Part shown: positions 1 to 64,000 of the stretch, piece by piece | Numbering within the stretch: the first letter of the stretch is position 1 | Layout: each line of letters opens with the position of its first letter | Source: Patescibacteria group bacterium | Lineage (GTDB): Bacteria > Patescibacteriota > Patescibacteriia > Magasanikbacterales > GWA2-37-8 | DNA length: 64,000 nucleotides | Direction: 5' to 3' | Assembly: GCA_041661385.1 (NCBI GenBank) | Contig: JBAZUP010000001.1 | Coordinates: 354,560 to 418,559 of the forward strand | Program-made: the position numbers and the translations under genes | The notes under the pieces: model-generated | Seen by the model: only the letters and a program-made list of their open reading frames with translations | Databases searched by the model: none | Told to the model about the DNA's origin: nothing

Positions 1-1722
1 GCGGCCGCGTAATTGATTATCAATACGCCTGGATTCATGACGCTCCGTACCAAGCACAAAAAGTCCACCGGCCGCGCGCGCCTTTTCTGCCGATTCTTTA
101 TCTGGCGGGTTGCCACCCATAATAATATCGACACCGCGGCCCGCCATATTGGTAGCAAGTGTTACCGCTCCCGGCCGGCCGGCCTGCGCGATAATTTCAC
201 CTTCTCGTTCGTGGTTTTTAGCATTTAAAATTTCATGTTTAATTCCTTCACGCTCCAAATACAAACTTAACTCCTCATTTTTAACAACCGAAACCGTACC
301 AATCAAAACTGGCTGTCCTTTTTGCTGCAGCTCGCGCACTTCTTTAACAATCGCGTTATATTTTGCTTCTTCGGTTTTATAGATCCGATCAGGCCGATCA
401 AAGCGCTTATTATCGCGATTGGTCGGAACAACCACAACTTCTAATTTATATATCTTTCCAAATTCCTCTGCTTCGGTAACAGCGGTACCGGTCATACCGG
501 ACATTTTTTTATACATGCGGAAATAGTTTTGGAAAGTAACCGTCGCCATGGTCTGGCTTTCGCGTTGAATTTCTACTTTTTCTTTGGCTTCAATCGCCTG
601 GTGAAGACCTTCGCTATAGCGGCGGCCAATCATCTTGCGACCGGTAAATTCATCAACGATTATTACCTCGCCATTATCAACAACATAATCTCGATCTCTT
701 TTAAAAAGCGCTTTGGCGCGCAAAGCCTGCTCCATGTGGTGCGCCATTGCCATTCCGCCTTCAGCATAAATATTATCAATGCCAAGCAATTTTTCCATTT
801 TTTTAATTCCCCCTTCAGTAAGAGTAGAGGCGCGCATTTTTTCATCCACAATAAAATCATCTTTTTCAATAAGCTGTTCCACCAGCTCGGCAAATTTATA
901 ATAAGTATCATTTGCCTGTTCAGCCGGAGCCGAAATAATAAGCGGGGTGCGCGCTTCATCAATCAAAATTGAATCGACTTCATCGATTACCGCATAGTTA
1001 AGGCCGCGCTGGGACATCTGATCAAGACTTTGAACCATGTTGTCGCGCAAATAATCAAAACCATATTCGTTGTTGGTGCCGTAAACAATATCGCACTCAT
1101 AAGCTTCACCGCGACTGCATTCCTCTAGGTGCTCATATTCAACTAAATATTTCAATCTAGCTTCTTCTGCCTCATCAATTTCTTTAGTTTCTTCGGTCTT
1201 TTGTTCCGGCGCGAGCCCCTTATCTTTAACATAACGATAAGAAACGAGCATGTTTTGAATAATACCGACACTTAAACCAAGATAATTATAAATTTGTCCC
1301 ATCCAAACCGCGTCACGTTTTGCTAGGTAATCATTTACCGTAACCACATGCACGCCTTTTCCAGTAATCGCATTCAAATAAACCGGCAGCGTTGCGACCA
1401 AGGTTTTACCTTCACCCGTTCGCATTTCAGCAATTTTTCCGCGATGCAAAACGACCCCACCAATAAGTTGGACATCAAAATGACGCATGCCGGTAAGACG
1501 GCGTGACGCTTCCCTAACTACAGCAAAAGCTTCCGGCAAGATATCTTCCAGAGTTTCACCCGCTTTGAACCGATCTTTAAAAGCCTGGGTTTTGGCTTTG
1601 AGCTGTTCCTCTGTTAAGGAAAGTAATTTTGGTTCAAAAGAATTTATTTGTTCAACAATCGGCCCAATTTCCGCAACTGCCTTAGCATTCGGATCACCGA
1701 AAATTTTCGTTATAAGACTCAT
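1..1722 (-). CDS. secA: Preprotein translocase SecA, N-terminal ~574 codons; 3' end continues beyond the window start
   Basis: Minus-strand translation from the ATG at 1722 gives [137 protein letters not shown]... and reaches position 1 without a stop (…[20 protein letters not shown]…). Not in the ORF track because it is open-ended. The track ORFs 529..972 and 663..962 lie inside it in other frames. Confidence 0.9.
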
Positions 1723-1857
1723 AAAAAAAGAAAAACAAAGCTTTTTTAGCTTCGCTATCATAGCACTATTTGTTGTTAATTACAAGGGATTGTGTTGTGA
1801 GACCGGCCGTGTTCTGGCCGGTCCCGAGACCCCTAGAAAAACTGAACTATCTTCAAG

Positions 1858-2265
1858 TCAACAATGTTGTGCGTTTCGGTAAGTTTCAATTAGCTTCAGA
1901 AAATCTAGCGGCCAAAGAGGTTTTAGGATTGCAAGATTGCAACCGGCTTTCCTCAGCTTTTCAATGGAAGTTTCGCTTCCAGAAAAAGCCACTAGGGCAC
2001 CTTTATAATTTGCTTCCCCCCTTAACCAAAGAACAAATTCAACGCCTTCCGCTTTATCAGTTTCGAGGCGCTGATCTGCCATGACGACTTGAATAAAAGC
2101 TTGATACTTATTAAAAAGCTTTTTCGCTTCTTCAACAGTCACGGCCACAAGACCGATCACACTTTCACCAAACTCCATTAGTATAAAATCACGCAAAGCT
2201 TCAGCGGTAGGAACATCATCTTCGAGAAATAGAACGACGGTGGTGTGCCTAGCTGAGCTGGTCAT
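1858..2265 (-). CDS. Stand-alone response-regulator receiver (CheY-like) domain protein
   Basis: 135 aa. Acidic pocket LFLEDD, candidate phospho-acceptor Asp in VVMADQ, conserved Lys in AILKP. No output domain. Confidence 0.55.
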   Translation of the reverse strand: MTSSARHTTVVLFLEDDVPTAEALRDFILMEFGESVIGLVAVTVEEAKKLFNKYQAFIQVVMADQRLETDKAEGVEFVLWLRGEANYKGALVAFSGSETSIEKLRKAGCNLAILKPLWPLDFLKLIETYRNAQHC

Positions 2266-2362
2266 GGTTTATCTCCTGGGTTTAGTAGAAAGAGTGGATT
2301 AATCCATTTATCTAAGGTAACACCCTATTTTAGTTGTGGCAAGGACGGTTTTAGACAAATAA

Positions 2363-2395
2363 AAAAACCCAATCATTTTAGCCGATTGGGTTTTT
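2363..2395 (-). terminator. Rho-independent terminator hairpin (aaaaacccaatc...gattgggttttt)
   Basis: Perfect 9-bp stem flanked by A/T runs, immediately after the stop of the minus-strand gene 2408..2896. Confidence 0.5.
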
Positions 2396-2407
2396 AGTTT
2401 AATTTTT

Positions 2408-2896
2408 TTATAATTTTATCATTCTCACTTCTAATTGATTGTCTTTGTTATAGAATCCGGTAAAAGTACCCTCCTGTTTAGCTTTCAAAGCTGAGATCCC
2501 AACTTCATTTTCGCCAAGCGTAATCTTGGTTTCTGGCAGAGAAAGAACAACTTGTTCAGTTGCACCATTATTCAAAATGGTTATTTTATTGCTTTCAACA
2601 GATAAAATTTCTCCATAAACCGAGACTGGCCTTTGCTCTGCTTTAGATTTATATATTAAACGTGGCAAGATTCTGTATCCTCCGACGGCTTTTTCTACAT
2701 AGTAACCGGCTTTAGCAAAACGGATTGCATCTTTTCGTTCTCGCAATGCTCTCGCGGTTTCAATTCCGACGCTAAATGTAAATACGAAACCAAGCACTAC
2801 CAGGACCCCAAAAAAGGTCCGTAAAGTTTGATGGCGATATTTACTAAACCACCCACAACATTTGTGGCCCCCCACGTGATTATTTTTATTTCGCAT
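2408..2896 (-). CDS. Hypothetical membrane-anchored protein
   Basis: 162 aa with an N-terminal hydrophobic helix (FFGVLVVLGFVFTFSV). No recognisable catalytic motif. Confidence 0.4.
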   Translation of the reverse strand: MRNKNNHVGGHKCCGWFSKYRHQTLRTFFGVLVVLGFVFTFSVGIETARALRERKDAIRFAKAGYYVEKAVGGYRILPRLIYKSKAEQRPVSVYGEILSVESNKITILNNGATEQVVLSLPETKITLGENEVGISALKAKQEGTFTGFYNKDNQLEVRMIKL

Positions 2897-3025
2897 ATTT
2901 AATTAAACTTAATAAACCTGGAGATATTATACACGAAAAAGACCCCAGTCGCAATTTTATCCACAAATTCAAAAAACCTAAAAAAGACCCTTGCGCCCCT
3001 CATAAAGATACATTACAATAAACCT

Positions 3026-3310
3026 ATGACTATACATGGAAAAATTAAAATTGCCGCAATCATCACAGCCATTCTTGCTATTTTTGGCGCGGTAGTTATT
3101 CTCAGTGGATTAAAATACATCCAAAGTCCTTTTTTTGAATCAATTTATATTTACTGTAAATTTATTTTTTTTATAATTTACGATTTCGCTTATTATATAT
3201 TGCAAAAAATCTGGAAACTTTTCTTTACCAGTTGGGTCACAGTTTGGGCCTTACTCGGAGTTTTTCTTATCATTATCTTGCGCTGGCTTTTCAACTATCA
3301 CTCCGAATAA
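3026..3310 (+). CDS. Small hypothetical membrane protein (3 predicted TM helices)
   Basis: 94 aa, very hydrophobic. The only + strand gene in this neighbourhood. Confidence 0.35.
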   Translation: MTIHGKIKIAAIITAILAIFGAVVILSGLKYIQSPFFESIYIYCKFIFFIIYDFAYYILQKIWKLFFTSWVTVWALLGVFLIIILRWLFNYHSE

Positions 3311-3323
3311 AAAAATTAAATTA

Positions 3324-3353
3324 AAAAACCCTCCATTTCATCGGAGGGTTTTT
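3324..3353. terminator. Bidirectional intrinsic terminator (aaaaaccctccatttcatcggagggttttt)
   Basis: Stem ccctcc/ggaggg with A/T runs on both sides, between convergent genes 3026..3310(+) and 3365..4966(-). Confidence 0.5.
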
Positions 3354-3364
3354 ATTTTGGAAAT

Positions 3365-4966
3365 TTAAGGGCTAACTCTAACCTTAACATTCGCGCAAGT
3401 GCCGTTGCCGGCGCAAACCGCTACCACTGCGTCACCTACATACTGTCCGTACAAAGTAACTTTATTATCAGCAGTTCCTACTTGAACCACATCAGAGTCG
3501 CTAAAGGCGGCAAGCCCTTTCGCGATTGAAGAAGTTAAGATGGTGGTCTGGTGTAAACCTAGGGCAATATTTGTTTCGCTAACCTGAATTGGTACTTTAT
3601 TAATTTCCGGGTTTTCATTTACAGTTACTGCCACGGTTCCGCATTTTAAAGTCGGTGTCGTCGGACAAACAGAAATCGTTGCCGTACCAACCGCAATACC
3701 CTGCAAACTTAAGCCGGTATCAATAATTTGTGCCGAAACAACATTCGCATCAGAATTATTAATTAAATAATACGCAGTCTGGTTGAGGTAAGGCAAAGTA
3801 ACTTTCAAGGTCTTGCTAGTATAAATAGTATACGATCCAAAAGTGCCGGGACTGAGTTTCTTTTTTGGCGGGTTTTCGACATTCACGCGAATTGGTACGC
3901 AGCCATTATTTTTACTGCATACATAAATTATAGCTGTACCCGGATAAGTCGAAGCAGTAATTAATACCAAATTTCCTTTTACTTTGGCGCTCGCTGACCA
4001 AGAATTTCCAGAAGCAGTTATATTTAAACCGTATTTAGTGCCAATCCAAATACTTTCACCGGTTTTCAAATCAACTTTACTTTGTGAAACTTGAAAATTT
4101 CCGGTTTTAGGATCAAGCACTCTTACATAAACAGAACCGCAAGAACCGCCCTCGTCGCAAATACCAACTGTCGCTTCACCGATATATGAAGCATACAAAG
4201 TAATTCGATTGCCGTTTACCGCCGTGCGCACTGCATCAGTATTGCTTATCGCCGTTAACGGCCTAGATGATTCTGCAGTTATATCAATGGTTTCTTTATT
4301 TAACAAAGTAGCGCTCACCTGGCTAAGCTTTAATATTTTTGATTCAACGATATTATCAGAACCGTTAACCGGAACAGTTTTTGCAATCGGTGATTCTAAA
4401 ACTTTTACAAATATCGGCAAACAGCCGCGGTTCGTACTACAAACCGTAACTGTCGCACTCCCGGCATACTCTCCGGTAATATAAACTCGCGCCCCATCAA
4501 CATAAACATTCACTGCGCCGGAATTTGTAAGCGCGGTAACATTTTTTCCATTATAAGTAGTAACGTAATAAGTCTGTTCAGTTTTAATGGTGATTTTAGA
4601 TTTGCTTAATTTAAAACTAAGATCTTTATTTTTTTGAACTTTAACATTTATTGATTGGCAGCCCAAATCATCATTACACACCCTAACCACCGCATTACCA
4701 ATTCTATTTCCATATAGCGTTACTTGGTTGCCGCCATACACTGAGGCGCGCACTGCTTTTGAGTTACTGGTAACTTTAAGGCTTCCCGCACTAAAAGAAA
4801 CCACCGTAATGCTTTGCTTTAAACCAAGCACTGCGCTAGTTTGAGTAATGCCGAGGGCGCTTTCTTCGGCCGAGGCAAAACTAGACGATATCAACATTAA
4901 AGCCAAAGCGGCGATAAAAACGCTTATTTTGGTCAAAATATGTCGATTTTTAGTGGCTTTTTCCAT
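3365..4966 (-). CDS. Secreted protein with six tandem ~85-aa beta-rich repeats, each ending in a two-Cys motif (V.VC....GC....V.V)
   Basis: Signal peptide (MEKATKNRHILTKISVFIAALALMLISSSFASA). Repeated C-terminal motifs VRVCNDDLGCQSINVKV, TVTVCSTNRGCLPIFVKV, TVGICDEGGSCGSVYVRV, IIYVCSKNNGCVPIRVNV, ISVCPTTPTLKCGTVAVTV, VVAVCAGNGTCANVKVRV. Confidence 0.55.
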   Translation of the reverse strand: MEKATKNRHILTKISVFIAALALMLISSSFASAEESALGITQTSAVLGLKQSITVVSFSAGSLKVTSNSKAVRASVYGGNQVTLYGNRIGNAVVRVCNDDLGCQSINVKVQKNKDLSFKLSKSKITIKTEQTYYVTTYNGKNVTALTNSGAVNVYVDGARVYITGEYAGSATVTVCSTNRGCLPIFVKVLESPIAKTVPVNGSDNIVESKILKLSQVSATLLNKETIDITAESSRPLTAISNTDAVRTAVNGNRITLYASYIGEATVGICDEGGSCGSVYVRVLDPKTGNFQVSQSKVDLKTGESIWIGTKYGLNITASGNSWSASAKVKGNLVLITASTYPGTAIIYVCSKNNGCVPIRVNVENPPKKKLSPGTFGSYTIYTSKTLKVTLPYLNQTAYYLINNSDANVVSAQIIDTGLSLQGIAVGTATISVCPTTPTLKCGTVAVTVNENPEINKVPIQVSETNIALGLHQTTILTSSIAKGLAAFSDSDVVQVGTADNKVTLYGQYVGDAVVAVCAGNGTCANVKVRVSP

Positions 4967-5047
4967 ATAGTTATTATACTAAAACTTCACATTCAAAACA
5001 GTACATTGTAGCATAAAAATCGTGTTTTGTCAAGATAGCTTTGGAAT

Positions 5048-5078
5048 TAAAAAACGGCCTTTAATGACCGTTTTTTAG
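5048..5078 (-). terminator. Intrinsic terminator downstream of copA (minus orientation aaaacggtcattaaaggccgtttt + T-run)
   Basis: Hairpin acgg-cc..loop..-ccgt followed by T-run in minus orientation, just past the copA stop at 5103. Confidence 0.4.
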
Positions 5079-5102
5079 TTTATATTAATTGTAATTGAAC
5101 TC

Positions 5103-8024
5103 TTAATTCATTTGACTTAAACGTGCAAACAAAAAGAAAGTAAAAGTGAATAAAATAACCATCACGATTGGAGCTGCTGTCGACAACCAATTACGCTTCC
5201 CAGGTTTAAAACCTTTGAGAAATAACGAATTGGTAACAACAGAGATAGAGCTGAGCGCCATTGCAAGACCGGCAAGTTCCGGTTTCAACACAATTCCGAG
5301 TGACATAAATACCCGTGCGGCAATCGGAATACCAATGACATTATAAAACAAAGCAAAGAACATATTCTGTTTTATTTTGCTCATGGTTTCCCGGCTGAGA
5401 TTTATCGCCGTAAGAACATCGCGCAAATCATTTTTGATTATCACAATTCCACCGGTTTCCATTGCTACATCTGTGCCCGAACCCATCGCAATACCAAGGT
5501 CAGCCTGCGCGAGAGCAGGGGCATCATTAATACCATCCCCCACCATCGCCACTTTTATACCGGTACTTTGCAGCTTTTTTACTTCATTCGCTTTGTCTTC
5601 TGGCAATACTTCGGCAAGGACATTTTTTATTCCGGCAAGTTTAGCGATTGCTTCAGCAGTTCGACGATTATCACCCGTAATCATATACACCTCAATACCG
5701 CGCTTCTGCAACGCTTGCACCGCCTCAAGGGTTGTTTCTTTGATTGTATCAGCGACAGCCACTAGACCAAGCACTTCCTGTTCTGAAGCGAGAATCATCA
5801 CAGTTTTTCCACCCTCTTCAAGTTTTCTGATCTTCTTTTCAACTTTTTCTACCAACGAAACACTAAGCCCGACAATATCGGTGATAAGTTTGCGGTTTCC
5901 CATGAAGTATTTCTTATTTTCAATCAAACCTTCTACACCATGTCCCGGAATTGCTTTGAAATTTATCACTTCAAATATATCAACTGATTCCTCCTCGGCA
6001 TGTTTGACAATCGCCTCGGCAAGCGGGTGTTCGGAAAGTTTTTCAAGACTAGCAGAAATTTTAATTATTTCGGCTTCATCAGCTAACCCCAGACTTATTA
6101 CATCCGTGACTTCAGGTTTTCCCTTGGTAAGTGTGCCGGTTTTATCAAAGACAATCGCTTTGATTTTACAGGCGGCTTCGAGAGGTTCCCCACCTTTAAT
6201 AAGCACACCATGTTCCGCACCTTTTCCGGTACCAACCATAATAGCGGTCGGTGTGGCGAGTCCAAGCGCACACGGACAGGCAATGACAATGACCGAAGTA
6301 AATGCCATGAGAGCAAATGTTAAGGTTGCGCCAAGTGCAAAGTACCAAACCAAAAACGTAACTAAAGCGAGCCCGATAACAATTGGTACGAAATATGCAG
6401 AAATTTTATCGGCAACCGCCTGAATGGGAGCTTTTGATCCTTGCGCCTCTTCTACCACGCGGATAATTTGCGCGAGCGTTGTTTCACTCCCCACTCTCGT
6501 CGCTGTGAACTCAAAACTACCGTGTTTATTTATTGTTGCACCGATTACTTTGGCGCCAACATTTTTTTCTACTGGAATACTTTCGCCGGTAATCATCGAT
6601 TCATCAACTGCCGATTGGCCTTTGGTTACCGTGCCATCAACGGGAATTTTTTCTCCCGGCCGTACAACCACCGTGTCACCGCTAACCACCTCTCCAATGG
6701 CAATATCAATGGTTGAACCGTTACGCACAACGCGCGCAGTTTTCGGCTGAAGTCCGACCAATTTTTTAATTGCTTCCGAAGTTTGTCCTTTTGTTTTCGC
6801 TTCTAACCACTTTCCCATGATAACAAAAGTAATCAGAAAAGCCGCTGTCTCAAAATACAGCTCTGGAACTTTTGCTCCATTTATACCGATAACTGTACCG
6901 GTCTTTAAAATATAAATTGCGAACTGCCACAAACTATACAAGAATGCCGTACTAGTACCGATTGCAATTAGGCTGTCCATGTTAAATGTTTTCATCCGCA
7001 AACTACTCCACATTCCCTTATAAAATCCGGCTCCGATTATAAACTGAACCGGTATTGTTAATACAAGAGAAATTATTCCGATATACGGCAAGAGAATGGC
7101 GCGGCCCGGTAAAAAGGAAAAGAAGTCGAGAAACATGAAATACATCATCGGCACACTTAGGGCAAAACTCCACCAGAATCTATTTGCATAACCCTTCATT
7201 TCCGCGAGTCGCTCTTTTCGTTCCGCTTCTGGATTTGCTGAGTCAGCAACTCGTGCTTTGTAGCCAGTTTTTTTTACGACTTCTATTAACTGCTCAACCG
7301 TAGCCAGGGCTGGATCATAAATTATCCGACCTTTTTCCGCCGAATAATTTACATTAGCGGTTTTTACCCCGTTAACTTTTTTTAGCCCACGCTCAATAAG
7401 TAACGCGCAAGAGGCGCAGTGCATGCCGGAAAGCGCAAGTTGCACAGATTTATCTCCACCGACATCATTTTTTTGTACTGTCCCAGTTGTAGCGACAGCC
7501 AATTTTTCGGCCGGCGCGACTGTCTGATCTACTGAAGCACCAGAAAAAATACTAAACAGCTGGCTAATTTTACTTGAATTAATTAGTTCATCAACAGCGG
7601 TGTTCAGATCTTTTCTGTTTTTCGGAATTTCAAACTCACCGTGCCGCAAGTGGTTAATCTTTCCCTTAAACGACGGTTTGCCGTCGACAGTAGAAAAATC
7701 ACCATCCGCAGTTACCGATGATTGAAGTTTGATTTTTAACGAGTCGGAATTTTCCACAATTTTCTTTTCGAACTGATCATAAACCACCGGCATATCATGA
7801 TCCATTTTTCTCGAAGTAATCTGTCCGCTATAGCCGGCGTTTTTTATCGCCGTTAAAATTGATTCATCACTTACCCCCGAATCAACTTCAAATTCGCCAA
7901 CACCGGTATCGGCAACAATTTTAATATTGCCAGCGCCAGGAAGATCGGCTAACTCTGATCCGATTATTTTTTCGCAAGATTCACAATGCATTCCTTCAAT
8001 TTTTAGTAATACTTTTTCATTCAT
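5103..8024 (-). CDS. copA: Copper-translocating P1B-type ATPase with two N-terminal HMA domains
   Basis: 973 aa. HMA motifs [10 protein letters not shown] and [12 protein letters not shown]. Membrane CPC motif ([12 protein letters not shown]). Phosphorylation site DKTGTLT. Hinge [10 protein letters not shown]. Confidence 0.9.
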
Positions 8025-8025
8025 A

Positions 8026-8256
8026 TTAATTTAATTTAGAGGCTTCCTTTCCAACGGAATGAAGTGCGGAAGATATTTGTTCCCAACTAATTTCCTGATC
8101 CACTTCAAGCTCAGTCAAACCGCTTGCCGGATCGATATTTATTTTCTGAACTCCGTGAATTTTTTGAAGAACTTTAGTGGAAAGCTTAACACAAGCATCA
8201 CAAGTTATATTTGTGATTCTAAAAGTTTGAGTAGTCATATAATTAATCAACGACAT
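8026..8256 (-). CDS. copZ: Heavy-metal-associated (HMA) domain copper chaperone, CopZ-like
   Basis: 76 aa. Metal-binding loop ITCDACVKL (MxCxxC variant). Directly upstream of copA. Confidence 0.65.
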
Positions 8257-9997
8257 TAATCACCCCTCGCGGTACGCCCATGGCGCAAGTTATCTCAAAC
8301 TTTCCGGTCCGAGTTGGAGTGAATGCCATTTGAATTGTCCGTCCGGCTTGCAGCCTTACCGCTTGGTCGTACAAACCCGGCACCATTATGGTACTCATGC
8401 AACCCTGCCCGTCTTCTTGAACATCCACCACGAACTTCACCGGTTGATTTACTTTAACCGTGAAATTACTTGGTACGATATCCTTATTAAGAGTATACGA
8501 AGTATTAATAACTTGCTCACCGCCTTGAGTTGCTGTTTCAGCAGTTGGTGCCGCATCAAAATTTTGGGTTTGCGCGCGAGCCCTCATCATTCCACAACCG
8601 CCGCCAAACGACGGTTGCTCTGCTGGTTGTTGATAATTATTACTTGCAACCTGATTTTGACCAGTGTATCCGCTTTCTTCAACAACAATAAATTTCCCGT
8701 TATACATACCCATTGAACAGGAAAATGGAATTTCACCAACTTCGGCAGGAGTAAACCTGATAATATTTTCACCCGAGGACAAAGACTGGTAAATACCAAA
8801 TTTCGGCATTACGATTGTTGACGCGCAAGAAAAAACCGAAGTAGCATTAATTACCCACTTTACCGGTTTTCCTTTTTGAACGGTAAAAACATTTGGAGAA
8901 TATCCCCGTCCACTTTCGGTCATGTTTACAACCTGTTCACCTCCCACTTCGGTCACGGCATTATTTACATTCTTCGAACTTGTTCCGAACAATCGCATAC
9001 CATTCGCAATATTTGTCCAGCCGAGAAGAATTACTGCAAGACCAGCTGTGATATAAGCGAGCTTGGCTTTTTTACCTTTGAATATGGATGTAAGACCGCC
9101 AATACCAAGCAGCCCAGGCGCGGTACCAATTGCGAAAAGGCCCATTATCATCATTCCTTTCGAAAAACTGCCGCTACTAACCGCATAAAGCTGCATCGCC
9201 TGAGTAAAACCACATGGCACAAAGAAAGTTAACGCTCCAGCGACCATTGCTCCCTTATGACTATACTCTTTTACATTCGAACTAATACCGAAGAATTTGG
9301 CAACCGATGTCGGCAAAGTAATATTTTTATCTCGAAGAATCGGAAATATTTCTATTAACTTTAATCCAAAGAACAACATGACCGCGCCAATAACAACCGT
9401 CATGAAACCAAGAAAGTTTGACGAGGGTCGCACCGCTGATCCAATCATTCCAATAAGGCCGCCGAGGAGCGCATAACCGCCAATACGGCCAAGATTGAAA
9501 AATAAATGCGGACGGAATTTTTCATACGCGGTTGATTCTGGATGAAGTTCCGCGTGGCGCGCCGAAAGACTAAGTATTAAACCGCCAACTAGCGCCATGC
9601 AGGTTGATACTCCAGCGACCAGCCCTACAAGTAATGCAACCGCAATTCCACCGCTCGCCGGATCAGCAATATTTAAACTTGTTAAATTAAACCACTTCGC
9701 AAGCAAATAGATTACGAACAAAACCAGAGCGGCTTTAATCAGATTCTTATAATCAGCCGGATTGCTCGAAATCATTTTTGCCGGTCCGTTTATGCCAATT
9801 TTATATCCGGCATCGCCAACGGCTTTTTCCAGCAGTTCTTTCTTGGGCTCTGTTCCTTCAAAAGTAATTTTTGCTTCGCCGGTTTTGTGACTAATATCCA
9901 CTTTTTTAACTCCAGCAATTTTTTTCAGTTCATCTCCTATTAATATTTCACAGGATGCGCAGTGCATTCCTTGAATTGGTATTTTTATATTTGACAT
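8243..9997 (-). CDS. HMA domain fused to a DsbD_2/TauE-like polytopic membrane domain and two C-terminal cupredoxin-like domains
   Basis: 584 aa. N-terminal GMHCASCEILIGDEL HMA domain. Multi-pass membrane core with conserved Cys (VSTCMALVGG, FFVPCGFTQAM). Two C-terminal beta-rich repeats with Cys/Met clusters (FSCSMGMYNGKF; GQGCMSTIMVPG...ITCAMGVPRG). Confidence 0.55.
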   Translation of the reverse strand: MSNIKIPIQGMHCASCEILIGDELKKIAGVKKVDISHKTGEAKITFEGTEPKKELLEKAVGDAGYKIGINGPAKMISSNPADYKNLIKAALVLFVIYLLAKWFNLTSLNIADPASGGIAVALLVGLVAGVSTCMALVGGLILSLSARHAELHPESTAYEKFRPHLFFNLGRIGGYALLGGLIGMIGSAVRPSSNFLGFMTVVIGAVMLFFGLKLIEIFPILRDKNITLPTSVAKFFGISSNVKEYSHKGAMVAGALTFFVPCGFTQAMQLYAVSSGSFSKGMMIMGLFAIGTAPGLLGIGGLTSIFKGKKAKLAYITAGLAVILLGWTNIANGMRLFGTSSKNVNNAVTEVGGEQVVNMTESGRGYSPNVFTVQKGKPVKWVINATSVFSCASTIVMPKFGIYQSLSSGENIIRFTPAEVGEIPFSCSMGMYNGKFIVVEESGYTGQNQVASNNYQQPAEQPSFGGGCGMMRARAQTQNFDAAPTAETATQGGEQVINTSYTLNKDIVPSNFTVKVNQPVKFVVDVQEDGQGCMSTIMVPGLYDQAVRLQAGRTIQMAFTPTRTGKFEITCAMGVPRGVINVVD

Positions 9998-10056
9998 ATT
10001 TATATTAAATAAAAAAACTTAATCCTAAATTCCCATTAAAAAAATGGAAACTAAAA

Positions 10057-10485
10057 TTAAGCGTTTGATACCGGGCGACTTACAGTCGTAAGCCAGAAGA
10101 AAGTTGTTTTTAAAAATTTTATTCGTATCTCATTTAAATATACCGAATATAAGTATCGCCAGCGAACTTTTATTTTTAAAGCTGAAAATATTTCTTTAAC
10201 TAATCTGGATTGAACAACGAAAGCGAGAACAAACGCCAAAACTATTAAAGAAAATAAAGATTCCGGCATTGAAACAAGAAAGCTGCCCAAGAAACCAAGC
10301 TTGCCGCTCATACAATCACCCATTTGATTTTGACTCGTTACTGACAAAGACTGTTCATGAGAACAACCTGCCGAACCAGCCTCGGCCATTTTGGGCATAC
10401 TCATTGGGCAAATTAAGCCCAAAAACATGACCGTGGTCACGGTAAATACGGTAAATATTGAGATTTTTTTCTTAAGGTTGTTCAT
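10057..10485 (-). CDS. Small Met/Cys-rich membrane protein, possibly metal-binding
   Basis: 142 aa. CPMSMPKM...GSAGCSHE...MGDCMSGK motifs between two TM helices. Adjacent to the copper cluster. Confidence 0.35.
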   Translation of the reverse strand: MNNLKKKISIFTVFTVTTVMFLGLICPMSMPKMAEAGSAGCSHEQSLSVTSQNQMGDCMSGKLGFLGSFLVSMPESLFSLIVLAFVLAFVVQSRLVKEIFSALKIKVRWRYLYSVYLNEIRIKFLKTTFFWLTTVSRPVSNA

Positions 10486-10550
10486 GCTTATTATCTTAAC
10501 ACGGGTTTTTTTATTTGACCAGAGCCTAAAAAATTATTTATTTTAAAGCC

Positions 10551-11102
10551 TTAATTTTCTTTTGGACAAAGATCGAGCGCGGCAACCTGTCTTTCTTCGC
10601 ATTTTGCATTCGCGGCCACGCATTTATCAGTCTTACTATAAGACGGACAACCGGAGGAAATGGATTTACAATATGCATTGGCGTTTTTAATCGCTGTAAA
10701 ACAGGCGGCCGAAGGATTGGCAGAACTTACCGAAACCGCGGCCGGAACAACACTCGCCACTGGTTTAACTTCTGGCTCAACCTCTGGTTTAGCTGCGACT
10801 TTGATACTAGGTTTAACAACTGCGACTGTCTTAGTAGTTTTTTTTAAGTACAAACCACTTGACCATTCTTTTATACCAACACGATACCAGCCATTTTTTT
10901 GTTCATATACTTTAACCACTGTTCCGCTTTTCAGTCTTTTAACTGTTGCATAATTTTTACCCGGACCACTGCGAACGATTAAAACATTCGTCGCAACCTG
11001 CGCATTAAAAACTGAACTGGCAGCATATGCATTTAATGAAAACACTGGACTAAAAGCTAATATAACCGCTGAAATTGAAAAAAAGATTTTTTTAATACGC
11101 AT
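10551..11102 (-). CDS. Secreted SH3b-domain protein with Pro/Val-rich linker and Cys-rich C-terminal tail
   Basis: Signal peptide, then a bacterial SH3-like segment (NVLIVRSGPGKNYATVKRLKSGTVVKVYEQKNGWYRV). C-terminal six-Cys tail. Confidence 0.5.
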   Translation of the reverse strand: MRIKKIFFSISAVILAFSPVFSLNAYAASSVFNAQVATNVLIVRSGPGKNYATVKRLKSGTVVKVYEQKNGWYRVGIKEWSSGLYLKKTTKTVAVVKPSIKVAAKPEVEPEVKPVASVVPAAVSVSSANPSAACFTAIKNANAYCKSISSGCPSYSKTDKCVAANAKCEERQVAALDLCPKEN

Positions 11103-11174
11103 AATATTAATTTTATTGTATTTATTTTAGCCTACTAAGCCCCCTTGGTCAAATATCCATGTTTTCCAATGCAT

Positions 11175-12632
11175 TTATATTGATTCTTTATATTTTTTTG
11201 TCCTCGTTCTTTTTTTAGTTGATTTTATTTTAAACGGATGTAATAAAATATCCTCATCAATTGTAGATTTAGTATCCCCACCTCCGGCGGCAGTAATAAA
11301 ATTTTCATGCATTTTTTGAAGTTCAGCTTCCGGCAATTCGGTAAAAGCCGCAGTCGCCACTTCCGAACCTTCTCGAAATTCTTGGTCTTTAATTAAAACA
11401 TCCGGATGGACCTGAAACGCCCGTTCGTTCCAGCCTAATAAATGTAAACCGGTCAAACGCCTAACTCGCGAAAGCGCGACATACCCTTGGCCGAATTCAA
11501 AAACCGCGCCAAGGTCCATTACCGCCTCATCCAAACTCATGCCTTGGCTTTTGTGAATGGTAATCGCCCAAGCCAGCCGAAGCGGCAATTGGATAATTCT
11601 CGCGCGCACCTGATTTCCTTCTTCCACCGACCACTCCATCGAATCAACTGTTATTTCTCTGCCGTCACGCATTCTGACAATCGGCAATTTAGTGGTCTGA
11701 TTAAAATCGATTACTGTGCCGAGTGTTCCATTTACAAATCCTTCTTTATTATTATTTTTTGTAAACATTACCTCCGCTCCAACTTTTAAATTTAAAATTT
11801 CCGGCGACAAACAACCCCTTTTCAAAGCTTCCGCAAGCGATTTCGAACCGTGCGCTGTCATAATATATTGCTCTGACCGACCGACAATTTTTTCAAGCAT
11901 CGCATTATTCACCAAATCAACATCGACATTATGTGAATAAATTTTTAAAATATTATTGTGGACTTTCTCGTGAGCCACTTTTCTTGTTTCAATTAATTTT
12001 AAATGATCCGAATCAAAAATATTTTTACGAATCGCGGTAAGTATGGCAAAAAAACCATTATCATCCTGGCGATGCTGTTCAGTTAAATAACAGGTCATGA
12101 AGTTCGCTTTTTTCCAAGACGAAGAATCATAAGCGAAACGTTCGGGCGGATTATTGATGAGAGTGGGTTGAGTTTTGACCGTTTCAAATCTATTTACTAT
12201 TGGCGGTAATTGAAAAAAATCACCTACTAAAATGATTTGTAAACCGCCAAACGGTTCAGTAGACTCTTTTATTCCCCGGCAAACCGCATCCACCTTGGCG
12301 AGCGTATCGGGCGCGAGCATCGACACTTCGTCGATAATAAGAATCTTTGCCCGACTGATACGTTTTACAATATATTCACTCGACGTAATTCGATCAAGAT
12401 CATATTTGCTAAAAGTATTTTTTATTCCAATACCACTCCAAGAATGAATCGTCATGCCGCCAATATGCGTCGCGGCAATACCAGTCGACGCTGTGACCGA
12501 TGGAGCAATTCCTCGCGCACGCAAATAATTCGTATACTGATTTATCGTATGCGTCTTGCCGGAACCAGGTTCACCTGTTAAAAAAACATTAGCACCGGTT
12601 TTTAATATCATGAGCGCTTCTTCCTGTGTCAT
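11175..12632 (-). CDS. Pif1/RecD-like SF1 DNA helicase
   Basis: 485 aa. Walker A LTGEPGSGKTH. Walker B ILIIDEVSML. Motif QLPPI. C-terminal UvrD_C-like region (ITIHKSQGMSLD). Confidence 0.75.
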   Translation of the reverse strand: MTQEEALMILKTGANVFLTGEPGSGKTHTINQYTNYLRARGIAPSVTASTGIAATHIGGMTIHSWSGIGIKNTFSKYDLDRITSSEYIVKRISRAKILIIDEVSMLAPDTLAKVDAVCRGIKESTEPFGGLQIILVGDFFQLPPIVNRFETVKTQPTLINNPPERFAYDSSSWKKANFMTCYLTEQHRQDDNGFFAILTAIRKNIFDSDHLKLIETRKVAHEKVHNNILKIYSHNVDVDLVNNAMLEKIVGRSEQYIMTAHGSKSLAEALKRGCLSPEILNLKVGAEVMFTKNNNKEGFVNGTLGTVIDFNQTTKLPIVRMRDGREITVDSMEWSVEEGNQVRARIIQLPLRLAWAITIHKSQGMSLDEAVMDLGAVFEFGQGYVALSRVRRLTGLHLLGWNERAFQVHPDVLIKDQEFREGSEVATAAFTELPEAELQKMHENFITAAGGGDTKSTIDEDILLHPFKIKSTKKRTRTKKYKESI

Positions 12633-12692
12633 AATTTTAAATTAGCACTCATTTTATCATTTTTTATGCAAAAAGTAAACCGGCAACCCAAC

Positions 12693-12723
12693 AAAAAACC
12701 GGTTCATTTTTAACCGGTTTTTG
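12693..12723 (-). terminator. Intrinsic terminator (aaaaaccggttcatttttaaccggttttt)
   Basis: 10-bp stem aaccggtt.../...aaccggtt flanked by T-run. Downstream of the stop of minus gene 12739..13218. Confidence 0.45.
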
Positions 12724-12738
12724 TTAATAAACAAATTC

Positions 12739-13218
12739 TTAATTCCATTTTTTACGACCAACAAACAAATACTCTTTCCAAACCATCCAAACAATCAAAG
12801 CGTCGATTACTGTTAAAACCAATAGCCAAATTGAATGCGTAAAATTAAAACGATATATTTGGTAAAAAATAAAGGCGGTAAAAACAAAAATTGATGCCGG
12901 GTACGCCCATAGCTTGTTTTTTAATAAACCGATTATAACTGCGAGTTTAACAATGCCGTGAGACAACAAGTAAAAAACTATAAACTGCTGGGTTCCTTGA
13001 AAAAAAGTGTGAGAAAAATTAATAAGATAGTTAGCAACGATGTCTTTTGGGTCTTCACCAAGTTCCGAACTCGTTATAATATAAATAAATTTTACTATAT
13101 TATAATTACTGGTAAAGTAAAAAAGTAAACCGCCGATAATTTCAACAACTGCAAAAGCGCTTTTAAACCACAAGCTGATTTTTAAAAGAAAATGTATAGT
13201 TTTTTCGCGAATTGGCAT
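12739..13218 (-). CDS. Hypothetical polytopic membrane protein (DUF2127-like)
   Basis: 159 aa with 4 predicted TM helices. Weak resemblance to small conserved membrane proteins; family assignment from memory only. Confidence 0.35.
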   Translation of the reverse strand: MPIREKTIHFLLKISLWFKSAFAVVEIIGGLLFYFTSNYNIVKFIYIITSSELGEDPKDIVANYLINFSHTFFQGTQQFIVFYLLSHGIVKLAVIIGLLKNKLWAYPASIFVFTAFIFYQIYRFNFTHSIWLLVLTVIDALIVWMVWKEYLFVGRKKWN

Positions 13219-13223
13219 ATAAT

Positions 13224-13796
13224 TTAAACCTTTAGCAAGCCGCGGAATCCTCTAACGCCATAATATGATTCCGCACCATTGTGATACACAAAGACCTGAC
13301 CATAGCGACAATCACAAAATAAAGCGCCGCCAAGTTTTCTAATTTCGGCGGGTGTCTTAACCCAACTTGATGTTTTCGTATCAAAATTTCCAAGCTTCTG
13401 CAACTCGCGATATTGTTCTTCGGTTAAAATCTCAATACCCATGCTCACCGCCATATCAATAGCATTATTTTTTGGCTTGTGTTCTTTTCTCGAATCTAGC
13501 GCTTCACGATCGTAACAAATACTTCTGCGATCAATCGGAGATTCCGCCGAACAATCATAAAAAATATATTCATCAGTTTTTTTATCAAACCCTACAACAT
13601 CCGGCTCACCGCCGGTTTTTTCCATTTCAAAGAGTGGCCACAATTTTTCTGGTTTGGCCTCCAGCTTTGATTGCACCTTTTTCCACTCAAGACCCTTGTG
13701 GCGCTTCATGTTTTTCTCAAAACGAACATTCAAAGTCTTTAGCAGTTCTTCGCCTTGTTCTTGTGGTAACTTCTTATTGTTATTAATTTTTGTCAT
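13224..13796 (-). CDS. DUF4256-like protein
   Basis: 190 aa. Motifs TGGEPDVVGFDKKTDEYIFYDCSAESP and KLGGALFCDCRYGQVFVYHNGAESYYGVRGFRG recalled as typical of DUF4256. The repeated leader element lies immediately 5' of this gene. Confidence 0.45.
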   Translation of the reverse strand: MTKINNNKKLPQEQGEELLKTLNVRFEKNMKRHKGLEWKKVQSKLEAKPEKLWPLFEMEKTGGEPDVVGFDKKTDEYIFYDCSAESPIDRRSICYDREALDSRKEHKPKNNAIDMAVSMGIEILTEEQYRELQKLGNFDTKTSSWVKTPAEIRKLGGALFCDCRYGQVFVYHNGAESYYGVRGFRGLLKV

Positions 13797-13797
13797 A

Positions 13798-13879
13798 TTC
13801 GAAATGAGTGAGCGAAATGTTTGGCTTGCAAAACATTTCCGAGCGAATGAGAATATATGTGGCGAAGCCCCTATATATA
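13798..13879. repeat. ~82-nt repeated leader element, copy 1 (conserved flanks, variable central hairpin)
   Basis: ttcgaaatgagtgagcgaa-[gaaatgttt ggcttgca aaacatttc]-cgagcgaatgagaatatatgtggcgaagcccctatatata. Near-identical flanks recur at 45026..45176. It sits 2 nt upstream of the start codon of the minus-strand gene (…TTCGAATATG). Confidence 0.6.
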
Positions 13880-13984
13880 ATTAATGGTAATAGGTATTAT
13901 ACGCCTGCAAATAAAAAAGGCCAGCATTTCTGTTGGTCGTTTTTTGCAGCGAGGATACGAAAAATTACGAAACGAATTTAAGGA

Positions 13985-14068
13985 TTAGGGCGGGCGGAAG
14001 GAGGCCTGCCCGCAATACTACGCATAGCGTTGCAGGCGGGGGTTTGGGGAGGAATTCCGCCCGCCCTG
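13985..14068. repeat. GC-rich structured element bounded by a perfect 13-bp inverted repeat (AGGGCGGGCGGAA / TTCCGCCCGCCCT)
   Basis: 55-65% GC segment inside a ~35% GC genome, with nested GC stems (gcctgc...gcaggc). Follows the stop of the minus gene 14093..15130, so it may act as a long-stem terminator. Confidence 0.4.
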
Positions 14069-14092
14069 GGGCCCGCGCGCTTTTTGACGATT

Positions 14093-15130
14093 TCAAGTTT
14101 TTCCGTTTTTATTGTTACTCGACATCACATTATTGTCCTGGCTGATGCCTAAATCAGAACTTGAATTAAACTCGTTCAAAACATCATTAATATCAACAAA
14201 TTGTTTAATTTCCGATTCGCCGCTTTCTAAATCTATGACAATGTGCCCCAAGGATGTTTTTACGGCATTTTGCTTTAGCGAATTTTCTCCCGACGAGTAA
14301 TTAGAATCATAATATCGTTTATCAACATCGGTTCTATTTTCATCTGAGTCTTCCTCTCTCCGTTTTTCGGAAATAATATTCAGCCTTGTTTTATTTCCCT
14401 TAATCTCTTGAAATAATCGCTCAGAAAAAGATGTTACCAGCCCGTGGTGTGGAGTAATTAAAAAATCAATTCCAATTTCATTCAGCTGGTTTTTGAATTC
14501 AGTATTGTTTTCAATCAAGTACTCCATACCTTCTTTTAGAATATCTCCAGGCATTAAAACGCTCTTAGCTTCTAATTGAATAAACAGAAGAAGGCTTATA
14601 TTATTTGCGTATCCGGGTTTTAAAATTTCAGAATTTCCACACTCATTTGGTTTAATATAGAACAATTTTACCACCTCTGGAATGGTTGAAACCAAGGGGT
14701 TGGACGGAGACATTCCGAAAGGGTTGCCAGGAACATTTGCAGTCCTTTTTTTCATATCAGAAAGTACCAACTTCCTAATTTCATTTTCTCCAGTAATAAA
14801 ATTAATAATTATTTTAAAAATACTATCTTGGGTTTCGTTGTCGTTCGGACAAGTCATGTAATTTGGATGAAATCTTTCCCTAAATATTTCATAATCAGAT
14901 ATGTGGTCATTATCCAAATGACTAAGAAACAACTGGTCTATGTAGAACTTGTCAGGACTACCAAAAGTATCCGCTTTTCTAAAGGATCGGCTGTGTGCCA
15001 AAGGAATCAAAAAATTTTCTACCGGAGAAAATTCGGAACTCTTTCCGAGATCAATTACCAATTTTTTATCATCAATTTCAGCATAGGATGACAATGCCCC
15101 GCCTACATTAAAAATTGCAATCTTTTTCAT
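14093..15130 (-). CDS. Degenerate MBL-fold (metallo-beta-lactamase-like) hydrolase
   Basis: 345 aa. N-terminal IAIFNVGGALSSYAEIDDKKLVIDLG. Motif SHLDNDH (H-x-D-x-D-H in place of HxHxDH). Late ITPHHG motif typical of ComEC/MBL hydrolases. Confidence 0.4.
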   Translation of the reverse strand: MKKIAIFNVGGALSSYAEIDDKKLVIDLGKSSEFSPVENFLIPLAHSRSFRKADTFGSPDKFYIDQLFLSHLDNDHISDYEIFRERFHPNYMTCPNDNETQDSIFKIIINFITGENEIRKLVLSDMKKRTANVPGNPFGMSPSNPLVSTIPEVVKLFYIKPNECGNSEILKPGYANNISLLLFIQLEAKSVLMPGDILKEGMEYLIENNTEFKNQLNEIGIDFLITPHHGLVTSFSERLFQEIKGNKTRLNIISEKRREEDSDENRTDVDKRYYDSNYSSGENSLKQNAVKTSLGHIVIDLESGESEIKQFVDINDVLNEFNSSSDLGISQDNNVMSSNNKNGKT

Positions 15131-15798
15131 ATTTTCTTTAAACTCAACAATACGGTTTTAAAAACTAATCCTCGAGCCAAGCCTCTGCCTCTCCATAAAA
15201 AAATAACAAACAATAATGAACTTAAAATACTATAATAAAAGTATTTATTAACTAATAAAATAACGGCTATAATAAAAAATTCCAAAGAAATCACTCGCAC
15301 AAACAAATAATTTCTGTTTGCCGTTTTTATTTCATCAGTTTCACTTACATGAGAGTAAAGTTTCCAAAAAATACTCTGAGACATATCATCATTATTTTTA
15401 TCCTTTTTCCACCACCAAAAAGACAAATCAGAATATTTCTGGTTAAAAGGGCGTAACACCGCTTCTTCTAATTTAATATCTTTTACCAATTCATTTCTTT
15501 TATTCTCATTCTTTATTACTGGATTACAACTGTATAAAAAGACTTCTGACGGTCTTCGTAATTTAAAAAAGATATCTATGACCCACTCTATCTCGTGAGC
15601 AATGGTTTGCAGCACCTCCCCAGCAATGAACGCGGAACAAAAAAACAAAAATGTGTAAAGAAAATCCAAATTTTCGTTAAAGCCAAAATTAATTTTATCT
15701 ACAAATATAAAAAATAGGATTAACAATAAAAATCCGCCAGGCATTACCTTAATGACCAAGTCTTCTAATGAGAATTTTTCTACCATAATATTAAACAA
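15127..15798 (-). CDS. Hypothetical membrane protein
   Basis: 223 aa with N- and C-terminal TM helices. Overlaps the downstream gene by 4 nt (operonic). Confidence 0.35.
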   Translation of the reverse strand: MFNIMVEKFSLEDLVIKVMPGGFLLLILFFIFVDKINFGFNENLDFLYTFLFFCSAFIAGEVLQTIAHEIEWVIDIFFKLRRPSEVFLYSCNPVIKNENKRNELVKDIKLEEAVLRPFNQKYSDLSFWWWKKDKNNDDMSQSIFWKLYSHVSETDEIKTANRNYLFVRVISLEFFIIAVILLVNKYFYYSILSSLLFVIFLWRGRGLARGLVFKTVLLSLKKI

Positions 15799-15825
15799 TA
15801 ATGATTTGTAGAATCTACAAACTCA

Positions 15826-16491
15826 CTACAAACCTAAGGCGGTTAGCTTTTGATCAATATAGTCGGAGCCTTGTGTTTCTCGCGGAAACGATCCGTCGGC
15901 ATTAAAGAATGTAATCTCTTTTTCAGGGTGGGTGGCCTTCTTTGGAAAGAAAGATGTAATTTTTTCAATATCAGTAAATGGCGCTTTTTCTATTTCTTCT
16001 CCTTCGATTTCTGCAGTATGAGCTCCCGAAGACAATGATTTGGTATTTGGTCTCTCCTTTATAAGCTCGCCCATTCTCGTAGCTGCTAACTGCCAATAAG
16101 TCGCGAGAGCTATTTCATGTTCAACGATAGATCCTTCATGGAATTTTTCAAGGTGTTCCAATAACTCTTTTGTGACATCCCAAAGAGAATCATATTTCAT
16201 TGAACCCTCGGAGTAATCAATTTTAGTTGACTCTCCGATCATAAGTAAAAACATTGATTTAAGTAAATAGTCTTTTCCGTCTATATTACTTTGTCGAGAA
16301 AATACCTCAATCCAACTGTCATCAATTTTTTCAAATAAATGAGGGTAATCTTTAAATCTTTCTTTCCTTTTTAGCTCGTATTCAGCATTAGATTTCTCGC
16401 TTGCAATCGCTTCTTTCTCGTCTTCTTTCTGGCGATAAATCCGCCAGAGTATATAGGCTATTATTGCCAACAAAATATAAACTAAAGTCAT
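15826..16491 (-). CDS. Hypothetical protein with N-terminal TM anchor
   Basis: 221 aa. TM helix LVYILLAIIAYILWRI followed by a charged soluble domain. Confidence 0.35.
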   Translation of the reverse strand: MTLVYILLAIIAYILWRIYRQKEDEKEAIASEKSNAEYELKRKERFKDYPHLFEKIDDSWIEVFSRQSNIDGKDYLLKSMFLLMIGESTKIDYSEGSMKYDSLWDVTKELLEHLEKFHEGSIVEHEIALATYWQLAATRMGELIKERPNTKSLSSGAHTAEIEGEEIEKAPFTDIEKITSFFPKKATHPEKEITFFNADGSFPRETQGSDYIDQKLTALGL

Positions 16492-16499
16492 AAATTTAT

Positions 16500-17105
16500 C
16501 TAAAAAATAAGTGATAGATAATTTCGGAATTTAATTATAACCCCAATAATTAGAAAGATGGTAGCTACTACAACAAATTGATTTTTAGACAAACTAGAAA
16601 TTGGAATCTTTTTCCCGTCATTTAAGATTTTAACCAATTTGTTTCTTTCTAAGCATGCGGGGCAAATATACGGATTTGTTGATACAAAAAATATTAATAG
16701 CCCAAATATATTCAGTATGGTAAATAAAAATGCAATTCCAAAGATCCAGCGCGCTTCCCATTTGTATGGTTTTTTAACCTGACCACAACGTTTGCACTCT
16801 ACAAAAATTATATAAGATTTGCTTTTTTCAGGAATAATTAACTTGTTTAAAGAAAGCGCGGATGCAACAGCATTTTTGTTTTGAATTGTTTCTTCGTTTT
16901 GATTAGCAAAATATTCAGCATCAGAGGCAGCTTTAATCTGCTCATCTTTTTTCTGTAAATCTTCAGTTGTTTTTAGATCAGTAAATAATTTTGTCTTTTC
17001 CTCCTCCAAATACTTGTAATATTTTTGCCATTCCACTTCTGGGTCCAAGCCCTCATCCTTCATCCGTTTGACCGCCCTTTGCTCAAAAATTTTTTCGTCC
17101 GTCAT
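16500..17105 (-). CDS. Hypothetical protein with zinc-ribbon-like CxxC...CxxC pair and a TM segment
   Basis: 201 aa. CKRCGQ...ICPACLERN flanking a hydrophobic helix. Confidence 0.35.
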   Translation of the reverse strand: MTDEKIFEQRAVKRMKDEGLDPEVEWQKYYKYLEEEKTKLFTDLKTTEDLQKKDEQIKAASDAEYFANQNEETIQNKNAVASALSLNKLIIPEKSKSYIIFVECKRCGQVKKPYKWEARWIFGIAFLFTILNIFGLLIFFVSTNPYICPACLERNKLVKILNDGKKIPISSLSKNQFVVVATIFLIIGVIIKFRNYLSLIF

Positions 17106-17122
17106 AAATTTTTATTAGTTTT

Positions 17123-17575
17123 TCAATTAAAAAATTTATCAATAGCCGATAATGTACTGAATAAATTTAGTCCCGGCAGAAGTTTATCAGTAAACGCAAA
17201 AATAAGCACAAGTGTAAACATAAAAAGAATTAAGCCGGCGACAGGAATTAAAGACAGCAATTTTTTAATGCCCTTTTGTTGATTTAGTAATTTAATAAAA
17301 TAATAAAATAGCGTACCGACGACAACGAGATCAATGGCATACAGCCACCATATGAAAACTAACGAAAAAGTTGATACTCCTTCAGATGCCGCCGAGTGAA
17401 AAAAAGAGGATGCCAATAAAAATATTGTGGTTTTTAGAAAAGTCCAACCGACAGGAGCAAAAAAACTATAGATTACATAAACAAGCAAAAGAAGTCGCAA
17501 TGGCAAAAGAAAATCCCTTTTTAAAACATCATGCAAGAAAAATGATTTGACCTGGTCATATTGAGAGTTCTTCAT
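17123..17575 (-). CDS. Hypothetical polytopic membrane protein
   Basis: 150 aa with 4 predicted TM helices. Confidence 0.35.
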   Translation of the reverse strand: MKNSQYDQVKSFFLHDVLKRDFLLPLRLLLLVYVIYSFFAPVGWTFLKTTIFLLASSFFHSAASEGVSTFSLVFIWWLYAIDLVVVGTLFYYFIKLLNQQKGIKKLLSLIPVAGLILFMFTLVLIFAFTDKLLPGLNLFSTLSAIDKFFN

Positions 17576-17583
17576 ATGTAAAA

Positions 17584-17781
17584 CTACATAATTAAATCAT
17601 CAATACTTATCTCAAGTGCTTTTGCAATTTTCTTGAGAGTATCTAGAGTAGGATTTTGGTTTTTTCCTGACTCAATTTTAATAATCGTGTTATTTGCCAC
17701 ATCGGCTAATCTGGCCAATTTTTCTTGTGATAATTTTTTGTCTTCTCTAAGTTTTCGTAAATTTGTGTTAATGTTTGACAT
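17584..17781 (-). CDS. XRE-family (Cro/cI-type) helix-turn-helix transcriptional regulator
   Basis: 65 aa. LSQEKLARLADVANNTIIKIESGKNQNPTLDTLKKIAKALEISIDDL is a canonical HTH_3 signature. First gene of a tightly packed minus-strand operon running 17781 to 14093. Confidence 0.7.
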   Translation of the reverse strand: MSNINTNLRKLREDKKLSQEKLARLADVANNTIIKIESGKNQNPTLDTLKKIAKALEISIDDLIM

Positions 17782-17926
17782 ACCTACATCAGAATAGTAG
17801 AATTAAAGTGGTAGTAATATTTCTTTTCTAGTACTTTAAAGCTACACCCAAAATTCGAAATAGACAAGGGAGTTCCAACCCCCTCTGCGCATAGGTCAAG
17901 TTCCACTCCATAATATCTTACAAAAT

Positions 17927-17956
17927 AAAATAACTCCTTATTTAAGGAGTTATTTT
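17927..17956. terminator. Palindromic intrinsic terminator (aaaataactccttatttaaggagttatttt)
   Basis: Perfect 12-bp stem with A/T flanks. Lies downstream of the 18100..22895 operon and upstream of the XRE operon promoter. Confidence 0.45.
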
Positions 17957-18099
17957 ATTTGCAGGACAGTCCGGTCTAGAACTTTTTATGGTGAGGCCGT
18001 TGAGGGCTTCTTGAAGGGTCGCTTCCCCTTCTATATAATCCCTCTCGGTCGGGGTCTAAAATGCGACAAATGCGACAGAGCTAACAATATATGATGACC

Positions 18100-18852
18100 T
18101 TATTTTTTTATTGTATTTTCAGCCAAAATGGTTCTTCTTTTAAATTCTTTTAGAATATCATTTGAGTCAATTGATTTTCTAAAATGAAAACAACTCGCTT
18201 GATTTTTCTCCGGAACAACATAATCAATCAAACTCTTCCCGTCTGGATCCCCACAGTGAACTTGATGGACAAATTGCTTACTATATTTTTCTCTATCATT
18301 ATAGTCACAATAATAAATGATCTTGTCGGTACTTAGCTGGAATACATGGGAATCCCCGTGGCCAAAAAAATATACTTCTTTTATACTTTTATCACTCATT
18401 ATTTTCTCAATATCTTTAACATTTGCCATAGTATAAAATGAAAACCTCTTACCTTCTATTTTTAACAATTCAACTAACGCAACAATTTCGCTTTTTAAAT
18501 AATTATGTTTAATCCAAGCTTCCAACTTAAACCAGTCTGATTGCCCTAAAACAATGACGGTTTCCGCAGGAATGTTTTGTTCAAAAGTATTAATATACTT
18601 GTGTATTAAATGGTCCTGGATTGGAATTATAATTGCAAATATTGGTGAGAGAAAAAACCTCAAAAAATCATCCCAGAAAATCAAGGTTCCATAAACCATT
18701 ACAAAAAATACATGTACATAAACAACAGAAAGAAAACCATACCCCTTAATTACCAAAACACCCAAACAAAAAATATAAACAAAAAATTGAATCAACCCCA
18801 CATCGGTTCTTCTCAAAATTTTTTCTACTTTTTTCATAAAAATTTCAACCAA
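18100..18852 (-). CDS. Membrane protein with two N-terminal TM helices and a C-terminal soluble domain containing GHGDSH and downstream Cys motifs; candidate effector/accessory of the adjacent CBASS-like operon
   Basis: 250 aa. TM helices FFVYIFCLGVLVIKGYGFLSVVYV and VFFVMVYGTLIFW. C-terminal VYFFGHGDSHVFQLS…IIYYCDY…VHCGDPDG. Start codon 6 nt after the stop of the upstream gene. Confidence 0.45.
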   Translation of the reverse strand: MVEIFMKKVEKILRRTDVGLIQFFVYIFCLGVLVIKGYGFLSVVYVHVFFVMVYGTLIFWDDFLRFFLSPIFAIIIPIQDHLIHKYINTFEQNIPAETVIVLGQSDWFKLEAWIKHNYLKSEIVALVELLKIEGKRFSFYTMANVKDIEKIMSDKSIKEVYFFGHGDSHVFQLSTDKIIYYCDYNDREKYSKQFVHQVHCGDPDGKSLIDYVVPEKNQASCFHFRKSIDSNDILKEFKRRTILAENTIKK

Positions 18853-18858
18853 TAATAG

Positions 18859-19449
18859 CTAGAATGCCCCAATAAATTTAAGCTTCCATCTATCAGTATA
18901 TTTTAGTTCAATTTTTTTATATCTAAATTTATATTTTATAAGACTAAAATTGTCAAAAAGTTGACCCGCATCATCTAAAACACTACTTAGCCCATCTTCC
19001 GTCAAATCATTTGGAATTAATATTCTTAATGACGGTTCAAACGGGCCAGAAATTGTATTTGCCAAGACAATAAATTCACGGTTTTTGCTTTGCAAATACT
19101 TATACGATTTAACGACAACCAATTTTGTAATCTCCCACCCGATGTTGGGCAAAACAAATACCGTAAAAAAATATATACCTGGACCAATCCATGATTCAAT
19201 ACTAAAATAACCGCCGCCGCCCAACATCGGCTCATTTCTTCCTCTAATCAAATCGTTTAATCTAAACTTAAAAAAATGCTTAATCCCAAACCACTTATAA
19301 TTAAAATACCCTTTAATTATATCGATATAATATAATCTACTTTTAAAGTAGATCTTCACCTCGCCATTACCTGCAATCGTTCCCTCTAAATCTTTTAGAA
19401 TTTTATTATTAAGCGATTCATCTGTTACAAATATGGTAGTTTTATCCAT
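18859..19449 (-). CDS. Hypothetical protein in the CBASS-like operon (one central hydrophobic segment)
   Basis: 196 aa, no recognisable motif. Gly-rich loop MLGGGGYF. Hydrophobic stretch IGPGIYFFTVFVLPNIGW. Only a 6-nt gap to the NTase gene stop. Confidence 0.4.
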   Translation of the reverse strand: MDKTTIFVTDESLNNKILKDLEGTIAGNGEVKIYFKSRLYYIDIIKGYFNYKWFGIKHFFKFRLNDLIRGRNEPMLGGGGYFSIESWIGPGIYFFTVFVLPNIGWEITKLVVVKSYKYLQSKNREFIVLANTISGPFEPSLRILIPNDLTEDGLSSVLDDAGQLFDNFSLIKYKFRYKKIELKYTDRWKLKFIGAF

Positions 19450-19455
19450 AATAAT

Positions 19456-20832
19456 TTATCTCTTTTTAATAAATCTAAAGCGCCGTCTGTTTATGATATT
19501 TACATGAAAAGGACCACTGCGTGCTACCATTCGGCCTCGGTTTACAACGAAGCATTCAATCCAATGTTTCCCCGAATATGAAGCTTTTTCGTGATTTATT
19601 TTTTGATTCGAAGTCAACTTATTATAGAGATCTTTACCCTTAAAAAATCCACCTCTCAACCCATTATCTTGTTTTGCTTCTATCCCCGTGTTCACGACCT
19701 GCCAAAATATTTCAGAACCTGCCGGCTCATTTAAAGTGATGGCTTCATATTTAAAAGTATTTCCGTCAAATTGAACCGGTCCGTTTGAAGGAATTTCCAT
19801 TAATTTATATCCACTCGAAGTACATTTAATTTTTACTGAACAACCTACATTTGTGATTGGCCATTCTGGCACTTTAAGGTGTTGATAATCTCCAAGCGGA
19901 AACACTGTTTCAGATAGTTGCTTTTCCGCGTCCTTTACAGCAATCAAAAAATCATCGCCAAAAATTTCAGTCCATTTCTTAACTGAACTTTCAAAGTCCG
20001 GATCATCATATGCGTCACTGATCTTTTCGGTATATAATTTAAATTTATCTCTAAAATTTTCATACTTTTCTTGATCCCAATGCCTATTAAAATCTTCACT
20101 CGGGAGGCTTGGATTAACAATTGTAGGCATTACTGGATTTCGCTGTAAATAGTCATTAACACGGTTACAAATATTTTTTAACGTCGTTGGTACATCTGAA
20201 AATATAATAACTGGATCGCTAACATAAACATTTTGACCAAGAAGAGTAGTGAGCAAAATTGATTTTACATTCATTAATTTTGTATCACGAAGATACTTAA
20301 CAAGTCTAACAACTTTAACCAAATTATTTTGTGCAGCAGAATTCTTTGCTGAAAACCATTCCGCGTATCCATCAGCGTCAGTTATTTCGTATTGATTGGT
20401 ATTTTTATTCATGATCTTTTGATTGCCGGCATCATCAACACATGGGATAATATCCATATGAAAATCGGATTCATAATCCAAGGTCACGCAACGAGTTTTT
20501 CCCCGTTTATCAACAATATCTTTATATCTATCAGTTTTGAAAAACTCATCATGAAGAATTGCTAAATAGTCCTTCGGTTCCCATCCATTAACTTTTTTTA
20601 GCTGAAAAAGTAAATCAACATCAAAATCTTTATTATCCATGCATGGCTTTATGATCGTTCCCTGACGATATGACCCTTGAGGTTTTACTGAAATAAAATA
20701 TTTTTTAAAAATGTCATTATTTTTTAGAAATTTTTCTACTGTTTCTATCCCCGTTTTTGCAACATCAATCCTATTTTGATTAAGATTAACTGTATTCTGT
20801 AAAAATATTGAAAACTCGTTAACTAGATTCAT
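19456..20832 (-). CDS. cGAS/DncV-like (SMODS-type) nucleotidyltransferase with an extra C-terminal ~150-aa domain (AGS-C-like sensor domain)
   Basis: 458 aa. Minimal NTase signature GSYRQGTIIKPCMDNKDFDVDLLF (GS…[DE]h[DE]h) plus a third acidic residue in FHMDIIPCV. The C-terminal segment VPEWPITNVGCSVKIKC…HWIECFVVNRGRMVARSG lies beyond the NTase core. Confidence 0.7.
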   Translation of the reverse strand: MNLVNEFSIFLQNTVNLNQNRIDVAKTGIETVEKFLKNNDIFKKYFISVKPQGSYRQGTIIKPCMDNKDFDVDLLFQLKKVNGWEPKDYLAILHDEFFKTDRYKDIVDKRGKTRCVTLDYESDFHMDIIPCVDDAGNQKIMNKNTNQYEITDADGYAEWFSAKNSAAQNNLVKVVRLVKYLRDTKLMNVKSILLTTLLGQNVYVSDPVIIFSDVPTTLKNICNRVNDYLQRNPVMPTIVNPSLPSEDFNRHWDQEKYENFRDKFKLYTEKISDAYDDPDFESSVKKWTEIFGDDFLIAVKDAEKQLSETVFPLGDYQHLKVPEWPITNVGCSVKIKCTSSGYKLMEIPSNGPVQFDGNTFKYEAITLNEPAGSEIFWQVVNTGIEAKQDNGLRGGFFKGKDLYNKLTSNQKINHEKASYSGKHWIECFVVNRGRMVARSGPFHVNIINRRRFRFIKKR

Positions 20833-20833
20833 A

Positions 20834-22012
20834 TCATGAAGGATTAACTATAATGGTTTCTTCGTAATTTCCTTTATCATTCCTGTCGTAAATAATTAAG
20901 GAAGGCGTAACACCCTTTAGCAACTCCCTACCTATGTGAAAAGCTAAAGAAACCGGAACTGCTGCAAAGACATGCAGTTCTTTTGTACTAGGGTGGAGTT
21001 TCTCAATTTCTCTCAATAGCTGTGCGTATCGTACACGAAAAATTTCGGCAGATTTATTTGATCCAATTATACTCCTAGAACTATCTTCCCCAATGGGATT
21101 AAGCCTATAAATGGTAAAAGATTTACCGATGTTGGCTGGGAGAGCGTTTCGCGCTATTACGCCGCTCGCAGAAATGCAAAGTGCGATTTTATCCTTAGCA
21201 CCGATCTGCTCCACGGTGGATTTAAAATCTATGGAACCTTTTATGGATGGCCATTTCCAACTCTCAGACGAATCCCTGTGCTTTTGATATATATCAATTT
21301 TAATTTTATCGCCAATTTTATTGCCGAAATAAGCTATTAACGGAATCCTGGCGAGCGCAAAAACGGAGATATGCTTGACCGACCCATCTTCAATCGATGG
21401 AAAAATTTTGAGATCGACAACCTTATCAATAATTTTTTTTCCTTCATCCCAGTAATAAGAATCCTTTCCAGCAATTTTAGACAAGTCAATTTCTATACCG
21501 TTTTGTTTCCCAGCCATAAGGTACCGGGGATAACGATTACAAGCTAAAACCGCTTCTCGTATTTCACCATCTGAGACAGAAACTGTACCTCCTCTAATAT
21601 TACCAATTAATCGAATGACTGCTGTTTCCGATTCTGGTCCGAGCGAGGTTTGGTACAAAATCCTATCTTCATGAACTTTTTTATATTCCAAAAGGAGTTC
21701 AACCGGAAAATCTTTCGGAGATTTATCTATAATTTTATTATGATGTTCTGAACAGAGAAGCATCAAATTGCCTACTTTGTTTCTATCCGTGACAGGAAGA
21801 GAACAACTCCCTCGAGGCCCCTTCCGTGACCGTCCAACAACGTGCGCAACATCCCCCAAAAAAAGTTCATTTAATCCTGTAAACTCATCATCCAATAGGT
21901 ACTTATTGCACCCTAAAAATTCACATCTGCCACCCGCTCTAACCCACAGAGCTATTCTCACTGGATTGGATTGTGTTATTGAAGATGCTTTTTCTTCAGT
22001 AGTCTTCGGCAT
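20834..22012 (-). CDS. cap5: Cap5-type effector: HNH endonuclease fused to a SAVED cyclic-oligonucleotide sensor domain
   Basis: 392 aa. N-terminal HNH (GGRCEFLGCNKYL…HVVGRSRKGP…NLMLLCSEHHNKIID). C-terminal SAVED hallmark HVFAAVPVSLAFHIGRELL…IIYD. Confidence 0.75.
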   Translation of the reverse strand: MPKTTEEKASSITQSNPVRIALWVRAGGRCEFLGCNKYLLDDEFTGLNELFLGDVAHVVGRSRKGPRGSCSLPVTDRNKVGNLMLLCSEHHNKIIDKSPKDFPVELLLEYKKVHEDRILYQTSLGPESETAVIRLIGNIRGGTVSVSDGEIREAVLACNRYPRYLMAGKQNGIEIDLSKIAGKDSYYWDEGKKIIDKVVDLKIFPSIEDGSVKHISVFALARIPLIAYFGNKIGDKIKIDIYQKHRDSSESWKWPSIKGSIDFKSTVEQIGAKDKIALCISASGVIARNALPANIGKSFTIYRLNPIGEDSSRSIIGSNKSAEIFRVRYAQLLREIEKLHPSTKELHVFAAVPVSLAFHIGRELLKGVTPSLIIYDRNDKGNYEETIIVNPS

Positions 22013-22014
22013 AT

Positions 22015-22245
22015 TTAATGAACTTTATCCTTTGGCGGACAACTATCGTTGCCGAAACTGTCCTTATCTTTAATTAGACCATGTCGATTGTGATAAACGG
22101 CCTCAACCTCAGCTCTTTTTGCGAGAGTGTGAGTTTTGTCTTCAGCGGCCTCTTGAGTGCGATGAACCGAAACCGGCTTACTTACCCCTTCTTTTTTTAC
22201 AGCCCAGTCACCATCCCAGGGCACACTATGATAATTTTTTGCCAT
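22015..22245 (-). CDS. DUF2188-family small protein
   Basis: 76 aa. MAKNYHSVPWDGDWAVKKEGVSKP…HTLAKRAEVEAVYHNRHGLIKDKDSFGNDSCPPKDKVH matches the conserved DUF2188 pattern (W.VK.EG…H.TQ.EA…G.I.DKDSYGNDP.PP.D). Its stop abuts the cap5 start. Confidence 0.6.
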   Translation of the reverse strand: MAKNYHSVPWDGDWAVKKEGVSKPVSVHRTQEAAEDKTHTLAKRAEVEAVYHNRHGLIKDKDSFGNDSCPPKDKVH

Positions 22246-22259
22246 AAATAAATAATAAA

Positions 22260-22895
22260 TTATTTTTTAACAACTCTAACCACAACGCCATTAACAAAAT
22301 ATTTGCCATCCTCTACATCCTCTTCGTGGATCGTTATTGGCGGTGCGTCGTTATCCGTCTCAGAAATAAGTCTGATTTCATGCTTTGTATTGTCCTTAAA
22401 AAATTTCTTAATATTCGCGGCACCGTCAATTACCGACAAAACATAATTCCCGTTGCTGGGTTTTTGCTTGCATTCAACAACTACATAATCACCGGTTTCG
22501 ATTCCTTCTCCCTTAATGTTAGCGCCAGTCATAGAATCACCCACCGCTCTAACCGCAATGAGTCCGTCCGGCCGATATTGCCCAATTGATTTTTTAGAAA
22601 TTTTTAAATAGCCCTCAATATGAGTTTCGGCTAATTCTGTGGCTGGACCACAACTCGCTGATCCGACAATGGGAATATTAAAAAAGTTATCCACAGTATA
22701 CCCCTGGGGCTTTGCCACCCGCTGACGCTTATTGGAATCAAAATACAACAACCCCTTCTTCTTTAGCTGCTCTAGATTATATATGACGGACTGAGGATGT
22801 TTAACCCCGATTTCACGCATTATTTCCCTGAATTTCATATCAGAAATATCCTTTTTTTTGGCTAATTTTAGTAATTTTTCTTGTGTTTCGTTCAT
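22260..22895 (-). CDS. LexA-like repressor (winged-HTH + S24 autopeptidase domain)
   Basis: 211 aa. N-terminal wHTH (IMREIGVKHPQSVIYNLEQLKKKGLL). S24 catalytic Ser in AVGDSMTGANI and Lys in AANIKKF. First gene of the operon. Confidence 0.7.
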   Translation of the reverse strand: MNETQEKLLKLAKKKDISDMKFREIMREIGVKHPQSVIYNLEQLKKKGLLYFDSNKRQRVAKPQGYTVDNFFNIPIVGSASCGPATELAETHIEGYLKISKKSIGQYRPDGLIAVRAVGDSMTGANIKGEGIETGDYVVVECKQKPSNGNYVLSVIDGAANIKKFFKDNTKHEIRLISETDNDAPPITIHEEDVEDGKYFVNGVVVRVVKK

Positions 22896-22970
22896 AAACC
22901 TATATTTTATCGGTTTTTTAAATATAATGCCTGCTATAAATTCAGCGGGGCTGATACCCCATCGGTTATA

Positions 22971-22999
22971 GTATATTATAAATGATTTATAATGTCAAG
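22971..22999 (-). promoter_or_regulatory. Sigma70-like promoter for the lexA-like operon with a 17-bp palindromic operator in the spacer
   Basis: In minus orientation: TTGACA – ttataaatcatttataa (17 nt) – TATACT. The spacer is a perfect inverted repeat TTATAAAT c ATTTATAA (22977..22993). Confidence 0.45.
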
Positions 23000-23015
23000 A
23001 GATTTTTTAACACCC

Positions 23016-23044
23016 TTGACACCAATCAAAACCGAGCGTACAAT
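23016..23044 (+). promoter_or_regulatory. Divergent sigma70-like promoter for 23077..23553 (TTGACA-17-TACAAT)
   Basis: cTTGACAccaatcaaaaccgagcgTACAATc, about 30 nt upstream of the ATG at 23077. Confidence 0.45.
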
Positions 23045-23076
23045 CTTTATAAGCGCTAAAAACTAACAACACAACT

Positions 23077-23553
23077 ATGAAACTAGTAATTTCCCAAGCC
23101 AAACCAAACCCGACCGGCAAGGACCGTCCCCCGTTTGGATCAATCCTGCCGTTTCAGTTAGCGGCGGAATGGATTGATATTACCAACTCCGACAATGCAA
23201 GCATAAATCTTAATGGCCTTCAAATATATAATCTTTCCTATACGAACGGAACAGCACAATGGAGAATTGTTCGTGAATTTAATCTTGGCAACAAATGCAT
23301 GTTGCCACCGGGAAAAACTGTAAGACTGCACTCTGGAAAAGAAATATCAACAAATACAATGCGAACTGAAGATCAACTCGGCACCAACTACCATCTTTTC
23401 ACCGAATATAATAATTACATTTGGAACAATAAACAAATTGATAGGCCATGTATTTTTAACCCCTCCACAAAAGCAACATTAGACGTAACCCAATATAACC
23501 CGCCTGTCCCCGATGGAAAAATTTTAAAAAGATATGGAGACTTTCTTATTTAA
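23077..23553 (+). CDS. Lamin-tail-domain (LTD)-like protein
   Basis: 158 aa. LVISQAKPNPTGKDRPPF…AAEWIDITNSDNASINLNGLQIYN…KTVRLHSGK follows the LTD pattern (NP.G.D..EWIEL.N....v.L.G..L). Confidence 0.45.
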   Translation: MKLVISQAKPNPTGKDRPPFGSILPFQLAAEWIDITNSDNASINLNGLQIYNLSYTNGTAQWRIVREFNLGNKCMLPPGKTVRLHSGKEISTNTMRTEDQLGTNYHLFTEYNNYIWNNKQIDRPCIFNPSTKATLDVTQYNPPVPDGKILKRYGDFLI

Positions 23554-23654
23554 CTCTTAAATAATCGCTTGATGATTACAATTTACTTTTGGTAGAGCAA
23601 TCTAAGGAATAAAATGATTTTGATTGGTTTTTAGATACCGTGACTGGTATTCGT

Positions 23655-23720
23655 TGAAACGAGCGCTCGCCTTTCTACAACACCCTTGGTGTTTTAGTTG
23701 GGCGGGCGCTTTTTTTAAAG
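23655..23720 (+). terminator. Long-stem GC-rich terminator (gcgctcgcc…ggcgggcgc + T7)
   Basis: 9-bp GC stem with a ~39-nt loop, followed by ttttttt after the + gene 23077..23553. Shares the GGGCGGGCG motif with the element at 13985..14068. Confidence 0.4.
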
Positions 23721-23755
23721 GTCGAAAATATAATTAACTAAAAAATTTAATATAT

Positions 23756-25084
23756 ATGATTAATACAAAACTTAACATCGTGGAAGTTCCGGTCAACGAA
23801 CTTCGAGCGTCGGAATACAATCCACGCAAACATTCTAAAGAACAATCCGACCAGCTTAAGAAATCAATTGAGCGCTTCGGCCTCGTGGACCCAATCATTT
23901 GTAATAACGCACCGGAGCGAAAAAATATCATCGTTGGCGGCCACTTTAGAGCCGAAGTAGCCAAAGAGTTAGGCCTGACCACGGTACCTGTAGTGTATGT
24001 CTGTATTACAGAGATACAAAAGGAACAGGAGCTTTCAGTCCGTCTTAACAAAAATACCGGGGAGTTTGACCTTGATCTCCTAGCAGAATTTGACGAAGCC
24101 TTCCTAGCCGATGTCGGTTTTGATAGCGAAGAGATAGATGACATCTTTCCTACTGAGGTAAATACCGAGATGTTTGACTTGAAAAAGGAACTAGAAAAAT
24201 TAAATATCCAAGAAATTACCGTACAGAAAGGAGACACTTACGAATTGAACGGCTCTCGCCTCCGGTGTGGCGATTCAACAATTGAGGCGGATGTTATTAA
24301 ACTTATGAATGGCGAAAAGGCCGACATGTGCTTTACCGATCCACCATATATCCTTGATTACCTCAAAGGTAAAACAAAAAATAAGGATGGAGTGACCGTT
24401 GGCTTTGGCGCTAAAAAGAATCGTCGCTACCTTGAAACCGACGAACTGCCACCAGATTTTACGGAAAAATGGATAGCTAATATTAACAAGGTTGCCAAAG
24501 AGAGCTTTGCCATCATTGTTTATGAGAACTGGAAGAACCTTCGGATTATTTGGGGCGAGCTTGAGAAATATTGGAAAGTAAAAAATATGATTGTTTGGCA
24601 CGTCCCTAATCGGATGCAAGGATTTTCAGCTAAAAATAAATTCTTTAATAAACACGATATTGCCATGGTCGGGGCGTCGGAAGACAAAGCGCTTGAAGCA
24701 GAAGATGAAGGCGAACTGCTTGAAAATGAATATGAGACGGCGCTCTACGCCATTGCTGGCAAGCCACATTGGGAATCCTACGAAACCGGCAAAAAAATCT
24801 GCCCGACCGATTTTATAGATTATAAGGCGGCTGACGAAAAATCATCAGGACAAGGTGTAATCTTTGGAACCAAACCAACCGAAATCCTTATCCCCTACAT
24901 TAAAGTCCTTACCAAGCGAAACGATCTGATCGTTGAACCTTTCGGTGGTAGTGGTTCAACCCTAATTTCAGCGATTAAGATGAATCGCCGCTGTTATATC
25001 ATGGAAAAATCACCAGTTTACACCGAAGTCATTTTGAAACGCTGGGAAAAAGAAACTGGAGAAAGACCAAAGAAAATCAACTAA
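23756..25084 (+). CDS. ParB-like nuclease N-terminal domain fused to an N6-adenine/N4-cytosine DNA methyltransferase
   Basis: 442 aa. ParB/Srx motif (VNELRASEYNPRKH, IIVGGHFR). MTase motif IV TDPPY and motif I EPFGGSGST. Confidence 0.75.
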   Translation: MINTKLNIVEVPVNELRASEYNPRKHSKEQSDQLKKSIERFGLVDPIICNNAPERKNIIVGGHFRAEVAKELGLTTVPVVYVCITEIQKEQELSVRLNKNTGEFDLDLLAEFDEAFLADVGFDSEEIDDIFPTEVNTEMFDLKKELEKLNIQEITVQKGDTYELNGSRLRCGDSTIEADVIKLMNGEKADMCFTDPPYILDYLKGKTKNKDGVTVGFGAKKNRRYLETDELPPDFTEKWIANINKVAKESFAIIVYENWKNLRIIWGELEKYWKVKNMIVWHVPNRMQGFSAKNKFFNKHDIAMVGASEDKALEAEDEGELLENEYETALYAIAGKPHWESYETGKKICPTDFIDYKAADEKSSGQGVIFGTKPTEILIPYIKVLTKRNDLIVEPFGGSGSTLISAIKMNRRCYIMEKSPVYTEVILKRWEKETGERPKKIN

Positions 25085-25085
25085 T

Positions 25086-25670
25086 ATGATCGACGACAAG
25101 ACAAAACTAAACCTTCTAAAAGAAATCCAAAAAAACGGTAACGTTAGTTTGTCTTGCATTAGAATTAATATTGATCACGCAACCTATTATCGCTGGAAAA
25201 AAGAAGATAAAGAATTTCGTAAAAAAGCCAACGAGGCTGAAACTATCGGAAGAAAAAATAATTGTGACCTGGCGGAGCACGCTTTAATACTTCTGGTAAA
25301 GGAAAAAAAGATAGAAGCTGTCAAATATTTACTAAGCCACAATTCACCCAGGTACAAACCAAAAACAACGAACGCTGTAATACTACATAAATCTTTACCA
25401 AAATTAGAACCAGTACCGACAAGAACCCTGGAGGATCTGCTGGTCGAGGATGGTGAACAGCGCAGAGAAAGATGCGTTAGTATCCAGAATAAATTTCTCG
25501 CCTTAGGCGGTGTTCCACCTAAGGCTGATGGATCGCCAATTGAATTTCACGAACTAATTGATTATGAGATATATATTGAGGAGTGGTATAAGAAGAAAGA
25601 TATTGATGACGAAAAGAAAAATATACCGACTACTGAGTATCAAAAAATTTCACCATTAACAAACGGCTGA
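25086..25670 (+). CDS. Phage terminase small-subunit-like HTH protein
   Basis: 194 aa. N-terminal LKEIQKNGNVSLSCIRINIDHATYYRWKKEDKEFRKKANEA resembles the TerS/homeodomain-like HTH. Confidence 0.4.
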   Translation: MIDDKTKLNLLKEIQKNGNVSLSCIRINIDHATYYRWKKEDKEFRKKANEAETIGRKNNCDLAEHALILLVKEKKIEAVKYLLSHNSPRYKPKTTNAVILHKSLPKLEPVPTRTLEDLLVEDGEQRRERCVSIQNKFLALGGVPPKADGSPIEFHELIDYEIYIEEWYKKKDIDDEKKNIPTTEYQKISPLTNG

Positions 25671-25673
25671 AAT

Positions 25674-26381
25674 TTATTTATATACTTCAAGTGACCCACC
25701 AAAAGCCGTGACCTCAGCCACCTTTTCATTAGATTGTACATCGCGAATTTCAAGGTGTTTAAAACCAGTTATCTCCTCCTTCAGCATTGCTAGCTTTGCA
25801 AGAATATCTTTTTTGAAAGTAACTTTTTGGGAATACCAAGCAGGACCGACGTAAACGACGCTTGCTGTTTTGGAAAACTCATATGAATCAAAAAGGCCAG
25901 CTTGTTTACCTAGATTAATTAGTTCATCCAGCTCCTTCTGTGCCTCTTCCTTTGGACGGGCTGTCTGCACTGTTGTAACTGCTTCAGTTTTAACTTGACT
26001 ATCCTTATTAACTTGCTCAGGGGTTGTACTCACAACAATTTGTTTATCCTGAATTTTAACTAAGGATTCCGGTTCTTTTTTTACTTCAGGAGCAGCGACA
26101 CCAATCATAATCAGAGAAACAAAACCCAACAAGCCAAATATTAAGGTTAATTTTTTTCTATTTGGCTGTGATTTAAAAAATCTTGTAAACAAAGACGGCT
26201 TGGCAAGACCAATAAACCAAGCAATTATTGATCCAAAAAATATAAAACCAAATAACGTTTGCATACTTATTTTAATAATTAAATAAATAAAGCCGACCTT
26301 TAGATAAGCCGGCATGAAACACAAAACCCCACGCCAGCTGGGCTTTTTACGGCCCCATACACCTTTCGATGTATGACTCAA
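25674..26381 (-). CDS. Hypothetical membrane protein (true start possibly at 26264, Met40 MQTLFGF…)
   Basis: TM helices followed by a Thr/Lys-rich linker and a C-terminal soluble domain. The first ~39 codons overlap a terminator-like palindrome and are probably not coding. Confidence 0.4.
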   Translation of the reverse strand: MSHTSKGVWGRKKPSWRGVLCFMPAYLKVGFIYLIIKISMQTLFGFIFFGSIIAWFIGLAKPSLFTRFFKSQPNRKKLTLIFGLLGFVSLIMIGVAAPEVKKEPESLVKIQDKQIVVSTTPEQVNKDSQVKTEAVTTVQTARPKEEAQKELDELINLGKQAGLFDSYEFSKTASVVYVGPAWYSQKVTFKKDILAKLAMLKEEITGFKHLEIRDVQSNEKVAEVTAFGGSLEVYK

Positions 26382-26385
26382 CTAA

Positions 26386-26428
26386 GAATAGCTGAACGTG
26401 GAGTTCAGTGTCTTAGTTGAGTTTCGAA
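26386..26428. repeat. Long imperfect inverted repeat (actcaactaaga…tcttagttgagt) in the intergenic region 5' of the serine recombinase
   Basis: 12-bp arms plus 5-bp inner arms (ctgaac/gttcag). Candidate recombinase att core, operator or part of a structured RNA. Confidence 0.35.
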
Positions 26429-26639
26429 GCACCATGCCTAGAGGTTATCTGGGTTTAGGTACTTGGCCTTCCAGCCTGAATTGTCAATGACATTTTAGCT
26501 AAATTATAGCCAAATGTCCAGCACATAATAGCTTAGAATAGGTGCTTTGCGAAGCTTAGTTATCTACAGTTTGTCTACTAGGGGCTCTGGACTAACTAGC
26601 GGGGTCTGCGTCATTAATGTCTATGAGATAATATAATCT

Positions 26640-27932
26640 ATGGACCAAATCACAGCCCCTCCTACCCAATATTGCCTATACGCCCGTAAGTCGTCCGAAT
26701 CAGACGAAAAGCAGGCCCTTTCAATAGATTCCCAGATCAAAGAGATGACCAAACTAGCCGAACGGGATGGACTCTATATAAAGGAGATTAGGCGAGAAAG
26801 TCATTCGGCCAAGGCTTCGGGGCAAAGGCCGGTATATAACGAGTTGATTGAGGATATTAGGAAAGGGTTATTTACCGGTATTTTAACTTGGGCACCGGAT
26901 CGGCTGAGCAGAAACGCCGGCGATCTGGGGTCGTTAGTTGATCTAATCGACCAAAAACTACTTCACGAAATACGAACCTATGGTCAAAAATTTACCAATT
27001 CCCCTAACGAGAAATTTCTATTAATGATTCTGGGAAGTCAGGCAAAACTTGAAAATGATAACCGAGGCTTAAACGTAAAACGAGGTCTGAGAGCAAAAGT
27101 GGAGATGGGTCTGTGGCCTGGAGTGGCGCCAATCGGGTATTTGAATGAAAAACGAACGGATCGAAAATGCCACATTGTCATAGACCCTTTAAGAGCACCG
27201 ATTGTAAAAAAGATTTTTGAGAAAGCGGCAAATGATGGCTGGAGCGGTCGACAAATTCATGCTTGGTTAAAAAATGATTTAAACTTTAGATCAAAAAACA
27301 ATAAATATTTTGCCTTAAGCAATTTATACTTAATGCTTAGGAACACTTTTTACTACGGGTCACACGAATACCCAAAAGGGAGTGGCAATTGGTATACTGG
27401 GAATCACCAGCCTATTATTTCGAAAGAGCTTTTTGAGAAGGTTCAGGAAAGAATGTTGGATTATCAAGTCGGAAAAAGTAAAAGTAAAGAATTTGCCTTT
27501 ACCAAACTAATCACATGCGGACTATGTGGATCGGGTATTACCGCTGATGAAAAATTTAAAAAACAAAAAAATGGCACCATCCATCGCTACGTATATTATG
27601 GTTGTACAAAATACAAAGACTTAAATTGCAAATTAGGCTATATGAGAGAAGAAGATTTACTAAACCAAATACTTGAACTGATTGACAAAATTTCTCTGGA
27701 GGAGCTCGGGATGAAAGAAAAAATTGTAAAAGAAGTTGAACGGTATCATAAATTTCAATCGGGAGTTATGGGAATCAATCCTGAACAAAAAGAAAAACAA
27801 AAAAGGATTGATATTAAAAATTATGCCAAGTTTATTTTAAAAGAAGGGCAGGTGTTCGAAAAAAGAGATTTGTTGTCAAATTTAAAAAGCCATCTCACCC
27901 TTGAGAATAAATTATTAAACTTAAAAAATTAA
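26640..27932 (+). CDS. Large serine recombinase (integrase)
   Basis: 430 aa. Resolvase-type N-terminus with catalytic Ser (CLYARKSSESDEKQALSIDSQ). Recombinase domain and C-terminal zinc-ribbon/coiled-coil (CGLCGSGITADEK…YYGCTKY). Confidence 0.85.
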   Translation: MDQITAPPTQYCLYARKSSESDEKQALSIDSQIKEMTKLAERDGLYIKEIRRESHSAKASGQRPVYNELIEDIRKGLFTGILTWAPDRLSRNAGDLGSLVDLIDQKLLHEIRTYGQKFTNSPNEKFLLMILGSQAKLENDNRGLNVKRGLRAKVEMGLWPGVAPIGYLNEKRTDRKCHIVIDPLRAPIVKKIFEKAANDGWSGRQIHAWLKNDLNFRSKNNKYFALSNLYLMLRNTFYYGSHEYPKGSGNWYTGNHQPIISKELFEKVQERMLDYQVGKSKSKEFAFTKLITCGLCGSGITADEKFKKQKNGTIHRYVYYGCTKYKDLNCKLGYMREEDLLNQILELIDKISLEELGMKEKIVKEVERYHKFQSGVMGINPEQKEKQKRIDIKNYAKFILKEGQVFEKRDLLSNLKSHLTLENKLLNLKN

Positions 27933-27938
27933 TTTACT

Positions 27939-30900
27939 TTATTGAGATTTAAATGTCGCTATTATGGCAGCCCACGCATTGCTGGCAGATGTTGTGAATT
28001 TTGCAGCGGTTGTGGTAGCTATTGCTATGACTCTGTCTTCCGAGGCTAAACGTTGGTATGTACTAACTCCATTCACCAATTCTGTTTGACGAATTGTATA
28101 ACCTGAACCCGCCGTCCAGGAATTATTATTCCCAGCGCTCCATGCAAGCCCAAAATATAATTCATTTGTTGAAGTGGTTGTAATGTTGCCCGAACTAGGC
28201 GTAACTGAAGACCCTGTACCAGACATTGTCTTGTCTAACGGATTCGTTGTGTTTATTCCGGCATACTCATGAACCGCTAGCGTACCTGTGACGGTTGACG
28301 AAACAGTAAAACCTGATCCACCAATAACATTTTTCGCATAAAATATTGCAGCTCGATACGAATTTTTTACTGCCTCAGCGGCTTTATAATAAGTATTACC
28401 CTTATTGTCTGTAATTGTGCTGGTTGGAAAAGTGACATTATAGGCTGTAATTCCAACTACCACCAAATTACTTCCGACGACGGAGCCGGAAAAAGCAACT
28501 GATTTAGAACCGTGTGCTTTTTGACTTTGAATATAAGATGGTGACCCAGCAAGCGAAAAAGTTGACGTTGTTGTGCTCCACCCACCAGCCAACCCACCAA
28601 CGTCTTCAAAAGCAATACGCCAATAATAAATAGTACTTGAGACAAGTGCTGACCCCGCATAAGTAATTTCTGGACTTCGGCTGTTCTCGGTTGTCGTCGC
28701 CATCGTTGTAGTGCCAGAATCCCATTTTATAACCGTAAACGAACTAGAAGTTGAAACCTGGATACGATATTTGTTGGCCTGATCACCGGAATTAAGATCC
28801 GTATAAATTGCCGAGAATTTTGGCGTGCTTGTTAAGTTTGATGGATTAACAAGACCTTGAGTCAATGTGCTGGTTGGAACGGTTGGTGCGGTGTTCAATG
28901 AAAATGTTGAAGTGGCTGTGCTCCAGGCACCTACCAAGCCGCCCACATCAACAAACTCAACACGCCAATAATAAATAATGTTCGTCGCTAGAGCCGAACC
29001 TGTATAGAGTATGTCCGGACTCCTGTTTCCCTCTGTAGTTGTTACCATCGTTGTAGTGCCAGAATCCCATTTTATACTGGCAAAAACGCTCGAGGTTGAA
29101 ACTTGCAGACGATGCCTATTTGCTTGGTCTCCGGCATCTGGATCGTTATATATTGCTGAAAACCTTGGTGTAGTCGTTGCAATATTTGTTGGGTTAGTTT
29201 GACCTTCGACAAGCATGTCTGTTGGTGCGGCAGGTGCACTATTTAAGGAAAAAGTAGAAGTTTCCGCGCTCCAAGCACCGGGCAGACCCCCAACATCAAC
29301 GAGGGAAATTCGCCAATAATACACGATACTTGATGCAAGGGTTGAACCGCCATATGTAATGTCCGGAACTCTAGTTCCCGATGTCGTTGTCGCCATTGTC
29401 GTCGTGCCAGAGTCCCATTTAATATTTGAAAAAATACTTGAAGTTGAAACTTGAACGCGATACTTGTTAGCGGTATCACTCAAATCTAGATCGTTATAGA
29501 TCGCGGAGAATTTCGGCAAACTAACCATGAGGTTGGCTGGGTTAGTTTGATTTTCAGTCCAAAGTGCGGTGGGAGCAACCGGGGCTCTATTTGGGGGAAT
29601 GGTTTCAAAATAATCTTTTCCATTAGTCCATTGACCTTCATTGTCATCATTGTCCCATAGCTTAATCCGCCAATAATATTTAGTCCCATTCTGTAAACCC
29701 GACCCACCATAAACAATGTTAGGGATTCGACTGCCCGCGGGAGTATTTTCCGAAAATGTCTGTCTCCCGGAATCCCAAAACGGCGAAGTAAAGCTACCAC
29801 CACTTTGAATTAATTGAATCTGATAGCTATTCGCAGTTGAGCTTGCATCGAGTGATTCGTAGATTGCACTAAACTCTGGCGTTGAAGTTATTGTAATGAT
29901 TTGTTTTGGCACTAGACTAACGTTATCTACTTGGAAAGTATGGGCAATTCTACCCAGATAGAAAGTTACACGAGCATTCGAATCTCCCTGAGACGGGTTT
30001 ACTTCAAAGGAATATGATTGCCACGAAGGATTTACGGAAAAATCAGACCATGTTAAATCAGCATACGGATCGTGGTTTTGTGTCAAAACAACTGTCTCAG
30101 TTGTTGAAACGCTCGATTTGGCATCAAACTTAAGTAGGTAGGTAGTTGAAGTGTTAGCAATTAGATTCTGGCTTAATTGAACTTGATAGTGTTGTCCACT
30201 GTAATTCACAATAGTTTTGTTTGAACAATTTCCATCACTACCCTCCGAACAATCGACTGAATTGGTCGCTTGTGGGTCACCATTTTGTGACCAGAAATAC
30301 CAATTATTCATGCTCGTTTCAAAACTTGGATTCTTAATTAGGCTTAAATTATCTGGTGTAACTTCTACGTCTTCCAGCCAATAACTATTTATGTTGGTAC
30401 CAACATAATAGAAAACTCTAGCCAACTCATCGGTTCCATTGCTGGTAAAAGTAAACGCATACTGTTTCCAGTCTGGAGTAATTGAAACACCGGCGGCAAG
30501 GCCAAAATCTGACCAAGGACTATGGTCTTGATTAACACCAAAAGTAATTGTTGAGGTGGTGGTCGCCTTAGCTCTGAATTTAACTGTATAATTAATCCCA
30601 GTATCTACTCTTAAATCTTGCCAGAACTGGGAATCCCATACATTACCGGCACTTGAAACAATAATTTTCTGAGAACAGTTGCCAGTAAATGATACTGTGC
30701 AATCAACCGTATTTGTTCCACCATTACCAGACCAAAATTTCCAGTAATTTGTGGACCCATCTTCAAAACTATTATCATAAATTACATTATCACTTCTCAT
30801 GAGTCCTAAAGTTTGCAGATTTCTTGATTCCGATGGATTAATCATCAAAGACAAAACAAATGTTGAGGTATTAGCACTCCAGACTCCTTCATTATTAACT

Positions 30901-33900
30901 GAGTCCCAAAACTTAATACGCCAATAATAAACGGTGCTCGAAGATAACGGTGCTCCGGAATAAATTATATCTTGAATACGATTACCCCTAGTTGTCGAAG
31001 CCATTGTTGAAGTACCTGAATCCCAACTTGTTGATGAGAACAAGCTTGAAGTTGATACCTGTATCCTATATTTATCCGAGGCATCATCAGTATCTGGATC
31101 ATTGTAGATTGCAGAAAAAATCGGCGTGCTAGTAACTTTCGTCGGATTTGAAGAATTATTAACTAAGAGCCCTGATGGTTGCGACGGTGGTGCATTAATA
31201 ATTTCTTCCTCACCCAGAGCACCTACAACTGGCTCTGGATAAACTATCGGTCGAACCCTTAGGTCATAAAAATTAACCGTTTCGGTCGCACCCGTTCCGA
31301 CATGTACTGAAAAACTAAGCACATAAGGACTTGTGGTCGCACTGAAAGATGTGGACCCGCACGTAGTAGAACCTAATTTAAGTGTATATGTTCCTGAATC
31401 AGCATTAACATTAACACTACCTAAATATGGACCGCCATTAACCGGTTCACAAGCCTGAACACCGTTTGACCACCACCCCGATGATAGGCTCGCAAATGGA
31501 GAAACGTCAACTGAAGATGCTTCACCAATTCTTGCATTAAACATTGAAGATTTCCATTCGGGATGCTGTATATAATTATCCATTGTCATGTTAAATTCTG
31601 CAATCCGATTACCTGAAAAAGTCGGAATAGTTTGAACGTCCTTGCCATCATAATAAGCACTATACGCATGAAAATATAAATTTCCATCACCCTCTGTTGG
31701 CAAACCCACATTTTGACCATACCCCCATAATGTTCCATCAATTATTGAGTCACTAAAATCATCAAAAAATTCAAAGGCATTCTTACCGTTATTTGCGTAA
31801 CTCCCGGCAAGGCGGGCGCTGGGATTACCATAATACATGTAGATTGTGGTTCCTCCAGGTGGTATTGAATTTATTTTTACCCAAATCTTCGCTGACGATG
31901 TATTAGCCTCGGACTCAACCCACCACGGTAATTCTTTATCTTGTGAGTCAACAAAACGAAGATCAGCTAGATTTGACTGCATTTTTCCCATCGAAATTAA
32001 CGAGGCGGCATCGGCAATTACTGGCACGCTATATGCCACCAATGTTGAAGTAGAACCAGAAATTTCAATTGGTCTTTTATAATGCCAAGAACCACCATCG
32101 GGATATGACAAACCACCGCCAACACAAGAATCATTCTCTAATTCCTCAGCTCCCGCAGAACCCGCCGTTGGCGTCGATGAAACAAATGATCGTACTCGGA
32201 AATCCCGAAAATTAACAGTTCCCCAACCATCACCCACTTGATCGGCAAAATTAAAAACATATGGATCAGTGGTCGTAGTAAAAGAAGCGACCCCACAGGT
32301 AGTTGTGTTTAATTTAAACGTAAATTGACCCAAGTTGTTATCAACTGCAACACTTCCTAAATAAGGACCCCCATTAACGGCAGCACAGTCTTGCACTCCA
32401 TTTGACCACCACCCGGACGATTTAACGGCCCACGGAGAGTTAAATACTGTCGAGCTACTACCAATGCGGGCAGCAAAAAAAAGCGACTTCCAGTACTGAT
32501 TTCCCGGTACCATGTCCATTGTCATGTTGAACTCAGCAATCTTACTCCCAGAAAATGTTGGTACGGTTTGGATTTCCTGGCCACCATCATATGTTGAATA
32601 AACATAGAAAGCCATAAGCCCACTGTTTTCGCTTGGCAGACCGTATCTTTGACCGGGACCCCACAAATTTCCATCAAAACTTTGATCTTCAAAATTATCA
32701 AAAAAATCAAAAGTATTACTACCATTATTGGCATAACCACCACCTGACATGGCGTCTAAATTACCATAATGCATATAAATCGTCGTACCACCGGACGGAA
32801 TAGAATCAACTTTTACCCAAATCTTAGTTGCAGCAGAATTGACTCCAGATTCCACCCACCACGGTAGCTCATTGCCGGTAGAATTAGAAAAACGGAGATC
32901 GCCTAAATTTATTTGCATTTTTCCTGCTCCTACCAAAGAAGCGGTGTCGATGGTAACTGGCACTACATAGCCAGTTTGAGTTCCCTGATTTGAACCAGTA
33001 ATTTGTATCGGTTTTTTATTTAACCACAACCCACCACCTGAATCAGAGAACTGGTCAAACAGACACGATGAAGAAGTTGATATTGAAGAAGTGAAGTTAC
33101 CGGTTGAGCTCCAGGCCCCCTCATCGCCGCCCTTGTCCCACAGTTTAATACGCCAATAATAGGTGGTACTAACTCCAAAGGGAGGACCGGAATACTCAAC
33201 TTCTTCGATTCTCGATCCGGGCGTGGTTGAGTTGGTTAAATGAGTTTTTAAACTATCCCATTTCAAAGAGGTAAAAGCCGGAGAATAACCAACTTGAATT
33301 CGGTAATGAGTTGCCAAATCAGAGCTGCCACTCGGATCATTATATATAGCGGAAAACTTTGGCGTACTAGTAATCTCGGAGGGATTGCTTAAACCATTAA
33401 TTTGAATGTCCGTTGGTGCTGATGGCGGAAAATGATTTATCGTAACCTTATTGTTGGAATAAACCATTGTACACGTGTTAACCCCGTCGCAGACGACCGC
33501 CCTAATATAAAATGATCCCTTACTTATCGCTGAAGTATCCCACTCATATTGCTGCAGAATATCATTTGTCTTAAATATTCCAATTAAACCGTTATGACCG
33601 CTTAAATCTTGATCAACATCTTTATATAAATAAATGTCGGGGTTATCCTCATCGTCTTTAGCATTCCATCTAATTGTGTACTTTAAATCAGCCTCGGATG
33701 GCACTAAAGTTGAGGGTGCAATAAATGAAAAGGTTGGCGGAGAATTTCCGGGGACTATTTCAAATGGCCCCCAAGGTGTTGAGGTTGTTTGTTTACCACT
33801 ATAATCGCGGACTACAACCTGCAATTGATAATCAGTACCAAGCAAGTTGTCTGGAATATGCCAATTATATGTCATCGTCTGATAAAGCGGGCCGTCCTGA

Positions 33901-36900
33901 GTACCAATTGAATGCCAGATTTGATCATGTGGATCATAATATGAAAAAGTGGCGGACTGGACATAACCGATATCGTTTAGCTTTTCGTCATCGTTAACAC
34001 TATATTGAATAGTGACATCTTTCTTATTAGGAACAACCATGTCCCCTTCTCCGAAGATTGAGACATCCGTCACGGTCGGATTTTCCGTGTCAAATTTTAA
34101 ATTAGTTGGAATTTTAAAATTACTAATATTTCCACCCGAATTTACATAACTTATCATGTACTGATCATATCTAAAATCCAACACCCCTACCGCTCCTCTA
34201 CCATATGGTACATTTGAAAGACTGTAGATCCCGCCGACACCTGACGGACCAGCGGCTTCTATATACCCCAAGAGATAAACATTAGAAAGTGGTTGCCCGG
34301 CATAATTAACCACACCTGAAAGCGTGCTGGTTGCATATTCATATTGATTACCACTAACAATAACCTGAGCCGGGTCGCTATAATATGTATAGCGCGTACC
34401 GTCTTGTGCCATCGCCCCGACGGTTACCTCATACTTTTGATCTTCAATCAGCGGGGTGATCCAAGCACCGTTTTGCGTGCTACTAACAGCTGCCCAAGTC
34501 CAAGTTGACGTTCCAAACTGCCTCCACATTATCATGTAATTTAAACGGTTTGGGTCGTCTTTTTGTTTCCAGCGGACGTTTACGGCTGGGGTAGTATTAT
34601 TATATGAAAACTTTTGAGCAACAAAATAGGTCGGTAAACCAGGAAGACCCGTTGCGTCCGCAGCAAAAGTTAAAGTTTCTTTATACCGAGAACCATCATG
34701 AATAGTTCCGTTTGAGCCTTCGAGAGAAACAATAAAGTCAACGTCCCCTACTAAACCATATGTGTTAGTAATCGGAATTATAATTTCGGCAGTACTACTT
34801 GCACCAATCGAAATGTTGTTGGCGACAAAATCGACAGTGTTAAGCACGTAACCGTCCGCAATTAAATACAAAATACCATTACTAACCGTGTTTTTACCTG
34901 AATTGTGAACTAATATTTTTAAGGAAGTCGATACGCCAGTTTGTAGCGTGCTGAGTGGAATTATATCTGTTACTGCAAGATGACCTGACATAGCCGGGGG
35001 CATTGAAAGAGCTTTTAGCACAGCGGCTGTAACGTATATATTCCCATTAGCAAAGCTACCGTCTTCGGCTTGGGAATTTGTTAGATACGATATTGCCTCA
35101 TTTTCAAAAGTTGGATTAACGCCAGCTTTTTCTAATATATAATATGCGAGAGCGTTATCAACTAGGTTGCTTGACCACGTACCGTTCTGCAGTTGGATAT
35201 TTTTTAACCAGGTAATGGCTTTATTTAAATAAGTTTCAATATCAATACTTTGAGGTGTTCCGCACCACAAAGTATAATCTTTATAGGGCAATAGTGCCTC
35301 AATTGCCTTTACTGTCACCGGTATTGAACTATCTCCACCTTCTACGGAACTCCAACCACCATCAAATCGCTGACTCTGCGTTAAATAATATATGGCATAG
35401 GCATCGGTTAAATCAGGTGTACTTCCCGAATCGGTATATTGAGATTGAGTTAAAGCCATCAGCGCGTCGGCCGTGGTCGCCGGGTCAGTCTGATATCCGC
35501 TATTATATGCAAACCCACCAGTGACTTCGTCTACATATCCAGCAAGTATTTCTGCTGTTGTCGTTGGTTCTCCGGCAAAGGCCTGTAACTTTGTTTTTTG
35601 AGCGAAGAAATCATTGTTGTCAGTAATGGAATAATCAAGCCACTCGATTCCTTGATCAGTAGTAGTAGCATTTACACCGATGGAGTTAAACGCATCAAGA
35701 ACAGCGGTTGTTTCAATAAAGGAGGTTGAAGTGTTCCCCCAAGACCCGTTGGATTTCTGTTTAGTTATTAGATAATTAAAAGCTTTTTCGGTTGAGGAGT
35801 TGGCAAAAGGTGGTATTCCACGATACCGACTTTCATTACCCCATACCTGCATCTTTGGATCGTGAGAACCACATGAGCCATTCCAAATCAAATAACCATT
35901 CGCAGATCCGAGATTAGCAGAACTCACAGTGGATTGACCGTCTCCAGAGATAGTAATCAAAGTCACTTTATTGGCTGGAATATTATATGTCGAGAAATCA
36001 TGAGCACACCATGCTCCGGCGCCACAAGAATCAGTCGAAGAATAATATTTTCCGTCAGCCGTAATAGTAACTGAATACGATCCACCAGCACCAAATGAAT
36101 CTACCTGAGTGAGATAATATTGTGAAGGAATTCCAGAGACCCGCATGGAATATTGGCCAGTACCACAATTGCCGGGCGAGCCACTATTATAATCTAATAC
36201 AACCGGTGAGGATTGCGATTGCATGCTATAGGTCTCAAAACCGCCCAGAGCTATTTTTTGTAATCCACCGGACAAACTACTCGTCGGGGCAACAGTCACA
36301 GTATCAACATTTTGAACCAAGGGTTCATAATTATTTTGAGCAACAGCTTTGCCACTCTTCAGGTCTAATCTATTTTTAGTCTTCTTAGATAGATTGGTAA
36401 AATTATCAGGAATAATTATCAACCCTCGACTTTCGAGGTCAAAATAATCCTTGGGAAGGTTGTGCTGAGCAACTAGTTTTTGCGCAATAAGGTGATGTAA
36501 TGCCTCTTTGGAGTGTTGCAATTTATTGATTTTTTCAGATAAAATAAACAAGTTTTTCTTATTGGTTACGTCAACATCTGAACGATACATTTTAATGAGC
36601 GACCTAATTTCTGGATCAATTCTGAAATTATTTAGCACTTCATCAGAATTTAGTTTTACTTTTTTCCCGTCTAAATCGACCTCCTGATCCCAATCAATTC
36701 TAGAAACATCCGATATGGTCGAGGTGTTAATGATAATTGTTGGAATAGTGATAATTTTATTAAGAGGAGGCTTGCGCATTTCGTCTTCATAGGAAATCGG
36801 ACCAAACCAGGCTGGTGTTGAGGTAACGTTTGTCGAAGTTAAGGTTGTGTCTACCATTGAGGTTTGTGCGCTAGAAAAAGCCGGGAAAACAAAAGACGGA

Positions 36901-36965
36901 AATATTAGGTTGAATATGATTATTGTGGAAAGTATTTTATTTGAAATTCTTTTTTTCACAAACAC
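27939..36965 (-). CDS. Giant (3008 aa) secreted multidomain surface protein
   Basis: Signal peptide. N-terminal alpha/alpha-toroid (prenyltransferase/squalene-cyclase-like) repeats (QKSNGSWGN, RFDGGWSS, QLQNGTWSS, QAEDGSF). About nine Fn3-like repeats of a FSAIYNDPD…YRIQVSTSS…WDSGTTTM…YYWRI unit. Two CBM4/9-like beta-sandwich modules. Two DUF2341-like modules (LRF.D…ELPWWVE…KIWVKV…GGTTIYMYYGN). Confidence 0.7.
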   Translation of the reverse strand: MFVKKRISNKILSTIIIFNLIFPSFVFPAFSSAQTSMVDTTLTSTNVTSTPAWFGPISYEDEMRKPPLNKIITIPTIIINTSTISDVSRIDWDQEVDLDGKKVKLNSDEVLNNFRIDPEIRSLIKMYRSDVDVTNKKNLFILSEKINKLQHSKEALHHLIAQKLVAQHNLPKDYFDLESRGLIIIPDNFTNLSKKTKNRLDLKSGKAVAQNNYEPLVQNVDTVTVAPTSSLSGGLQKIALGGFETYSMQSQSSPVVLDYNSGSPGNCGTGQYSMRVSGIPSQYYLTQVDSFGAGGSYSVTITADGKYYSSTDSCGAGAWCAHDFSTYNIPANKVTLITISGDGQSTVSSANLGSANGYLIWNGSCGSHDPKMQVWGNESRYRGIPPFANSSTEKAFNYLITKQKSNGSWGNTSTSFIETTAVLDAFNSIGVNATTTDQGIEWLDYSITDNNDFFAQKTKLQAFAGEPTTTAEILAGYVDEVTGGFAYNSGYQTDPATTADALMALTQSQYTDSGSTPDLTDAYAIYYLTQSQRFDGGWSSVEGGDSSIPVTVKAIEALLPYKDYTLWCGTPQSIDIETYLNKAITWLKNIQLQNGTWSSNLVDNALAYYILEKAGVNPTFENEAISYLTNSQAEDGSFANGNIYVTAAVLKALSMPPAMSGHLAVTDIIPLSTLQTGVSTSLKILVHNSGKNTVSNGILYLIADGYVLNTVDFVANNISIGASSTAEIIIPITNTYGLVGDVDFIVSLEGSNGTIHDGSRYKETLTFAADATGLPGLPTYFVAQKFSYNNTTPAVNVRWKQKDDPNRLNYMIMWRQFGTSTWTWAAVSSTQNGAWITPLIEDQKYEVTVGAMAQDGTRYTYYSDPAQVIVSGNQYEYATSTLSGVVNYAGQPLSNVYLLGYIEAAGPSGVGGIYSLSNVPYGRGAVGVLDFRYDQYMISYVNSGGNISNFKIPTNLKFDTENPTVTDVSIFGEGDMVVPNKKDVTIQYSVNDDEKLNDIGYVQSATFSYYDPHDQIWHSIGTQDGPLYQTMTYNWHIPDNLLGTDYQLQVVVRDYSGKQTTSTPWGPFEIVPGNSPPTFSFIAPSTLVPSEADLKYTIRWNAKDDEDNPDIYLYKDVDQDLSGHNGLIGIFKTNDILQQYEWDTSAISKGSFYIRAVVCDGVNTCTMVYSNNKVTINHFPPSAPTDIQINGLSNPSEITSTPKFSAIYNDPSGSSDLATHYRIQVGYSPAFTSLKWDSLKTHLTNSTTPGSRIEEVEYSGPPFGVSTTYYWRIKLWDKGGDEGAWSSTGNFTSSISTSSSCLFDQFSDSGGGLWLNKKPIQITGSNQGTQTGYVVPVTIDTASLVGAGKMQINLGDLRFSNSTGNELPWWVESGVNSAATKIWVKVDSIPSGGTTIYMHYGNLDAMSGGGYANNGSNTFDFFDNFEDQSFDGNLWGPGQRYGLPSENSGLMAFYVYSTYDGGQEIQTVPTFSGSKIAEFNMTMDMVPGNQYWKSLFFAARIGSSSTVFNSPWAVKSSGWWSNGVQDCAAVNGGPYLGSVAVDNNLGQFTFKLNTTTCGVASFTTTTDPYVFNFADQVGDGWGTVNFRDFRVRSFVSSTPTAGSAGAEELENDSCVGGGLSYPDGGSWHYKRPIEISGSTSTLVAYSVPVIADAASLISMGKMQSNLADLRFVDSQDKELPWWVESEANTSSAKIWVKINSIPPGGTTIYMYYGNPSARLAGSYANNGKNAFEFFDDFSDSIIDGTLWGYGQNVGLPTEGDGNLYFHAYSAYYDGKDVQTIPTFSGNRIAEFNMTMDNYIQHPEWKSSMFNARIGEASSVDVSPFASLSSGWWSNGVQACEPVNGGPYLGSVNVNADSGTYTLKLGSTTCGSTSFSATTSPYVLSFSVHVGTGATETVNFYDLRVRPIVYPEPVVGALGEEEIINAPPSQPSGLLVNNSSNPTKVTSTPIFSAIYNDPDTDDASDKYRIQVSTSSLFSSTSWDSGTSTMASTTRGNRIQDIIYSGAPLSSSTVYYWRIKFWDSVNNEGVWSANTSTFVLSLMINPSESRNLQTLGLMRSDNVIYDNSFEDGSTNYWKFWSGNGGTNTVDCTVSFTGNCSQKIIVSSAGNVWDSQFWQDLRVDTGINYTVKFRAKATTTSTITFGVNQDHSPWSDFGLAAGVSITPDWKQYAFTFTSNGTDELARVFYYVGTNINSYWLEDVEVTPDNLSLIKNPSFETSMNNWYFWSQNGDPQATNSVDCSEGSDGNCSNKTIVNYSGQHYQVQLSQNLIANTSTTYLLKFDAKSSVSTTETVVLTQNHDPYADLTWSDFSVNPSWQSYSFEVNPSQGDSNARVTFYLGRIAHTFQVDNVSLVPKQIITITSTPEFSAIYESLDASSTANSYQIQLIQSGGSFTSPFWDSGRQTFSENTPAGSRIPNIVYGGSGLQNGTKYYWRIKLWDNDDNEGQWTNGKDYFETIPPNRAPVAPTALWTENQTNPANLMVSLPKFSAIYNDLDLSDTANKYRVQVSTSSIFSNIKWDSGTTTMATTTSGTRVPDITYGGSTLASSIVYYWRISLVDVGGLPGAWSAETSTFSLNSAPAAPTDMLVEGQTNPTNIATTTPRFSAIYNDPDAGDQANRHRLQVSTSSVFASIKWDSGTTTMVTTTEGNRSPDILYTGSALATNIIYYWRVEFVDVGGLVGAWSTATSTFSLNTAPTVPTSTLTQGLVNPSNLTSTPKFSAIYTDLNSGDQANKYRIQVSTSSSFTVIKWDSGTTTMATTTENSRSPEITYAGSALVSSTIYYWRIAFEDVGGLAGGWSTTTSTFSLAGSPSYIQSQKAHGSKSVAFSGSVVGSNLVVVGITAYNVTFPTSTITDNKGNTYYKAAEAVKNSYRAAIFYAKNVIGGSGFTVSSTVTGTLAVHEYAGINTTNPLDKTMSGTGSSVTPSSGNITTTSTNELYFGLAWSAGNNNSWTAGSGYTIRQTELVNGVSTYQRLASEDRVIAIATTTAAKFTTSASNAWAAIIATFKSQ

Positions 36966-36967
36966 AT

Positions 36968-37630
36968 TTATTTTTTGTAGACTGGCCTTGCGGTTTCTAC
37001 AATCATTTGTATAATTTTATTAATCTCTTCATCGTTTAACGATCCACTAATGTCTTTAAAATAACCCCTATTTCTGAGCGCAACCATTTGAGCGTCTTGA
37101 GAAATAATTAATGTGCCGTATGATCTAGGAAAATAATTATCTATGCTTCCACACATTTCTACAGCGCGAAGCACGGAATAACCAGCTATATTTCCAATTT
37201 TAATTATATCTATATCGGTGTCACCATACTTATCCGGTGTTATTTTTTTCTCAAAATTAGGTATTAAATCCTTCACGCTCGAAGTTGAAATTATTATCGT
37301 ATAATCTAATTCATCAAACATAGAATCTTCTTCGTTTTTTTTGTTGATAACCGCGGCTTCAGACGGATCACATATACCCGGACCGTTATATGAAATATTG
37401 TGACTCAAATGCGCAACCGCACCTTGAGCTTTATAAACTAATCCAAAATTGGGTGGATAAGAAATTATAACACCAGCAGTCGGCTGATTCATTCTGTTTA
37501 AATTTTTTATCTTTAAATCGATAAAACCACCCGCTGATAGTAAAAAAATTATTGCTACAAATAAAAGTATAAAAGCTAGAAAAAATACATTTTTTTTTGA
37601 TTTTAAATTTAGCATACTTATAAACCCCAA
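36968..37630 (-). CDS. Hypothetical membrane-anchored protein
   Basis: 220 aa with an N-terminal TM helix. Overlaps the upstream giant-protein gene by 13 nt. Confidence 0.4.
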   Translation of the reverse strand: MGFISMLNLKSKKNVFFLAFILLFVAIIFLLSAGGFIDLKIKNLNRMNQPTAGVIISYPPNFGLVYKAQGAVAHLSHNISYNGPGICDPSEAAVINKKNEEDSMFDELDYTIIISTSSVKDLIPNFEKKITPDKYGDTDIDIIKIGNIAGYSVLRAVEMCGSIDNYFPRSYGTLIISQDAQMVALRNRGYFKDISGSLNDEEINKIIQMIVETARPVYKK

Positions 37631-40600
37631 TAATTAATCAAAGCTTGTTGATATGCAGGTCCGGGATCGGATTTGTAATTAGCAATATTTGAATGACCTA
37701 CTATTCCATTAAAATTAAGCAGTTGCTGTGATTCATTCTGAAAATCAAGGATATTTGGAGTACTACTGTTTGGGAAAATTTTTACGTCAAAAGCATACTG
37801 ACTACCCAAAAAATTCAAGAGATTAACTAATGAGATAATTTGACTCATGTGTGGTTGTTCCCAATACCTATAACCACCCCACGTTGTTGTGTTATCAAAA
37901 ACCATTCTACTATATCCATCCGGTTTAAATACGGCACCTCCGTCAGTTCTAAAAATGCCATTTTCAGTCGTTGTGTTTAGAAATCCATAATTTACCAACT
38001 CAATCCCAATTGTTGCGTTAGCGCTCCCATATTCATCATCACATTCGAATTCCTTACCAACCCAATGACCCCGAATACAACCATCGTGATACGAAATATT
38101 TTTGTCTGCAACCAATTGATAAATTGTTCCATTCTCGTCTTTATCTATTACATAGTGCGAGCTTTTTCCTCCAGGAATGTTGAAGGTGTCGATTGCGTTT
38201 TGTGCTGTCTTACCTGCGGTATAATGTATAACCACCTGTTTTATATCCTCTGGTTTTCGCATTTTTTCCGTACAATTGTCAGAACCTGTTTTTAATAAGG
38301 TATTATAACAATTATTTTTCATCCAATCATAATTAATATTCAACGGATTCGACGGTTTCTGAATTATAATATGCACTGTAGTGGTCGTTCCATAATTCCC
38401 TATCAAATCCCAATCTCCCAACCCAATATTCGTAGAATTAATATTTGTCGTTTCTTGCCAAACAACAGTACTTGTTCCAAAATTCACGGTGTATTGAGCG
38501 TTCCAATGAATGTTGTCCCCAATTGTAAATGTTTGATTATTTGTTGGCGAGTATATAACAGCCGACGCAGAAGGCAATAACCTACTCATAAAAGCGTCAT
38601 TCCACATTGAAGTAAATTGCTCAACAGTATACCCACCATTCAACCCCTCCCCAATAATATATCCAGCAATGCCTTGGTCAAAACTAATCGTTATGTAAAC
38701 TAAGCCGGTCCAATTTCCGTAAGTAAATGGAGCCGACGGTGTGTAGACGGTTTTACCTGCTTGTACCGCAGTATGAAAGATAGTTTTGGTCGTGCTTGTT
38801 ACAAAAAGCGAATCAATATCGCTTTCATTTGCCGAGGTAATTTTGCGCATTGTAATTCCTGGAAAAGTGCTTGAGGCGACGAGCTTTAGGCCTTTGACGG
38901 TAGAAATTGCTCCGACACTGAAGTTTTCTTCAAAAATATTTGACTCATCAAGCGAGGCTTGGAGGCCAAATATGGCCATGAACTCCTTCTTATACGTAGT
39001 TGAATCATCGTTAAATCGGTTAAAATAAGTGACCTTTGCCGATGAATCAATTCTAAGGCCCTTCCAATCAAAAGAGTACGGCTGACCATTGCTATAGGTA
39101 ACAGAGATGCCGTTAAAAATTGCCGCGCGCGTTGCTGTATGGGTAAAATCGGCCCCGACCACCTTAGCCAGCTCTCTTTCCGTTTGATCTAATCTATACA
39201 AATAATCTAAAGCCGATTTATAGAGTAATTGATTGGAAACAAAACTATTAGTTTGAGTGTCGGCTGTCGGGCGTAATTCAGGCGGTACGACTCGGTCGGT
39301 ATTTATTGCTATAGCATTCGTATTGCCAGTAATAATATTTTCATCCTGGGTTTCTACGGTGTTAACAGATACTGAACTGCCGATTTCACGCGTTGGCGCT
39401 TTAAATACCATTGAATAATTTTGATTTCTGCCGAGAGTAGAAGTGGCGGTGCTTGTTACGACAGAAACTCCATTTATTTTAATTTTTGCGTTGACCGCAA
39501 CAAGTGAAAGTGGCACGACATCATAGATAGTATCGAAAGTATTTAGAGTATCCTGATCTGCTTGCGTAGCCGGATCATAAGTCATTAACAATTCTTTATC
39601 AGCTAAATCAGAAACATTAGCAGTGTAATCAAGAATCGTATTTTGTTGGTCATCTAAAACAGTAAATTGAACAGTGTGCCGTAGGGTTGAAGGGATATAA
39701 TCATAAGTGTTTAAATCGACTACTACTTGATATGGCAATGTCCCAGGAATAAATGACAAATTTTGTTGCTTTGGATAATAACGGACCAATGCGTCACTAT
39801 AAGTTGAGGTCGGGGTGCTGCTAGAGGCCAAATAATTTTCCACTAGTGTTTGAAAAGCGGCAATCGGGGTGGACGTGCCATAATTATTGTTTAAATAATT
39901 ATCATAAAAATTCAAAACGTTAAATCCATCAGCGTTCATCCCTCCGATTATATCTACCGGCTGTTCATAATAATACGCATTAATGGTAGGGTCCATCGGT
40001 ACCCACTGACTACTTCCACCATCGTTTAGGTCAACGCCGCGGCTATAACCATAAGGGATATATGCCTCAACATATGTGTGTTCAATTACAAAAAACAGTG
40101 GATTATTATCGCTATCCACAAAGTAAATATATGGAATGTTTGTAAGTGTTAAAATTTGGGCGGCTGCTTCTGCAGATTGAACTCCGAGCAAATCTGTAAC
40201 TTCACTGACGCTCATTTTAGCGTCAATATGCCGATACCGAGCCGGAATATTGCTGTACCGCAACATCGCAATGAGAAGGGCCGACTTATCCATGTCGTTA
40301 CCTGCCCTTTCAATTAAGGTGGCATCTGACCCCTTCTTTGAACCGTAATATGGAATGTAGTCTACATTATTGTGAACGTAGTTTAGAATGGTCAACGGAC
40401 TATTATTTAAAGCATCAGCTTTGTCCTTGATAGCCTGAGAAAAAATAATCTCATTTCCGGCGGCCAGATAATCATTGGGGTTAGCACTAACATCCGCCAA
40501 TGCTTCCTGCCCCAAAAATGAAGTCAATCCCTTTTTCTTTAAAATTAAATCAAAATTTGAATTATATAATTTGCCGCCGTTAAAAAAATTCTTTATTTTT

Positions 40601-41319
40601 TGAAGCAGATTACTACCCTGCTCTTTATTATTAGAAAAAAGTTTGTTGTAATCCGATTCCGGTTTTTTATTAATCTGCCCGTTAAATGTTTGAACCTTAA
40701 ATGGCTGTTTGTTGGCCAGATTCTCGATATTCTTCCGTTCTTTGTCCGCGTCGGTATTACCGGTAAAAAAATCAGTTATTTTTTTAAAAAATCCTTCCTG
40801 TTTTGGACTCTCCGCTTGTTGATTTCTATAGGCATCAACACGATCAACTACATCCTGTGGCAAACCATTATCAATAAGATGCTGCTTGACCTTGTTTAGT
40901 TCGGCGTCCAGTGGAAGTGCTGGGTCTTTTTTAAATTTAGTTTTATCTTTTATTTCCGTCGGCTTAACTACTACCGGTGGGCCGCGATCTTGTTCTACTG
41001 TTGTTGACGGTGGAGTACTAGATACTGAATTTTCCTGATCCACCGCTCCAGTGGAAGTTTGATTTTCTGGAACCAACAAAGTATCCAGTAACGCCGCATC
41101 AAGATTTGTTGGGACGGTTGAAGAATTATTTGTGGGATCATAAGCGTTTAACCCGCTTTCCAAAGTTGAGCTATCAACTTGAGCTAAAGCCCGTGACACG
41201 GAAGGTAAAACAAGCGAAAGAGCTAAAAAAAATATCGCAGCAAGATGCGCGATTCGAATAATCCTACGACCCTCATTTGTAGAATATTTTTTCATGTGAT
41301 TACTATAGCACTTAACCAA
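37618..41319 (-). CDS. Large (1233 aa) secreted/membrane-anchored protein with a transglutaminase-like core (Cys replaced by Asp) and a C-terminal amidase_2/PGRP-type N-acetylmuramoyl-L-alanine amidase domain
   Basis: TGase-like core GNDMDKSALLIAMLRYSNIPARYRHI…EHTYVEAYIPYG, with Asp at the canonical Cys position. C-terminal amidase_2: QVVIHYTAGKTAQNAID…SHYVIDKDENGTIYQLV…ISYHDG…GIELVN…GHSNI…KSDPGP. Confidence 0.65.
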   Translation of the reverse strand: MVKCYSNHMKKYSTNEGRRIIRIAHLAAIFFLALSLVLPSVSRALAQVDSSTLESGLNAYDPTNNSSTVPTNLDAALLDTLLVPENQTSTGAVDQENSVSSTPPSTTVEQDRGPPVVVKPTEIKDKTKFKKDPALPLDAELNKVKQHLIDNGLPQDVVDRVDAYRNQQAESPKQEGFFKKITDFFTGNTDADKERKNIENLANKQPFKVQTFNGQINKKPESDYNKLFSNNKEQGSNLLQKIKNFFNGGKLYNSNFDLILKKKGLTSFLGQEALADVSANPNDYLAAGNEIIFSQAIKDKADALNNSPLTILNYVHNNVDYIPYYGSKKGSDATLIERAGNDMDKSALLIAMLRYSNIPARYRHIDAKMSVSEVTDLLGVQSAEAAAQILTLTNIPYIYFVDSDNNPLFFVIEHTYVEAYIPYGYSRGVDLNDGGSSQWVPMDPTINAYYYEQPVDIIGGMNADGFNVLNFYDNYLNNNYGTSTPIAAFQTLVENYLASSSTPTSTYSDALVRYYPKQQNLSFIPGTLPYQVVVDLNTYDYIPSTLRHTVQFTVLDDQQNTILDYTANVSDLADKELLMTYDPATQADQDTLNTFDTIYDVVPLSLVAVNAKIKINGVSVVTSTATSTLGRNQNYSMVFKAPTREIGSSVSVNTVETQDENIITGNTNAIAINTDRVVPPELRPTADTQTNSFVSNQLLYKSALDYLYRLDQTERELAKVVGADFTHTATRAAIFNGISVTYSNGQPYSFDWKGLRIDSSAKVTYFNRFNDDSTTYKKEFMAIFGLQASLDESNIFEENFSVGAISTVKGLKLVASSTFPGITMRKITSANESDIDSLFVTSTTKTIFHTAVQAGKTVYTPSAPFTYGNWTGLVYITISFDQGIAGYIIGEGLNGGYTVEQFTSMWNDAFMSRLLPSASAVIYSPTNNQTFTIGDNIHWNAQYTVNFGTSTVVWQETTNINSTNIGLGDWDLIGNYGTTTTVHIIIQKPSNPLNINYDWMKNNCYNTLLKTGSDNCTEKMRKPEDIKQVVIHYTAGKTAQNAIDTFNIPGGKSSHYVIDKDENGTIYQLVADKNISYHDGCIRGHWVGKEFECDDEYGSANATIGIELVNYGFLNTTTENGIFRTDGGAVFKPDGYSRMVFDNTTTWGGYRYWEQPHMSQIISLVNLLNFLGSQYAFDVKIFPNSSTPNILDFQNESQQLLNFNGIVGHSNIANYKSDPGPAYQQALINYWGL

Positions 41320-41382
41320 ATTAAATCAAATATTTGTATCCACAGCAAAAATATGACCGTTGTAGGCAACGTAATAATTATA

Positions 41383-41408
41383 AAAAACCGGATTACACCG
41401 GCTTTTTA
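41383..41408 (-). terminator. Intrinsic terminator after tRNA-Trp (aaaaagccggtgtaatccggtttttt in minus orientation)
   Basis: 7-bp stem (accggat…atccggt) flanked by T-run. Confidence 0.4.
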
Positions 41409-41457
41409 TTTTGAAACAGATTCGTGACCCCGATGGGTCACTTGAACCTGTCCTACG

Positions 41458-41532
41458 TGGCAGGCCCGCTCAGATTCGAACTGAGAACTCTCGTTTTGGA
41501 GACGAGAATTTTACCATTGAAACTACAGGCCC
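41458..41532 (-). tRNA. tRNA-Trp (anticodon CCA), CCA 3' end encoded
   Basis: Minus-strand GGGCCTGTAGTTTCAATGGTAAAATTCTCGTCTCCAAAACGAGAGTTCTCAGTTCGAATCTGAGCGGGCCTGCCA. Acceptor 5 WC + 2 G·U pairs. D-loop with GG. Anticodon stem CTCGT/ACGAG with loop CTCCAAA. T-arm CTCAG-TTCGAAT-CTGAG. Discriminator G. Confidence 0.8.
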
Positions 41533-41966
41533 ATTTTTTCCTTCCAATATTTACCTCTTTGAAATGTTTTGATTCGGTGACAATTTGCACATCGAACCTT
41601 ACATTTTTTTATTTCGCTCTGAATTGATTTAATTGAATGACAATTTCTAATCATCTGCGAAATACCCATCTCTTTTCCAAACACATGATCAAAATCCAAT
41701 GTTCTTATATCTTTATTACCACAATCCACACACGGATTTTTTTGTAGATACTCGTAGATAAACTTTCGCAATTTACTAGTCTGTTTCTTATTCCATTTTC
41801 TTGCTTTCTGCAAATAAACATTCTTATTTGCAATATAGTGGGACTTTCTATACGCCGAATGGCAACCTTTACACAAAGAATTGAACCAACCCTTTGCTTT
41901 ATTCTTCCAATTAAACTCTGATACTGGTTTATTGCTTTTACATTTTGAACAAATTTTGGATTTCAT
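41523..41966 (-). CDS. Free-standing HNH endonuclease with N-terminal zinc ribbon
   Basis: 147 aa. CSKCKSNKP…CKGCH zinc ribbon. HNH core CVDCGNKD…DFDHVFGKE…NCHSIKS…CANCHRIK. Its last ~10 nt (…aaaatgggcctgtag) overlap the 5' end of tRNA-Trp. Confidence 0.6.
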   Translation of the reverse strand: MKSKICSKCKSNKPVSEFNWKNKAKGWFNSLCKGCHSAYRKSHYIANKNVYLQKARKWNKKQTSKLRKFIYEYLQKNPCVDCGNKDIRTLDFDHVFGKEMGISQMIRNCHSIKSIQSEIKKCKVRCANCHRIKTFQRGKYWKEKMGL

Positions 41967-42027
41967 ATAGTATGTTCATACTACCATATGCGGTCTCCAA
42001 AATCAATCCCAGTTTGTAATACAATAT

Positions 42028-42834
42028 TTATTCGTCTTCAACAACTTTCTTCGACTTCTCAGACATCACCACCGCGAGCATGAAAGCCAGCATCGCCATA
42101 AATTCAACATAACTTATTCCAATGCCCATTAAAGTAAACGCCATGCCGATAATACTTGGCAAGGTGATAGCATACAAACCGATAATAAATAAGTTTTTTA
42201 GTTTCAAGTTGCGGCCGGTGAATTTGGCCATGACCGAAACAACTAAAGCAACTACCAGAATAGTATACAACTTGCTAATGAAAAAGACTACATAGAAACC
42301 GATAAAAACCGCGATAACGCCAAGGAAATAAAACCAAGGCTTTAAGAAGTTTTTCAGTGTGGATTCGAGCTGCCCTTTCGTTACCGTACCGTCTGGAACA
42401 TTTGCCCATTTTTGAATTCGGCTCTGGCCGCTTTCACTATCATTAAACTCCATGCGGTCGGCAGTGACAAACAAGCTGGCTTTGGAAGTCGAAGTAACAT
42501 AATCGGTCAAAGCGGCAGTAGTAGTTCTGACCGTATCAACAACTAAAACAAATTGATCATTTATCCGGTAAACAAAGGGTTGTGCCAAACGATTAACCTG
42601 AAGTGAACCGTTTTTAAAGTTCGCTTCAAAATCCGGCACGTTCGAAGAAAAATATTTTTGTCCGTTGGTAATTATCGGCCAAGCGCTGAGAGAAATCGGC
42701 ACGGCGACTGCAACTGACAAAACAAACACCCATAACGAAAAATAAGTCCACGCCCGGTCCGCGGCGAAGCGTTGTTTTTTTAACCACACGGGGTTATATA
42801 AACTATTTAGAAACGCCTTATAAAGGTTTTTCAT
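42028..42834 (-). CDS. Hypothetical membrane protein (N-terminal TM, periplasmic domain, C-terminal multi-TM region)
   Basis: 268 aa. Hydrophobic helices at the N-terminus and in the C-terminal 100 residues. Confidence 0.4.
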   Translation of the reverse strand: MKNLYKAFLNSLYNPVWLKKQRFAADRAWTYFSLWVFVLSVAVAVPISLSAWPIITNGQKYFSSNVPDFEANFKNGSLQVNRLAQPFVYRINDQFVLVVDTVRTTTAALTDYVTSTSKASLFVTADRMEFNDSESGQSRIQKWANVPDGTVTKGQLESTLKNFLKPWFYFLGVIAVFIGFYVVFFISKLYTILVVALVVSVMAKFTGRNLKLKNLFIIGLYAITLPSIIGMAFTLMGIGISYVEFMAMLAFMLAVVMSEKSKKVVEDE

Positions 42835-42850
42835 AAACCTGATAATAAAG

Positions 42851-42870
42851 GACGAGGATCTAGCCTCGTC
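42851..42870 (-). terminator. Hairpin terminator after rpmG (gacgaggatctagcctcgtc)
   Basis: 7-bp stem followed by T-rich tract in minus orientation. Confidence 0.35.
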
Positions 42871-42877
42871 ACATTAT

Positions 42878-43033
42878 TTATTTCGTTTCTTTGTGAGCAA
42901 CGTGTTTCTTGCAGTGCCGGCAAAACTTGGAAAGTTCCAAACGGTTCTTCAAGATTTTTTTGTTCTTGGAGCTGAAATAATTTATTCGTTTGCATGAAGA
43001 GCATTCGAATTTTACCATGTTATCTTGAGACAT
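42878..43033 (-). CDS. rpmG: 50S ribosomal protein L33
   Basis: Minus-strand ORF atgtctcaagataacatggtaaaattcgaatgctcttcatgcaaacga… encodes MSQDNMVKFECSSCKRINYFSSKNKKILKNRLELSKFCRHCKKHVAHKETK (51 aa) with the L33 C4 zinc ribbon. Absent from the ORF track because it is short. Confidence 0.8.
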   Translation of the reverse strand: MSQDNMVKFECSSCKRINYFSSKNKKILKNRLELSKFCRHCKKHVAHKETK

Positions 43034-43064
43034 ACTTGTTAAATTAAGCGCATTAATCGCGCTG

Positions 43065-43137
43065 AGCCGATGTCGGGAATTGAACCCGAGACCCCGTCCT
43101 TACCATGGACGTGCTCTACCATCTGAGCTACATCGGC
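43065..43137 (-). tRNA. tRNA-Thr (anticodon GGT)
   Basis: GCCGATGTAGCTCAGATGGTAGAGCACGTCCATGGTAAGGACGGGGTCTCGGGTTCAATTCCCGACATCGGCT. All four stems canonical. Anticodon loop ATGGTAA. Confidence 0.85.
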
Positions 43138-43163
43138 GTCGAGTAAATTTTCAAATCCCCTTG

Positions 43164-43236
43164 AGCCGTCTCGGGGATTTGAACCCCGGACCTACAGTTT
43201 ACAAAACTGTTGCTCTACCAGCTGAGCTAAGACGGC
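43164..43236 (-). tRNA. tRNA-Thr (anticodon TGT)
   Basis: GCCGTCTTAGCTCAGCTGGTAGAGCAACAGTTTTGTAAACTGTAGGTCCGGGGTTCAAATCCCCGAGACGGCT. Anticodon loop TTTGTAA. Confidence 0.85.
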
Positions 43237-43276
43237 ATGGATAATAAATCGCTCAGTTGATTGAGCTATGTTGAAC

Positions 43277-43361
43277 TGGTGGGCAGACTAGGATTCGAAC
43301 CTAGGAAGGCGTAGCCAGCTGATTTACAGTCAGCCCCGTTTGACCGCTTCGGTATCTGCCC
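43277..43361 (-). tRNA. tRNA-Tyr (anticodon GTA), long variable arm, CCA encoded
   Basis: GGGCAGATACCGAAGCGGTCAAACGGGGCTGACTGTAAATCAGCTGGCTACGCCTTCCTAGGTTCGAATCCTAGTCTGCCCACCA. Confidence 0.85.
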
Positions 43362-43369
43362 ATTATTAC

Positions 43370-44275
43370 TTACGAGAGGTCATTGATACGCGACTGAAAA
43401 CCCTCCAATTTATTGTTTTGGGGATTAGCCAGCCGAAGTTCCTGAAATCCTCTTTCCGCCAAGTCCTTATCGTGACATAGTATAGCAGTTTCTATCATTA
43501 AGTCAAGATATTTAGGATTCTTCGGTTCAAGCTCCACCGCCTGTTCTATTGCTTCCTTTGCAACATCCGGCTGATTTACCTTTAATAAGAGCTCTGTAAG
43601 GTGAAAAAACCGCGAAGACAGCGAATCATTCAAAATAACGGCCTGCTGAAGATAATTAATCGCTTCTTCCACATCCCCGCGTTTTTCGAGCATTTCCGAG
43701 ATTTTTACCATTGCCGCGTCATCGTTTGGCTGTAATTGAAGTAAAAATTGGTAAGTTTCTTCTGCTTCCTCAAGATTGCTATTTGCGAGATAAGTATCGC
43801 CAAGACCACGATAGGCCGGCGCGCATTTTGAATCAATCTTAATAGCGGCAATAAATAATTCCTCAGCTTTTTCAAAATCCCCTTCACTTAAATTATAGGT
43901 TCCGTCTTGAATAAGTGAAGCAAGTTTGGTTTCCACCGCTTCGGTCGGCAAAACGGCAACTTCCGCGGCATCCTTGGCTCTTTGTTCGTGATGTAAAAGC
44001 CGCTCTACCTTGCCCACATAAATTCTAAATTTTAATTGTACTTTTCCCCAAATTTTTCGGAATGGCGAAGTGCGACGCAAAAATGCGAGCAACAAATGAT
44101 GCCGCTCGGCAGCGACTCTTTTTCCGATCATTTCTTTTTTCTTTTTTAATTCTTTTTCCGACGGTAAATTTTCGAGATCAATATTTGCTAACTGAGAAAA
44201 TTTTTGAATAGTTAAAAAAGCCATGCCGCCAAGACCGATAGCAAGAATAGCCGAAGCAATAATATAATAGATCAT
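43370..44275 (-). CDS. Membrane-anchored tetratricopeptide-repeat (TPR) protein
   Basis: 301 aa. N-terminal TM helix followed by repeated TPR-like helices (…AEELFIAAIKIDSKCAPAYRGLGDTYLANSNLEEAEETYQFLLQLQPND…). Confidence 0.6.
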   Translation of the reverse strand: MIYYIIASAILAIGLGGMAFLTIQKFSQLANIDLENLPSEKELKKKKEMIGKRVAAERHHLLLAFLRRTSPFRKIWGKVQLKFRIYVGKVERLLHHEQRAKDAAEVAVLPTEAVETKLASLIQDGTYNLSEGDFEKAEELFIAAIKIDSKCAPAYRGLGDTYLANSNLEEAEETYQFLLQLQPNDDAAMVKISEMLEKRGDVEEAINYLQQAVILNDSLSSRFFHLTELLLKVNQPDVAKEAIEQAVELEPKNPKYLDLMIETAILCHDKDLAERGFQELRLANPQNNKLEGFQSRINDLS

Positions 44276-44277
44276 AT

Positions 44278-45024
44278 TTATTTCAGCTGAGCAACCAATT
44301 CTGACCAGGTTTCGATTTTTGCGGAAGCGCCGCCAACCAAAACCCCAGAGATATGCGCTCGCTCTAAATAGCGGCCAATATTTTCTCCGCGCACGCTGCC
44401 GCCATACAAAATTACCGGTTTTTTATTAATTAATTTTTCCGTCCAATTGCTTATCATTTCGGAAGCTTTTTCGGCCTCCCCTGGTTCACATGATTCGCCG
44501 GTACCAACGGCCCAAACCGGTTCATACGCAATAATTGGTGTAATATTTTCCGGCCAGGAAATATCCATAAAAGCCGCCCGGATTTGCGCTTCTAACACTT
44601 CAGCTGTTTCATTCTTTTTTCGATCTTCCGCAGTTTCACCCACACAAAGCACCGGCGTAAGAGAAAGCTGAAGCAAAGCATCGAGCTTCATTCGCACATC
44701 ATGATTACTTTCTTTAAAAATATGACGGCGTTCGGCATGCCCTACCAAAGCGTGAGTGCAGCCGATTTCTTTATAGGTAGTTGAGGAAACTTCTCCGGTA
44801 TAACCGCCCTTATCCGCCCAAAAAGTATTTTGCGGCCCAACAAACATTTTACTTTTTTGAAGAATTTTTTTGACCGATTCAATCGCGATCGAAGACGGAA
44901 AAACCGCCACCTCGACGGATTTTGCCGGATACTTTAGTTTGGCATAATCCTTCGCCAGTTTCACACTTTCTTCAACATTCAAATACATCTTCCAATTGGC
45001 GAAAAGATAGATTTTTTTGTCCAT
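44278..45024 (-). CDS. tpiA: Triosephosphate isomerase
   Basis: 248 aa. Catalytic motifs NWKMY, ALVGHAERR and IAYEPVWAVGTGES. Confidence 0.9.
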   Translation of the reverse strand: MDKKIYLFANWKMYLNVEESVKLAKDYAKLKYPAKSVEVAVFPSSIAIESVKKILQKSKMFVGPQNTFWADKGGYTGEVSSTTYKEIGCTHALVGHAERRHIFKESNHDVRMKLDALLQLSLTPVLCVGETAEDRKKNETAEVLEAQIRAAFMDISWPENITPIIAYEPVWAVGTGESCEPGEAEKASEMISNWTEKLINKKPVILYGGSVRGENIGRYLERAHISGVLVGGASAKIETWSELVAQLK

Positions 45025-45025
45025 A

Positions 45026-45176
45026 TTCGAAATAAGTGAGTGAAGTATTAAACTTGTTTAATTACTTCCGAACGAATGAGAATATATGTAATATAATCGA
45101 AATAAGTGAGTGAAGTATTAAACTTGTTTAATTACTTCCGAACGAATGAGAATATATGCGGCGAATCCCATATATA
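45026..45176. repeat. Repeated leader element, copies 2 and 3 in tandem (71-nt period; proximal copy lacks the GGCGAAKCCC-TATATAT tail)
   Basis: ttcgaaataagtgagtgaagtattaaacttgtttaattacttccgaacgaatgagaatatatg occurs twice in tandem; the distal copy ends …cggcgaatcccatatatat. Flanks match the copy at 13798..13879. The central hairpin sequence differs but keeps its pairing. The element abuts the tpiA start codon in the same arrangement (…TTCGAATATG). Confidence 0.6.
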
Positions 45177-45183
45177 TTTTATA

Positions 45184-46482
45184 TTATGCTCCCTTTACCA
45201 TAGCAATAACTTTCTCTTTGGGCAAGGGACTAATGATTGCAAGGCGTAGCTCATCCATATTAAACAACTGCTTGGCAAGTTCTTGAATTTCTTTTTTGGT
45301 AACCTTGCTAATTTTCTTTATAATTTCTTCCGGTAGTTGAATTTTATCATTGAACAAAAATTGTTTTCCAAACCATTCCGCCTGTGTGCTACTGTCTTCC
45401 AAACTTAAAGCTAATCGTCCGGAAATATTACTCTTGGCATTTGCCAATTCTTCATCAGTTACCGTTTCGTTTGCCATTCGAGAAATTTCCGCCTTAATTA
45501 CCTGCAAAGCCTCGGTTAAACGGGCCGGATCAAGACCTGCCTGAACATGCATTACTCCAACATCGCGAAAAGATGTGGAACCGGCTCGCACCATGTACGC
45601 GAGACCGCGTTTTTCACGCACCTCAACAAACAAGCGCGAACTCATGCCAACGCCTAAGATATTAATAAGAAGTGTAGCGGCAAAACGATCCGGGTGAGTA
45701 TTGTGCAAACCGGGAAAACCAAGAATGATATGAGCTTGATCTACTTTTTTCTCTTCTGCAAGGATTCTTTTTTCAATCGGCGCGGATTGTTTTGACCAAA
45801 CAAATTTTGCAAACGCTTTTTCGTAATGATCATAATTAAATGAACCTTTGGGAGCAAGCTGTTTGCCAAAATAATTAATAATTTTCTTTTCATTTTTTGG
45901 TGTAATAGCACCGGCCACAATAAGCACCATATTTTTTGGTGAATAATGTTCTCGATAATATTTATTCAGCTGTTCGCGATTTACGCCGCGCACAGTTTCC
46001 GGCGAGCCGCCGATATCCCAACCAATCGGCGTATCACCGAACATAACAGAATCAAAAAGCATATCAATCGCCATGGTAGGATTATCTTTATACATTCGCA
46101 ATTCTTCCACGATGGCGCCTTTTTCTTTTTCCACTTCTTCCTTATCAAATTTTGAATGATAAATAATATCGGACAAAATATCATACGCTACTTCCTGCTT
46201 GTCGGCGGCAATTTTTACATAATAACCGGTATAATCTTTGGAAGTAAACGCGTTATAGTCGGCGCCGAGCGCCTCAAGCGTGCGGGAAATATCGGTTGCT
46301 TCCGGGCGCTTTTCAGTACCCTTAAACAACATATGCTCGACAAAATGCGAAGCGCCGGAAAGCTCCGGTGTTTCGTAGCGTGAACCAATCGGAAATAAAG
46401 CGAGCACAGTGATTGAGCGCGCGCCTTTTAGCGGTACCTTAATAAATGTAATGCCATTTTTTAATTTTGATTTTTTATACAT
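45184..46482 (-). CDS. M16-family (insulinase-like) zinc peptidase
   Basis: 432 aa. Inverted zinc-binding motif HFVEHMLFKGT (HxxEH) and downstream Glu-containing segment. Confidence 0.8.
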   Translation of the reverse strand: MYKKSKLKNGITFIKVPLKGARSITVLALFPIGSRYETPELSGASHFVEHMLFKGTEKRPEATDISRTLEALGADYNAFTSKDYTGYYVKIAADKQEVAYDILSDIIYHSKFDKEEVEKEKGAIVEELRMYKDNPTMAIDMLFDSVMFGDTPIGWDIGGSPETVRGVNREQLNKYYREHYSPKNMVLIVAGAITPKNEKKIINYFGKQLAPKGSFNYDHYEKAFAKFVWSKQSAPIEKRILAEEKKVDQAHIILGFPGLHNTHPDRFAATLLINILGVGMSSRLFVEVREKRGLAYMVRAGSTSFRDVGVMHVQAGLDPARLTEALQVIKAEISRMANETVTDEELANAKSNISGRLALSLEDSSTQAEWFGKQFLFNDKIQLPEEIIKKISKVTKKEIQELAKQLFNMDELRLAIISPLPKEKVIAMVKGA

Positions 46483-46484
46483 AA

Positions 46485-47864
46485 TTATACAAATTGTTTT
46501 TTAAGATACTCCGTTAACTCATCAAGCGCGATTCGTTCCTGCTTCATGGTGTCGCGTTCGCGAACTGTCACTTTCTTGTCGACCAGCGAATCAAAATCAT
46601 AGGTGACGCAAAATGGCGTGCCGATTTCATCTTGCCGACGATAACGTTTTCCAATACTTTGGGTTTCATCATAATCAACCGAGAAATCTTTTCGTAGTTT
46701 ATTGGCAAGTTCGGTTGCAACGGAGCTTAATTCTTCTTTTTTCGAAAGCGGCAATACCGCAACTTGCACTGGGGCAAGATGGCGCGGAAATTTCATGACC
46801 ACGCGGGTTTCAGTCTCCCCTTTTTCTGCGGTTGGAGCAGCTTCTTCGTGGTAAGCCTCGAGCAAGATTACAAGCAGCATGCGCTCGATACCAAAGGTCG
46901 GTTCAATAACGTGCGGTAAAAATTTAGCACCAGTTTCCGGATCGGTATATGTTAGGTCTTGTCCTGAAACTTCCTGATGGCGCTTCAAATCAAAATCCGT
47001 GCGGTAAGCAATGCCATGCAGCTCTTTTACCCCAAATGGATAACGATATTCAATATCAACAGTACGCTTACTATAATGAGCGCGTTCACCGTCGGGAATT
47101 TCGTGCCAAACCAAATTATCCATGTTCACCATCATTATATCTTTCCACCAGCGTTTAATTTCCGAAAGCCACATTTCAAAAGTTTTTTCCCAAGTGTCAG
47201 GGTGGATAAAATATTCAAACTCCCCGATTTCAAATTCGCGGGTGCGGAAAATAAAGTTGCCGGGAGTGATTTCGTTACGGAAATTTTTGCCGATTTGCGC
47301 GATGCCAAATGGCAGGCGGCGGCGAGTGGTCTGCTGAATATTTTTAAAGTTTACAAACATACCACCGGCAGTTTCCGGTCGCAAGTAGGCGGTGGTTGTA
47401 GAATCTTCGGTCGTGCCGATAAAGGTTTTGAACATCAGATTAAAACTTTTTGGTTCGGTAAAAGTACCGCCGCAATCCGGACAATTTATGTCGGCAATAG
47501 TTTTAATTTGTTCTTTGTCATACTGTGGTTCCGCGCTCACTGCTTCTAGCAAATGATCCGAACGAAAACGGTGGTGGCACTTTTTACATTCAACCAAAAG
47601 ATCGCTGAAATTTTGTAAGTGACCGGATGCCTCCCAAACTTTTGGATTCATGATAATTGCGGAATCGAGCGGTACCATGTCTGGCCTTTCCTGCACAAAA
47701 AATTTCCACCAAGCTTTTTTAATATTTTGTTTTAATAAATGGCCGAGCGGACCAAAATCCCAGCTATTGGCGAGACCGCCATAAATTTCACTGCCCGGAA
47801 ATACAAATCCGCGGCGTTTGGCGAGAGACAATACTTTGTCCATGAGTTCATTGTTGTTTGACAT
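46485..47864 (-). CDS. glyQS: Glycine--tRNA ligase (alpha2 dimeric class II GlyRS)
   Basis: 459 aa. N-terminal RRGFVFPGSEIYGGLANSWDFGPLG. Class II motifs and anticodon-binding C-terminus. Confidence 0.9.
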   Translation of the reverse strand: MSNNNELMDKVLSLAKRRGFVFPGSEIYGGLANSWDFGPLGHLLKQNIKKAWWKFFVQERPDMVPLDSAIIMNPKVWEASGHLQNFSDLLVECKKCHHRFRSDHLLEAVSAEPQYDKEQIKTIADINCPDCGGTFTEPKSFNLMFKTFIGTTEDSTTTAYLRPETAGGMFVNFKNIQQTTRRRLPFGIAQIGKNFRNEITPGNFIFRTREFEIGEFEYFIHPDTWEKTFEMWLSEIKRWWKDIMMVNMDNLVWHEIPDGERAHYSKRTVDIEYRYPFGVKELHGIAYRTDFDLKRHQEVSGQDLTYTDPETGAKFLPHVIEPTFGIERMLLVILLEAYHEEAAPTAEKGETETRVVMKFPRHLAPVQVAVLPLSKKEELSSVATELANKLRKDFSVDYDETQSIGKRYRRQDEIGTPFCVTYDFDSLVDKKVTVRERDTMKQERIALDELTEYLKKQFV

Positions 47865-47865
47865 A

Positions 47866-48045
47866 GGATAAAAAAAAGACCTAAATTAAAGGTCTTGGGT
47901 CCCGATTTTAACGGGAGGTTCCACCCAAGTTTCCTCCTGGTTGGAGGACGCTTTTTAAAATTTTCACCAGCTCCGAAGGAGCCAACCTTCATCCGCACTG
48001 GTAAAGACAATCATACGCTTTGAAAGGTTTTCTGTCAAACAAAAA
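47866..48045 (-). ncRNA. Putative glycine-specific T-box riboswitch leader of glyQS
   Basis: In minus orientation: stem III CCTCCaaccaGGAGG, then the T-box-like core AAACTTGGGTGGAACCTCCCG (UGGA bulge complementary to the UCCA end of tRNA-Gly). The antiterminator arm CTTGGGT…ACCCAAG overlaps (shared AAG) the terminator AAGACCtttaatttAGGTCTT+T8, immediately before the ATG. Stem I and the specifier codon are not confidently located. Confidence 0.5.
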
Positions 48046-48050
48046 ATGCT

Positions 48051-48092
48051 CTAAAAAAGAAAGGCGCCTGGGGATGAATTCACCCAGGCGCC
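48051..48092 (-). terminator. Strong intrinsic terminator (ggcgcctggg…cccaggcgcc + T-run) after the GC-rich island genes
   Basis: Perfect 10-bp GC stem followed by tttctttttt in minus orientation, just downstream of the stop at 48132. Confidence 0.55.
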
Positions 48093-48131
48093 GGTATAAC
48101 AAATGAACTACAATTTTTGAGGTTGCTAGCA

Positions 48132-48602
48132 CTACGCCGCGTAAGCGCTGCGCCTCGTCTGGAGCGGATTTTCGGGTTTGGGCACCGACTTTGGAACCGG
48201 CTTGTAAACTGGTTCCGTCTTCTTCGGTCCATGACCCCGTTCGACGCAGGTATCTACAGCCTCATCGAAGAAATCTCTCATGCTACTCATATCTGAATCC
48301 TGAAACTCCGAATAATCCTTGTACGGAATTTTGTCCATTATGAACAGGATCTGACAGACGCAAAATTCTTCCGTCTGATCTCTGTCATATCCGACTCTTT
48401 CGCCGGCATCCCTACAAGACAGAAGAAAACTTCTGACAGTAGCGATTGGATATTCATTCCGATACTTGGGTAGATCGGAAACCACTATGCCTCTCGCCAT
48501 TTCCTTCGAGCCTTGTTCCGGCTCACAGGAATTTTTGACAGAGTCATCTGCGAACACCAGTGTTGCAATGATTAAGAGCACCATTGCGACAAGAGTTTTC
48601 AT
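48132..48602 (-). CDS. Hypothetical secreted protein (GC-rich island)
   Basis: 156 aa. Signal peptide MKTLVAMVLLIIATLVFA. Cys-containing mature part and Pro/Lys-rich C-terminus. Codon usage far more GC-rich than its neighbours. Confidence 0.45.
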   Translation of the reverse strand: MKTLVAMVLLIIATLVFADDSVKNSCEPEQGSKEMARGIVVSDLPKYRNEYPIATVRSFLLSCRDAGERVGYDRDQTEEFCVCQILFIMDKIPYKDYSEFQDSDMSSMRDFFDEAVDTCVERGHGPKKTEPVYKPVPKSVPKPENPLQTRRSAYAA

Positions 48603-48634
48603 AACTCCTCCGGTAGAACGGGCAGTTGAACAGG

Positions 48635-49129
48635 CTACTTCTTGGTTTGTTCTCGAACCAGTTGGTTGTAAGAACGTTCGTAGCCCTGCAGGCTGTTTTC
48701 CGTTTCGTTCACCTCGCGCGGCGACATCTTACAGCTCGTGAGGTCCTCGCGCAGATAGCGAACGAAATATCCAACTTCCGCGTTGGTCTTCATCTCGCGC
48801 TTGATGCTCTTCCACTGCCCCTTCAAGAGGCCGCAGAATGAATCATTGCCCCGGAAGTGCCTTTCGTAGCTCTTCAGGCTCTTCTCCGTCTCGCCCACGG
48901 CGGCAGGCGACAATTCGCACCGCTCGAGATCGTTCCGGAGGAACAGAACGTAGAATCCGATCTTTTCCGGATCCTTGATGTTCTTGATGCTTCTCCACTG
49001 GGTGATGACCTCCTCGCACCTCGGTGCGTGAAGGTTCTGGTAGCTGGTCCGGGGGTCGATGACGACCTTGTTGCCGGCGACAGTCGGCGATGCAAGCAAG
49101 AGGGCCGCGATCACGAAAAGCATGTTCAT
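48635..49129 (-). CDS. Hypothetical secreted protein with internal duplication (GC-rich island)
   Basis: 164 aa with signal peptide. Two ~60-aa repeats (C..V…W+SIK…YF+RYLREDL.SCKMSP.EV.ETE.SL..YER). Confidence 0.45.
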   Translation of the reverse strand: MNMLFVIAALLLASPTVAGNKVVIDPRTSYQNLHAPRCEEVITQWRSIKNIKDPEKIGFYVLFLRNDLERCELSPAAVGETEKSLKSYERHFRGNDSFCGLLKGQWKSIKREMKTNAEVGYFVRYLREDLTSCKMSPREVNETENSLQGYERSYNQLVREQTKK

Positions 49130-49172
49130 ATCGATTCTCCTGTACCGTTTTAACGGTACTGTGGGTCAAGCG

Positions 49173-49667
49173 TTAACCGCGATAGATGAGTCTTGCTGCG
49201 TGGCTCGGCCGGATTGCGAGAAAACACAGTTCGCCCGAATAGCCGAGTGGCCAAGAAGTGGCTCTCGCCAGATTTTCTTTCACCAGCAGTTCGTGTTCGT
49301 GCGCGCAATTGTAATCTACATTCAGAGGAATAATTCTTTCGTGTTTATTGATCAGGCAAAAGCTAAAACCATTGTTCGCCCGAACATAAACGCGATTTGC
49401 GAGAAACTCCCACGGATGCACCCTCTTAAAATACAAAAGCTCGGGTGACTTCGCGAGAACCAAACCTGCATCTCGAAGGCGTCCCATTACGGAATCGACT
49501 TGTGGCAGCGATGAATATTTCGGATCATATTCACCGTGTTTGTTAATTTCCTCGGAAAGAAATTGACGAACGGTAACGAGAACGAAACCGTCGTTAAATT
49601 CTCTGAAAATTCGGACCGGCCTCATTTTTTGTAGTCCTTTGTAAATGAACGGGTTAAAGACGAGCAC
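49173..49667 (-). CDS. Hypothetical protein (GC-rich island)
   Basis: 164 aa ORF with consistent high-GC codon usage. No recognisable motif. Confidence 0.4.
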   Translation of the reverse strand: MLVFNPFIYKGLQKMRPVRIFREFNDGFVLVTVRQFLSEEINKHGEYDPKYSSLPQVDSVMGRLRDAGLVLAKSPELLYFKRVHPWEFLANRVYVRANNGFSFCLINKHERIIPLNVDYNCAHEHELLVKENLARATSWPLGYSGELCFLAIRPSHAARLIYRG

Positions 49668-49807
49668 GCTCGTCTGTAGTTGATACCGGCCTAAAAAGGC
49701 CGAATTTAAGCACTTTTTTTACTATGCGTAAATCCGGCTTCATTAGACACGATAACAGCCAATTATACACCTTTTTTCGGGTTTTGTCAACCCTACTCGC
49801 AAACAAT

Positions 49808-49830
49808 AAACCCGGCCTTTGGCCGGGTTT
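49808..49830 (-). terminator. Intrinsic terminator after the 1915-aa gene (aaacccggcctttggccgggttt)
   Basis: 9-bp stem followed by T-rich tract in minus orientation, directly after the stop at 49840. Confidence 0.45.
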
Positions 49831-49839
49831 AAAAATATT

Positions 49840-52800
49840 TTATGACGATTTTTTTCTTAAGCGTATCCGCTTCCTCAAAAAGAAATACAATTCATTACAT
49901 GCAAAAATAACCAATATCACGAGTGCAGAAATTAATTTCCAATCAAACAACCCTACCCACCAATGCGCGCTAACTAATTCAATATTTTTATGAATACTAT
50001 CTCCTTCGCTAACTTTAAATGGCGCACCGGTATATAATTTATAATTTTTTGTTTCAACTTTTACATAATATGTTCCTTCGGGCACCAAAAATGAATACCG
50101 GCCGGTTTTGTCAGTTACCTGCGGATTTTGTTGTTTAAACTGGTCCGCTGGCCAAACCTCATATTTACGGCTCGCCGGGTTCAAATAATACATTGTTATC
50201 TTTGCGTCCTTAACTCGAATTTCATCACCTTGATATCTTCGATAGATATACCCTTCTGGGTCAACTACAGTAACGAGACGCAATTCCTTTTCGCCATCCT
50301 TTTTATTTTTATATTGGATATTAGTAACGATTTCATATTCACCCTGAGTCGGCGGCATTAAGAACGAGGCGGTATAAATGCCGGTTTTATCGAGATCCAA
50401 AAATTCGAACTCACGCACCACATATTCAACCGTCTCCGCGGAAGCCGCGGAAAATGAAAATAATTTTTTGATAAATGATTCGCGGGTTGGTTTTAGATTC
50501 CGTAAAATCAATCGGCCGGTTATTTTAGAAACTTCTTTATCCGGCTTAATAACCAATTTTACATTTTGATTAACAACCGTATTTAAAGTTTGCGTAACTT
50601 TATTATTTTCCGTCGAAACAGAAAGATTAATATCTAAATCAATTTTATTATCACCCGATCGCGCAAAAATCACATCCGTTGGAATCACACTTTTTTCCGC
50701 CACGCTCAAATTTTCAATTGGTTTTGGCACGGCTGGAATGGCAACCGCTACTGCCGGAGCTTCAATATTTGGTTTTGGCGCTTCCGGAATGACAACTTCT
50801 GTTTTAGGTGTTTCAAGATTTGGTTTTGGAACTGCTGGAAGTGCTACTTCAGTTTTCGGTTTATCGAGATTTGATTTTGGTACGGTTGGAACTGCAACTT
50901 TAATTTTATCAACATTTTTATTTTGAATTGGGTAAACAGCAACCGGTGTTAAGATTTTATTTAAGCCCGGTAAAGTTATACTAATACCCTGCCACTTTTT
51001 AAGATCCGACCAGGTATTAATACTAAATTTATGGATACTCTGATAAAGAATCGGGAACTTGTGTAACAAGTTTACAACATCACCCGCAAAAGTAAGATCC
51101 AAAGATTCTTTGGGCGGCGTATCCGTAATCTTAATGAGCTCTAAATTTGTAAATATTTGTGATAATTTTATTTGATCGACTTTAACCGGCGGCATCGAGA
51201 TGTCCTTAAAGATTTTTTCAACAAGCGGAATATAAACCGCGGGACTGCTGGTAACCACCGGTTCAACCACCGGCTGAGATATCGGCAAAATCGGAGGGAT
51301 AATACTTATTATTTTATCAGTAATATTTTTTATTATTGAAATGTTACTTTCCGGCACAACAACAACTGGCTTAATTTTTTTATAAACTATTGAACTTGAT
51401 AATACCTCACTCGAAACACCATACTCGGTGTACATTCTTACATAAACTTTATGCTCACCTTCCAAACAATCTGTGAGGCCAAAACAAAGATTCCAATATT
51501 TACTCCCTGCAAATTGCTCCTGCCCAACTCCCGAAAAACTTGGCTCATTGGCGATTGCCATTTTTTTAGAATTTCCTCCGATTAAAGTCAGGTCAACATC
51601 TGGAACATTTGTTTCTTTAAGACCGCCATTAATTAACACGCTTAAAGGCATTATTTGCCCATCAACCCCAGCAACTGGAGCTGGCGGTGTATACACAGCT
51701 CCGGAAAAACCTCCGCCCGATGAAACCGGCGTAGCGGCAGGTGTCGCGGCTTCCGGAGTAGAAGTTGCAGCAGGTGTTAATGTAATCGTGGCAACAGAAA
51801 GCGAAGAATAGGAAGAATAAGTACCAGAAATATTTAGGTACTCAGCTCTAACCCTAAATTGATAAGAAGTTCCCTCGGTCAAACCATTTACATTAACCAG
51901 TGTAGCAGTCGTGGTTGCGGAAAGTCCCGATGAGTATAATAAATAATAAACAGTAGTCGCAGGGTTGTCGTTTGCCGCCCAAGATAAAGAAAGACTTGTT
52001 GATGTAACGGAAGAGACAACCGGCGTACCGGGAATAGCCGGCGCAGTATAATCACTGACATTCACAATATTATTCATTGATCCATCATTATTTACCGAAC
52101 GAACTCCAAAAGTATAATCGGTATTTGGAATCAAACCAGTCAATGTCGGTGTATTCGATGTAGTCGTTAGAGAACTAAAACTATTATTACCATCAATATA
52201 ATATACCGTTCCGGCCGGATTGCTGTTCGTGCTGAATGAAAGTGCGATTGAAGTGCTAGACGATGCGCTGGTGCTAAGCGCTACGATGTCGTTTGCTTTG
52301 GTGTAAACACTTTGCGAAGTGGTGACAAAAGATGAATCACCATAAACATTGATAGCGGCAACTCGGAACCAATAAGCGGTATTAGGAGTTAGGGATGAAG
52401 CAGTGACGGAAGAAACGCCAGCGGCTGTGGTTGAGACACTGGTAAATGAAGTGCCGTTGGTAGATTTTTCTACAACGAATCCGGTTTCATTATTTGAATT
52501 ATCACTCCAACCAACAACAACCGATGTTGCCGCAATGCTTGAGGTAGTTATATTCGTGGGAGCAATTGGCGAGCCAAGCGTGGTCGTGGCGGTTGAAGAA
52601 ACCGAATATGCTGAATATCTTCCGGCAATACCGGCATATTCTGCCCGGACTTGAAATCGATATGATGTATTACTTGCTAAACCGGTTATAATTTTGGTTG
52701 TATCCGCACTGACGGTTGTTGAACTGCCGTCCGAAATTAAAATATAATAAACAGTAGAAGCGGAATTTGAATTTGCATTCCAAACCAATTGTAAAGATGA

Positions 52801-55587
52801 AGTTGAAACCGACGAAACGACTAAGGTGTTTGGAACCGCGGGAACTGTATAATCGGAAACCGTGACTGCATTATTTTGTGAGCCATCGTTGTTAACCGAT
52901 TTAACTGTAAAAGTATATCCCGTGTTTGGAGTTAATCCTAACAGCGTCGGGTTAATAGTAGTAGTGGTGATTGGCGAAAAACCATTCGTGCCGGTTATGT
53001 AATATGATGTGCCGGCCGGATTGCTGTTCGCGCTGTATGACAAAGAAATTGAATTGGTCGTTGAAGCTGTGGTAATAAGATTTGTTGGATCAGCTGCTTT
53101 GGTGAAAGTGCTTTGTGAAGTTGTAACAAAGGATGAAACTCCGACTGTTCCGGTCGCCGCGACCCTAAACCAATAAGCAGTATTTGGAGTTAAGGATGAA
53201 GCAGTGACGGAAGTAACGCCGGCGGCTGTGGTTGAAACATTTGTAAACGATGTACCGTTGGTAGATTTATCAACAACGAAACCGATTTCATCATTCGAAT
53301 TATCGGTCCAATTTAAAGTCATGCTAGTATCAGAAATATTGGTAGTGGTTGGACTACTCGGAGCATTTGGAGAGCCAGCGCCAAAACCAAGTGTGACGTC
53401 GCTGAGAACCGGCGTTTCAGTGCCGTCACCTTCAAACCAGACTTTATATTGCGCCCACTGATCATTTATTCCATCGCCAATCGTGCTAGTGGTTGCGATA
53501 TTGCAAGTAACCAAACTTGATACTTTTGAACAGCCGGCCGCAGTATCATCAAAATAGGTTGTGGATACTCCCCCCGGACCGATCCAATCGGTATAAACTC
53601 CGGGACTGCCGGAAGAGCTCGGGGCAGTTCGAATTTGAAATTTCAAATTTGTGCCAGCAGGAACTGTTTCAGTCCAGAAAATACTCTCAACACTCGCAGA
53701 AACATTATTATTATCAAATGGTACCGAGGTGAGGGTCGCGGAAGTGTTGTATTTATAATATCCAAAAGTGACACTATTCAGCGAAGGGGTGACGGTATTA
53801 TTAGAAGTTGAAAGTGAAGCCTCAAATTGGACATAGCGATGATGAGGAGAAACACAACCGCCAGCGGTAATTGAACCGCCGTTCGCAATATTTGTACAAC
53901 TAGCAAAAGCCGTGGCGCCGGTCATGGCGGCATTGTCGGCCGAGCGAACCTTCATGGTGATTGTTTGCCCACCCGTTTCCGCCCAGGTTAAATTCTGCCA
54001 ATTATCTACGCCAGTGGTGAGGTCAATAGAGCCGGAAGTGTAAGTGCCAGATGCGTAATAAGTCGTTACTAAGGCTGCGGTAGTGGCTGCAGGTAGCGTG
54101 GTACCACTTATCGAGTTTGATTGTAAATAAATCCTACCGGCTCCACCAACACCTCCAGCATCCAAATAACAATCTGGGTCATCTAATATAGGATACCCTG
54201 TGCCACCAGAGGCAACCACCAAACTTGAACCAAGATTTAAATTATCTCCACCGATATATATTGAACCACCCGAACCAGCACCATTGTAATTAACAGTATT
54301 TTGACCTTTAGAAAAAATATTTCCACTTACATTAATTGTATTTACGGTTGTTATAAAGATTCCCGCGCCACTTGAATAACCAAAATTATTACCGCCGCCG
54401 GCGCTCCCTAAAAATATTTTTTGACTTAAATCACTCGTTCCATAAACTACACCACCAGGTGCCCGTACAATTCCGTTTGTATCTTGACCACCTGTTCCAT
54501 AACCACCGCCAGATGAAGACCGCCAGTTACATAAACCATCAAAGTAAGCTCCAGCACCACCGCCAAGGTTATTTTGAGCCGCATTTGCTGCACCTAAACC
54601 ATTATAGGATTCGCCTTGATAACCTCCCGCAGGAGCACGATAACCAAGATTCGATACATTTATCGAACCACCAGTATTAATTGTCACTGTGCCATTTGCA
54701 AAAAAAACAAGCACACCGCCCTTTGCTCCGTCCCAGGCACTCGCTGTTATAGATCCGCCACTATTAATTGTAACATTGGTATATTGCGGCACTCTTTGAA
54801 TAATGACTCGCTGATTGGTAGTCGCCGTGCCAATATTCAAATCGTTGGTGCTGGTTGCCGTGCCGTAGTATTTTGTTTTTCCAGGACTTGCAAGCGTGAC
54901 CGTAGTGGCATTATTGGCCGGAGTTGCGCCAATTGTTACAAATTCATAATTACCAACATTTCCTTTATTTCCTAATACACCCTGAAGATTAATAAGCAAT
55001 ATTTTATCTCCGACTGCCAAACAACCAGAAGGAACCCCTGCCGATAAATTAATCGTCGTAGCATCTGAAAAAGATGTAACATTATATGCAATGCCGTCCG
55101 CACAAGTACGACCGCCGTTACGATTAGTCTGAGTGTTAATATTAAAAGCCGTTGAAGTTGTTACTGCCCCGTCCGACCCATTACCACCAGATGCACCCGA
55201 TGACAAGGCTAATTGAATCGCGGCGCTGTCTCCAGAACCAGAAACATTGGTCTGCGAAAAACTGGCGGCTGGACCACCTGACGCAGTGCCGTTAAAATCT
55301 GTATCACTGGTTGAAGTTGTATAAAAAGTTGAAGTGGTAAGTTGTAAATCTAATCCGCTATTTACAACTTGTAAATTGGCATCTTTAGAATTATATATCG
55401 TGTAGCCACTATCGTTCGTCGGGTGTACCGCTGTCGCGGCAACATTTGCCCCGCCCGCCCAACTGGTTTGGAAAAAATTTACCAATGCGGCGGCTGAACT
55501 GGTTTGGAAAAATAAAAAAAACCCTACAAATAACTGTGTAATTATATAAAAGAAAATGCTCTTTTTCTGACCTGTTTTGTTGGGCAT
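49840..55587 (-). CDS. Giant (1915 aa) cell-surface protein with signal peptide, Gly-rich region, Fn3-like repeats, Pro-rich repeats, CarboxypepD_reg/Cna-B-like domain and C-terminal TM anchor
   Basis: N-terminal signal (IFFYIITQLFVGFFLFFQTSSAAA). Repeated Fn3-like units (SPNAPSSPTTTNISDTSMTLNWTDNSNDEIGFVVDKSTNGTSF… twice). PAVPKPNLETPKTEV repeats. GRYSFLVPEGTYYVKVETKNYKLY (transthyretin-like fold). C-terminal WWVGLFDWKLISALVILVIFA + basic tail. Confidence 0.7.
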   Translation of the reverse strand: MPNKTGQKKSIFFYIITQLFVGFFLFFQTSSAAALVNFFQTSWAGGANVAATAVHPTNDSGYTIYNSKDANLQVVNSGLDLQLTTSTFYTTSTSDTDFNGTASGGPAASFSQTNVSGSGDSAAIQLALSSGASGGNGSDGAVTTSTAFNINTQTNRNGGRTCADGIAYNVTSFSDATTINLSAGVPSGCLAVGDKILLINLQGVLGNKGNVGNYEFVTIGATPANNATTVTLASPGKTKYYGTATSTNDLNIGTATTNQRVIIQRVPQYTNVTINSGGSITASAWDGAKGGVLVFFANGTVTINTGGSINVSNLGYRAPAGGYQGESYNGLGAANAAQNNLGGGAGAYFDGLCNWRSSSGGGYGTGGQDTNGIVRAPGGVVYGTSDLSQKIFLGSAGGGNNFGYSSGAGIFITTVNTINVSGNIFSKGQNTVNYNGAGSGGSIYIGGDNLNLGSSLVVASGGTGYPILDDPDCYLDAGGVGGAGRIYLQSNSISGTTLPAATTAALVTTYYASGTYTSGSIDLTTGVDNWQNLTWAETGGQTITMKVRSADNAAMTGATAFASCTNIANGGSITAGGCVSPHHRYVQFEASLSTSNNTVTPSLNSVTFGYYKYNTSATLTSVPFDNNNVSASVESIFWTETVPAGTNLKFQIRTAPSSSGSPGVYTDWIGPGGVSTTYFDDTAAGCSKVSSLVTCNIATTSTIGDGINDQWAQYKVWFEGDGTETPVLSDVTLGFGAGSPNAPSSPTTTNISDTSMTLNWTDNSNDEIGFVVDKSTNGTSFTNVSTTAAGVTSVTASSLTPNTAYWFRVAATGTVGVSSFVTTSQSTFTKAADPTNLITTASTTNSISLSYSANSNPAGTSYYITGTNGFSPITTTTINPTLLGLTPNTGYTFTVKSVNNDGSQNNAVTVSDYTVPAVPNTLVVSSVSTSSLQLVWNANSNSASTVYYILISDGSSTTVSADTTKIITGLASNTSYRFQVRAEYAGIAGRYSAYSVSSTATTTLGSPIAPTNITTSSIAATSVVVGWSDNSNNETGFVVEKSTNGTSFTSVSTTAAGVSSVTASSLTPNTAYWFRVAAINVYGDSSFVTTSQSVYTKANDIVALSTSASSSTSIALSFSTNSNPAGTVYYIDGNNSFSSLTTTSNTPTLTGLIPNTDYTFGVRSVNNDGSMNNIVNVSDYTAPAIPGTPVVSSVTSTSLSLSWAANDNPATTVYYLLYSSGLSATTTATLVNVNGLTEGTSYQFRVRAEYLNISGTYSSYSSLSVATITLTPAATSTPEAATPAATPVSSGGGFSGAVYTPPAPVAGVDGQIMPLSVLINGGLKETNVPDVDLTLIGGNSKKMAIANEPSFSGVGQEQFAGSKYWNLCFGLTDCLEGEHKVYVRMYTEYGVSSEVLSSSIVYKKIKPVVVVPESNISIIKNITDKIISIIPPILPISQPVVEPVVTSSPAVYIPLVEKIFKDISMPPVKVDQIKLSQIFTNLELIKITDTPPKESLDLTFAGDVVNLLHKFPILYQSIHKFSINTWSDLKKWQGISITLPGLNKILTPVAVYPIQNKNVDKIKVAVPTVPKSNLDKPKTEVALPAVPKPNLETPKTEVVIPEAPKPNIEAPAVAVAIPAVPKPIENLSVAEKSVIPTDVIFARSGDNKIDLDINLSVSTENNKVTQTLNTVVNQNVKLVIKPDKEVSKITGRLILRNLKPTRESFIKKLFSFSAASAETVEYVVREFEFLDLDKTGIYTASFLMPPTQGEYEIVTNIQYKNKKDGEKELRLVTVVDPEGYIYRRYQGDEIRVKDAKITMYYLNPASRKYEVWPADQFKQQNPQVTDKTGRYSFLVPEGTYYVKVETKNYKLYTGAPFKVSEGDSIHKNIELVSAHWWVGLFDWKLISALVILVIFACNELYFFLRKRIRLRKKSS

Positions 55588-55651
55588 TTTTTTGATTAAT
55601 TTATTTTGTTATTATACCATTTTTACGCAATCTTGAGAAGCACAAAAACAA

Positions 55652-55679
55652 AATCCCGTCAGTATAAACCGACGGGATT
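55652..55679 (-). terminator. Intrinsic terminator (aatcccgtcagtataaaccgacgggatt)
   Basis: 8-bp stem followed by T-rich tract in minus orientation, downstream of the stop at 55694. Confidence 0.45.
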
Positions 55680-55693
55680 AAAATTTGATTTTT

Positions 55694-56071
55694 TTAGATA
55701 TTTATCTTCTTGAAGTACTCCCCAATCACTGGTGTTGGCTCTTGTTTGCCGTTTAAGGCGCCAATCAGACTAATAACCCAGAGCACAAACACAGCAAGCT
55801 GCAAAATATTGCCGATAAACCAGACAAATGAAGCAACGACACCGGCCATAATCGCGACGATAAGCAAACCCAGGCTTTGTTTCATGTGAAAGTGAAAAAA
55901 TTCGTCTTTTTTGATTTTTTCTACAACCAATGGCAAAAAGAACAAAAAATATGTTCCTACCACCAAAAGCGAATCGGGCTTTTGAGCTCCAGTAACCGGT
56001 TGTGGCGCTGGGGCTGGGGTTTGAGCTGGCGTTTGGTTTTGATTCTCATTTTCCATACATAAATTATTCAT
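55694..56071 (-). CDS. Small membrane protein (DUF4870/TM2-like)
   Basis: 125 aa. Pro/Gln-rich N-terminus, then two TM helices with FFHFHMKQSLGLLIV between them. Confidence 0.4.
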   Translation of the reverse strand: MNNLCMENENQNQTPAQTPAPAPQPVTGAQKPDSLLVVGTYFLFFLPLVVEKIKKDEFFHFHMKQSLGLLIVAIMAGVVASFVWFIGNILQLAVFVLWVISLIGALNGKQEPTPVIGEYFKKINI

Positions 56072-56108
56072 GAATAAAGTATGATTATTCTAGCACAAAA
56101 GGCAAAAT

Positions 56109-56594
56109 TTATCCAGTAAAATCGTTAACAAAATCAATTTTTTTATCTAAAATAACATCTTTTTCTCCAAAGGTAAAACTAGCCTTTATGAGACTTCCAG
56201 ACAGCGCACTAGGAAGCCAAAATGGATCATCTGGCCACATTTCCCCAAAAGGCAAACTATCGACCCCGTACCACTTTGGCGCCATTTCTTCACTCTCAAT
56301 CGGTTCACCTTCCCAGCTTTCCACAAAATACGTATGAACAAGCTGATTCCATTCCGGCTTATTTGCAAAAATAAAAGTTAATTCCGCAATTTTATTAATT
56401 TTTTCTACTCGCACCCCGATTTCCTCAAAAGTCTCACGCCTTGCCGCTTCTTCAATTGATTCGCCCGGTTCTAGTTTTCCACCGACTCCATTCCATTTAC
56501 CCACTCCAAATCCCCGCTTTTTCATGGCGAGGCACACTTCAGAAATTTTTCCTCCGCCTTTTTTTACCAAAAATAATAAAGTTACGTCACGCAT
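56109..56594 (-). CDS. NUDIX hydrolase (MutT-like)
   Basis: 161 aa. Nudix box GGKLEPGESIEEAARRETFEEIGV. Confidence 0.75.
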   Translation of the reverse strand: MRDVTLLFLVKKGGGKISEVCLAMKKRGFGVGKWNGVGGKLEPGESIEEAARRETFEEIGVRVEKINKIAELTFIFANKPEWNQLVHTYFVESWEGEPIESEEMAPKWYGVDSLPFGEMWPDDPFWLPSALSGSLIKASFTFGEKDVILDKKIDFVNDFTG

Positions 56595-56596
56595 AA

Positions 56597-57274
56597 TTAT
56601 TTACTAATTAATTCACGATAGGCATCTTGCCCGATCCAATGACTAGTTTTATTTTCACTGGCTTTTAATTTGGCGGCAAGTTTTATCGCTTCCCTCCGCA
56701 ATGCCAAATTACGCTTGCCGATTTGCCGGAGCGCCCAATTCACTGCCTTACGAACAAAGTTTCGTTCGTCAGTCGCGTGTTTTTCAATATACGGTAAAAA
56801 TGCTAAAAACTTTTCATCGCCAGCTTTTTTATCGTGCACAGCTAGTGTCGCCATCAGTACAAACCCCACCCGCTTTTCAAATTCCGGTTTACGCCGGGTC
56901 AGCTCTTTGGCTTTCGCGTGAGCAAATTTTGTCCGGTCAAATAAATTTCCACAAACCTGATCGCACACATCCCAAGAATCAATATCTTTTATCCACTTTT
57001 CAAACTGGGCCGGCGTAACTTTTTCCGGCTCGCCAATAAAAGCGGCCAGAATTTTTGCTTCATGAATACCCGAATACCAAAGTTGTTCAGCGAGCTTGTG
57101 GTCCTTGCCGATTTTTTTTGCAAGCTTACGAAGATAAACAGTTGAAATACCAAGTGTGCCTTTTTCGTTAATTCCAAACCGCGCCATGCCGGCGATATTT
57201 TTTTTATTGCGTTTTGATTTTAATAATTTAATTGCTTCTGAGTAAGTCATACTGACAAACCAAAAGTTATTCAA
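56597..57274 (-). CDS. DNA alkylation repair protein (AlkC/AlkD-like HEAT-repeat glycosylase family)
   Basis: 225 aa. MTYSEAIKLLKSKRNKKNIAGMARFGI…WDVCDQVCGNLFD matches the AlkD-like family pattern. Confidence 0.6.
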   Translation of the reverse strand: MNNFWFVSMTYSEAIKLLKSKRNKKNIAGMARFGINEKGTLGISTVYLRKLAKKIGKDHKLAEQLWYSGIHEAKILAAFIGEPEKVTPAQFEKWIKDIDSWDVCDQVCGNLFDRTKFAHAKAKELTRRKPEFEKRVGFVLMATLAVHDKKAGDEKFLAFLPYIEKHATDERNFVRKAVNWALRQIGKRNLALRREAIKLAAKLKASENKTSHWIGQDAYRELISK

Positions 57275-57764
57275 TTTTCAAAATCTTGTATTCTACTTCT
57301 CCCTTTGGTAAAGATACTTTTACAATATCGCCAACTTTGCGACCAATCAAAGCATAACCAATCGGCGAACTGTGCGAGATTACCCCATTGTGTGGGCTTG
57401 ATTCTTCGGAACCAAGTATCTTATAAACAATCTCTTTGTCGTTCGTCAAAAGAGTGACAGTGTGCCCTACCATTATCTTGCTAAAATCTTTCATAGGTTT
57501 AATTTCTTCGGCGTGATTTAATTGTTTTTCTAATTCAAAAATTCGCTGATTCATACCCCGGAGTTTTCCTTTTGCAAACTGATAACCGGCATTTTCCGAG
57601 AAATCGCCGAGGTCGGCGAGCCGGCTTACTTCTTCAGCCTGTTTTGGTACGGCGTTTTTTAACCGAACCAGTTCGTTATTTAATTCGGAAATTTTTTCCG
57701 TTGAGAGCAGCGGATCTTGTTTTATCTGTAAAAATTTTCCGGCCTTTCGAATCGGTGTTCGCAT
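57267..57764 (-). CDS. greA: Transcription elongation factor GreA
   Basis: N-terminal coiled-coil with DLGDFSENAGYQFAKGK. C-terminal FKBP-like ISHSSPIGYALIGRKVGDIVKVSLPKGEVEYKILKIE. The track ORF starts at 57845, but Met28 (MRTPIRK, 57764) gives a normal-length GreA and removes the overlap with the upstream gene. Confidence 0.7.
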   Translation of the reverse strand: MRTPIRKAGKFLQIKQDPLLSTEKISELNNELVRLKNAVPKQAEEVSRLADLGDFSENAGYQFAKGKLRGMNQRIFELEKQLNHAEEIKPMKDFSKIMVGHTVTLLTNDKEIVYKILGSEESSPHNGVISHSSPIGYALIGRKVGDIVKVSLPKGEVEYKILKIE

Positions 57765-57765
57765 A

Positions 57766-58995
57766 TTACCTTGCAATACTTTCTCCGGCGCGACGACCGG
57801 TTGCCCAAGATGCCTGCAGATTAAACCCGCCGGTAAAACCATCAATATCCATTATTTCTCCGCCAAAATATAACCCCTGGCAAACTTTGGATTCCATTGT
57901 TTGCGGATCAATTTCAGTGAGTTTAACTCCGCCGGCAGTAACAAATTCATCTCCTCCACCCTTGCCGACAGCGTTTAATGGTGCGCCTTTAAGCCAGATC
58001 GCGACATTTTTTAGCTCTTCATCTGTAATAATAGCATATTTCTTTTCGATTGCGATTTTGTTTTCAGTGCAGACTACCACGGCGACGGCCTCGGGCACAA
58101 AATTCCGGAGATAATTTTTAAACGATTGTTTCACATTGTCAACACTTTTCTCTTTGAGAGTTTTAAACAATTCTTCACTCGAAAAATCGGGCAATAAATC
58201 GATTTTAATAGGTAAGGATTTTTTCCGGTCAAACGACTCAAAAGCAACTAATGACGACAGAGCAAAGACTGCGGGGCCACTAATGCCGCTATGAGTAAAC
58301 AAAAATGGACCGGTAAATTTTTTTTCTTCGCTTCCCGCATAAATGGTTGCTTTTGGAAACGACACTCCGGCCAAATTTTTTGGCCAGGCTTCAGCCGTGA
58401 TAAACGAGTGCAAGCTGGGAGCGAGTTTGGTAATAGTGTGGCCAAGAGATTCAGCTAGTTCATAACCATCACCAGTTGAACCGGTGCCGCGATAAGCTTG
58501 CCCGCCAAGCGCGAACACCACCCTATCCACAACAAGCTCGGGAAAGTTTGTAAAATGAATTTTAAATTCTTCGCCAGATTTAACAATTTTATCAACCTTG
58601 TGCCCGGGCAATATTTCAGTACCGAAATCTTTAAAAATTTTCTTAAAAACATTTACCACATCTTCACCCTTATCGGAAACTGGAAACACTCGGTTATCGT
58701 TTTCGCACTTCAGTGGCACGCCATGACCTTCGAACCACTCCCGCACCGCACTGGGTGGAAAACCATAAACTGCAGAAGATAAAAACTTACTCCCGCGCGG
58801 GTAATTTTCTAAAATTCTTTTTACATCCTCAAGACCGGTGGTTACATTACAGCGTCCACCGCCGGAAATGATGACTTTTTTTCCGAGGCTAGTATTTTTT
58901 TCAATCAAAAAAACTTCCGCTTTCGGACTAAGTTCATTAATTGTCGCGGCGCACATCATGCCGGCCGCACCACCGCCGATTATCGCAATTTTCAT
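57766..58995 (-). CDS. NAD(P)/FAD-dependent oxidoreductase, HI0933/BaiN-like flavoprotein
   Basis: 409 aa. Dinucleotide-binding KIAIIGGGAAGMMCA and ISGGGRCNVT motifs typical of the HI0933 family. Confidence 0.7.
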   Translation of the reverse strand: MKIAIIGGGAAGMMCAATINELSPKAEVFLIEKNTSLGKKVIISGGGRCNVTTGLEDVKRILENYPRGSKFLSSAVYGFPPSAVREWFEGHGVPLKCENDNRVFPVSDKGEDVVNVFKKIFKDFGTEILPGHKVDKIVKSGEEFKIHFTNFPELVVDRVVFALGGQAYRGTGSTGDGYELAESLGHTITKLAPSLHSFITAEAWPKNLAGVSFPKATIYAGSEEKKFTGPFLFTHSGISGPAVFALSSLVAFESFDRKKSLPIKIDLLPDFSSEELFKTLKEKSVDNVKQSFKNYLRNFVPEAVAVVVCTENKIAIEKKYAIITDEELKNVAIWLKGAPLNAVGKGGGDEFVTAGGVKLTEIDPQTMESKVCQGLYFGGEIMDIDGFTGGFNLQASWATGRRAGESIAR

Positions 58996-59002
58996 TTAAT
59001 AT

Positions 59003-59374
59003 TTATAAACAACCTTTCGCCTTAAACATATCGACTGGAGTCGGGGCTGCGCCGGCTTTAATTTCCGCGACGCGTTGTGCCCCCAAGGCAGCAGTAAAAC
59101 AAGCTTCCATGGCCGGAGTAATTGTAGTCGGTAATTTTGCCGGGTCAATGCCAACCGCTTTAAGCGCCGCTTCTTGCTGAGCATTAATAAGCGGATTTTT
59201 TACAGTAGTCGTGGTACCGGCTTTCGTGGTGGTACTAGTTGCCGGCGAAGTAAAGGTTTTAATAAATGGCTTTATACCATACGGATCGGCAACAAACAAA
59301 TACACTCCCACAATAATAATCAAAAAGAAAATTACGCCGAGCGTGATAAAAAATATTTCCAAGAATTTTTTCAT
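59003..59374 (-). CDS. Hypothetical membrane-anchored protein
   Basis: 123 aa. N-terminal TM helix and Thr-rich linker. Confidence 0.35.
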   Translation of the reverse strand: MKKFLEIFFITLGVIFFLIIIVGVYLFVADPYGIKPFIKTFTSPATSTTTKAGTTTTVKNPLINAQQEAALKAVGIDPAKLPTTITPAMEACFTAALGAQRVAEIKAGAAPTPVDMFKAKGCL

Positions 59375-59385
59375 AATTTTATAGA

Positions 59386-59754
59386 TTAACTAATAATTGA
59401 ATTCTTTTTACGTAAACCGAAAATAATAGGCAAAAGAAAAGTTATTACATAATATAAATAAACATCCAGTTTATAATATCCGTCCGCTGGCTTTAACATC
59501 TTTACCAAAAATATATAATCTAAAACAATCGCAAGCATGGTCCAAACTACCGCTAATTTTAAATAATACTTTAGCGACTCACCTTTTATTTTTTTAAATA
59601 ACACCCACAGCGCAAAAACAATACCAAACGGCATAATCACCCACCCCAGCAGATTTGCAGGAACCAAAGCAAAAAACACAAAACCGAGAATATATCCAAA
59701 TAACCAAAGAACGAATCCCCAACCCAGCGCGTCTTTGTAAAATTGTTTTAACAT
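59386..59754 (-). CDS. Hypothetical polytopic membrane protein
   Basis: 122 aa with 4 TM helices. Confidence 0.35.
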   Translation of the reverse strand: MLKQFYKDALGWGFVLWLFGYILGFVFFALVPANLLGWVIMPFGIVFALWVLFKKIKGESLKYYLKLAVVWTMLAIVLDYIFLVKMLKPADGYYKLDVYLYYVITFLLPIIFGLRKKNSIIS

Positions 59755-59755
59755 A

Positions 59756-60151
59756 TTACTTGTTTAGATAAGTAATTGTTAATTGTAAAACTGTTGCAAA
59801 AGAAACCCAAAGTAAGTACGGAATTTGAATGTACGCGAGCCATTTGGCAAATGGATAAATCGCTACCATCGCCCAAACCAAAGTACAAAGCACTAGTAAA
59901 ATATCCACAGCTGCCAAAAAATTATTTTTAAGCCCGAACTGTAAATAAGTAAAAATAAAATTAAAAAACAAATTAAGAATAAAGGGCAAATAAACAATCG
60001 GGGAAATTTCTTTTTTAATGGCCATCAGGAATACTTTGCCGAATGAAATAGCGATTAGAATATATAAAAAAGTCCAAACTGGTCCAAACAGCCAAGATGG
60101 CGGCGACCATTTCGGCTTGATAAGCTGCGAATACCAATTGTAAGCGTTCAT
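59756..60151 (-). CDS. tspO: TspO/MBR family tryptophan-rich sensory protein (short form)
   Basis: 131 aa. WYSQLIKPKWSPPSWLFGPVWTFLYILIAISF is the TspO N-terminal signature. Confidence 0.65.
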   Translation of the reverse strand: MNAYNWYSQLIKPKWSPPSWLFGPVWTFLYILIAISFGKVFLMAIKKEISPIVYLPFILNLFFNFIFTYLQFGLKNNFLAAVDILLVLCTLVWAMVAIYPFAKWLAYIQIPYLLWVSFATVLQLTITYLNK

Positions 60152-60178
60152 ATTTTACAAATGATTTATACCGCCATT

Positions 60179-60499
60179 TTAAAAATTTTTCGAAATAAGA
60201 AAACTTGCTCCAAAAACCAGAACCATAGAAATAAATAGCCAACCGACCACATAAAAAAACAAGCTGACGGCATCTTTTTTCTGGCCGTCTAAATACCAAA
60301 GTATTGACCGGCCGAGAGTGAGCCCAGCGGTGATAGACGCCGACACTACAAACAACAATAAGACCGCGATTGGCGTGAGAAAAGTATCCTTCGGCCCGAT
60401 AACTCGATTTGCATTTTGCATAACGGTCGCAATCAAGGTGATATAAGCGACAACTCCCAAAGCCTGCAAAAACGAAAGTTTCAATAATTTTTTGTCCAT
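60179..60499 (-). CDS. Hypothetical membrane protein
   Basis: 106 aa with 3 TM helices. Confidence 0.3.
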   Translation of the reverse strand: MDKKLLKLSFLQALGVVAYITLIATVMQNANRVIGPKDTFLTPIAVLLLFVVSASITAGLTLGRSILWYLDGQKKDAVSLFFYVVGWLFISMVLVFGASFLISKNF

Positions 60500-60509
60500 A
60501 TTTTATTTT

Positions 60510-60857
60510 TTAAGAATTAATTCCAAAAAATTTTCTCATTTTTCTAAATTTTGAATCGTACCTTCTTTCCACATAAATCACCCGCCAAAAATATCGCCCG
60601 GCGAGAAAACCGCCAATAACACCAGTCGCAATGAGCGTGAACTGAACGACGGTTGGTAAAACGCAGTATCCGGAACCAAACGCTGTGTAATTATATAAAA
60701 TAATATTTTTTCGAAGCGCGTACTCAATCATTTTTATTTCAATGATTGCGTGCGCGAGAAAACTAAGCATGAGACCGAGTACTACCCAAGAAAAAATATA
60801 AAAGTATTTTTTTAATTTCATACCGTTTTCTTTTTTACTGCGTCTACATAACTGCAA
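60510..60857 (-). CDS. Hypothetical membrane protein
   Basis: 115 aa with 3 TM helices. Confidence 0.3.
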   Translation of the reverse strand: MQLCRRSKKENGMKLKKYFYIFSWVVLGLMLSFLAHAIIEIKMIEYALRKNIILYNYTAFGSGYCVLPTVVQFTLIATGVIGGFLAGRYFWRVIYVERRYDSKFRKMRKFFGINS

Positions 60858-61567
60858 TAATCGCAGGTTTTACCCGCTTTAGGTATTGTATCACTTTTTA
60901 AACAATTACAAGCTTCTACCACTGCTTGCTCCACCCACGAATCATCGCCAACATAAGAAATAAGAGTGATATCAAACTCAAGCTTACCATCAAACGCCTC
61001 TCGGTCGGTCTGACCATTACAATAAACAAAATAGCCGGTCGAAGAAACTTTATACCCGTTTTGGCGGAGCAACCACTGATATATTTCCATCTGTCGCTTG
61101 TAACCAATCTGCCAGTCTTTATCTAGCGCTAATATTTCTTCGTCTTTCGAAGTCGCCTTATAATCGACGACAATATATTCCCCTTTTGAGTTTTGCCAGA
61201 GATCATCGATCGCGCCCGAAACCGTGATACCCGTTGGCTTATGGAAATATTGGATACCGGTAAAGTTATGCCGCCATTTTTCCAAATCTTCATGCGCGAC
61301 CGGTATGGCGTCAATTTTGTATTTCGCCATCAGCGGGTGCTGGGTGCCATTCGCGCGGTGAATATCAAATTCAAGTTTGAGAAGTTTATCAACGGCGGAG
61401 TTCAGGTTAAAAGGAAAACCCTTGGGGCGGCTGGTGCCGAGTTTGTTGTCTAAATAAAAACAGCGGGGGCAGCTCAAAAATAAGTCGATTTTACTGCGGC
61501 TGAGCTTCCAGTTGTTTCCGCCGTAGTTCCAGGCGGGAGAGCGGTTGGGGTTGTAATATTCAGACAT
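60818..61567 (-). CDS. PD-(D/E)xK nuclease, Cas4/RecB-like with Cys cluster
   Basis: 249 aa. N-terminal LSCPRCFYL. Core D…IVVDYKATS (D-x-K). C-terminal CNCLKSDTIPKAGKTCDYC (Cas4-like 4-Cys arrangement). Confidence 0.5.
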   Translation of the reverse strand: MSEYYNPNRSPAWNYGGNNWKLSRSKIDLFLSCPRCFYLDNKLGTSRPKGFPFNLNSAVDKLLKLEFDIHRANGTQHPLMAKYKIDAIPVAHEDLEKWRHNFTGIQYFHKPTGITVSGAIDDLWQNSKGEYIVVDYKATSKDEEILALDKDWQIGYKRQMEIYQWLLRQNGYKVSSTGYFVYCNGQTDREAFDGKLEFDITLISYVGDDSWVEQAVVEACNCLKSDTIPKAGKTCDYCSYVDAVKKKTV

Positions 61568-61907
61568 AAAGATATTTTATAAAATCTCGTTTCGTGCCTT
61601 CGGTTTTAGGAAAGATTGGTATATTTAATTCTTTCGCTAGTGCAATTTCTTCTTCCATTCCTTTTGATATTCGGTCGCCATATAACCATAATTCATCCAC
61701 AAATTTTCGATGAAAACATTCAAAATTTGCGATTTTCCCTAATTCCCTGTCTACAATAACATCATCATTAAGATACTGCAGAGAAACTAAATACGGAGCT
61801 ACGGGTACTAGGTGCTCTGAGTGAATTTCATAGCAAATTGAAATAACTTTTTGAATATTATTTTTTACGTCGCCACCAATCGGATGACCAATAAAAACTG
61901 TTTTCAT
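61560..61907 (-). CDS. Hypothetical protein
   Basis: Track ORF 61560..61985. The internal Met MKTVFIGHPIGG at 61907 avoids a 75-nt overlap with the upstream MTase gene. No recognisable motif. Confidence 0.35.
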   Translation of the reverse strand: MKTVFIGHPIGGDVKNNIQKVISICYEIHSEHLVPVAPYLVSLQYLNDDVIVDRELGKIANFECFHRKFVDELWLYGDRISKGMEEEIALAKELNIPIFPKTEGTKRDFIKYLYV

Positions 61908-61909
61908 AT

Positions 61910-62662
61910 CTATACCTTCTGAAAAATAAACAGATGTTCGTGCATTATCAAAAGGAAATTTGCTTCTTTTGATTTGTTTACCCAAAAACCAGTCGCTTTA
62001 CAATTAAATTGTCTTTTTATAATATCTTCTTTTAATTTAAAACCAACGTTCAAAAACTCATTCATCACTCGAAAAGCCATCGGTTGATACATTTTTTTAC
62101 GGCGGGTATCTCCCATCAAAATAGCGCAAAACTTTCCAGGTTTTAAAACTCGATATAATTCTTTTGCAACCAAACCGCACTGCTTCACAAATTCATCAAT
62201 ATCATTAATATTTGATAGATCTTCTTTTATTTTGCCGTCGCTGTATTTAATTATATCGGCGTAAGGCGGATGTGTAAGAACAAAATCAATCTCTTCATTC
62301 TTTATAAATGTCATTTTTCTGGCATCACATTTAATTATCCTTTGTTTCGATTTGGTTGGCGCATCAAATTTTAAGGCTTCTTTTGTTCTGTTTAGGGCTT
62401 TCTCGTTTACATCCACGCAAGTAATATGCCGATTTAATATTTTTGCTTCAATCGCTGTAGTTCCCCCACCAACCATGCAATCCAAAAGATGGTCTCCCTC
62501 CTTGGAGTACCTTAGAATTAAATTGCGCACTACTTCGGGTGCCCAATTTCCTCGCCAGTCAGATGTGTGTGTCGCCCAATTTCCTCGCCTCGGAAACGAC
62601 CAAACGGTAGTACACTCCATTTCAAAGGCGTCTGGTTGAAGTTTAAAATCTTTTTGAGACAT
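61910..62662 (-). CDS. DNA methyltransferase (N6-adenine/N4-cytosine, N6_N4_Mtase type)
   Basis: 250 aa. Motif I DCMVGGGTT and motif IV THPPY. Confidence 0.7.
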   Translation of the reverse strand: MSQKDFKLQPDAFEMECTTVWSFPRRGNWATHTSDWRGNWAPEVVRNLILRYSKEGDHLLDCMVGGGTTAIEAKILNRHITCVDVNEKALNRTKEALKFDAPTKSKQRIIKCDARKMTFIKNEEIDFVLTHPPYADIIKYSDGKIKEDLSNINDIDEFVKQCGLVAKELYRVLKPGKFCAILMGDTRRKKMYQPMAFRVMNEFLNVGFKLKEDIIKRQFNCKATGFWVNKSKEANFLLIMHEHLFIFQKV

Positions 62663-63420
62663 TAAATAATTTTATACTTTTTTGACTTTGCAAGTTTTAT
62701 TGAATCGTAATTATTTTTATCTGTAAATTCATATTGCCAAATCAGATATTCATCAACTCTTTTTTCAAAAAATAATAGAAAAACTTTTTTCTTTGTATGC
62801 TCCGACCATTGTCTATAAGGGTAATACAACTGCCTAATTATTGTATTTTTCGTGGATGAATTCTTTGCCTCAATTAAAACAACTTTGTTTTTTCCCTCAT
62901 AACCTGCATCTACTTCTGTTTGCACCCCTTTTGTTTCAACTATATTATTACCTACTTTATAAGTAAATTCGGGAGTATATTTTCTACCACGAATAGTGAG
63001 AACAAGACTCGGATCTTGCATAAAAGTTCTAATTAGACTTGAGGCATAAGCAAAATCAAGATGTTGCATCTCTGAGTTGCCTATTTTTGTCGTATCTAAA
63101 TCAAAATCAAGTTTAGTATTGTATATTTCTGCGTCACCTTTAATATCTGGGATGTCGACATACCCTTCTCCTTTTACAATAACGTAAAACTTATTTTTAA
63201 CAGGTAATAAAATTAAACCATTTTTCTTCATTATATCGGGAACACTTTCGCGTGTGTCCATTTTACACAAAATCCGCACTTCTTTTTCAGAAGTGTTTTT
63301 AAAATCTTGGACAGATTTCTTTATATCCTTTGCAGATAAATAAAAGGGTTGTTTAGAAAAATCATTTTCCAAAATTTTATTATCATCAAATATTTTTTTC
63401 CATGAATTATTGTTTGCCAT
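62662..63420 (-). CDS. Putative type II restriction endonuclease (PD-(D/E)xK)
   Basis: 252 aa. Candidate catalytic core EVDAGY…VVLIEAKNSS (D…E-x-K). Sandwiched between two DNA MTase genes. Confidence 0.5.
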   Translation of the reverse strand: MANNNSWKKIFDDNKILENDFSKQPFYLSAKDIKKSVQDFKNTSEKEVRILCKMDTRESVPDIMKKNGLILLPVKNKFYVIVKGEGYVDIPDIKGDAEIYNTKLDFDLDTTKIGNSEMQHLDFAYASSLIRTFMQDPSLVLTIRGRKYTPEFTYKVGNNIVETKGVQTEVDAGYEGKNKVVLIEAKNSSTKNTIIRQLYYPYRQWSEHTKKKVFLLFFEKRVDEYLIWQYEFTDKNNYDSIKLAKSKKYKII

Positions 63421-63427
63421 AAATAAT

Positions 63428-64000
63428 TTAATAATTTGTTACCAAAACTTCGTTTACCTTCCCCCTCTTTGAAGCATCCGAATTAATCATACGTCCGGCA
63501 GCAACAACCGATACTCTAATGCCTTTGATCCCAGAATATATTTTTTTTATTAATGGAGTATCTGAATTTGAAAGCATAACAAAACATCCTCGCTTGTGGA
63601 GTTCAACAAAAGTGTCCCGAAGCTCAATTTGCTCCTTTTCAAAAAATGAACTATTCGTATATGAAGTAAACGAAGCAGTTTTACTTACTGGATAATACGG
63701 TGGATCAAAATAAATAAAATCACCTTTCTTGGCTTTCTTCAAAACCATTTTGTAATCACTGTGTTTTATTTCAACATTTTTAAGCGCTTTTGAAACCTTG
63801 CGCAAATTTACCTCGTCACAAATTCGCGGATTTGTATATTTGCCATATGGCACATTGAACAGCCCCTTACTATTTACTCGATATAAACCATTAAAACAAG
63901 TTCGGTTCAAATATACGAATCGAGTCGCTATCGCTAGGTCGCTCATTTTTTTCGTATTGCGGACTCGTATTTTCAAAAAATATTCTTTATCGGTTTTCTG
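63428..64000 (-). CDS. Dam-like (MethyltransfD12) N6-adenine DNA methyltransferase, 5' end beyond the window
   Basis: FVYLNRTCFNGLYRVNSKGLFNVPYG and FIYFDPPYY are Dam/D12 motifs. The N-terminal AdoMet-binding part is missing, so the gene continues past 64000. The track Met at 63976 is internal. Confidence 0.75.
   Translation of the reverse strand, partial: QKTDKEYFLKIRVRNTKKMSDLAIATRFVYLNRTCFNGLYRVNSKGLFNVPYGKYTNPRICDEVNLRKVSKALKNVEIKHSDYKMVLKKAKKGDFIYFDPPYYPVSKTASFTSYTNSSFFEKEQIELRDTFVELHKRGCFVMLSNSDTPLIKKIYSGIKGIRVSVVAAGRMINSDASKRGKVNEVLVTNY

What the first reader, a model, noticed from the sequence alone, without database searches (positions are those of the whole stretch)
19456..20832. 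Cyclase carries an extra ~150-aa C-terminal domain
After the complete NTase core, a Cys/Gly-rich extension (VPEWPITNVGCSVKIKCTSSGYK…GKHWIECFVVNRGRMVARSGPFHVNI) remains. I interpret it as an AGS-C-type sensor appended to a SMODS synthetase. That would imply ligand-gated activation different from canonical cGAS-like CD-NTases partnered with Cap5.
Basis: partly seen in the sequence, partly recalled or inferred. Interest (0 to 1): 0.55.

Follow-up and report, generated by a model that had tools for sequence, protein, structure and literature searches.

The report
CBASS cyclase with known AGS-C domain

Summary
The 458-aa ORF at 19456..20832 (-) is real. It has a complete CD-NTase core (residues 1-307), a linker, and a separate 120-130-aa beta-sandwich domain (326-447). 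That domain matches Pfam AGS_C (E 4e-22). Its best fold match in the PDB is the only solved AGS-C domain (Pycsar EcPycC, 9ard).

The architecture is not new. A PADLOC CBASS cyclase model covers the protein end to end (E 3e-133). All but a few of the 120 best database homologues listed carry SMODS+AGS_C. A 2023 preprint reports AGS-C on about 40% of Type I CBASS cyclases. In related loci, Cap5 pairs with AGS-C-bearing cyclases more often (16) than with AGS-C-less ones (4). The gene sits in a Type I CBASS (Cap5 HNH-SAVED effector plus cyclase) in a Patescibacteria genome.

Side observations:
- AGS-C-less close relatives carry a CBASS E2 gene instead; the two are mutually exclusive (p = 5e-6).
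- The operon is headed by a LexA/UmuD-like repressor inside a serine-recombinase cassette. This arrangement recurs in 11 of 12 related loci from candidate-phyla-radiation (CPR) bacteria, the group that includes Patescibacteria.

What AGS-C senses remains unknown.

The parts
19456..20832 (-). CD-NTase (CBASS oligonucleotide cyclase) with C-terminal AGS-C domain, 458 aa
   Evidence: ORF list. PADLOC Cyclase PDLC00793 E 3.1e-133, covering residues 1-446 of the protein and positions 1-461 of a 462-position profile. Pfam SMODS + AGS_C + DncV-like_NTFase.
19912..20832 (-). CD-NTase catalytic core plus helical domain (residues 1-307). Includes the GS motif (G53 S54, 20671-20676) and the catalytic Asp residues D71/D73 (20614-20622) and D127 (20452-20454).
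   Evidence: Pfam SMODS 1-164. Alignment to BcCdnD 9sa4 over residues 17-304. Foldseek TM (target-normalised) 0.74-0.78 to CdnD and BfCdnB. Q52, G53, S54, D71, D73 and D127 are invariant in 61 homologues.
19858..19911 (-). Interdomain linker (residues 308-325), poorly conserved
   Evidence: No regular secondary structure in the model. Mean top-residue frequency 0.38, against 0.61 for the core.
19492..19857 (-). AGS-C immunoglobulin-like beta-sandwich domain (residues 326-447; the Pfam AGS_C match covers 317-446, i.e. 19495-19884)
   Evidence: Pfam AGS_C E 4.4e-22. Stand-alone model pLDDT 93.8, almost all strand. Top PDB fold hit is 9ard_A, the EcPycC AGS-C domain. W377, N381, A386, G394, G421 and H423 are invariant; R393, E415, Y419 and C427 are at least 95% conserved.
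19459..19491 (-). Short basic C-terminal tail (INRRRFRFIKKR), variable among homologues
   Evidence: Low pLDDT. 46% gaps and top-residue frequency 0.19 in the alignment. Similar Lys/Arg-rich tails occur in some homologues only.
20834..22012 (-). Cap5 effector (N-terminal HNH nuclease, about 21737-21880; C-terminal SAVED sensor, 20852-21379). Its stop codon is 1 nt from the cyclase start.
   Evidence: PADLOC Effector/Endonuclease E 2.4e-109 and SAVED_HNH E 3e-100. Pfam SAVED E 2e-35. PDB 7rwk E 1.2e-42, full length.
22015..22245 (-). DUF2188 small protein (76 aa) between the repressor and Cap5. It is probably co-transcribed; its role is unknown.
   Evidence: Pfam DUF2188 E 1.3e-15. PADLOC candidate PDC-S16 E 5e-23. 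The same position upstream of Cap5 is seen in L057.
22260..22895 (-). LexA/UmuD-like repressor (winged HTH plus S24 self-cleaving peptidase) heading the operon
   Evidence: Pfam Peptidase_S24 E 5.7e-16 (above cutoff); LexA_DNA_bind E 8.8e-5, 22.6 bits, just below its 23.7-bit cutoff. TIGR00498 lexA is below its cutoff. A C-G cleavage-type site, a GDSM Ser and an IKK Lys are present. The same position is occupied in 17 of 62 related loci.
22970..22998 (-). Promoter-like site (TTGACA, 17 nt, TATACT) whose spacer is filled by a perfect 9-1-9 palindrome (22975-22993). Candidate operator/promoter of the LexA-like-to-cyclase operon.
   Evidence: Consensus match only: the total count of promoter-like sites in the region is no higher than in shuffles.

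Best explanation
This is the nucleotide cyclase of a Type I CBASS anti-phage system in a Patescibacteria genome. It consists of a catalytically intact cGAS/DncV-like nucleotidyltransferase (residues 1-307) fused through a short linker to an immunoglobulin-like AGS-C domain (326-447).

Proposed working:
1. The enzyme is held inactive in uninfected cells.
2. During infection the AGS-C domain recognises, or transmits, a phage-derived cue and licenses the NTase core. The cue is not known.
3. The core makes a cyclic di- or oligonucleotide.
4. The signal binds the SAVED domain of the adjacent Cap5, and the Cap5 HNH nuclease then degrades DNA, aborting the infection.

Shown here: the domain architecture, the fold, the intact catalytic residues, the Cap5 partner, the absence of other CBASS accessory genes, and the conservation of a polar residue set in AGS-C.

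Inferred: steps 1 and 2 (the sensor role of AGS-C), the identity of the nucleotide product, and Cap5 activation. AGS-C being a real, separate, conserved module that replaces other regulatory partners is well supported. AGS-C directly binding a ligand is only about even odds.
For: - Domains: SMODS E 5e-32 and AGS_C E 4.4e-22; a full-length PADLOC cyclase model at E 3e-133.
- Models: full length pLDDT 93.5, pTM 0.81; C-terminal domain alone pLDDT 93.8, pTM 0.87.
- Fold: the core matches CdnD, CdnB, CdnC and CdnG. The C-terminal domain's top hit is 9ard_A, 'EcPycC cyclase immunoglobulin-like AGS-C domain' (TM 0.53/0.60), followed by nanobody and other Ig-like folds.
- Catalysis: the GS motif and three Asp residues are invariant in 61 homologues.
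- Partner: Cap5 HNH-SAVED lies directly upstream with a 1-nt gap.
- Type I: no Cap2/Cap3/HORMA/TRIP13/E2 within about 10 kb.
- Modularity: 841 database homologues at E <= 1e-5, and nearly all of the 120 best listed carry SMODS+AGS_C. In 64 related loci AGS-C and a CBASS E2 gene never co-occur (0 of 37 against 12 of 27, p = 5e-6). This fits AGS-C being one of several interchangeable regulatory modules.
- Literature: AGS-C is on about 40% of Type I CBASS cyclases. Operons with it have a different phage-defence range, and escape mutants give cross-resistance among AGS-C-bearing operons.
Against: - No ligand or activating cue for any AGS-C domain was found in the papers read.
- The fold match to 9ard is modest (E 1.8e-3, 18% identity), and a sequence profile of the domain finds nothing in the PDB.
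- I could not inspect model coordinates, so I cannot say where the conserved AGS-C residues lie relative to the active site.
- The CD-NTase clade is unresolved: a family profile scores SmCdnG 3.7e-24 and BcCdnD 2.4e-23. The product cannot be predicted from sequence.
- Activity of this particular system is untested.
Confidence: 0.85

Rival explanations
1. AGS-C is not a ligand or phage sensor. It is an autoinhibitory, oligomerisation or stability module that sets the activation threshold of the cyclase, much as the E2 partner does in Type II-short CBASS. The phage cue is sensed by the NTase core itself.
For: AGS-C and the E2 regulator are mutually exclusive in this family, so they may fill the same regulatory niche. 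The full-length model has pTM 0.81, which suggests a defined packing of the two domains rather than a freely tethered receptor. The invariant residues could form an interface with the core rather than a ligand pocket.
Against: The literature reports that AGS-C presence changes which phage families are restricted, and that escape mutants are shared across AGS-C operons. That points to a role in specificity. The Ig-like fold is a typical recognition scaffold. This reading does not fully exclude the best explanation.
Confidence: 0.3
2. The C-terminal 150 aa are an integral part of the standard CD-NTase helical domain.
For: None found.
Against: The region is almost all beta strand. Solved CD-NTases align only up to about residue 310. 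It folds independently. Relatives with 55-61% core identity end at about 329 aa without it.
Confidence: 0.01
3. The fusion is an artefact (frameshift, misassembly or read-through of two genes), or the system is a decayed remnant.
For: Two related loci show split or merged ORFs (L050 and L064 have AGS-C in a separate ORF; L010 has Cap5 and the cyclase in one 801-aa ORF). Such events therefore occur in MAG data.
Against: The sequence is identical in three independent sources. The same 440-470-aa architecture appears in nearly all of the 120 best homologues listed. Catalytic and AGS-C signature residues are intact. Gene packing with Cap5 is tight.
Confidence: 0.02

Closest known systems
CD-NTase-AGS-C fusion cyclases of Type I CBASS (clades B and H, parts of F and G; e.g. 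PpCdnB06-Cap15, CdnF04/05, CdnG09 in Richmond-Buccola et al., bioRxiv 10.1101/2023.05.21.541620)
   Same: Same two-domain architecture: a SMODS/CD-NTase core plus an Ig-like AGS-C domain of about 18 kDa. Same operon type: cyclase plus one effector with no Cap2/Cap3 or HORMA genes. A PADLOC model built from such cyclases covers this protein end to end.
   Different: The host is a Patescibacteria (CPR) MAG rather than a gammaproteobacterium. The nearest database relative is only 51% identical. The clade is not resolved. The operon is headed by a LexA-like repressor.
AGS-C domain of the Pycsar cyclase EcPycC (PDB 9ard)
   Same: Best structural match of the C-terminal domain (TM 0.53/0.60). Same position, at the C-terminus of a nucleotide-signal cyclase. 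Same Pfam family.
   Different: Only 18% identity. It is attached to a different cyclase fold (a class III-type cNMP cyclase, not a Pol-beta NTase). A sequence profile of this domain does not retrieve it.
SmCdnG-E2 and other Type II-short (E2-only) CBASS (PDB 8hsb)
   Same: SmCdnG is the top profile hit of this cyclase family in the PDB (E 3.7e-24). The closest AGS-C-less relatives (55-61% core identity) sit next to a CBASS E2 gene.
   Different: The window enzyme has no E2 neighbour and carries AGS-C instead. The two features never co-occur in 64 loci.
Cap5 HNH-SAVED effectors with solved structures (7rwk, 8ysq, 7rwm, 8fm1)
   Same: The partner gene aligns full length to 7rwk at E 1.2e-42, with the HNH His/Asn/His positions aligned. 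From my own knowledge, not checked here, characterised Cap5 proteins respond to cyclic dinucleotides such as 3'2'-cGAMP made by CdnG-type enzymes.
   Different: The ligand of this Cap5 and the product of this cyclase are unknown.
CBASS transcriptional regulators CapW (WYL) and CapH/CapP (HTH plus metallopeptidase)
   Same: A repressor gene sits directly upstream of the CBASS genes, with a protease-based, DNA-damage-type release mechanism expected. This is named from my own knowledge; the CapH model exists in PADLOC.
   Different: Here the repressor is a single-chain LexA/UmuD-like S24 self-cleaving protein. Its close relatives head other defence cargo too. I found no paper describing this pairing in the searchable library.

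Membership tests
CD-NTase / SMODS (cGAS-DncV-like nucleotidyltransferase) | Pol-beta NTase fold with a G-S activation-loop motif and a catalytic Asp triad (DxD ... D) | tested here: met
   QGSY (52-55), DVD (71-73) and D127 are present; Q52, G53, S54, D71, D73 and D127 are invariant in 61 homologues, while position 55 varies. Pfam SMODS E 5e-32 and DncV-like_NTFase E 2e-8.
CD-NTase / SMODS (cGAS-DncV-like nucleotidyltransferase) | Helical C-terminal lobe completing the cGAS-like bilobal core | tested here: met
   Helices at 155-307 in the model. Foldseek TM (target-normalised) 0.74-0.78 to CdnD (7d4j) and BfCdnB (7ljo).
CD-NTase / SMODS (cGAS-DncV-like nucleotidyltransferase) | Synthesis of a cyclic di- or oligonucleotide | not testable with these tools
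   Needs purified enzyme and LC-MS.
CD-NTase clade (A-H) | Placement in a reference phylogeny of labelled CD-NTases | tested here: inconclusive
   No labelled reference set was at hand. The family profile scores SmCdnG 3.7e-24, BcCdnD 2.4e-23, CdnD02 about 1e-18, BfCdnB 3e-10 and DwCdnB 1e-6. E2-partnered sister branches and mixed AGS-C presence fit clade G or F as described in the paper read.
AGS-C domain (Pfam PF18134) | Match to the family HMM above the curated threshold | tested here: met
   78.9 bits against a 26.7 cutoff, E 4.4e-22, residues 317-446 covering profile positions 4-128 of 129.
AGS-C domain (Pfam PF18134) | Ig-like beta-sandwich fold resembling the solved AGS-C domain | tested here: met
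   The stand-alone model is almost all strand, pLDDT 93.8. The top PDB hit is 9ard_A (EcPycC AGS-C), TM 0.53/0.60, E 1.8e-3, followed by nanobody and Ig-like folds. The match is moderate, not strong.
AGS-C domain (Pfam PF18134) | C-terminal fusion to a nucleotide-signal cyclase | tested here: met
   It follows the complete SMODS core in one ORF.
AGS-C domain (Pfam PF18134) | Sensor function (binds an activating cue) | not testable with these tools
   No ligand is known for any AGS-C in the papers read.
Type I CBASS | Cyclase plus effector only: no Cap2/Cap3 (E1/E2/JAB), no E2-only gene, no HORMA/TRIP13, no Cap6-8 | tested here: met
   Pfam and PADLOC scans of all ORFs from 10057 to 27932 found none. 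The two downstream genes are an ORFan and a family not linked to CBASS.
Cap5 (HNH-SAVED effector) | N-terminal HNH nuclease plus C-terminal SAVED domain, encoded next to the cyclase | tested here: met
   PADLOC SAVED_HNH E 3e-100. Pfam SAVED E 2e-35; Pfam HNH_2 only weak, below its cutoff. Full-length alignment to 7rwk at E 1.2e-42 with the AH...N...HH positions aligned. 1-nt gap to the cyclase.
LexA / UmuD-type S24 self-cleaving repressors (for the operon's first gene) | N-terminal DNA-binding wHTH, an Ala/Cys-Gly cleavage site, and a Ser-Lys dyad | tested here: met
   LexA_DNA_bind is a weak match (E 8.8e-5, just below its cutoff) and Peptidase_S24 matches above its cutoff. An S-C-G site, a GDSM Ser and an IKK Lys are aligned across 17 loci. 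It is not the lexA equivalog: 77.7 bits against a 110.95 cutoff. Self-cleavage and DNA binding are untested.

The most novel reading that the evidence does not exclude
The cyclase itself is ordinary, but its setting may not be. The operon is headed by a LexA/UmuD-like self-cleaving repressor. It sits in a cassette of serine recombinase, HTH protein and ParB-methyltransferase that recurs with CBASS in 11 of 12 related CPR loci. Close relatives of the repressor head other defence cargo instead: Type II and IIG restriction-modification, and PDC-M30A.

The most novel reading is that an SOS-type, RecA-triggered repressor places interchangeable defence modules under DNA-damage control on a small mobile element that spreads through CPR bacteria. 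That would be a regulatory layer distinct from CapW and CapH/CapP. Within the CBASS cargo, AGS-C and E2 would be swapped as alternative cyclase regulators.
Probability: 0.4. Interest if true: 0.45.

Novelty: new member of a known kind. Interest (0 to 1): 0.2.

Why it matters
For the finding as stated, it matters little. It correctly labels one more uncharacterised member of a large, already catalogued class of CBASS cyclases, and the open question (what AGS-C senses) is not made more tractable by this example alone.

Three modest points of value:
1. The alignment gives a compact set of invariant AGS-C residues to mutate (W377, N381, R393, E415, H423).
2. The clean AGS-C versus E2 exclusivity among close relatives offers a natural swap experiment on how CBASS cyclases are licensed.
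3. It documents CBASS, with a LexA-like head gene on a recombinase cassette, as a recurrent defence module in small-genome CPR bacteria.

Tried and rejected
1. Split AGS-C. I asked whether the overlapping 200-262-aa gene downstream of AGS-C-less relatives is a detached AGS-C. It shows no similarity. It is the CBASS E2 regulator.

2. Extra CBASS components. I asked whether the two genes packed behind the cyclase (18859..19449 and 18100..18852) belong to the system. They have no homologue in 62 related loci. The first is an ORFan in 5.8 billion proteins. The second belongs to a small unannotated family found in other islands without CBASS.

3. Dedicated CBASS regulator. The LexA-like gene's close metagenomic relatives precede restriction-modification and other cargo, not CBASS. 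It is better read as a general head-of-operon repressor.

4. Element borders. There is no tRNA nearby and no convincing flanking direct repeats. The borders are left undefined.

5. Clade assignment. PDB sequence and profile scores were ambiguous between G and D.

6. Further structure searches for AGS-C. A sequence profile of AGS-C against PDB sequences gave zero hits. The viral structure library gave only generic Ig-like and Hoc-type matches.

7. Literature searches. Searches for DwCdnB, LexA-like plus CBASS, and CBASS plus Patescibacteria gave nothing relevant. The supplement of the key preprint is not held.

8. Prophage carriage of the same cassette. Ten viral contigs encode AGS-C cyclases, but none carries the LexA-like cassette.

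Full report
**1. Observation**

The same DNA is found at 100% identity in two independent public assemblies (L001, L002). The exact protein is on record as 'MAG: nucleotidyltransferase [Patescibacteria group bacterium]' on a contig of about 779 kb. The long ORF is therefore not a sequencing or assembly artefact.

The description 'Cys/Gly-rich' is overstated. The last 153 residues hold 3 Cys (2.0%) and 14 Gly (9.2%), and only C427 is conserved.

**2. What it is**

Sequence evidence:
- Pfam finds SMODS at residues 1-164 (E 5e-32) and AGS_C at 317-446 (E 4.4e-22, 78.9 bits against a cutoff of 26.7).
- A PADLOC CBASS cyclase model covers the protein from residue 1 to 446 at E 3e-133. The whole two-domain architecture therefore belongs to an already modelled cyclase cluster.

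Full-length model. An AlphaFold2 model built on 61 homologues is confident (pLDDT 93.5, pTM 0.81). It shows four parts:
- a mixed alpha/beta NTase lobe and a helical lobe ending at residue 307;
- an unstructured linker at 308-325;
- a beta-strand domain at 326-447;
- a short basic tail.

Comparison with solved structures:
- Solved CD-NTases (CdnD, BfCdnB, CdnC, CdnG) align only to the first part of the model, over 290-355 columns (target-normalised TM up to 0.78).
- Sequence alignment to BcCdnD ends at query residue 304.
- The C-terminal 151 residues modelled alone fold with pLDDT 93.8 and pTM 0.87.
- Their best PDB match is 9ard_A, deposited as 'Pycsar EcPycC cyclase immunoglobulin-like AGS-C domain' (TM 0.53/0.60, E 1.8e-3), followed by nanobodies and other Ig-like domains.

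The catalytic GS motif and the three Asp residues are invariant across homologues. So is a set of AGS-C residues: W377, N381, A386, G394, G421 and H423, with R393, E415, Y419 and C427 at 95% or more.

**3. Surroundings**

Cap5 lies directly upstream, separated by 1 nt. It is an HNH-SAVED effector (PADLOC E 2e-109; full-length match to PDB 7rwk at E 1e-42).

No Cap2/Cap3, E2, HORMA or TRIP13 gene is found among the ORFs from 10 kb to 28 kb of the window. This is a Type I CBASS.

Six genes are packed with gaps of 14 nt or less: LexA-like, DUF2188, Cap5, cyclase, a 196-aa gene and a 250-aa gene. The last two are not conserved CBASS parts:
- Neither occurs in 62 related loci.
- The 196-aa protein has no relative in 5.8 billion proteins.
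- The 250-aa protein belongs to a small unannotated family seen in other islands.

**4. Comparison with what is known**

The fusion is well documented. The preprint 10.1101/2023.05.21.541620 states several things:
- About 40% of Type I CBASS operons encode a CD-NTase-AGS-C fusion.
- The fusion is nearly universal in clades B and H and present on some branches of F and G.
- The domain is Ig-like and about 18 kDa.
- Its presence shifts the range of phages restricted.
- Its mechanism is unknown.

AGS-C is also fused to Pycsar cyclases.

In the protein database, 841 homologues pass E <= 1e-5, and nearly all of the 120 best listed carry SMODS+AGS_C at 40-51% identity.

In 62 genomic loci of relatives, the effector directly upstream of the cyclase varies. 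Among 54 such ORFs scanned there were 25 patatin, 18 SAVED (Cap5-type), 3 NUDIX, 1 TatD and 1 STING. Cap5 pairs with AGS-C-bearing cyclases in 16 loci and with AGS-C-less ones in 4.

The CD-NTase clade could not be fixed. A family profile scores SmCdnG and BcCdnD almost equally.

**5. AGS-C and E2 are alternatives**

The relatives with the most similar cores (55-61% identity) are about 329 aa long and lack AGS-C. Twelve AGS-C-less loci carry an overlapping downstream gene. It turned out to be the CBASS E2 regulator: all 11 members scanned hit PADLOC E2 models, with a best E of about 1e-59. That is the known Type II-short arrangement, exemplified by SmCdnG-E2 (PDB 8hsb).

AGS-C and E2 never co-occur: 0 of 37 against 12 of 27, Fisher p = 5e-6. 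This agrees with the literature statement that AGS-C is confined to Type I systems. It also supports reading AGS-C as one of several interchangeable modules that control cyclase licensing.

**6. Mechanism**

The best-supported account is the standard CBASS scheme. An inactive cyclase is licensed during infection, with AGS-C taking part in recognising or transmitting the cue. It makes a cyclic nucleotide that binds the SAVED domain of Cap5, and the Cap5 HNH nuclease then destroys DNA.

- Shown here: architecture, fold, intact catalytic residues, partner and system type.
- Inferred: the sensor role, the product, and Cap5 activation.

The main rival is that AGS-C is an autoinhibitory or assembly module rather than a receptor. 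My data cannot separate the two readings, and the E2 exclusivity fits either.

**7. Context noticed along the way**

A LexA/UmuD-like repressor heads the operon. It has a wHTH, a Cys-Gly cleavage-type site, a GDSM Ser and a Lys. Upstream is a strong promoter-like site whose 17-nt spacer is a perfect 9-1-9 palindrome.

The same gene order (LexA-like, effector, cyclase) occurs in 17 of 62 related loci. That is 11 of 12 CPR loci against 6 of 50 others, p = 3e-7. It often comes with a divergent ParB-methyltransferase, a 194-aa HTH protein and a serine recombinase.

Close metagenomic relatives of the repressor head other defence cargo instead: Type II and IIG restriction-modification, and PDC-M30A. 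Distant relatives head ordinary SOS genes. The repressor therefore looks like a general switch for a cargo slot rather than a CBASS-specific factor.

I found no description of this arrangement in the searchable literature. That library is incomplete, so this is a lead, not a claim of priority.

**8. Verdict**

- Observation: confirmed.
- Interpretation: supported.
- Novelty: low, a new member of a known kind.
- Interest: 0.2.

Noticed in passing
window 22260-22895 (-), and loci L008, L009, L012, L014, L016, L017, L019, L021, L023, L024, L029, L036, L038, L040, L041, L043, L048: A LexA/UmuD-like S24 repressor sits directly upstream of effector plus cyclase in 17 of 62 related loci (11 of 12 CPR loci, p = 3e-7). 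It occurs with both AGS-C-bearing and E2-partnered cyclases. The Cys-Gly site, Ser and Lys are conserved.
   Followed up: partly
window 22970-22998 (-): A promoter-like TTGACA-17-TATACT site whose spacer is a perfect palindrome, ATTATAAAT-c-ATTTATAAT (22975-22993). It lies about 75 nt upstream of the LexA-like start and is a candidate operator. A divergent 11-of-12 promoter-like site lies at 23016-23044 (+).
   Followed up: partly
window 23756-27932; loci L009, L014, L017, L021, L023, L024, L029, L041, L048: A ParB_N-N6_N4 methyltransferase (23756-25084), a 194-aa HTH protein (25086-25670) and a large serine recombinase (26640-27932) recur next to LexA-like plus CBASS in 9-12 loci. This suggests a small mobile cassette. 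The element ends were not found.
   Followed up: partly
loci L083-L089 (metagenome contigs): Close relatives (37-47% identity) of the LexA-like protein are followed by other defence cargo and not by CBASS: a Type II methyltransferase plus a 237-aa gene, a Type IIG restriction-modification enzyme, or PDC-M30A plus a radical SAM protein. This implies a variable cargo slot behind the repressor.
   Followed up: partly
loci L006, L028, L029, L030, L032, L036, L037, L038, L040, L043, L048, L066: AGS-C-less close relatives of the cyclase carry an overlapping downstream CBASS E2 gene with a SEC-C-like Cys motif (Type II-short). AGS-C and E2 are mutually exclusive across 64 loci.
   Followed up: yes
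window 18859-19449 (-) and 18100-18852 (-): Two genes are packed directly behind the cyclase (gaps of 6 nt). The 196-aa protein has no relative in 5.8 billion proteins. The 250-aa protein has a hydrophobic N-terminal region (predicted membrane-spanning from the sequence; not tested with a tool), conserved-looking GHGD and HCGD motifs, and a small unannotated family. That family occurs next to an E1/E2 (ThiF/Prok-E2_E) module plus DUF2188 in L079, and next to a ParB-methyltransferase in L080.
   Followed up: partly
window 22015-22245 (-): A DUF2188 protein (PADLOC candidate PDC-S16) is wedged between the repressor and Cap5. The same placement occurs in L057, and DUF2188 also appears in the island L079.
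   Followed up: no
window about 15963, and 15000-21000: Contigs from two other sequencing runs (L001, L002) both end exactly at window position 15963. GC content drops to 0.31-0.35 between 15 and 21 kb, against about 0.38-0.45 in most of the rest of the window. This may be a strain-variable or recently acquired segment.
   Followed up: no
locus L010 6133-8538; loci L050, L064: In L010, Cap5 and the AGS-C cyclase read as a single 801-aa ORF (a possible fusion or a missed stop). In L050 and L064 the AGS-C part is in a separate ORF (a possible frameshift).
   Followed up: no
window 27939-36965 (-), 37618-41319 (-), 49840-55587 (-): Giant ORFs of 3008, 1233 and 1915 aa. The first contains diverged tandem repeats of about 345 nt at 28555-29526.
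   Followed up: no
window 14093-15130 (-) and 11175-12632 (-): A metallo-beta-lactamase-fold protein with weak PADLOC hits (RTasMBL, LmuA, PDC-M48B; about 1e-8) and a PIF1/RecD-like helicase lie on the same strand downstream. They may be further defence-island content.
   Followed up: no
loci L069-L078 (viral contigs): AGS-C-bearing cyclases related to this one occur on 10 predicted viral contigs. One has Cap5; none has the LexA-like cassette.
   Followed up: partly

Follow-up and report, generated by a model that had tools for sequence, protein, structure and literature searches.

A predicted self-cleaving LexA-type repressor appears to head a CBASS operon and may gate interchangeable defence cargo on phage-derived islands of Patescibacteria

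In the 64-kb window, which is the whole stretch of DNA analysed here, six minus-strand genes are packed into one operon with intergenic gaps of 14, 2, 1, 6 and 6 nt. They encode a LexA-like S24 repressor, a DUF2188 protein, Cap5, a CD-NTase and two proteins for which no match was found in Pfam, PADLOC or PHROG. The operon has a single strong promoter (22970..22998, minus strand), which is composed of a -35 hexamer TTGACA at 22998..22993, a 17-nt spacer and a -10 hexamer TATACT at 22975..22970. With 11 of 12 positions matched, no minus-strand site within 13-28 kb scores better, and equivalent promoters lie upstream of the repressor homologues in related loci. The repressor gene (22260..22895, minus strand, 211 aa) is followed by the DUF2188 gene (22015..22245, minus strand, 76 aa; Pfam 1.3e-15, PADLOC PDC-S16 5e-23, phrog_3220). 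The AF2 model of the DUF2188 protein has a pLDDT of 86 and a beta3-alpha-beta2 fold, and it gave no significant match in the PDB. Next comes a Cap5-type CBASS effector with an HNH nuclease and a SAVED sensor (20834..22012, minus strand; SAVED 2e-35, PADLOC endonuclease effector 2.4e-109). It adjoins a CD-NTase of the SMODS type with a C-terminal AGS_C domain (19456..20832, minus strand; SMODS 5.3e-32, AGS_C 4.4e-22, PADLOC cyclase 3.1e-133), whose translation shows the GS...DxD motif. A CD-NTase beside a nucleotide-sensing HNH-SAVED effector in one operon is the arrangement expected of CBASS. The two proteins without a match are encoded at 18859..19449 (196 aa) and 18100..18852 (250 aa) on the minus strand, each after a 6-nt gap, and a terminator-like hairpin, AAATAAAATAACTCCTTAaatAAGGAGTTATTTTATTT, closes the operon past the sixth gene (17921..17960, minus strand), with a perfect palindrome at 17933..17950 that AT arms and a T-run flank. 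This gene order supports the repressor as the head of a CBASS operon.

The repressor matches Pfam Peptidase_S24 (5.7e-16) and phrog_4 (1e-17), the latter only over the S24 part at residues 50-210. The score of the window protein for LexA_DNA_bind (PF01726) is 22.6 bits, slightly below the cut-off of 23.7, and precomputed PF01726 matches are present in many of its homologues. No HTH_3 match and no WYL domain match were found in the repressor, and its N-terminus aligns with the winged helix-turn-helix (wHTH) of LexA. When a profile of 25 homologues was compared with E. coli LexA, residues 5-211 aligned to residues 8-198 (1.4e-9). In this alignment Cys82-Gly83 is in register with the Ala84-Gly85 cleavage site, Ser121 with Ser119 and Lys163 with Lys156, and all these positions are invariant among the 25 homologues. 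By its alignments the protein is of the LexA architecture, a wHTH joined to an S24 domain, with predicted self-cleavage. As in E. coli and B. subtilis LexA, the winged HTH is N-terminal, the S24 domain is C-terminal and the scissile bond, serine and lysine are in register; the gene is also the first of its operon, with a palindromic site over its own promoter. The scissile bond is Cys-Gly like that of UmuD, whereas LexA has Ala-Gly.

The spacer of the operon promoter is filled by a perfect palindrome, TTATAAATcATTTATAA (22976..22992, no strand assigned), which we regard as the candidate operator. It has an 8+1+8 form that can be extended to 9+1+9, and it is the sole exact copy in the window. 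The initial annotation had described a TTGACA-17-TATACT promoter with a perfect 8+1+8 palindromic spacer, a DUF2188 gene between the repressor and cap5, and a repressor made of a wHTH and a Ser/Lys autopeptidase; all of these are present, and the cleavage site and Ser/Lys dyad are the invariant, LexA-aligned residues given above. The LexA sites known from E. coli and B. subtilis are of the form CTGT-N8-ACAG or CGAAC-N4-GTTCG. The candidate site here, TTATAAAT-N-ATTTATAA, is unlike either of them in being AT-only.

One reading holds that this palindrome is not the site of the repressor, being either a functionless AT-rich symmetry or the target of DUF2188, of an XRE protein or of a host factor, while the repressor acts elsewhere, for instance at a TGTCAA repeat nearby. 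The frequency of such palindromes favours it, since perfect 8-arm palindromes are common in the AT-rich window, which has 17 where Markov simulations gave 8.5 +/- 2.7. The position of this one is unusual, as shuffling the letters of the spacer itself gave 8/8 arms in just 67 of 20000 trials. Summed over the spacers of 17 non-redundant related promoters, the dyad score reached 94 against 65.7 +/- 3.9 (0/2000 shuffles), and the mean score was 5.5 against 3.3 in 55 other natural TTGACA-N17-TAnnnT spacers (Mann-Whitney p = 7e-7), although these p-values overstate independence because the compared loci are mutually related. Dyads of the consensus TTAKAAAT-N-AYTTMTRA mark the repressor promoter of about 15 islands whose flanking DNA has diverged, and it is at this position only that the operator is conserved. 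The same or a near-identical dyad is found there in L005, L007, L013, L015, L084, L085, L086 and L093, and further in L003, L083, L008/L010 and L091. About one third of the sister promoters (L004, L017, L090, L092) have only weak dyads, a point against the explanation that we prefer below. Variation in the right half-site among related loci again speaks for a palindrome that is not the repressor's site.

The dyad is displaced relative to the hexamers by 6 nt in L085 and by 3 nt in L007 with its sequence kept, indicating an element in its own right rather than a by-product of spacer composition. It also changes along with the recognition helix. L063 has the same backbone, but its recognition helix is PQKIKHHL instead of NPQTVIYHL and its promoter spacer contains another palindrome, TTCAAAAATTTTGGAA. 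Other recognition-helix classes have promoter palindromes of their own, TTTTCTAGAAAA and ACTTGaCAAGT. As for the proteins that might bind instead, a DUF2188 gene is missing from half of the dyad-bearing islands. The TGTCAA repeat, TGTCAA-N3-TGTNAA, is a second conserved element just upstream of the -35 hexamer, and its wider conservation than that of the dyad is a further point for the alternative. It is nevertheless constant across helix classes and coincides with the -35 boxes of a divergent, back-to-back promoter on the opposite strand (23007..23044, plus strand; TTGACA at 23016..23021, 17 nt, TACAAT, with a further hexamer, TTAACA, at a distance of 9 nt); this arrangement is the repeat seen from the opposite strand. 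The distance between the repeat and the inverted TTGACA is also not constant, and we rejected the repeat as the primary LexA site. It could still be the real control site or be bound by another factor. Taken with the shifts and the helix-linked changes, a palindrome that is not the repressor's site seems quite improbable to us, and we prefer the dyad as the putative operator.

In a position weight matrix (PWM) scan of 910 kb, all matches of at least 19 bits sit at repressor promoters. No additional copy above 17 bits was found in the 64-kb window, and none adjoins a repair gene; likewise, no copy was found at the divergent promoter or elsewhere in the island backbone. Lesser sites in the window look like chance, one at 60155, which has 2 mismatches and lies 3 nt ahead of the start codon of a TspO-like gene, and those at 42796/42807 within a coding region. 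Only one operator was seen per island. For a master repressor of the phage type this would be unusual, and a single site provides no cooperative switch, which counts against the explanation that we prefer below.

The genes on the other side of the promoter point to a mobile element. The divergent promoter in the window drives a lamin-tail-domain gene (23077..23553) that was found in no other island. Further along the plus strand are a ParB_N protein with an N6/N4 DNA methyltransferase (23756..25084; phrog_498 2.6e-78), a TerS-like HTH protein (25086..25670; phrog_4044 6e-5) and a large serine recombinase at the island end (26640..27932; Resolvase, Recombinase and Zn_ribbon_recom domains, phrog_95 6.6e-66). 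A LOOT RNA (Rfam RF03000) lies at 26340..26461 on the minus strand, with a score of 67 bits where the gathering score is 46.4; it is a conserved component of the backbone, and among 11 related islands 7 have it too (74-83 bits). Across 9 GTDB loci, from differently labelled lineages of the candidate phyla radiation (CPR), the ParB-methyltransferase shows 65-80% identity. Integrase orthologues occupy the same position in L003, L004, L011, L018, L021, L026, L084, L085 and L090-L093. In L026 the orthologue of this TerS-like protein matches TerS at 1.5e-12, and TerL (1e-82) comes after it; TerL is also present in L023, and most islands have TerS alone. Among the 24 close relatives whose flanks are long enough, 20 have the repressor back-to-back with this phage-derived backbone of ParB-methyltransferase, small terminase, sometimes large terminase, and large serine integrase. 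The islands are inserted at different chromosomal sites, and the flanking host genes vary by locus. Judged from this gene content, the repressor belongs to a small phage-derived mobile island.

At the other end, a candidate left boundary near 14033 is suggested by two independent assemblies that end at 14032 and 14034 and by a GC content of 0.33-0.36 across 14-22 kb against 0.38-0.44 outside. A lookup of the DUF2127 neighbour for this boundary returned the same context only and no empty site. The tentative remainder of the island (14033..17781, minus strand) contains an XRE/CapH-like HTH gene (17781..17584) at the head of five unassigned genes. Its product matches PADLOC capH (5.9e-13), without a CapP partner.

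The slot directly downstream of the repressor varies among the related islands. It holds eight different CBASS systems (the window, L004, L010, L011, L021, L083, L084 and L093), four Avs4-like genes (L003, L015, L086, L092), one TIR/Thoeris-like set (ThsB-TIR, L085) and unassigned genes. The cargo follows closely in 10 sister loci, where its first gene begins at most 20 nt past the repressor stop codon or overlaps it. Of 23 islands, about 12 have DUF2188 next to the repressor, regardless of cargo; it is found with Avs4, with TIR or with no cargo, and five CBASS islands have no DUF2188 gene. DUF2188 is thus linked to the repressor and not to CBASS; it may be a co-regulator, as the initial annotation had suggested.

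The initial annotation had also allowed that the gene is the housekeeping lexA, in which case the protein would be the organism's only SOS repressor and CBASS would merely fall within the SOS regulon. The full LexA architecture fits such a role, there is no other S24 gene in the 64-kb window, and a small CPR genome could rely on a captured repressor. The same recognition-helix subfamily also has chromosomal members that precede DNA-repair genes, namely an HhH-GPD glycosylase (L006, L009, L025) or RarA/MgsA (L012, L014, L016, L022, L032). In a neighbour-joining tree without support values, however, these members form small clades nested inside the island-borne diversity, and the LexA class with the PQKIKHHL helix is widespread in Patescibacteria. 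The vertical chromosomal inheritance expected of an SOS master LexA was not observed; instead, the gene lies on a phage-derived island, linked to an integrase, TerS and ParB-methyltransferase at differing sites, with different defence systems in the slot elsewhere. The housekeeping role is not borne out by this context. The SOS-box census proposed along with it was covered over the 64-kb window, where the one exact site was recovered and a second operator copy, recA or a repair gene was not; neither the window nor the fetched loci showed a second lexA or a recA. Unlike LexA, the window repressor sits on an integrative island, and its sole detectable target is its own operon, in which immune and not repair genes lie downstream. 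We therefore think a housekeeping lexA decidedly doubtful.

The protein might instead be a prophage or satellite immunity repressor that silences excision and packaging, with CBASS as a passive 'moron', like rexAB with lambda cI, that would be lost rather than boosted on induction. The phage-derived backbone, with its terminases and its phrog_95 and phrog_4 matches, is in line with this. The islands have an integrase, a repressor and TerS with or without TerL; no virion structural genes were seen in them and TerS mostly stands alone, a content that resembles satellites. Defence hotspots beside regulatory genes are known from P2 phages and P4 satellites (PMC9122126). Against it, the divergent promoter and the rest of the backbone carry no operator, a dyad inside the repressor's own promoter predicts negative autoregulation and not a PRM-type arrangement, and no relatives of the repressor were found among the 2.9 million viral contigs of IMG/VR. 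We rate this role as unlikely, and it is compatible with, not exclusive of, a switch for defence genes.

Our preferred and moderately favoured explanation is that a LexA-type module on a phage-derived island, autoregulated and probably cleavable with RecA, gates defence cargo that can be interchanged. A dimer of the LexA-architecture repressor would bind the 17-bp dyad in its own -35/-10 spacer, and the bound dimer would block RNA polymerase because the dyad sits between the two hexamers. Transcription of the six-gene operon would be kept low and self-limited. On DNA damage or phage replication, ssDNA-RecA filaments would cause the repressor to cut itself at Cys82-Gly83 via Ser121/Lys163, releasing the operator and allowing stronger CBASS transcription. 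Since the conserved dyad lies between -35 and -10 and the repressor heads the operon, autoregulation with de-repression on self-cleavage is the most economical model. DNA binding, RecA dependence, the direction of regulation and induction are what we infer from sequence. A point against RecA dependence is that some LexA-like proteins, IrvR among them, need no RecA for their processing (PMC7101444). The module (repressor, operator and often DUF2188) is likely portable, the slot serving other CBASS types, Avs4 or TIR elsewhere and, in two probably derived chromosomal lineages, DNA-repair genes.

The module may be of a known kind, the damage-responsive defence regulators. Among these are CapH/CapP, protease-coupled repressors that are induced by DNA damage and control CBASS and DUF2188-containing operons (Lau et al., 2022; bioRxiv 10.1101/2022.04.27.489752). 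The shared features are damage-linked proteolytic removal of a repressor, which is predicted here, control of CBASS and other defence operons, and DUF2188 in the regulated operons. CapH/CapP are two proteins, an XRE-type HTH repressor and a separate ssDNA-activated Zn metallopeptidase, encoded divergently from the operon, whereas the window has one predicted self-cleaving S24 protein as the first operon gene. That pair was not found: the operon and its flanks showed no metallopeptidase, of the M78/ImmA type or any other. CapW and BrxR are portable WYL-domain transcription factors that stand beside many defence systems and repress until a signal arrives (PMC9122588; PMC9122601). In contrast to them, the window repressor has no WYL domain, and its relief would come by proteolysis instead of ligand binding. 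The islands share with lambda cI-rexAB and with the P2/P4 hotspots the placement of defence genes beside the element's regulators, the fast swapping of cargo and the fixed slot. They differ in the Patescibacteria host, in the LexA fold of the repressor in place of the CI type (HTH_3/Cro-C1 with S24), in the negative autoregulation predicted by the dyad and in the unrelated backbone with serine integrase, ParB-methyltransferase, TerS and LOOT RNA. SetR of the SXT/R391 ICEs is an SOS-cleavable S24 repressor on an integrative element. It is CI-like and controls transfer genes, whereas the window has no site at backbone genes and the putatively regulated genes are defence cargo. What is new here is the LexA-type version.

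Systems such as CBASS, Avs and Thoeris kill or arrest cells, and keeping them quiet is a practical question. To our knowledge, the WYL regulators and CapH/CapP are the two classes of regulators described so far. If true, a LexA-type switch made of one protein would be a third class, with immunity coupled directly to RecA and ssDNA as the signal. As a tentative proposal, one that we hold possible but would not yet favour, the Patescibacteria islands may be an undescribed phage-satellite-like family in which a LexA-type switch gates whichever immune system lies downstream, a third independent damage-responsive solution, and some chromosomal lexA operons may derive from it. The islands would add a mobile, defence-carrying family to the CPR, a group in which little is known of either mobile elements or immunity. 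Several of the cargo genes belong to no known family. New defence genes could readily be sought in the fixed slot that follows the repressor, and LOOT, an orphan metagenomic RNA, gains a genomic home.

The CBASS operon is led by an S24/LexA-like protein of 211 aa (22895..22260), followed by DUF2188 (22245..22015), the HNH-SAVED effector Cap5 (22012..20834), a CD-NTase with SMODS and AGS_C domains (20832..19456), and two proteins of 196 aa and 250 aa without family matches, all on the minus strand. The gaps between the six genes are 14, 2, 1, 6, and 6 nt, and the operon ends at a long AT-rich hairpin with a T-run (~17921..17960). Its promoter, on the same strand, comprises TTGACA (22998..22993), a 17-nt spacer, and TATACT (22975..22970), and is the top promoter match across 13-28 kb; promoter-like sites inside the operon show no excess over shuffled sequence (49 versus 48.5). 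The spacer is itself the perfect palindrome TTATAAATcATTTATAA. The promoter, palindrome, S24 LexA-like gene, DUF2188, and CBASS-like genes described in the initial annotation are all present in the sequence, and an SOS-box census, proposed there for the genome, found one exact copy of the palindrome in the window, at 22976..22992.

A profile of 25 homologues aligns over its full length to E. coli LexA (7b5g, E = 1.4e-9). In this alignment, the family consensus NPQTVIYHLEQLKKKG of the wHTH helix region lies opposite SPNAAEEHLKALARKG of LexA, Cys82-Gly83 opposite the scissile bond Ala84-Gly85, Ser121 opposite Ser119, and Lys163 opposite Lys156. Cys82-Gly83, Ser121, and Lys163 are invariant across the homologue alignment. 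With the cleavage site and the Ser/Lys pair in register, the architecture is that of LexA (wHTH + S24) and not of CI (HTH_3 + S24); a PHROG 'transcriptional repressor' match is confined to the S24 part.

A search over 5.8 billion proteins returned 408 relatives of the repressor; among the best 120, every source name shown was Patescibacteria and lengths were ~211 aa. We compared 80 GTDB and eight metagenomic loci. In the close group (50-68% identity), the divergent backbone neighbours are shared in 20 of the 24 loci with enough upstream DNA. The backbone includes a ParB_N-N6/N4 methyltransferase, which is 65-80% identical to the window's copy in nine GTDB loci of differing lineage labels (Magasanikbacteria, Uhrbacteria, Gracilibacteria, Falkowbacteria, and others). 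Its other members are the small terminase subunit, a small HTH protein (phrog_4044, 1.5e-12 in L026 and 6e-5 in the window), in three loci the large terminase (phrog_38, 1e-82), and a serine recombinase of the large type (phrog_95, 6.6e-66). The host genes outside these modules vary by locus: a 3008-aa surface protein in the window, tRNA synthetases in L090, SurA/BipA in L085, and CTP synthase in L086. Such changing flanks rule out a conserved chromosomal neighbourhood and, as read from gene content, indicate an integrative element inserting at different sites. Neither relatives of the repressor in IMG/VR viral contigs nor virion genes in the islands were found, so the element is a small island, possibly a phage satellite or a stripped prophage.

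Several details concern the island ends and the divergent side in this genome. The gene for the repetitive surface-type protein (27939..36965, minus strand) is convergent with the integrase gene, and 6 nt separate its end from the integrase stop codon; an attachment site, if there is one, would have to overlap the 3' ends of both genes. At the other side, GC climbs from 0.33 to 0.38 across a GC-rich stretch at 13990..14080, inside which contigs of two independent assemblies (L088 and L089) stop, at 14032 and 14034; this stretch is a candidate island boundary or strain-variable junction. An inserted lamin-tail-domain gene (23077..23553, plus strand), absent from all other islands, separates the divergent promoter from the ParB-methyltransferase. 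It carries its own terminator-like sequence (~23690..23716), so the backbone operon may be uncoupled from the divergent promoter here.

The gene or genes beginning at most 20 nt past the repressor stop codon, or after DUF2188 where it lies between, were taken as the cargo slot. Its content varies by island and usually consists of immune systems: DUF2188, Cap5, and CD-NTase (window, L010); a SAVED effector, CD-NTase, and E2 (L004); a CapV-type phospholipase and CD-NTase (L011); CD-NTase and E1/E2 (L021); SAVED and SMODS (L083); DUF2188, CD-NTase, and Cap15 (L084); SMODS and SLATT (L093); DUF2188 and two ThsB-type TIR proteins (L085); and Avs4 (L003, L015, L086, L092; PADLOC E = 0 for L003, with 45-91% identity to the L003 protein in the other three). 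Nine other islands hold no recognisable defence system. This variation rules out the LexA-like gene as a CBASS component; it is therefore the head of the cargo operon. We are highly confident that an island-borne LexA-type gene heads a swappable defence operon. In function, it most resembles CapH/CapP and CapW/BrxR, portable regulators that respond to DNA damage and control varied defence systems; in structure, its nearest relative is LexA itself, and in genomic setting the nearest analogues are defence hotspots in temperate phages and satellites. In the literature searched, we found no description of a LexA-type regulator heading a CBASS, Avs, or Thoeris operon.

Perfect 8-arm palindromes are not rare in the window (17 versus 8.5 +/- 2.7 simulated), so it is position and conservation that argue for an operator. 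Across 800 kb of related loci, copies of the palindrome with at most one mismatch are confined to L007, L013, and L015, where they lie 60-97 nt upstream of the repressor start. Near-identical or related dyads are TTATAAATCGTTTATAA (L093), ATATAAATAATTTATAA (L085), TTATAATTAACTTATAA (L084), TTATAAATCACTTAGAT (L086), CTATAAATCATTTGTAG (L005), TTAGAAATCATTTCTGA (L091), TTAGAAATC[A/G]CTTCTGA (L008/L010), and TTAGAAAC[G/A]G[T/C]TTAGAT (L003/L083). In L008, L010, and L091, a T-to-G change at position 4 is paired with A-to-C at position 14, keeping the symmetry. The DNA flanking the promoter hexamers is unconserved on both sides. The dyad lies closer to the -10 by 6 nt in L085 and by 3 nt in L007 with its sequence intact, pointing to a discrete element. 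Dyad symmetry of the spacers is 94 versus 65.7 +/- 3.9 in shuffles and exceeds that of 55 other natural promoter-like spacers (p = 7e-7), figures that are upper bounds on significance since the loci are related. A position matrix from 11 sites, scanned over 910 kb, gave no hits of at least 19 bits outside repressor promoters and independently recovered the L018 promoter (16.4 bits).

In the wider family, the recognition helix and the promoter palindrome co-vary. L063, with the same island backbone, has the helix SPQKIKHHL and the spacer palindrome TTCAAAAATTTTGGAA; the PFKISYHL class carries ACTTGaCAAGT over the -35, and the FPQKIKHHL class has TTTTCTAGAAAA palindromes before the -10. We consider it likely that the dyad is the repressor's operator. 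Negative autoregulation is the predicted effect, since a dimer sitting between the -35 and -10 would keep RNA polymerase out. No second site turned up in the matrix scan, either at the divergent promoter or in the rest of the island, which leaves the cargo operon as the only detectable target. RecA-dependent induction of CBASS, as earlier proposed, is a tentative reading that falls somewhat short of an even chance. Elsewhere in the window, a 131-aa gene whose N-terminus we read by eye as TspO-like has a copy with two mismatches (GTATAAATCATTTGTAA, minus strand, 60155..60171) 3 nt ahead of its start codon; this copy lacks promoter context and is probably a chance occurrence.

Nearly all loci have another promoter element, a TGTCAA-N3-TGT[C/A/T]AA tandem, at a distance of 8-12 nt upstream of the -35 (23007..23021 in the window). 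It partly overlaps the -35 of the back-to-back promoter (TTGACA at 23016 with TACAAT in the window). It is unlikely to be the repressor's site because it is unchanged across the recognition-helix classes of Patescibacteria lexA-like promoters. The more distantly related lexA-like genes, one class of which also carries the TTTTCTAGAAAA palindromes, show a DnaA-box-like TGTGGATAA immediately before the -35 (L033, L034, L036, L041, L045, L048, L049, L052, L055-L058, L060, L064, L072, L074, L076, L077, L079). The TGTGGATAA and TTTTCTAGAAAA elements may represent a different LexA box with a possible DnaA input.

The initial annotation also considered that the gene could be the housekeeping lexA. 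The recognition-helix subfamily includes chromosomal-looking members, in which the lexA-like gene precedes an 81-aa gene and an HhH-GPD glycosylase (L006, L009, L025) or NYN or XRE genes and RarA/MgsA (L012, L014, L016, L022, L032). Given these members, with repair genes in the slot, the island copy may interact with the SOS repressor of the host or even take its place. In a neighbor-joining tree without support values, they form two small clades nested among island-borne sequences, and the deepest branches (L023, L026, L092, L018/L021) are island-borne. No other S24 gene, recA, or repair genes lie within the 64-kb window. The arrangement suggests a common lexA-led operon design, with repair genes in the chromosomal slot and immune genes in the island slot.

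DUF2188 tracks the repressor and not the cargo. It occurs in ~12 of 23 islands, downstream of the repressor or divergently upstream, with CBASS, Avs4, TIR, or nothing as partner, and is missing from five CBASS islands. For its close homologues (70-86% identical, 77 aa), the longest contig is repeatedly shared with repressor homologues. With 34 sequences, AF2 gives a confident model (pLDDT 86) in which three strands are followed by a helix and two more strands; sequence and Foldseek searches of the PDB gave no meaningful match. Residues H6, W14, K18, E19, S26, H28, H52, G56, S63, G65, and D67 are invariant. DUF2188, a PADLOC candidate, is found in CapH/CapP-controlled operons (bioRxiv 10.1101/2022.04.27.489752), and in the literature it also adjoins the Pa011 CBASS and sits in a Thoeris island. 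It is notable that DUF2188 repeatedly accompanies two unrelated protease-coupled repressors.

A LOOT RNA (Rfam RF03000; 26340..26461, minus strand) is a conserved component of the island family (L003 2701-2822; L004 3417-3535; L008 2411-2532; L010 2406-2527; L021 1726-1847; L084 6191-6311; L085 6242-6372). It lies on the repressor's strand between the integrase and TerS/methyltransferase genes, and immediately 3' of it comes a second variable gene slot, occupied by an SNase nuclease, a DUF4352 protein, or a membrane protein; this orphan RNA is almost absent from the literature searched. At 14093..17781 (minus strand), a 65-aa XRE protein (PADLOC capH, 5.9e-13) leads a cassette of five uncharacterised genes, one of which (345 aa) has weak metallo-beta-lactamase and LmuA/DRT-MBL matches. 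This cassette may be a second regulated cargo unit of the island. The integrase-distal flanks of several islands hold more defence and counter-defence genes (L092 380-1126; L085 109-2035; L091 1-3299; L093 1-652; L086 159-6403), including an Apyc1-like anti-Pycsar MBL protein, MamI-type and type IIG/type I restriction-modification genes, Dcm methylases, and a protein combining HATPase_c_3 and Hypoth_Ymh; the islands thus lie within defence-rich regions or reach into them. A PIF1-family helicase lies within a few genes of the lexA-like gene in four loci of different subfamilies (window 11175..12632, minus strand; L022 3233-4915; L029; L062), and could serve in replication of the element or be regulated by damage.

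Follow-up and report, generated by a model that had tools for sequence, protein, structure and literature searches.

Genomic islands are recognised by their atypical GC content and codon usage, within the amelioration framework of Lawrence and Ochman. The locus described here, a cassette of three small genes (A, B and C) at positions 48051–49700 of a 64,000-nucleotide stretch of patescibacterial DNA (the window), resembles acquired islands in its deviant GC content and codon usage, in its orphan genes and in occupying a slot that is variable in distant relatives. It differs from them in that it is syntenic across sister species with saturated dS, lacks mobility genes and attachment-type repeats, and shows an un-ameliorated deviation that is limited to one ORF. 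Two other groups of described systems are relevant. Like the leader-attenuated operons (T-box, PyrR and ribosomal-protein leaders), the cassette has a consensus promoter, a conserved hairpin and U tract ahead of the first ribosome binding site (RBS), and a segment 3′ of the hairpin that can pair with its 3′ arm but, unlike them, its leader has no match in Rfam and the motif is found only ahead of this cassette. Like the lineage-specific secreted Cys proteins of host-associated or episymbiotic bacteria, the products of B and C have predicted signal peptides, Cys pairs and fast divergence, and the modular copy number of B (one or two) also fits effector-like or adhesin-like orphans. In contrast to such orphans, they have no homology or structural similarity to characterised effectors and come with a conserved partner, A, that is predicted to be cytoplasmic. 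The explanation that we favour, with moderate confidence, is that this is a long-resident operon inherited in place, with exported B and C and with the GC-rich codons of B maintained, and not a recent insert.

Organization of the operon

The three small genes reported in the initial annotation are real. All lie on the minus strand, have homologues and are under purifying selection; B shows period-3 composition, and B and C each follow a strong Shine–Dalgarno sequence. The genes form an operon transcribed as a single unit that runs from the promoter through the leader, A, B and C to the terminator (Table 1). In L084/L085, L086 and L087, the A homologues have the same promoter ahead of them. The cassette also has, as had been noted, a strong GC-rich terminator of its own (hairpin at 48092–48063, −25 kcal/mol), and a GC-rich terminator is found at the equivalent position in L084, L086, L087 and L088, with differing stem sequences.

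Table 1. Positions of the cassette features and of the adjoining glyS border
Feature	Position	Strand	Description
Cassette promoter	49762..49790	-	TTGACA, 17-nt spacer, TATAAT; sigma-70, 12/12 consensus positions
Structured 5′ leader	49626..49761	-	~133 nt: H1 49738-49699, H3 49675-49658, then RBS of A
H1 hairpin	49692..49738	-	15-16-bp stem, then C-UUUUU-A; terminator-like
Gene A	49173..49625	-	150 aa from ATG; without signal peptide
Gene B	48635..49129	-	164 aa; predicted signal peptide; AGGAG RBS upstream
Gene C	48132..48602	-	156 aa; predicted signal peptide; GGAGG RBS upstream
Cassette intrinsic terminator	48053..48092	-	GGCGCCUGGG...CCCAGGCGCC hairpin, then UUUCUUUUUU
glyS promoter and T-box-like leader	47865..48038	-	Border feature outside cassette

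The downstream gene, glyS, has its own promoter at 48038–48010 (TTGACA, 17-nt spacer, TATGAT). The 3′ half of its leader gives a partial match to the Rfam family RF00230, at 27.8 bits (E=8.8e-5 in a search of 191 nt) against a gathering score of 93, and Stem I is left unmatched. The same T-box-like leader is kept in L084, L086 and L088.

The encoded proteins and their relatives

For gene A, the listed GTG start, which gives 164 aa, falls within the conserved leader hairpin, and the ATG start was used. The A family is characterised by an invariant GY-x-GE-x-C motif (G128, Y129, G131, E132 and C134) together with N77 and R149. AlphaFold2, given the sequence of A alone, produced a model that could not be used (pLDDT 37.6).

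Two of the three proteins had been described as secreted and containing Cys residues, and this reading stands, in that B and C bear predicted Sec signal peptides and conserved Cys. Read from the sequence, the N-terminus of B is MNMLFVIAALLLASPTVAG followed by NK, with predicted cleavage after ASPTVAG, and that of C is MKTLVAMVLLIIATLVFA followed by DD, with predicted cleavage after TLVFA; each includes a hydrophobic core and a cleavage site of the signal peptidase I type, with small residues at −3/−1, but no lipobox Cys. The same layout is present in P0004, P0005, P0006, P0008 and P0010 and in the C homologue of L087. C contains five Cys and has a Pro/Lys-rich tail ending in PENPL.

The internal duplication reported for one of the genes is confirmed in B, with 24 of 49 aligned residues identical and a score of 128 against 23±4.4 for shuffled sequences (z=23.7). 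B is made up of two tandem modules of approximately 58 aa that are predicted to be all-helical and include two Cys each, and the two repeats have diverged from one another with a dN of 0.38 and a dS of 1.76. Two modules are found in the window genome and in P0008, and one in most relatives. An AlphaFold2 model of B built from an alignment of eight sequences reached a pLDDT of 77, and a Foldseek search with it against PDB and BFVD returned nothing below E=0.6.

As had been reported, no recognisable domains were found in A, B or C. Searches of Pfam, NCBIfam, PHROGs and PADLOC, run on the single proteins and on every family member, and of the PDB sequences, run with single proteins and with profiles, returned no match to A or C and nothing significant for B. 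One Pfam entry, PF17079 (SOTI, the Drosophila male-specific protein scotti), aligned weakly and locally with residues 83–133 of B (25.5 bits, E=1.9e-5). It was considered spurious, as the score does not reach the gathering score of 27, the alignment is seen with only one of the eight family members, and SOTI is a eukaryotic family without relation to B.

Relatives were sought in two protein collections, of 5.8 billion and 1.84 billion proteins. Word-seeded searches with A, B and C found only the proteins themselves, and a full HMMER scan recovered six relatives of B (P0004, P0005, P0006, P0008, P0009 and P0010). A further candidate, P0007 (1339 aa), was a false positive arising from cadherin-like repeats. 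A scan of metagenome and viral contigs with the A profile found nothing.

Base composition and the third codon positions of gene B

The region is, as the initial annotation held, compositionally atypical, with a GC content of 0.499 versus 0.396 for the window, the highest among all 1650-bp windows (mean 0.396, sd 0.035). The local value of about 55 % given there holds for 48600–49300 (0.549), which is the top 700-bp window and corresponds to gene B (GC 0.558), but not for the region as a whole, and the adjoining flanks have a GC content of 0.38–0.44 rather than 35–38 %. Codon usage is also deviant, the GC content at third codon positions (GC3) being 0.79 in B against approximately 0.33 elsewhere, and in both respects the region has the properties expected of a recently acquired island.

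The GC excess of the cassette is essentially that of the third codon positions of gene B. GC3 is 0.47 in A and 0.52 in C, and within B the first, second and third positions have a GC content of 0.52, 0.37 and 0.79, respectively. Along the cassette, GC3 changes as a step at the gene boundaries; it is uniformly high within B (0.72–0.88 throughout) and the excess ends at the limits of the B ORF.

The overlapping ORFs listed here were rightly put down to GC-richness, as no alternative frame was open beyond the expectation from synonymous shuffling in the six homologues tested. RNA genes often form GC-rich patches in AT-rich genomes, and the mRNAs fold into structures somewhat more stable than those of shuffled sequences (z=−2.4 for B, −2.9 for the B of L086 and −4.8 for C), as would be expected if the GC-rich stretch were non-coding and specified a structured RNA, or were host to an overlapping or antisense gene. 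However, no Rfam family was matched at gathering or lax thresholds, no alternative frame is conserved, and the period-3 composition, a dN/dS of approximately 0.1, and a protein-level duplication and homologues that carry saturated synonymous change all point to coding sequence. This possibility has a negligible probability and is effectively refuted.

The genes A, B and C are real protein-coding genes under purifying selection. Between the close alleles of L087 and L090, dN/dS is approximately 0.1 for all three (0.03/0.32 for A and 0.03/0.26 for C). Between species, the cassette proteins share 33–58 % (A), 29–56 % (B) and 36–40 % (C) identity, while the flanking proteins share 62–91 % (GlyRS 87–91 %, M16 82–86 % and DNA_alkylation 69–80 %). 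The rate of evolution of the cassette proteins is several times that of the flanking housekeeping proteins.

The GC3 of B is high in every lineage, at 0.79 in the window, 0.77 in L089, 0.75 in L086, 0.73 in L090, 0.72 in L088, 0.68 in L087 and 0.60 in L084, versus 0.30–0.43 in the flanks, and the dS of the flanks between species is saturated (>1.5 or not computable). By our own calculation, using a two-state model with an equilibrium GC3 of 0.33, approximately 90 % of an initial excess would be gone once each lineage had accumulated one synonymous substitution per site. Because the GC3 of B remains at 0.60–0.79 in all lineages despite saturated synonymous sites, the GC-richness appears to be maintained and is not the fading signal of a transfer.

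The GC-ending codons of B may be kept by a gene-specific force on synonymous sites, for example on translation rate or on the stability of this segment of the mRNA. No ribosomal-protein or EF-Tu genes, which would serve as a reference for optimal codons, are present within the window. The frr gene of more distant relatives is not enriched in GC3, which argues weakly against ordinary translational selection. That the codons are a selected expression or regulatory device, held for longer than synonymous saturation through translation speed, particular tRNAs or protection of the mRNA segment, or else that the B module is shared with GC-rich organisms, is an explanation that we consider unlikely. 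The hint of sharing comes from L154 (ERZ650301, contig NODE_73649), a 586-bp contig of 62 % GC that may be chimeric, on which a B-like ORF is next to a cytochrome-c-like exon similar to the one in green algae. Were the module shared in this way, the cassette would represent a host-interaction factor that has been exchanged.

Location and inheritance of the cassette

In at least five further related genomes, homologues of A and B occupy the equivalent place in the gene order, immediately upstream of glyS-M16-TIM. Samples in which the locus is present include ERZ27249449, SRR6484324 and SRR18595301. The gene order in the relatives is DNA_alkylation, NUDIX or MamF, followed by A, B, a third position occupied by C, an 85-aa ORF or nothing, and then glyS, M16, TIM, TPR and DUF1189. 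A-B, with or without C, lies between MamF or DNA_alkylation and glyS in L084/85, L086, L087/90 and L088. The third gene differs among lineages, and a C homologue follows B in one lineage only (L087 and L090; 35–40 % identity in alignment A3). All relatives of B with known context are at this locus, in low-GC genomes of a single clade, and no paralogues of the cassette were found elsewhere in the window or in the glyS loci of 80 relatives.

The initial annotation interpreted the region as a recent horizontal acquisition and named vertical conservation in relatives as the observation that would count against it. A recent transfer into this genome from a high-GC donor, with the GC excess as an un-ameliorated donor signature, would account for the region being the GC-richest in the window and for a codon usage in B radically unlike that of the flanks. 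Relatives with a GlyRS identity of ≤84 % lack the cassette and have another gene order upstream of glyS, the more distant ones showing frr, a variable gene and glyS, and the contents of this slot range from a 60 %-GC ORF in L016 to low-GC genes in L015. However, the homologues are in place, with A-B, the promoter, the leader and the terminator sharing the locus in at least five sister lineages in which synonymous sites are saturated, so the cassette is not absent from the corresponding locus of close relatives. Nor are there mobility signatures: no integrase, tRNA or flanking direct repeat is present at the cassette borders, no recombinase was found within 47.8–49.9 kb, a search for flanking repeats gave none that was convincing, and the nearest tRNA genes (41458–43361) are about 4.7 kb beyond the cassette terminator. 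Furthermore, no confirmed homologue from a high-GC donor was found in either protein collection, the 62 %-GC contig L154 being a possible exception, and the excess is limited to one ORF instead of extending over an entire insert. Recent transfer is thus very improbable. The cassette may nevertheless have been acquired long ago, at the root of the small clade that carries it.

A different history is that of a hypervariable cassette at a fixed locus, in which divergent A-B(-C) alleles circulate in the wider lineage, GC-richer members included, and replace one another recurrently, with the conserved flanks serving for homologous recombination; the high GC3 would then stem from the pool of source alleles, or else from a recombination hot spot with GC-biased gene conversion. 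The cassette proteins are indeed far more divergent than the flanks, related Magasanikbacteria with a GC3 of 0.6–0.7 exist (L010 and L015), and L089 is GC-rich along its entire 996 bp. In L088, the similarity of glyS is ordinary (89 % over 155 aa), but A and B are outliers (its A, at 33 %, is the most divergent), the upstream gene is different and the leader is missing, and this pattern, together with the lineage-variable third gene (C, the 85-aa ORF or none), makes some allele replacement likely. As the general explanation it is less convincing, as the GC3 excess in the window obeys the boundaries of the B ORF, which tract-based conversion would not. In addition, the leader is well conserved, the divergence ranks of A and B roughly track those of the flanks, L087 is the nearest to the window in MamF as well as in A and B, and all members with known context are in low-GC genomes of one clade. 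We therefore regard recurrent replacement as a possibility of some weight, though still somewhat unlikely. The best explanation is that the cassette is confined to one narrow clade of Magasanikbacteria-like Patescibacteria and has been passed down at its present locus, immediately upstream of a separately transcribed glyS.

The leader RNA

The leaders were compared using alignments A5 and A6. In the paired positions of H1 and H3, 91.5 % of the cells are standard pairs, versus 29–44 % in slid controls, and compensatory double changes are seen in eight of the 26 pairs. A covariance model (R1) locates the leader only upstream of A homologues, and no Rfam family matches it. H1 and its U tract, situated between the promoter and gene A, are stable and conserved with compensatory changes, and have the shape of an attenuator. 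A search with the H1 DNA pattern retrieved 63 unrelated, generic terminator-like sites in metagenomes, none with A, B or C nearby, indicating that H1 has the shape of an intrinsic terminator. In all sequences, an alternative hairpin is possible between the 3′ arm of H1 and the GGCCGG that follows the U tract (49691–49686), but this GGCCGG sits downstream of the terminator. An upstream ORF of 29 codons in the leader of the window is not conserved in L086 or L087.

Judged by its shape, H1 is probably a transcription attenuator, and transcription from the consensus promoter would then be gated by it. Another possibility is that the promoter and H1 delimit a small RNA of approximately 70 nt.

Export and possible functions

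Given the signal peptides and conserved Cys in two of the products, the earlier suggestion of secreted interaction factors remains a reasonable guess, and B and C are probably secreted surface or host-interaction factors. Once exported, they may function extracellularly, at the envelope or where this presumably episymbiotic bacterium contacts its host or partner cell. A would be their cytoplasmic partner, possibly a regulator, chaperone or modifier.

Alternatively, B (and C) might be a secreted toxin or bacteriocin and A a cytoplasmic immunity or maturation partner. The products are small, predicted to be exported and Cys-stabilised, they diverge rapidly with a variable accessory gene content, and A and B are closely coupled, the stop of one overlapping the start of the other by 4 nt in L084 and L086. 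Against this, A, B and C had no hits to defence, toxin or immunity profiles in PADLOC and nothing significant in PHROGs, Pfam or NCBIfam, where bacteriocin-processing and transporter domains were also lacking, and there is no dedicated exporter adjacent to the cassette. A cytoplasmic immunity protein is also ill-suited to a toxin that is merely Sec-exported. A toxin–immunity arrangement is hence quite improbable.

Conclusions

GC content alone would mislabel this locus as a fresh transfer, and it was synteny in the sister genomes that revealed its long residence. A single ORF that holds a GC3 of 0.6–0.8 in genomes of approximately 40 % GC despite saturation is a clean natural case, and raises the question of what holds the synonymous sites of B off mutational equilibrium. 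The analysis has defined three protein families, all uncharacterised, together with a conserved leader RNA, and each of these is limited to one uncultivated clade of Patescibacteria. B and C, predicted to be exported and evolving fast, fit the profile of proteins that come into contact with a host or partner cell.

Organisation of the operon

The region at 48051-49700, on the minus strand, is an operon of three genes (A, B and C) that is specific to one clade, keeps its position and evolves fast; its leader is novel, and its middle gene is persistently rich in GC. Upstream, the unit is bounded by the terminator of the gene for a 1915-aa FN3 protein. Since glyS, the downstream neighbour, has its own promoter and a conserved leader, the cassette is an independent transcription unit, and the strong terminator reported in the initial annotation was found at its end.

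Features of the cassette and the adjacent glyS promoter
Feature	Position	Strand	Details
Promoter	49790-49762	minus	TTGACA, 17-nt spacer, TATAAT; perfect consensus
Leader		minus	~133-136 nt between promoter and A
H1 (leader hairpin)	49738-49699	minus	15-16 bp, five pairs with compensatory changes, then U tract
H3 (leader hairpin)	49675-49658	minus	three compensatory pairs
Gene A	49173-49625	minus	150 aa, no signal peptide
A-B spacer			43 nt, AGGAG ribosome-binding site
Gene B	48635-49129	minus	164 aa
B-C spacer			32 nt, GGAGG ribosome-binding site
Gene C	48132-48602	minus	156 aa
Terminator	48092-48053	minus	hairpin of -25 kcal/mol, then UUUCUUUUUU
glyS promoter	48038-48010		directly downstream of cassette

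The glyS leader (47865-48045, minus strand), conserved at three loci of relatives (L084, L086 and L088), holds AACUUGGGUGGAACCUCCCG and, after it, a terminator; the 5' arm of this terminator, CCCAAG, complements the CUUGGG within AACUUGGGUGGAACCUCCCG. The Rfam T-box model RF00230 matches only its 3' half, and weakly (27.8 bits vs a gathering score of 93). A divergent patescibacterial T-box for glycine is the probable identity of this leader.

A, B and C are real genes, with period-3 composition in B, canonical ribosome-binding sites, protein-level homologues with saturated synonymous change, and dN/dS of ~0.1 between the close alleles L087 and L090 (A 0.03/0.32, B 0.03/0.28, C 0.03/0.26). No alternative frame was open beyond the expectation from synonymous-codon shuffles in six B homologues, and the overlapping ORFs are, as initially proposed, a by-product of high GC. 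No RNA family was found in the region using Rfam. The coding region of C is far more stable when folded than its dinucleotide shuffles (-165.6 vs -136.3 +/- 6.1 kcal/mol, z = -4.8), an excess reached neither by A (z = -1.2) nor by B (z = -2.4).

The encoded proteins

Typical Sec signal peptides can be read at the N-termini of B and C, and B is made up of two tandem ~58-aa modules, each with two Cys, that share 24 of 49 aligned residues (z = 23.7 vs shuffles; dN 0.38, dS 1.76). The two signal peptides, the internal duplication and the absence of recognisable domains had all been noted initially, and each was borne out: A, B and C have no match in Pfam, NCBIfam, PHROGs, PADLOC or PDB sequences. 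An AlphaFold2 model of B, built from an 8-sequence alignment, is all-helical (pLDDT 77; helix-helix-short helix-helix, twice) and found no structural match when Foldseek was used to search PDB and BFVD. In the A family, the motif GY-x-GE-x-C is invariant.

C ends in a Pro/Lys-rich tail with PENPL, and the B protein of L084 (P0005), a locus that lacks C, ends in a similar tail (...PGPTNPLRER...). The motif P-x-P-(E/D)...NPL-(R/Q), common to C (window 48135-48200, and L087) and L084 B (L084 10300-10390), may be a shared binding or sorting tag.

Distribution and synteny

Against 5.8 billion proteins, word-seeded searches retrieved only A, B and C themselves, from one Patescibacteria MAG and three other assemblies with an identical locus. 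HMMER, run as a full scan over 1.84 billion representatives, recovered six true relatives of B (98-204 aa) and one false positive. At L084/L085, L086 and L088, an A homologue (150-181 aa) and then a B homologue lie directly upstream of glyS. The order glyS-M16 peptidase-TIM-TPR-DUF1189 of the window recurs in L084 and L086, and this gene order is shared by an unsequenced contig from Logan. The A-B pair is directly preceded by a MamF-like gene in L086 and L087, with NUDIX and DNA_alkylation genes further upstream in L086, and by DNA_alkylation in L084/L085. The third gene varies: L087 and L090 have A-B-C, their C being 35-40 % identical to that of the window, an 85-aa ORF replaces C in L084, and L086 and L088 have none. 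Promoter, leader and GC-rich terminator are conserved in position among relatives.

In relatives with GlyRS identity of <=84 % (GTDB representatives L004-L017 and L028), the order is holB-lipoprotein-frr-[variable gene]-glyS, and none of the three genes was found within 10 kb. As A and B are in place in the sister loci and missing from these relatives, the cassette goes back to the base of a narrow clade and has stayed in its position from then on.

Across the family, the slot upstream of glyS varies. In Magasanikbacteria GW2011_GWC2_37_14 (L016, 9413-9808, minus strand), whose genome has 36 % GC, a different 131-aa orphan ORF (60 % GC, GC3 0.77) with its own GC-rich terminator lies between frr and glyS; no similarity of this ORF to A, B or C was detected. 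In L015 the slot is taken by two low-GC genes, one with an SPPY methyltransferase motif. A B-like ORF (P0009; GC 0.56, GC3 0.71) on the contig L154 (1-586; ERZ650301 NODE_73649, coverage 0.63) has no signal peptide, covers only the C-terminal half of the B module and adjoins an opposite-strand exon (GC 0.70, GC3 0.95) resembling green-algal cytochrome c. Either this contig is a chimera, or it hints at a B module in a GC-rich organism.

The leader RNA

Conservation is much stronger in the leader than in A, B and C. Standard pairs occupy 91.5 % of cells overall vs 29-44 % with slid partners, and none of 500 shuffles reached its covariation score. The covariance model matches only upstream of A homologues; L088 lacks the leader, and another ORF abuts A there. 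GGCCGG, next after the U tract of H1, can pair with the 3' arm of H1. Elsewhere, the sequence pattern of H1 matches generic terminator-like sites, which supports H1 as an intrinsic terminator; as such it would be either an attenuator or the end of a ~70-nt small RNA.

Base composition and the question of transfer

GC content is 39.6 % for the window and 49.9 % for 48051-49700, the maximum among 1650-bp windows (mean 39.6 %, sd 3.5). The ~55 % initially given for the island applies only to 48600-49300 (54.9 %, the highest 700-bp window), and the flanks measure 38-44 % rather than ~35-38 %. The anomaly resides mostly in B (GC1 0.52, GC2 0.37, GC3 0.79). GC3 ranges from 0.21 to 0.49 in the other 48 ORFs and is only mildly raised in A (0.47) and C (0.52). 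Sliding GC3 is 0.72-0.88 throughout B and 0.32-0.56 in A and most of C, reaching 0.76 in the last sliding step of C, its tail. The shift is general across amino acids (share within amino acid, B family vs flanks: AAG 0.86 vs 0.26, TTC 0.86 vs 0.17, ATC 0.76 vs 0.21, TAC 0.72 vs 0.20, AAC 0.69 vs 0.22).

Flanking proteins are 62-91 % identical among the window, L084 and L086, with dS saturated (>1.5 or not computable); in that time the identity of A, B and C fell to 29-58 %, and their dN is two to seven times the flank value. Though the initial view of these as secreted orphan genes stands, recent horizontal gain does not, as the cassette is syntenic in sister loci with saturated flank dS and the GC3 of B persists across seven sequences (0.79, 0.75, 0.77, 0.73, 0.72, 0.68 and 0.60; flanks 0.30-0.43). 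In our two-state mutation model (equilibrium GC3 0.33, relaxation rate ~2.25x the synonymous substitution rate), ~90 % of an initial GC3 excess is lost after one substitution per site per lineage; hence, a single old acquisition decaying neutrally cannot explain these values. The shift ends at the B ORF boundaries, which makes repeated import of exactly a gene-sized piece unlikely and points to a force specific to this gene more than to a regional force, for example biased gene conversion. As to ordinary translational selection, the window contains no ribosomal-protein or EF-Tu genes for comparison, and frr of more distant relatives has no GC3 enrichment. The maintained GC3 of B is the one odd feature of the operon.

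Other features of the window

A LOOT RNA (RF03000, 67 bits, above the gathering score; 26340-26461, minus strand) neighbours a serine recombinase gene (26640-27932) and a ParB-N6/N4 methylase fusion (23756-25084). The low-GC segment 15000-22012 (31-35 %) includes a CBASS-like pair, a SMODS/AGS_C cyclase (19456-20832) and a SAVED-domain effector (20834-22012), and is probably a defence island. Giant minus-strand ORFs lie at 27939-36965 (3008 aa), 37618-41319 (1233 aa) and 49840-55587 (1915 aa); the last, the FN3-repeat protein, separates MamF from the cassette here, unlike in L086 and L087. A heavy-metal cluster (5103-9997, minus strand) encodes a P-type ATPase with HMA domains and an HMA, DsbD_2 and cupredoxin fusion protein.

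Proposed role

On the best reading, the operon would be expressed conditionally, with two disulfide-stabilised small proteins presumably exported to the cell surface or to a partner cell and A possibly acting as their cytoplasmic partner. The cassette belongs to a familiar kind, the lineage-specific secreted-protein operons.
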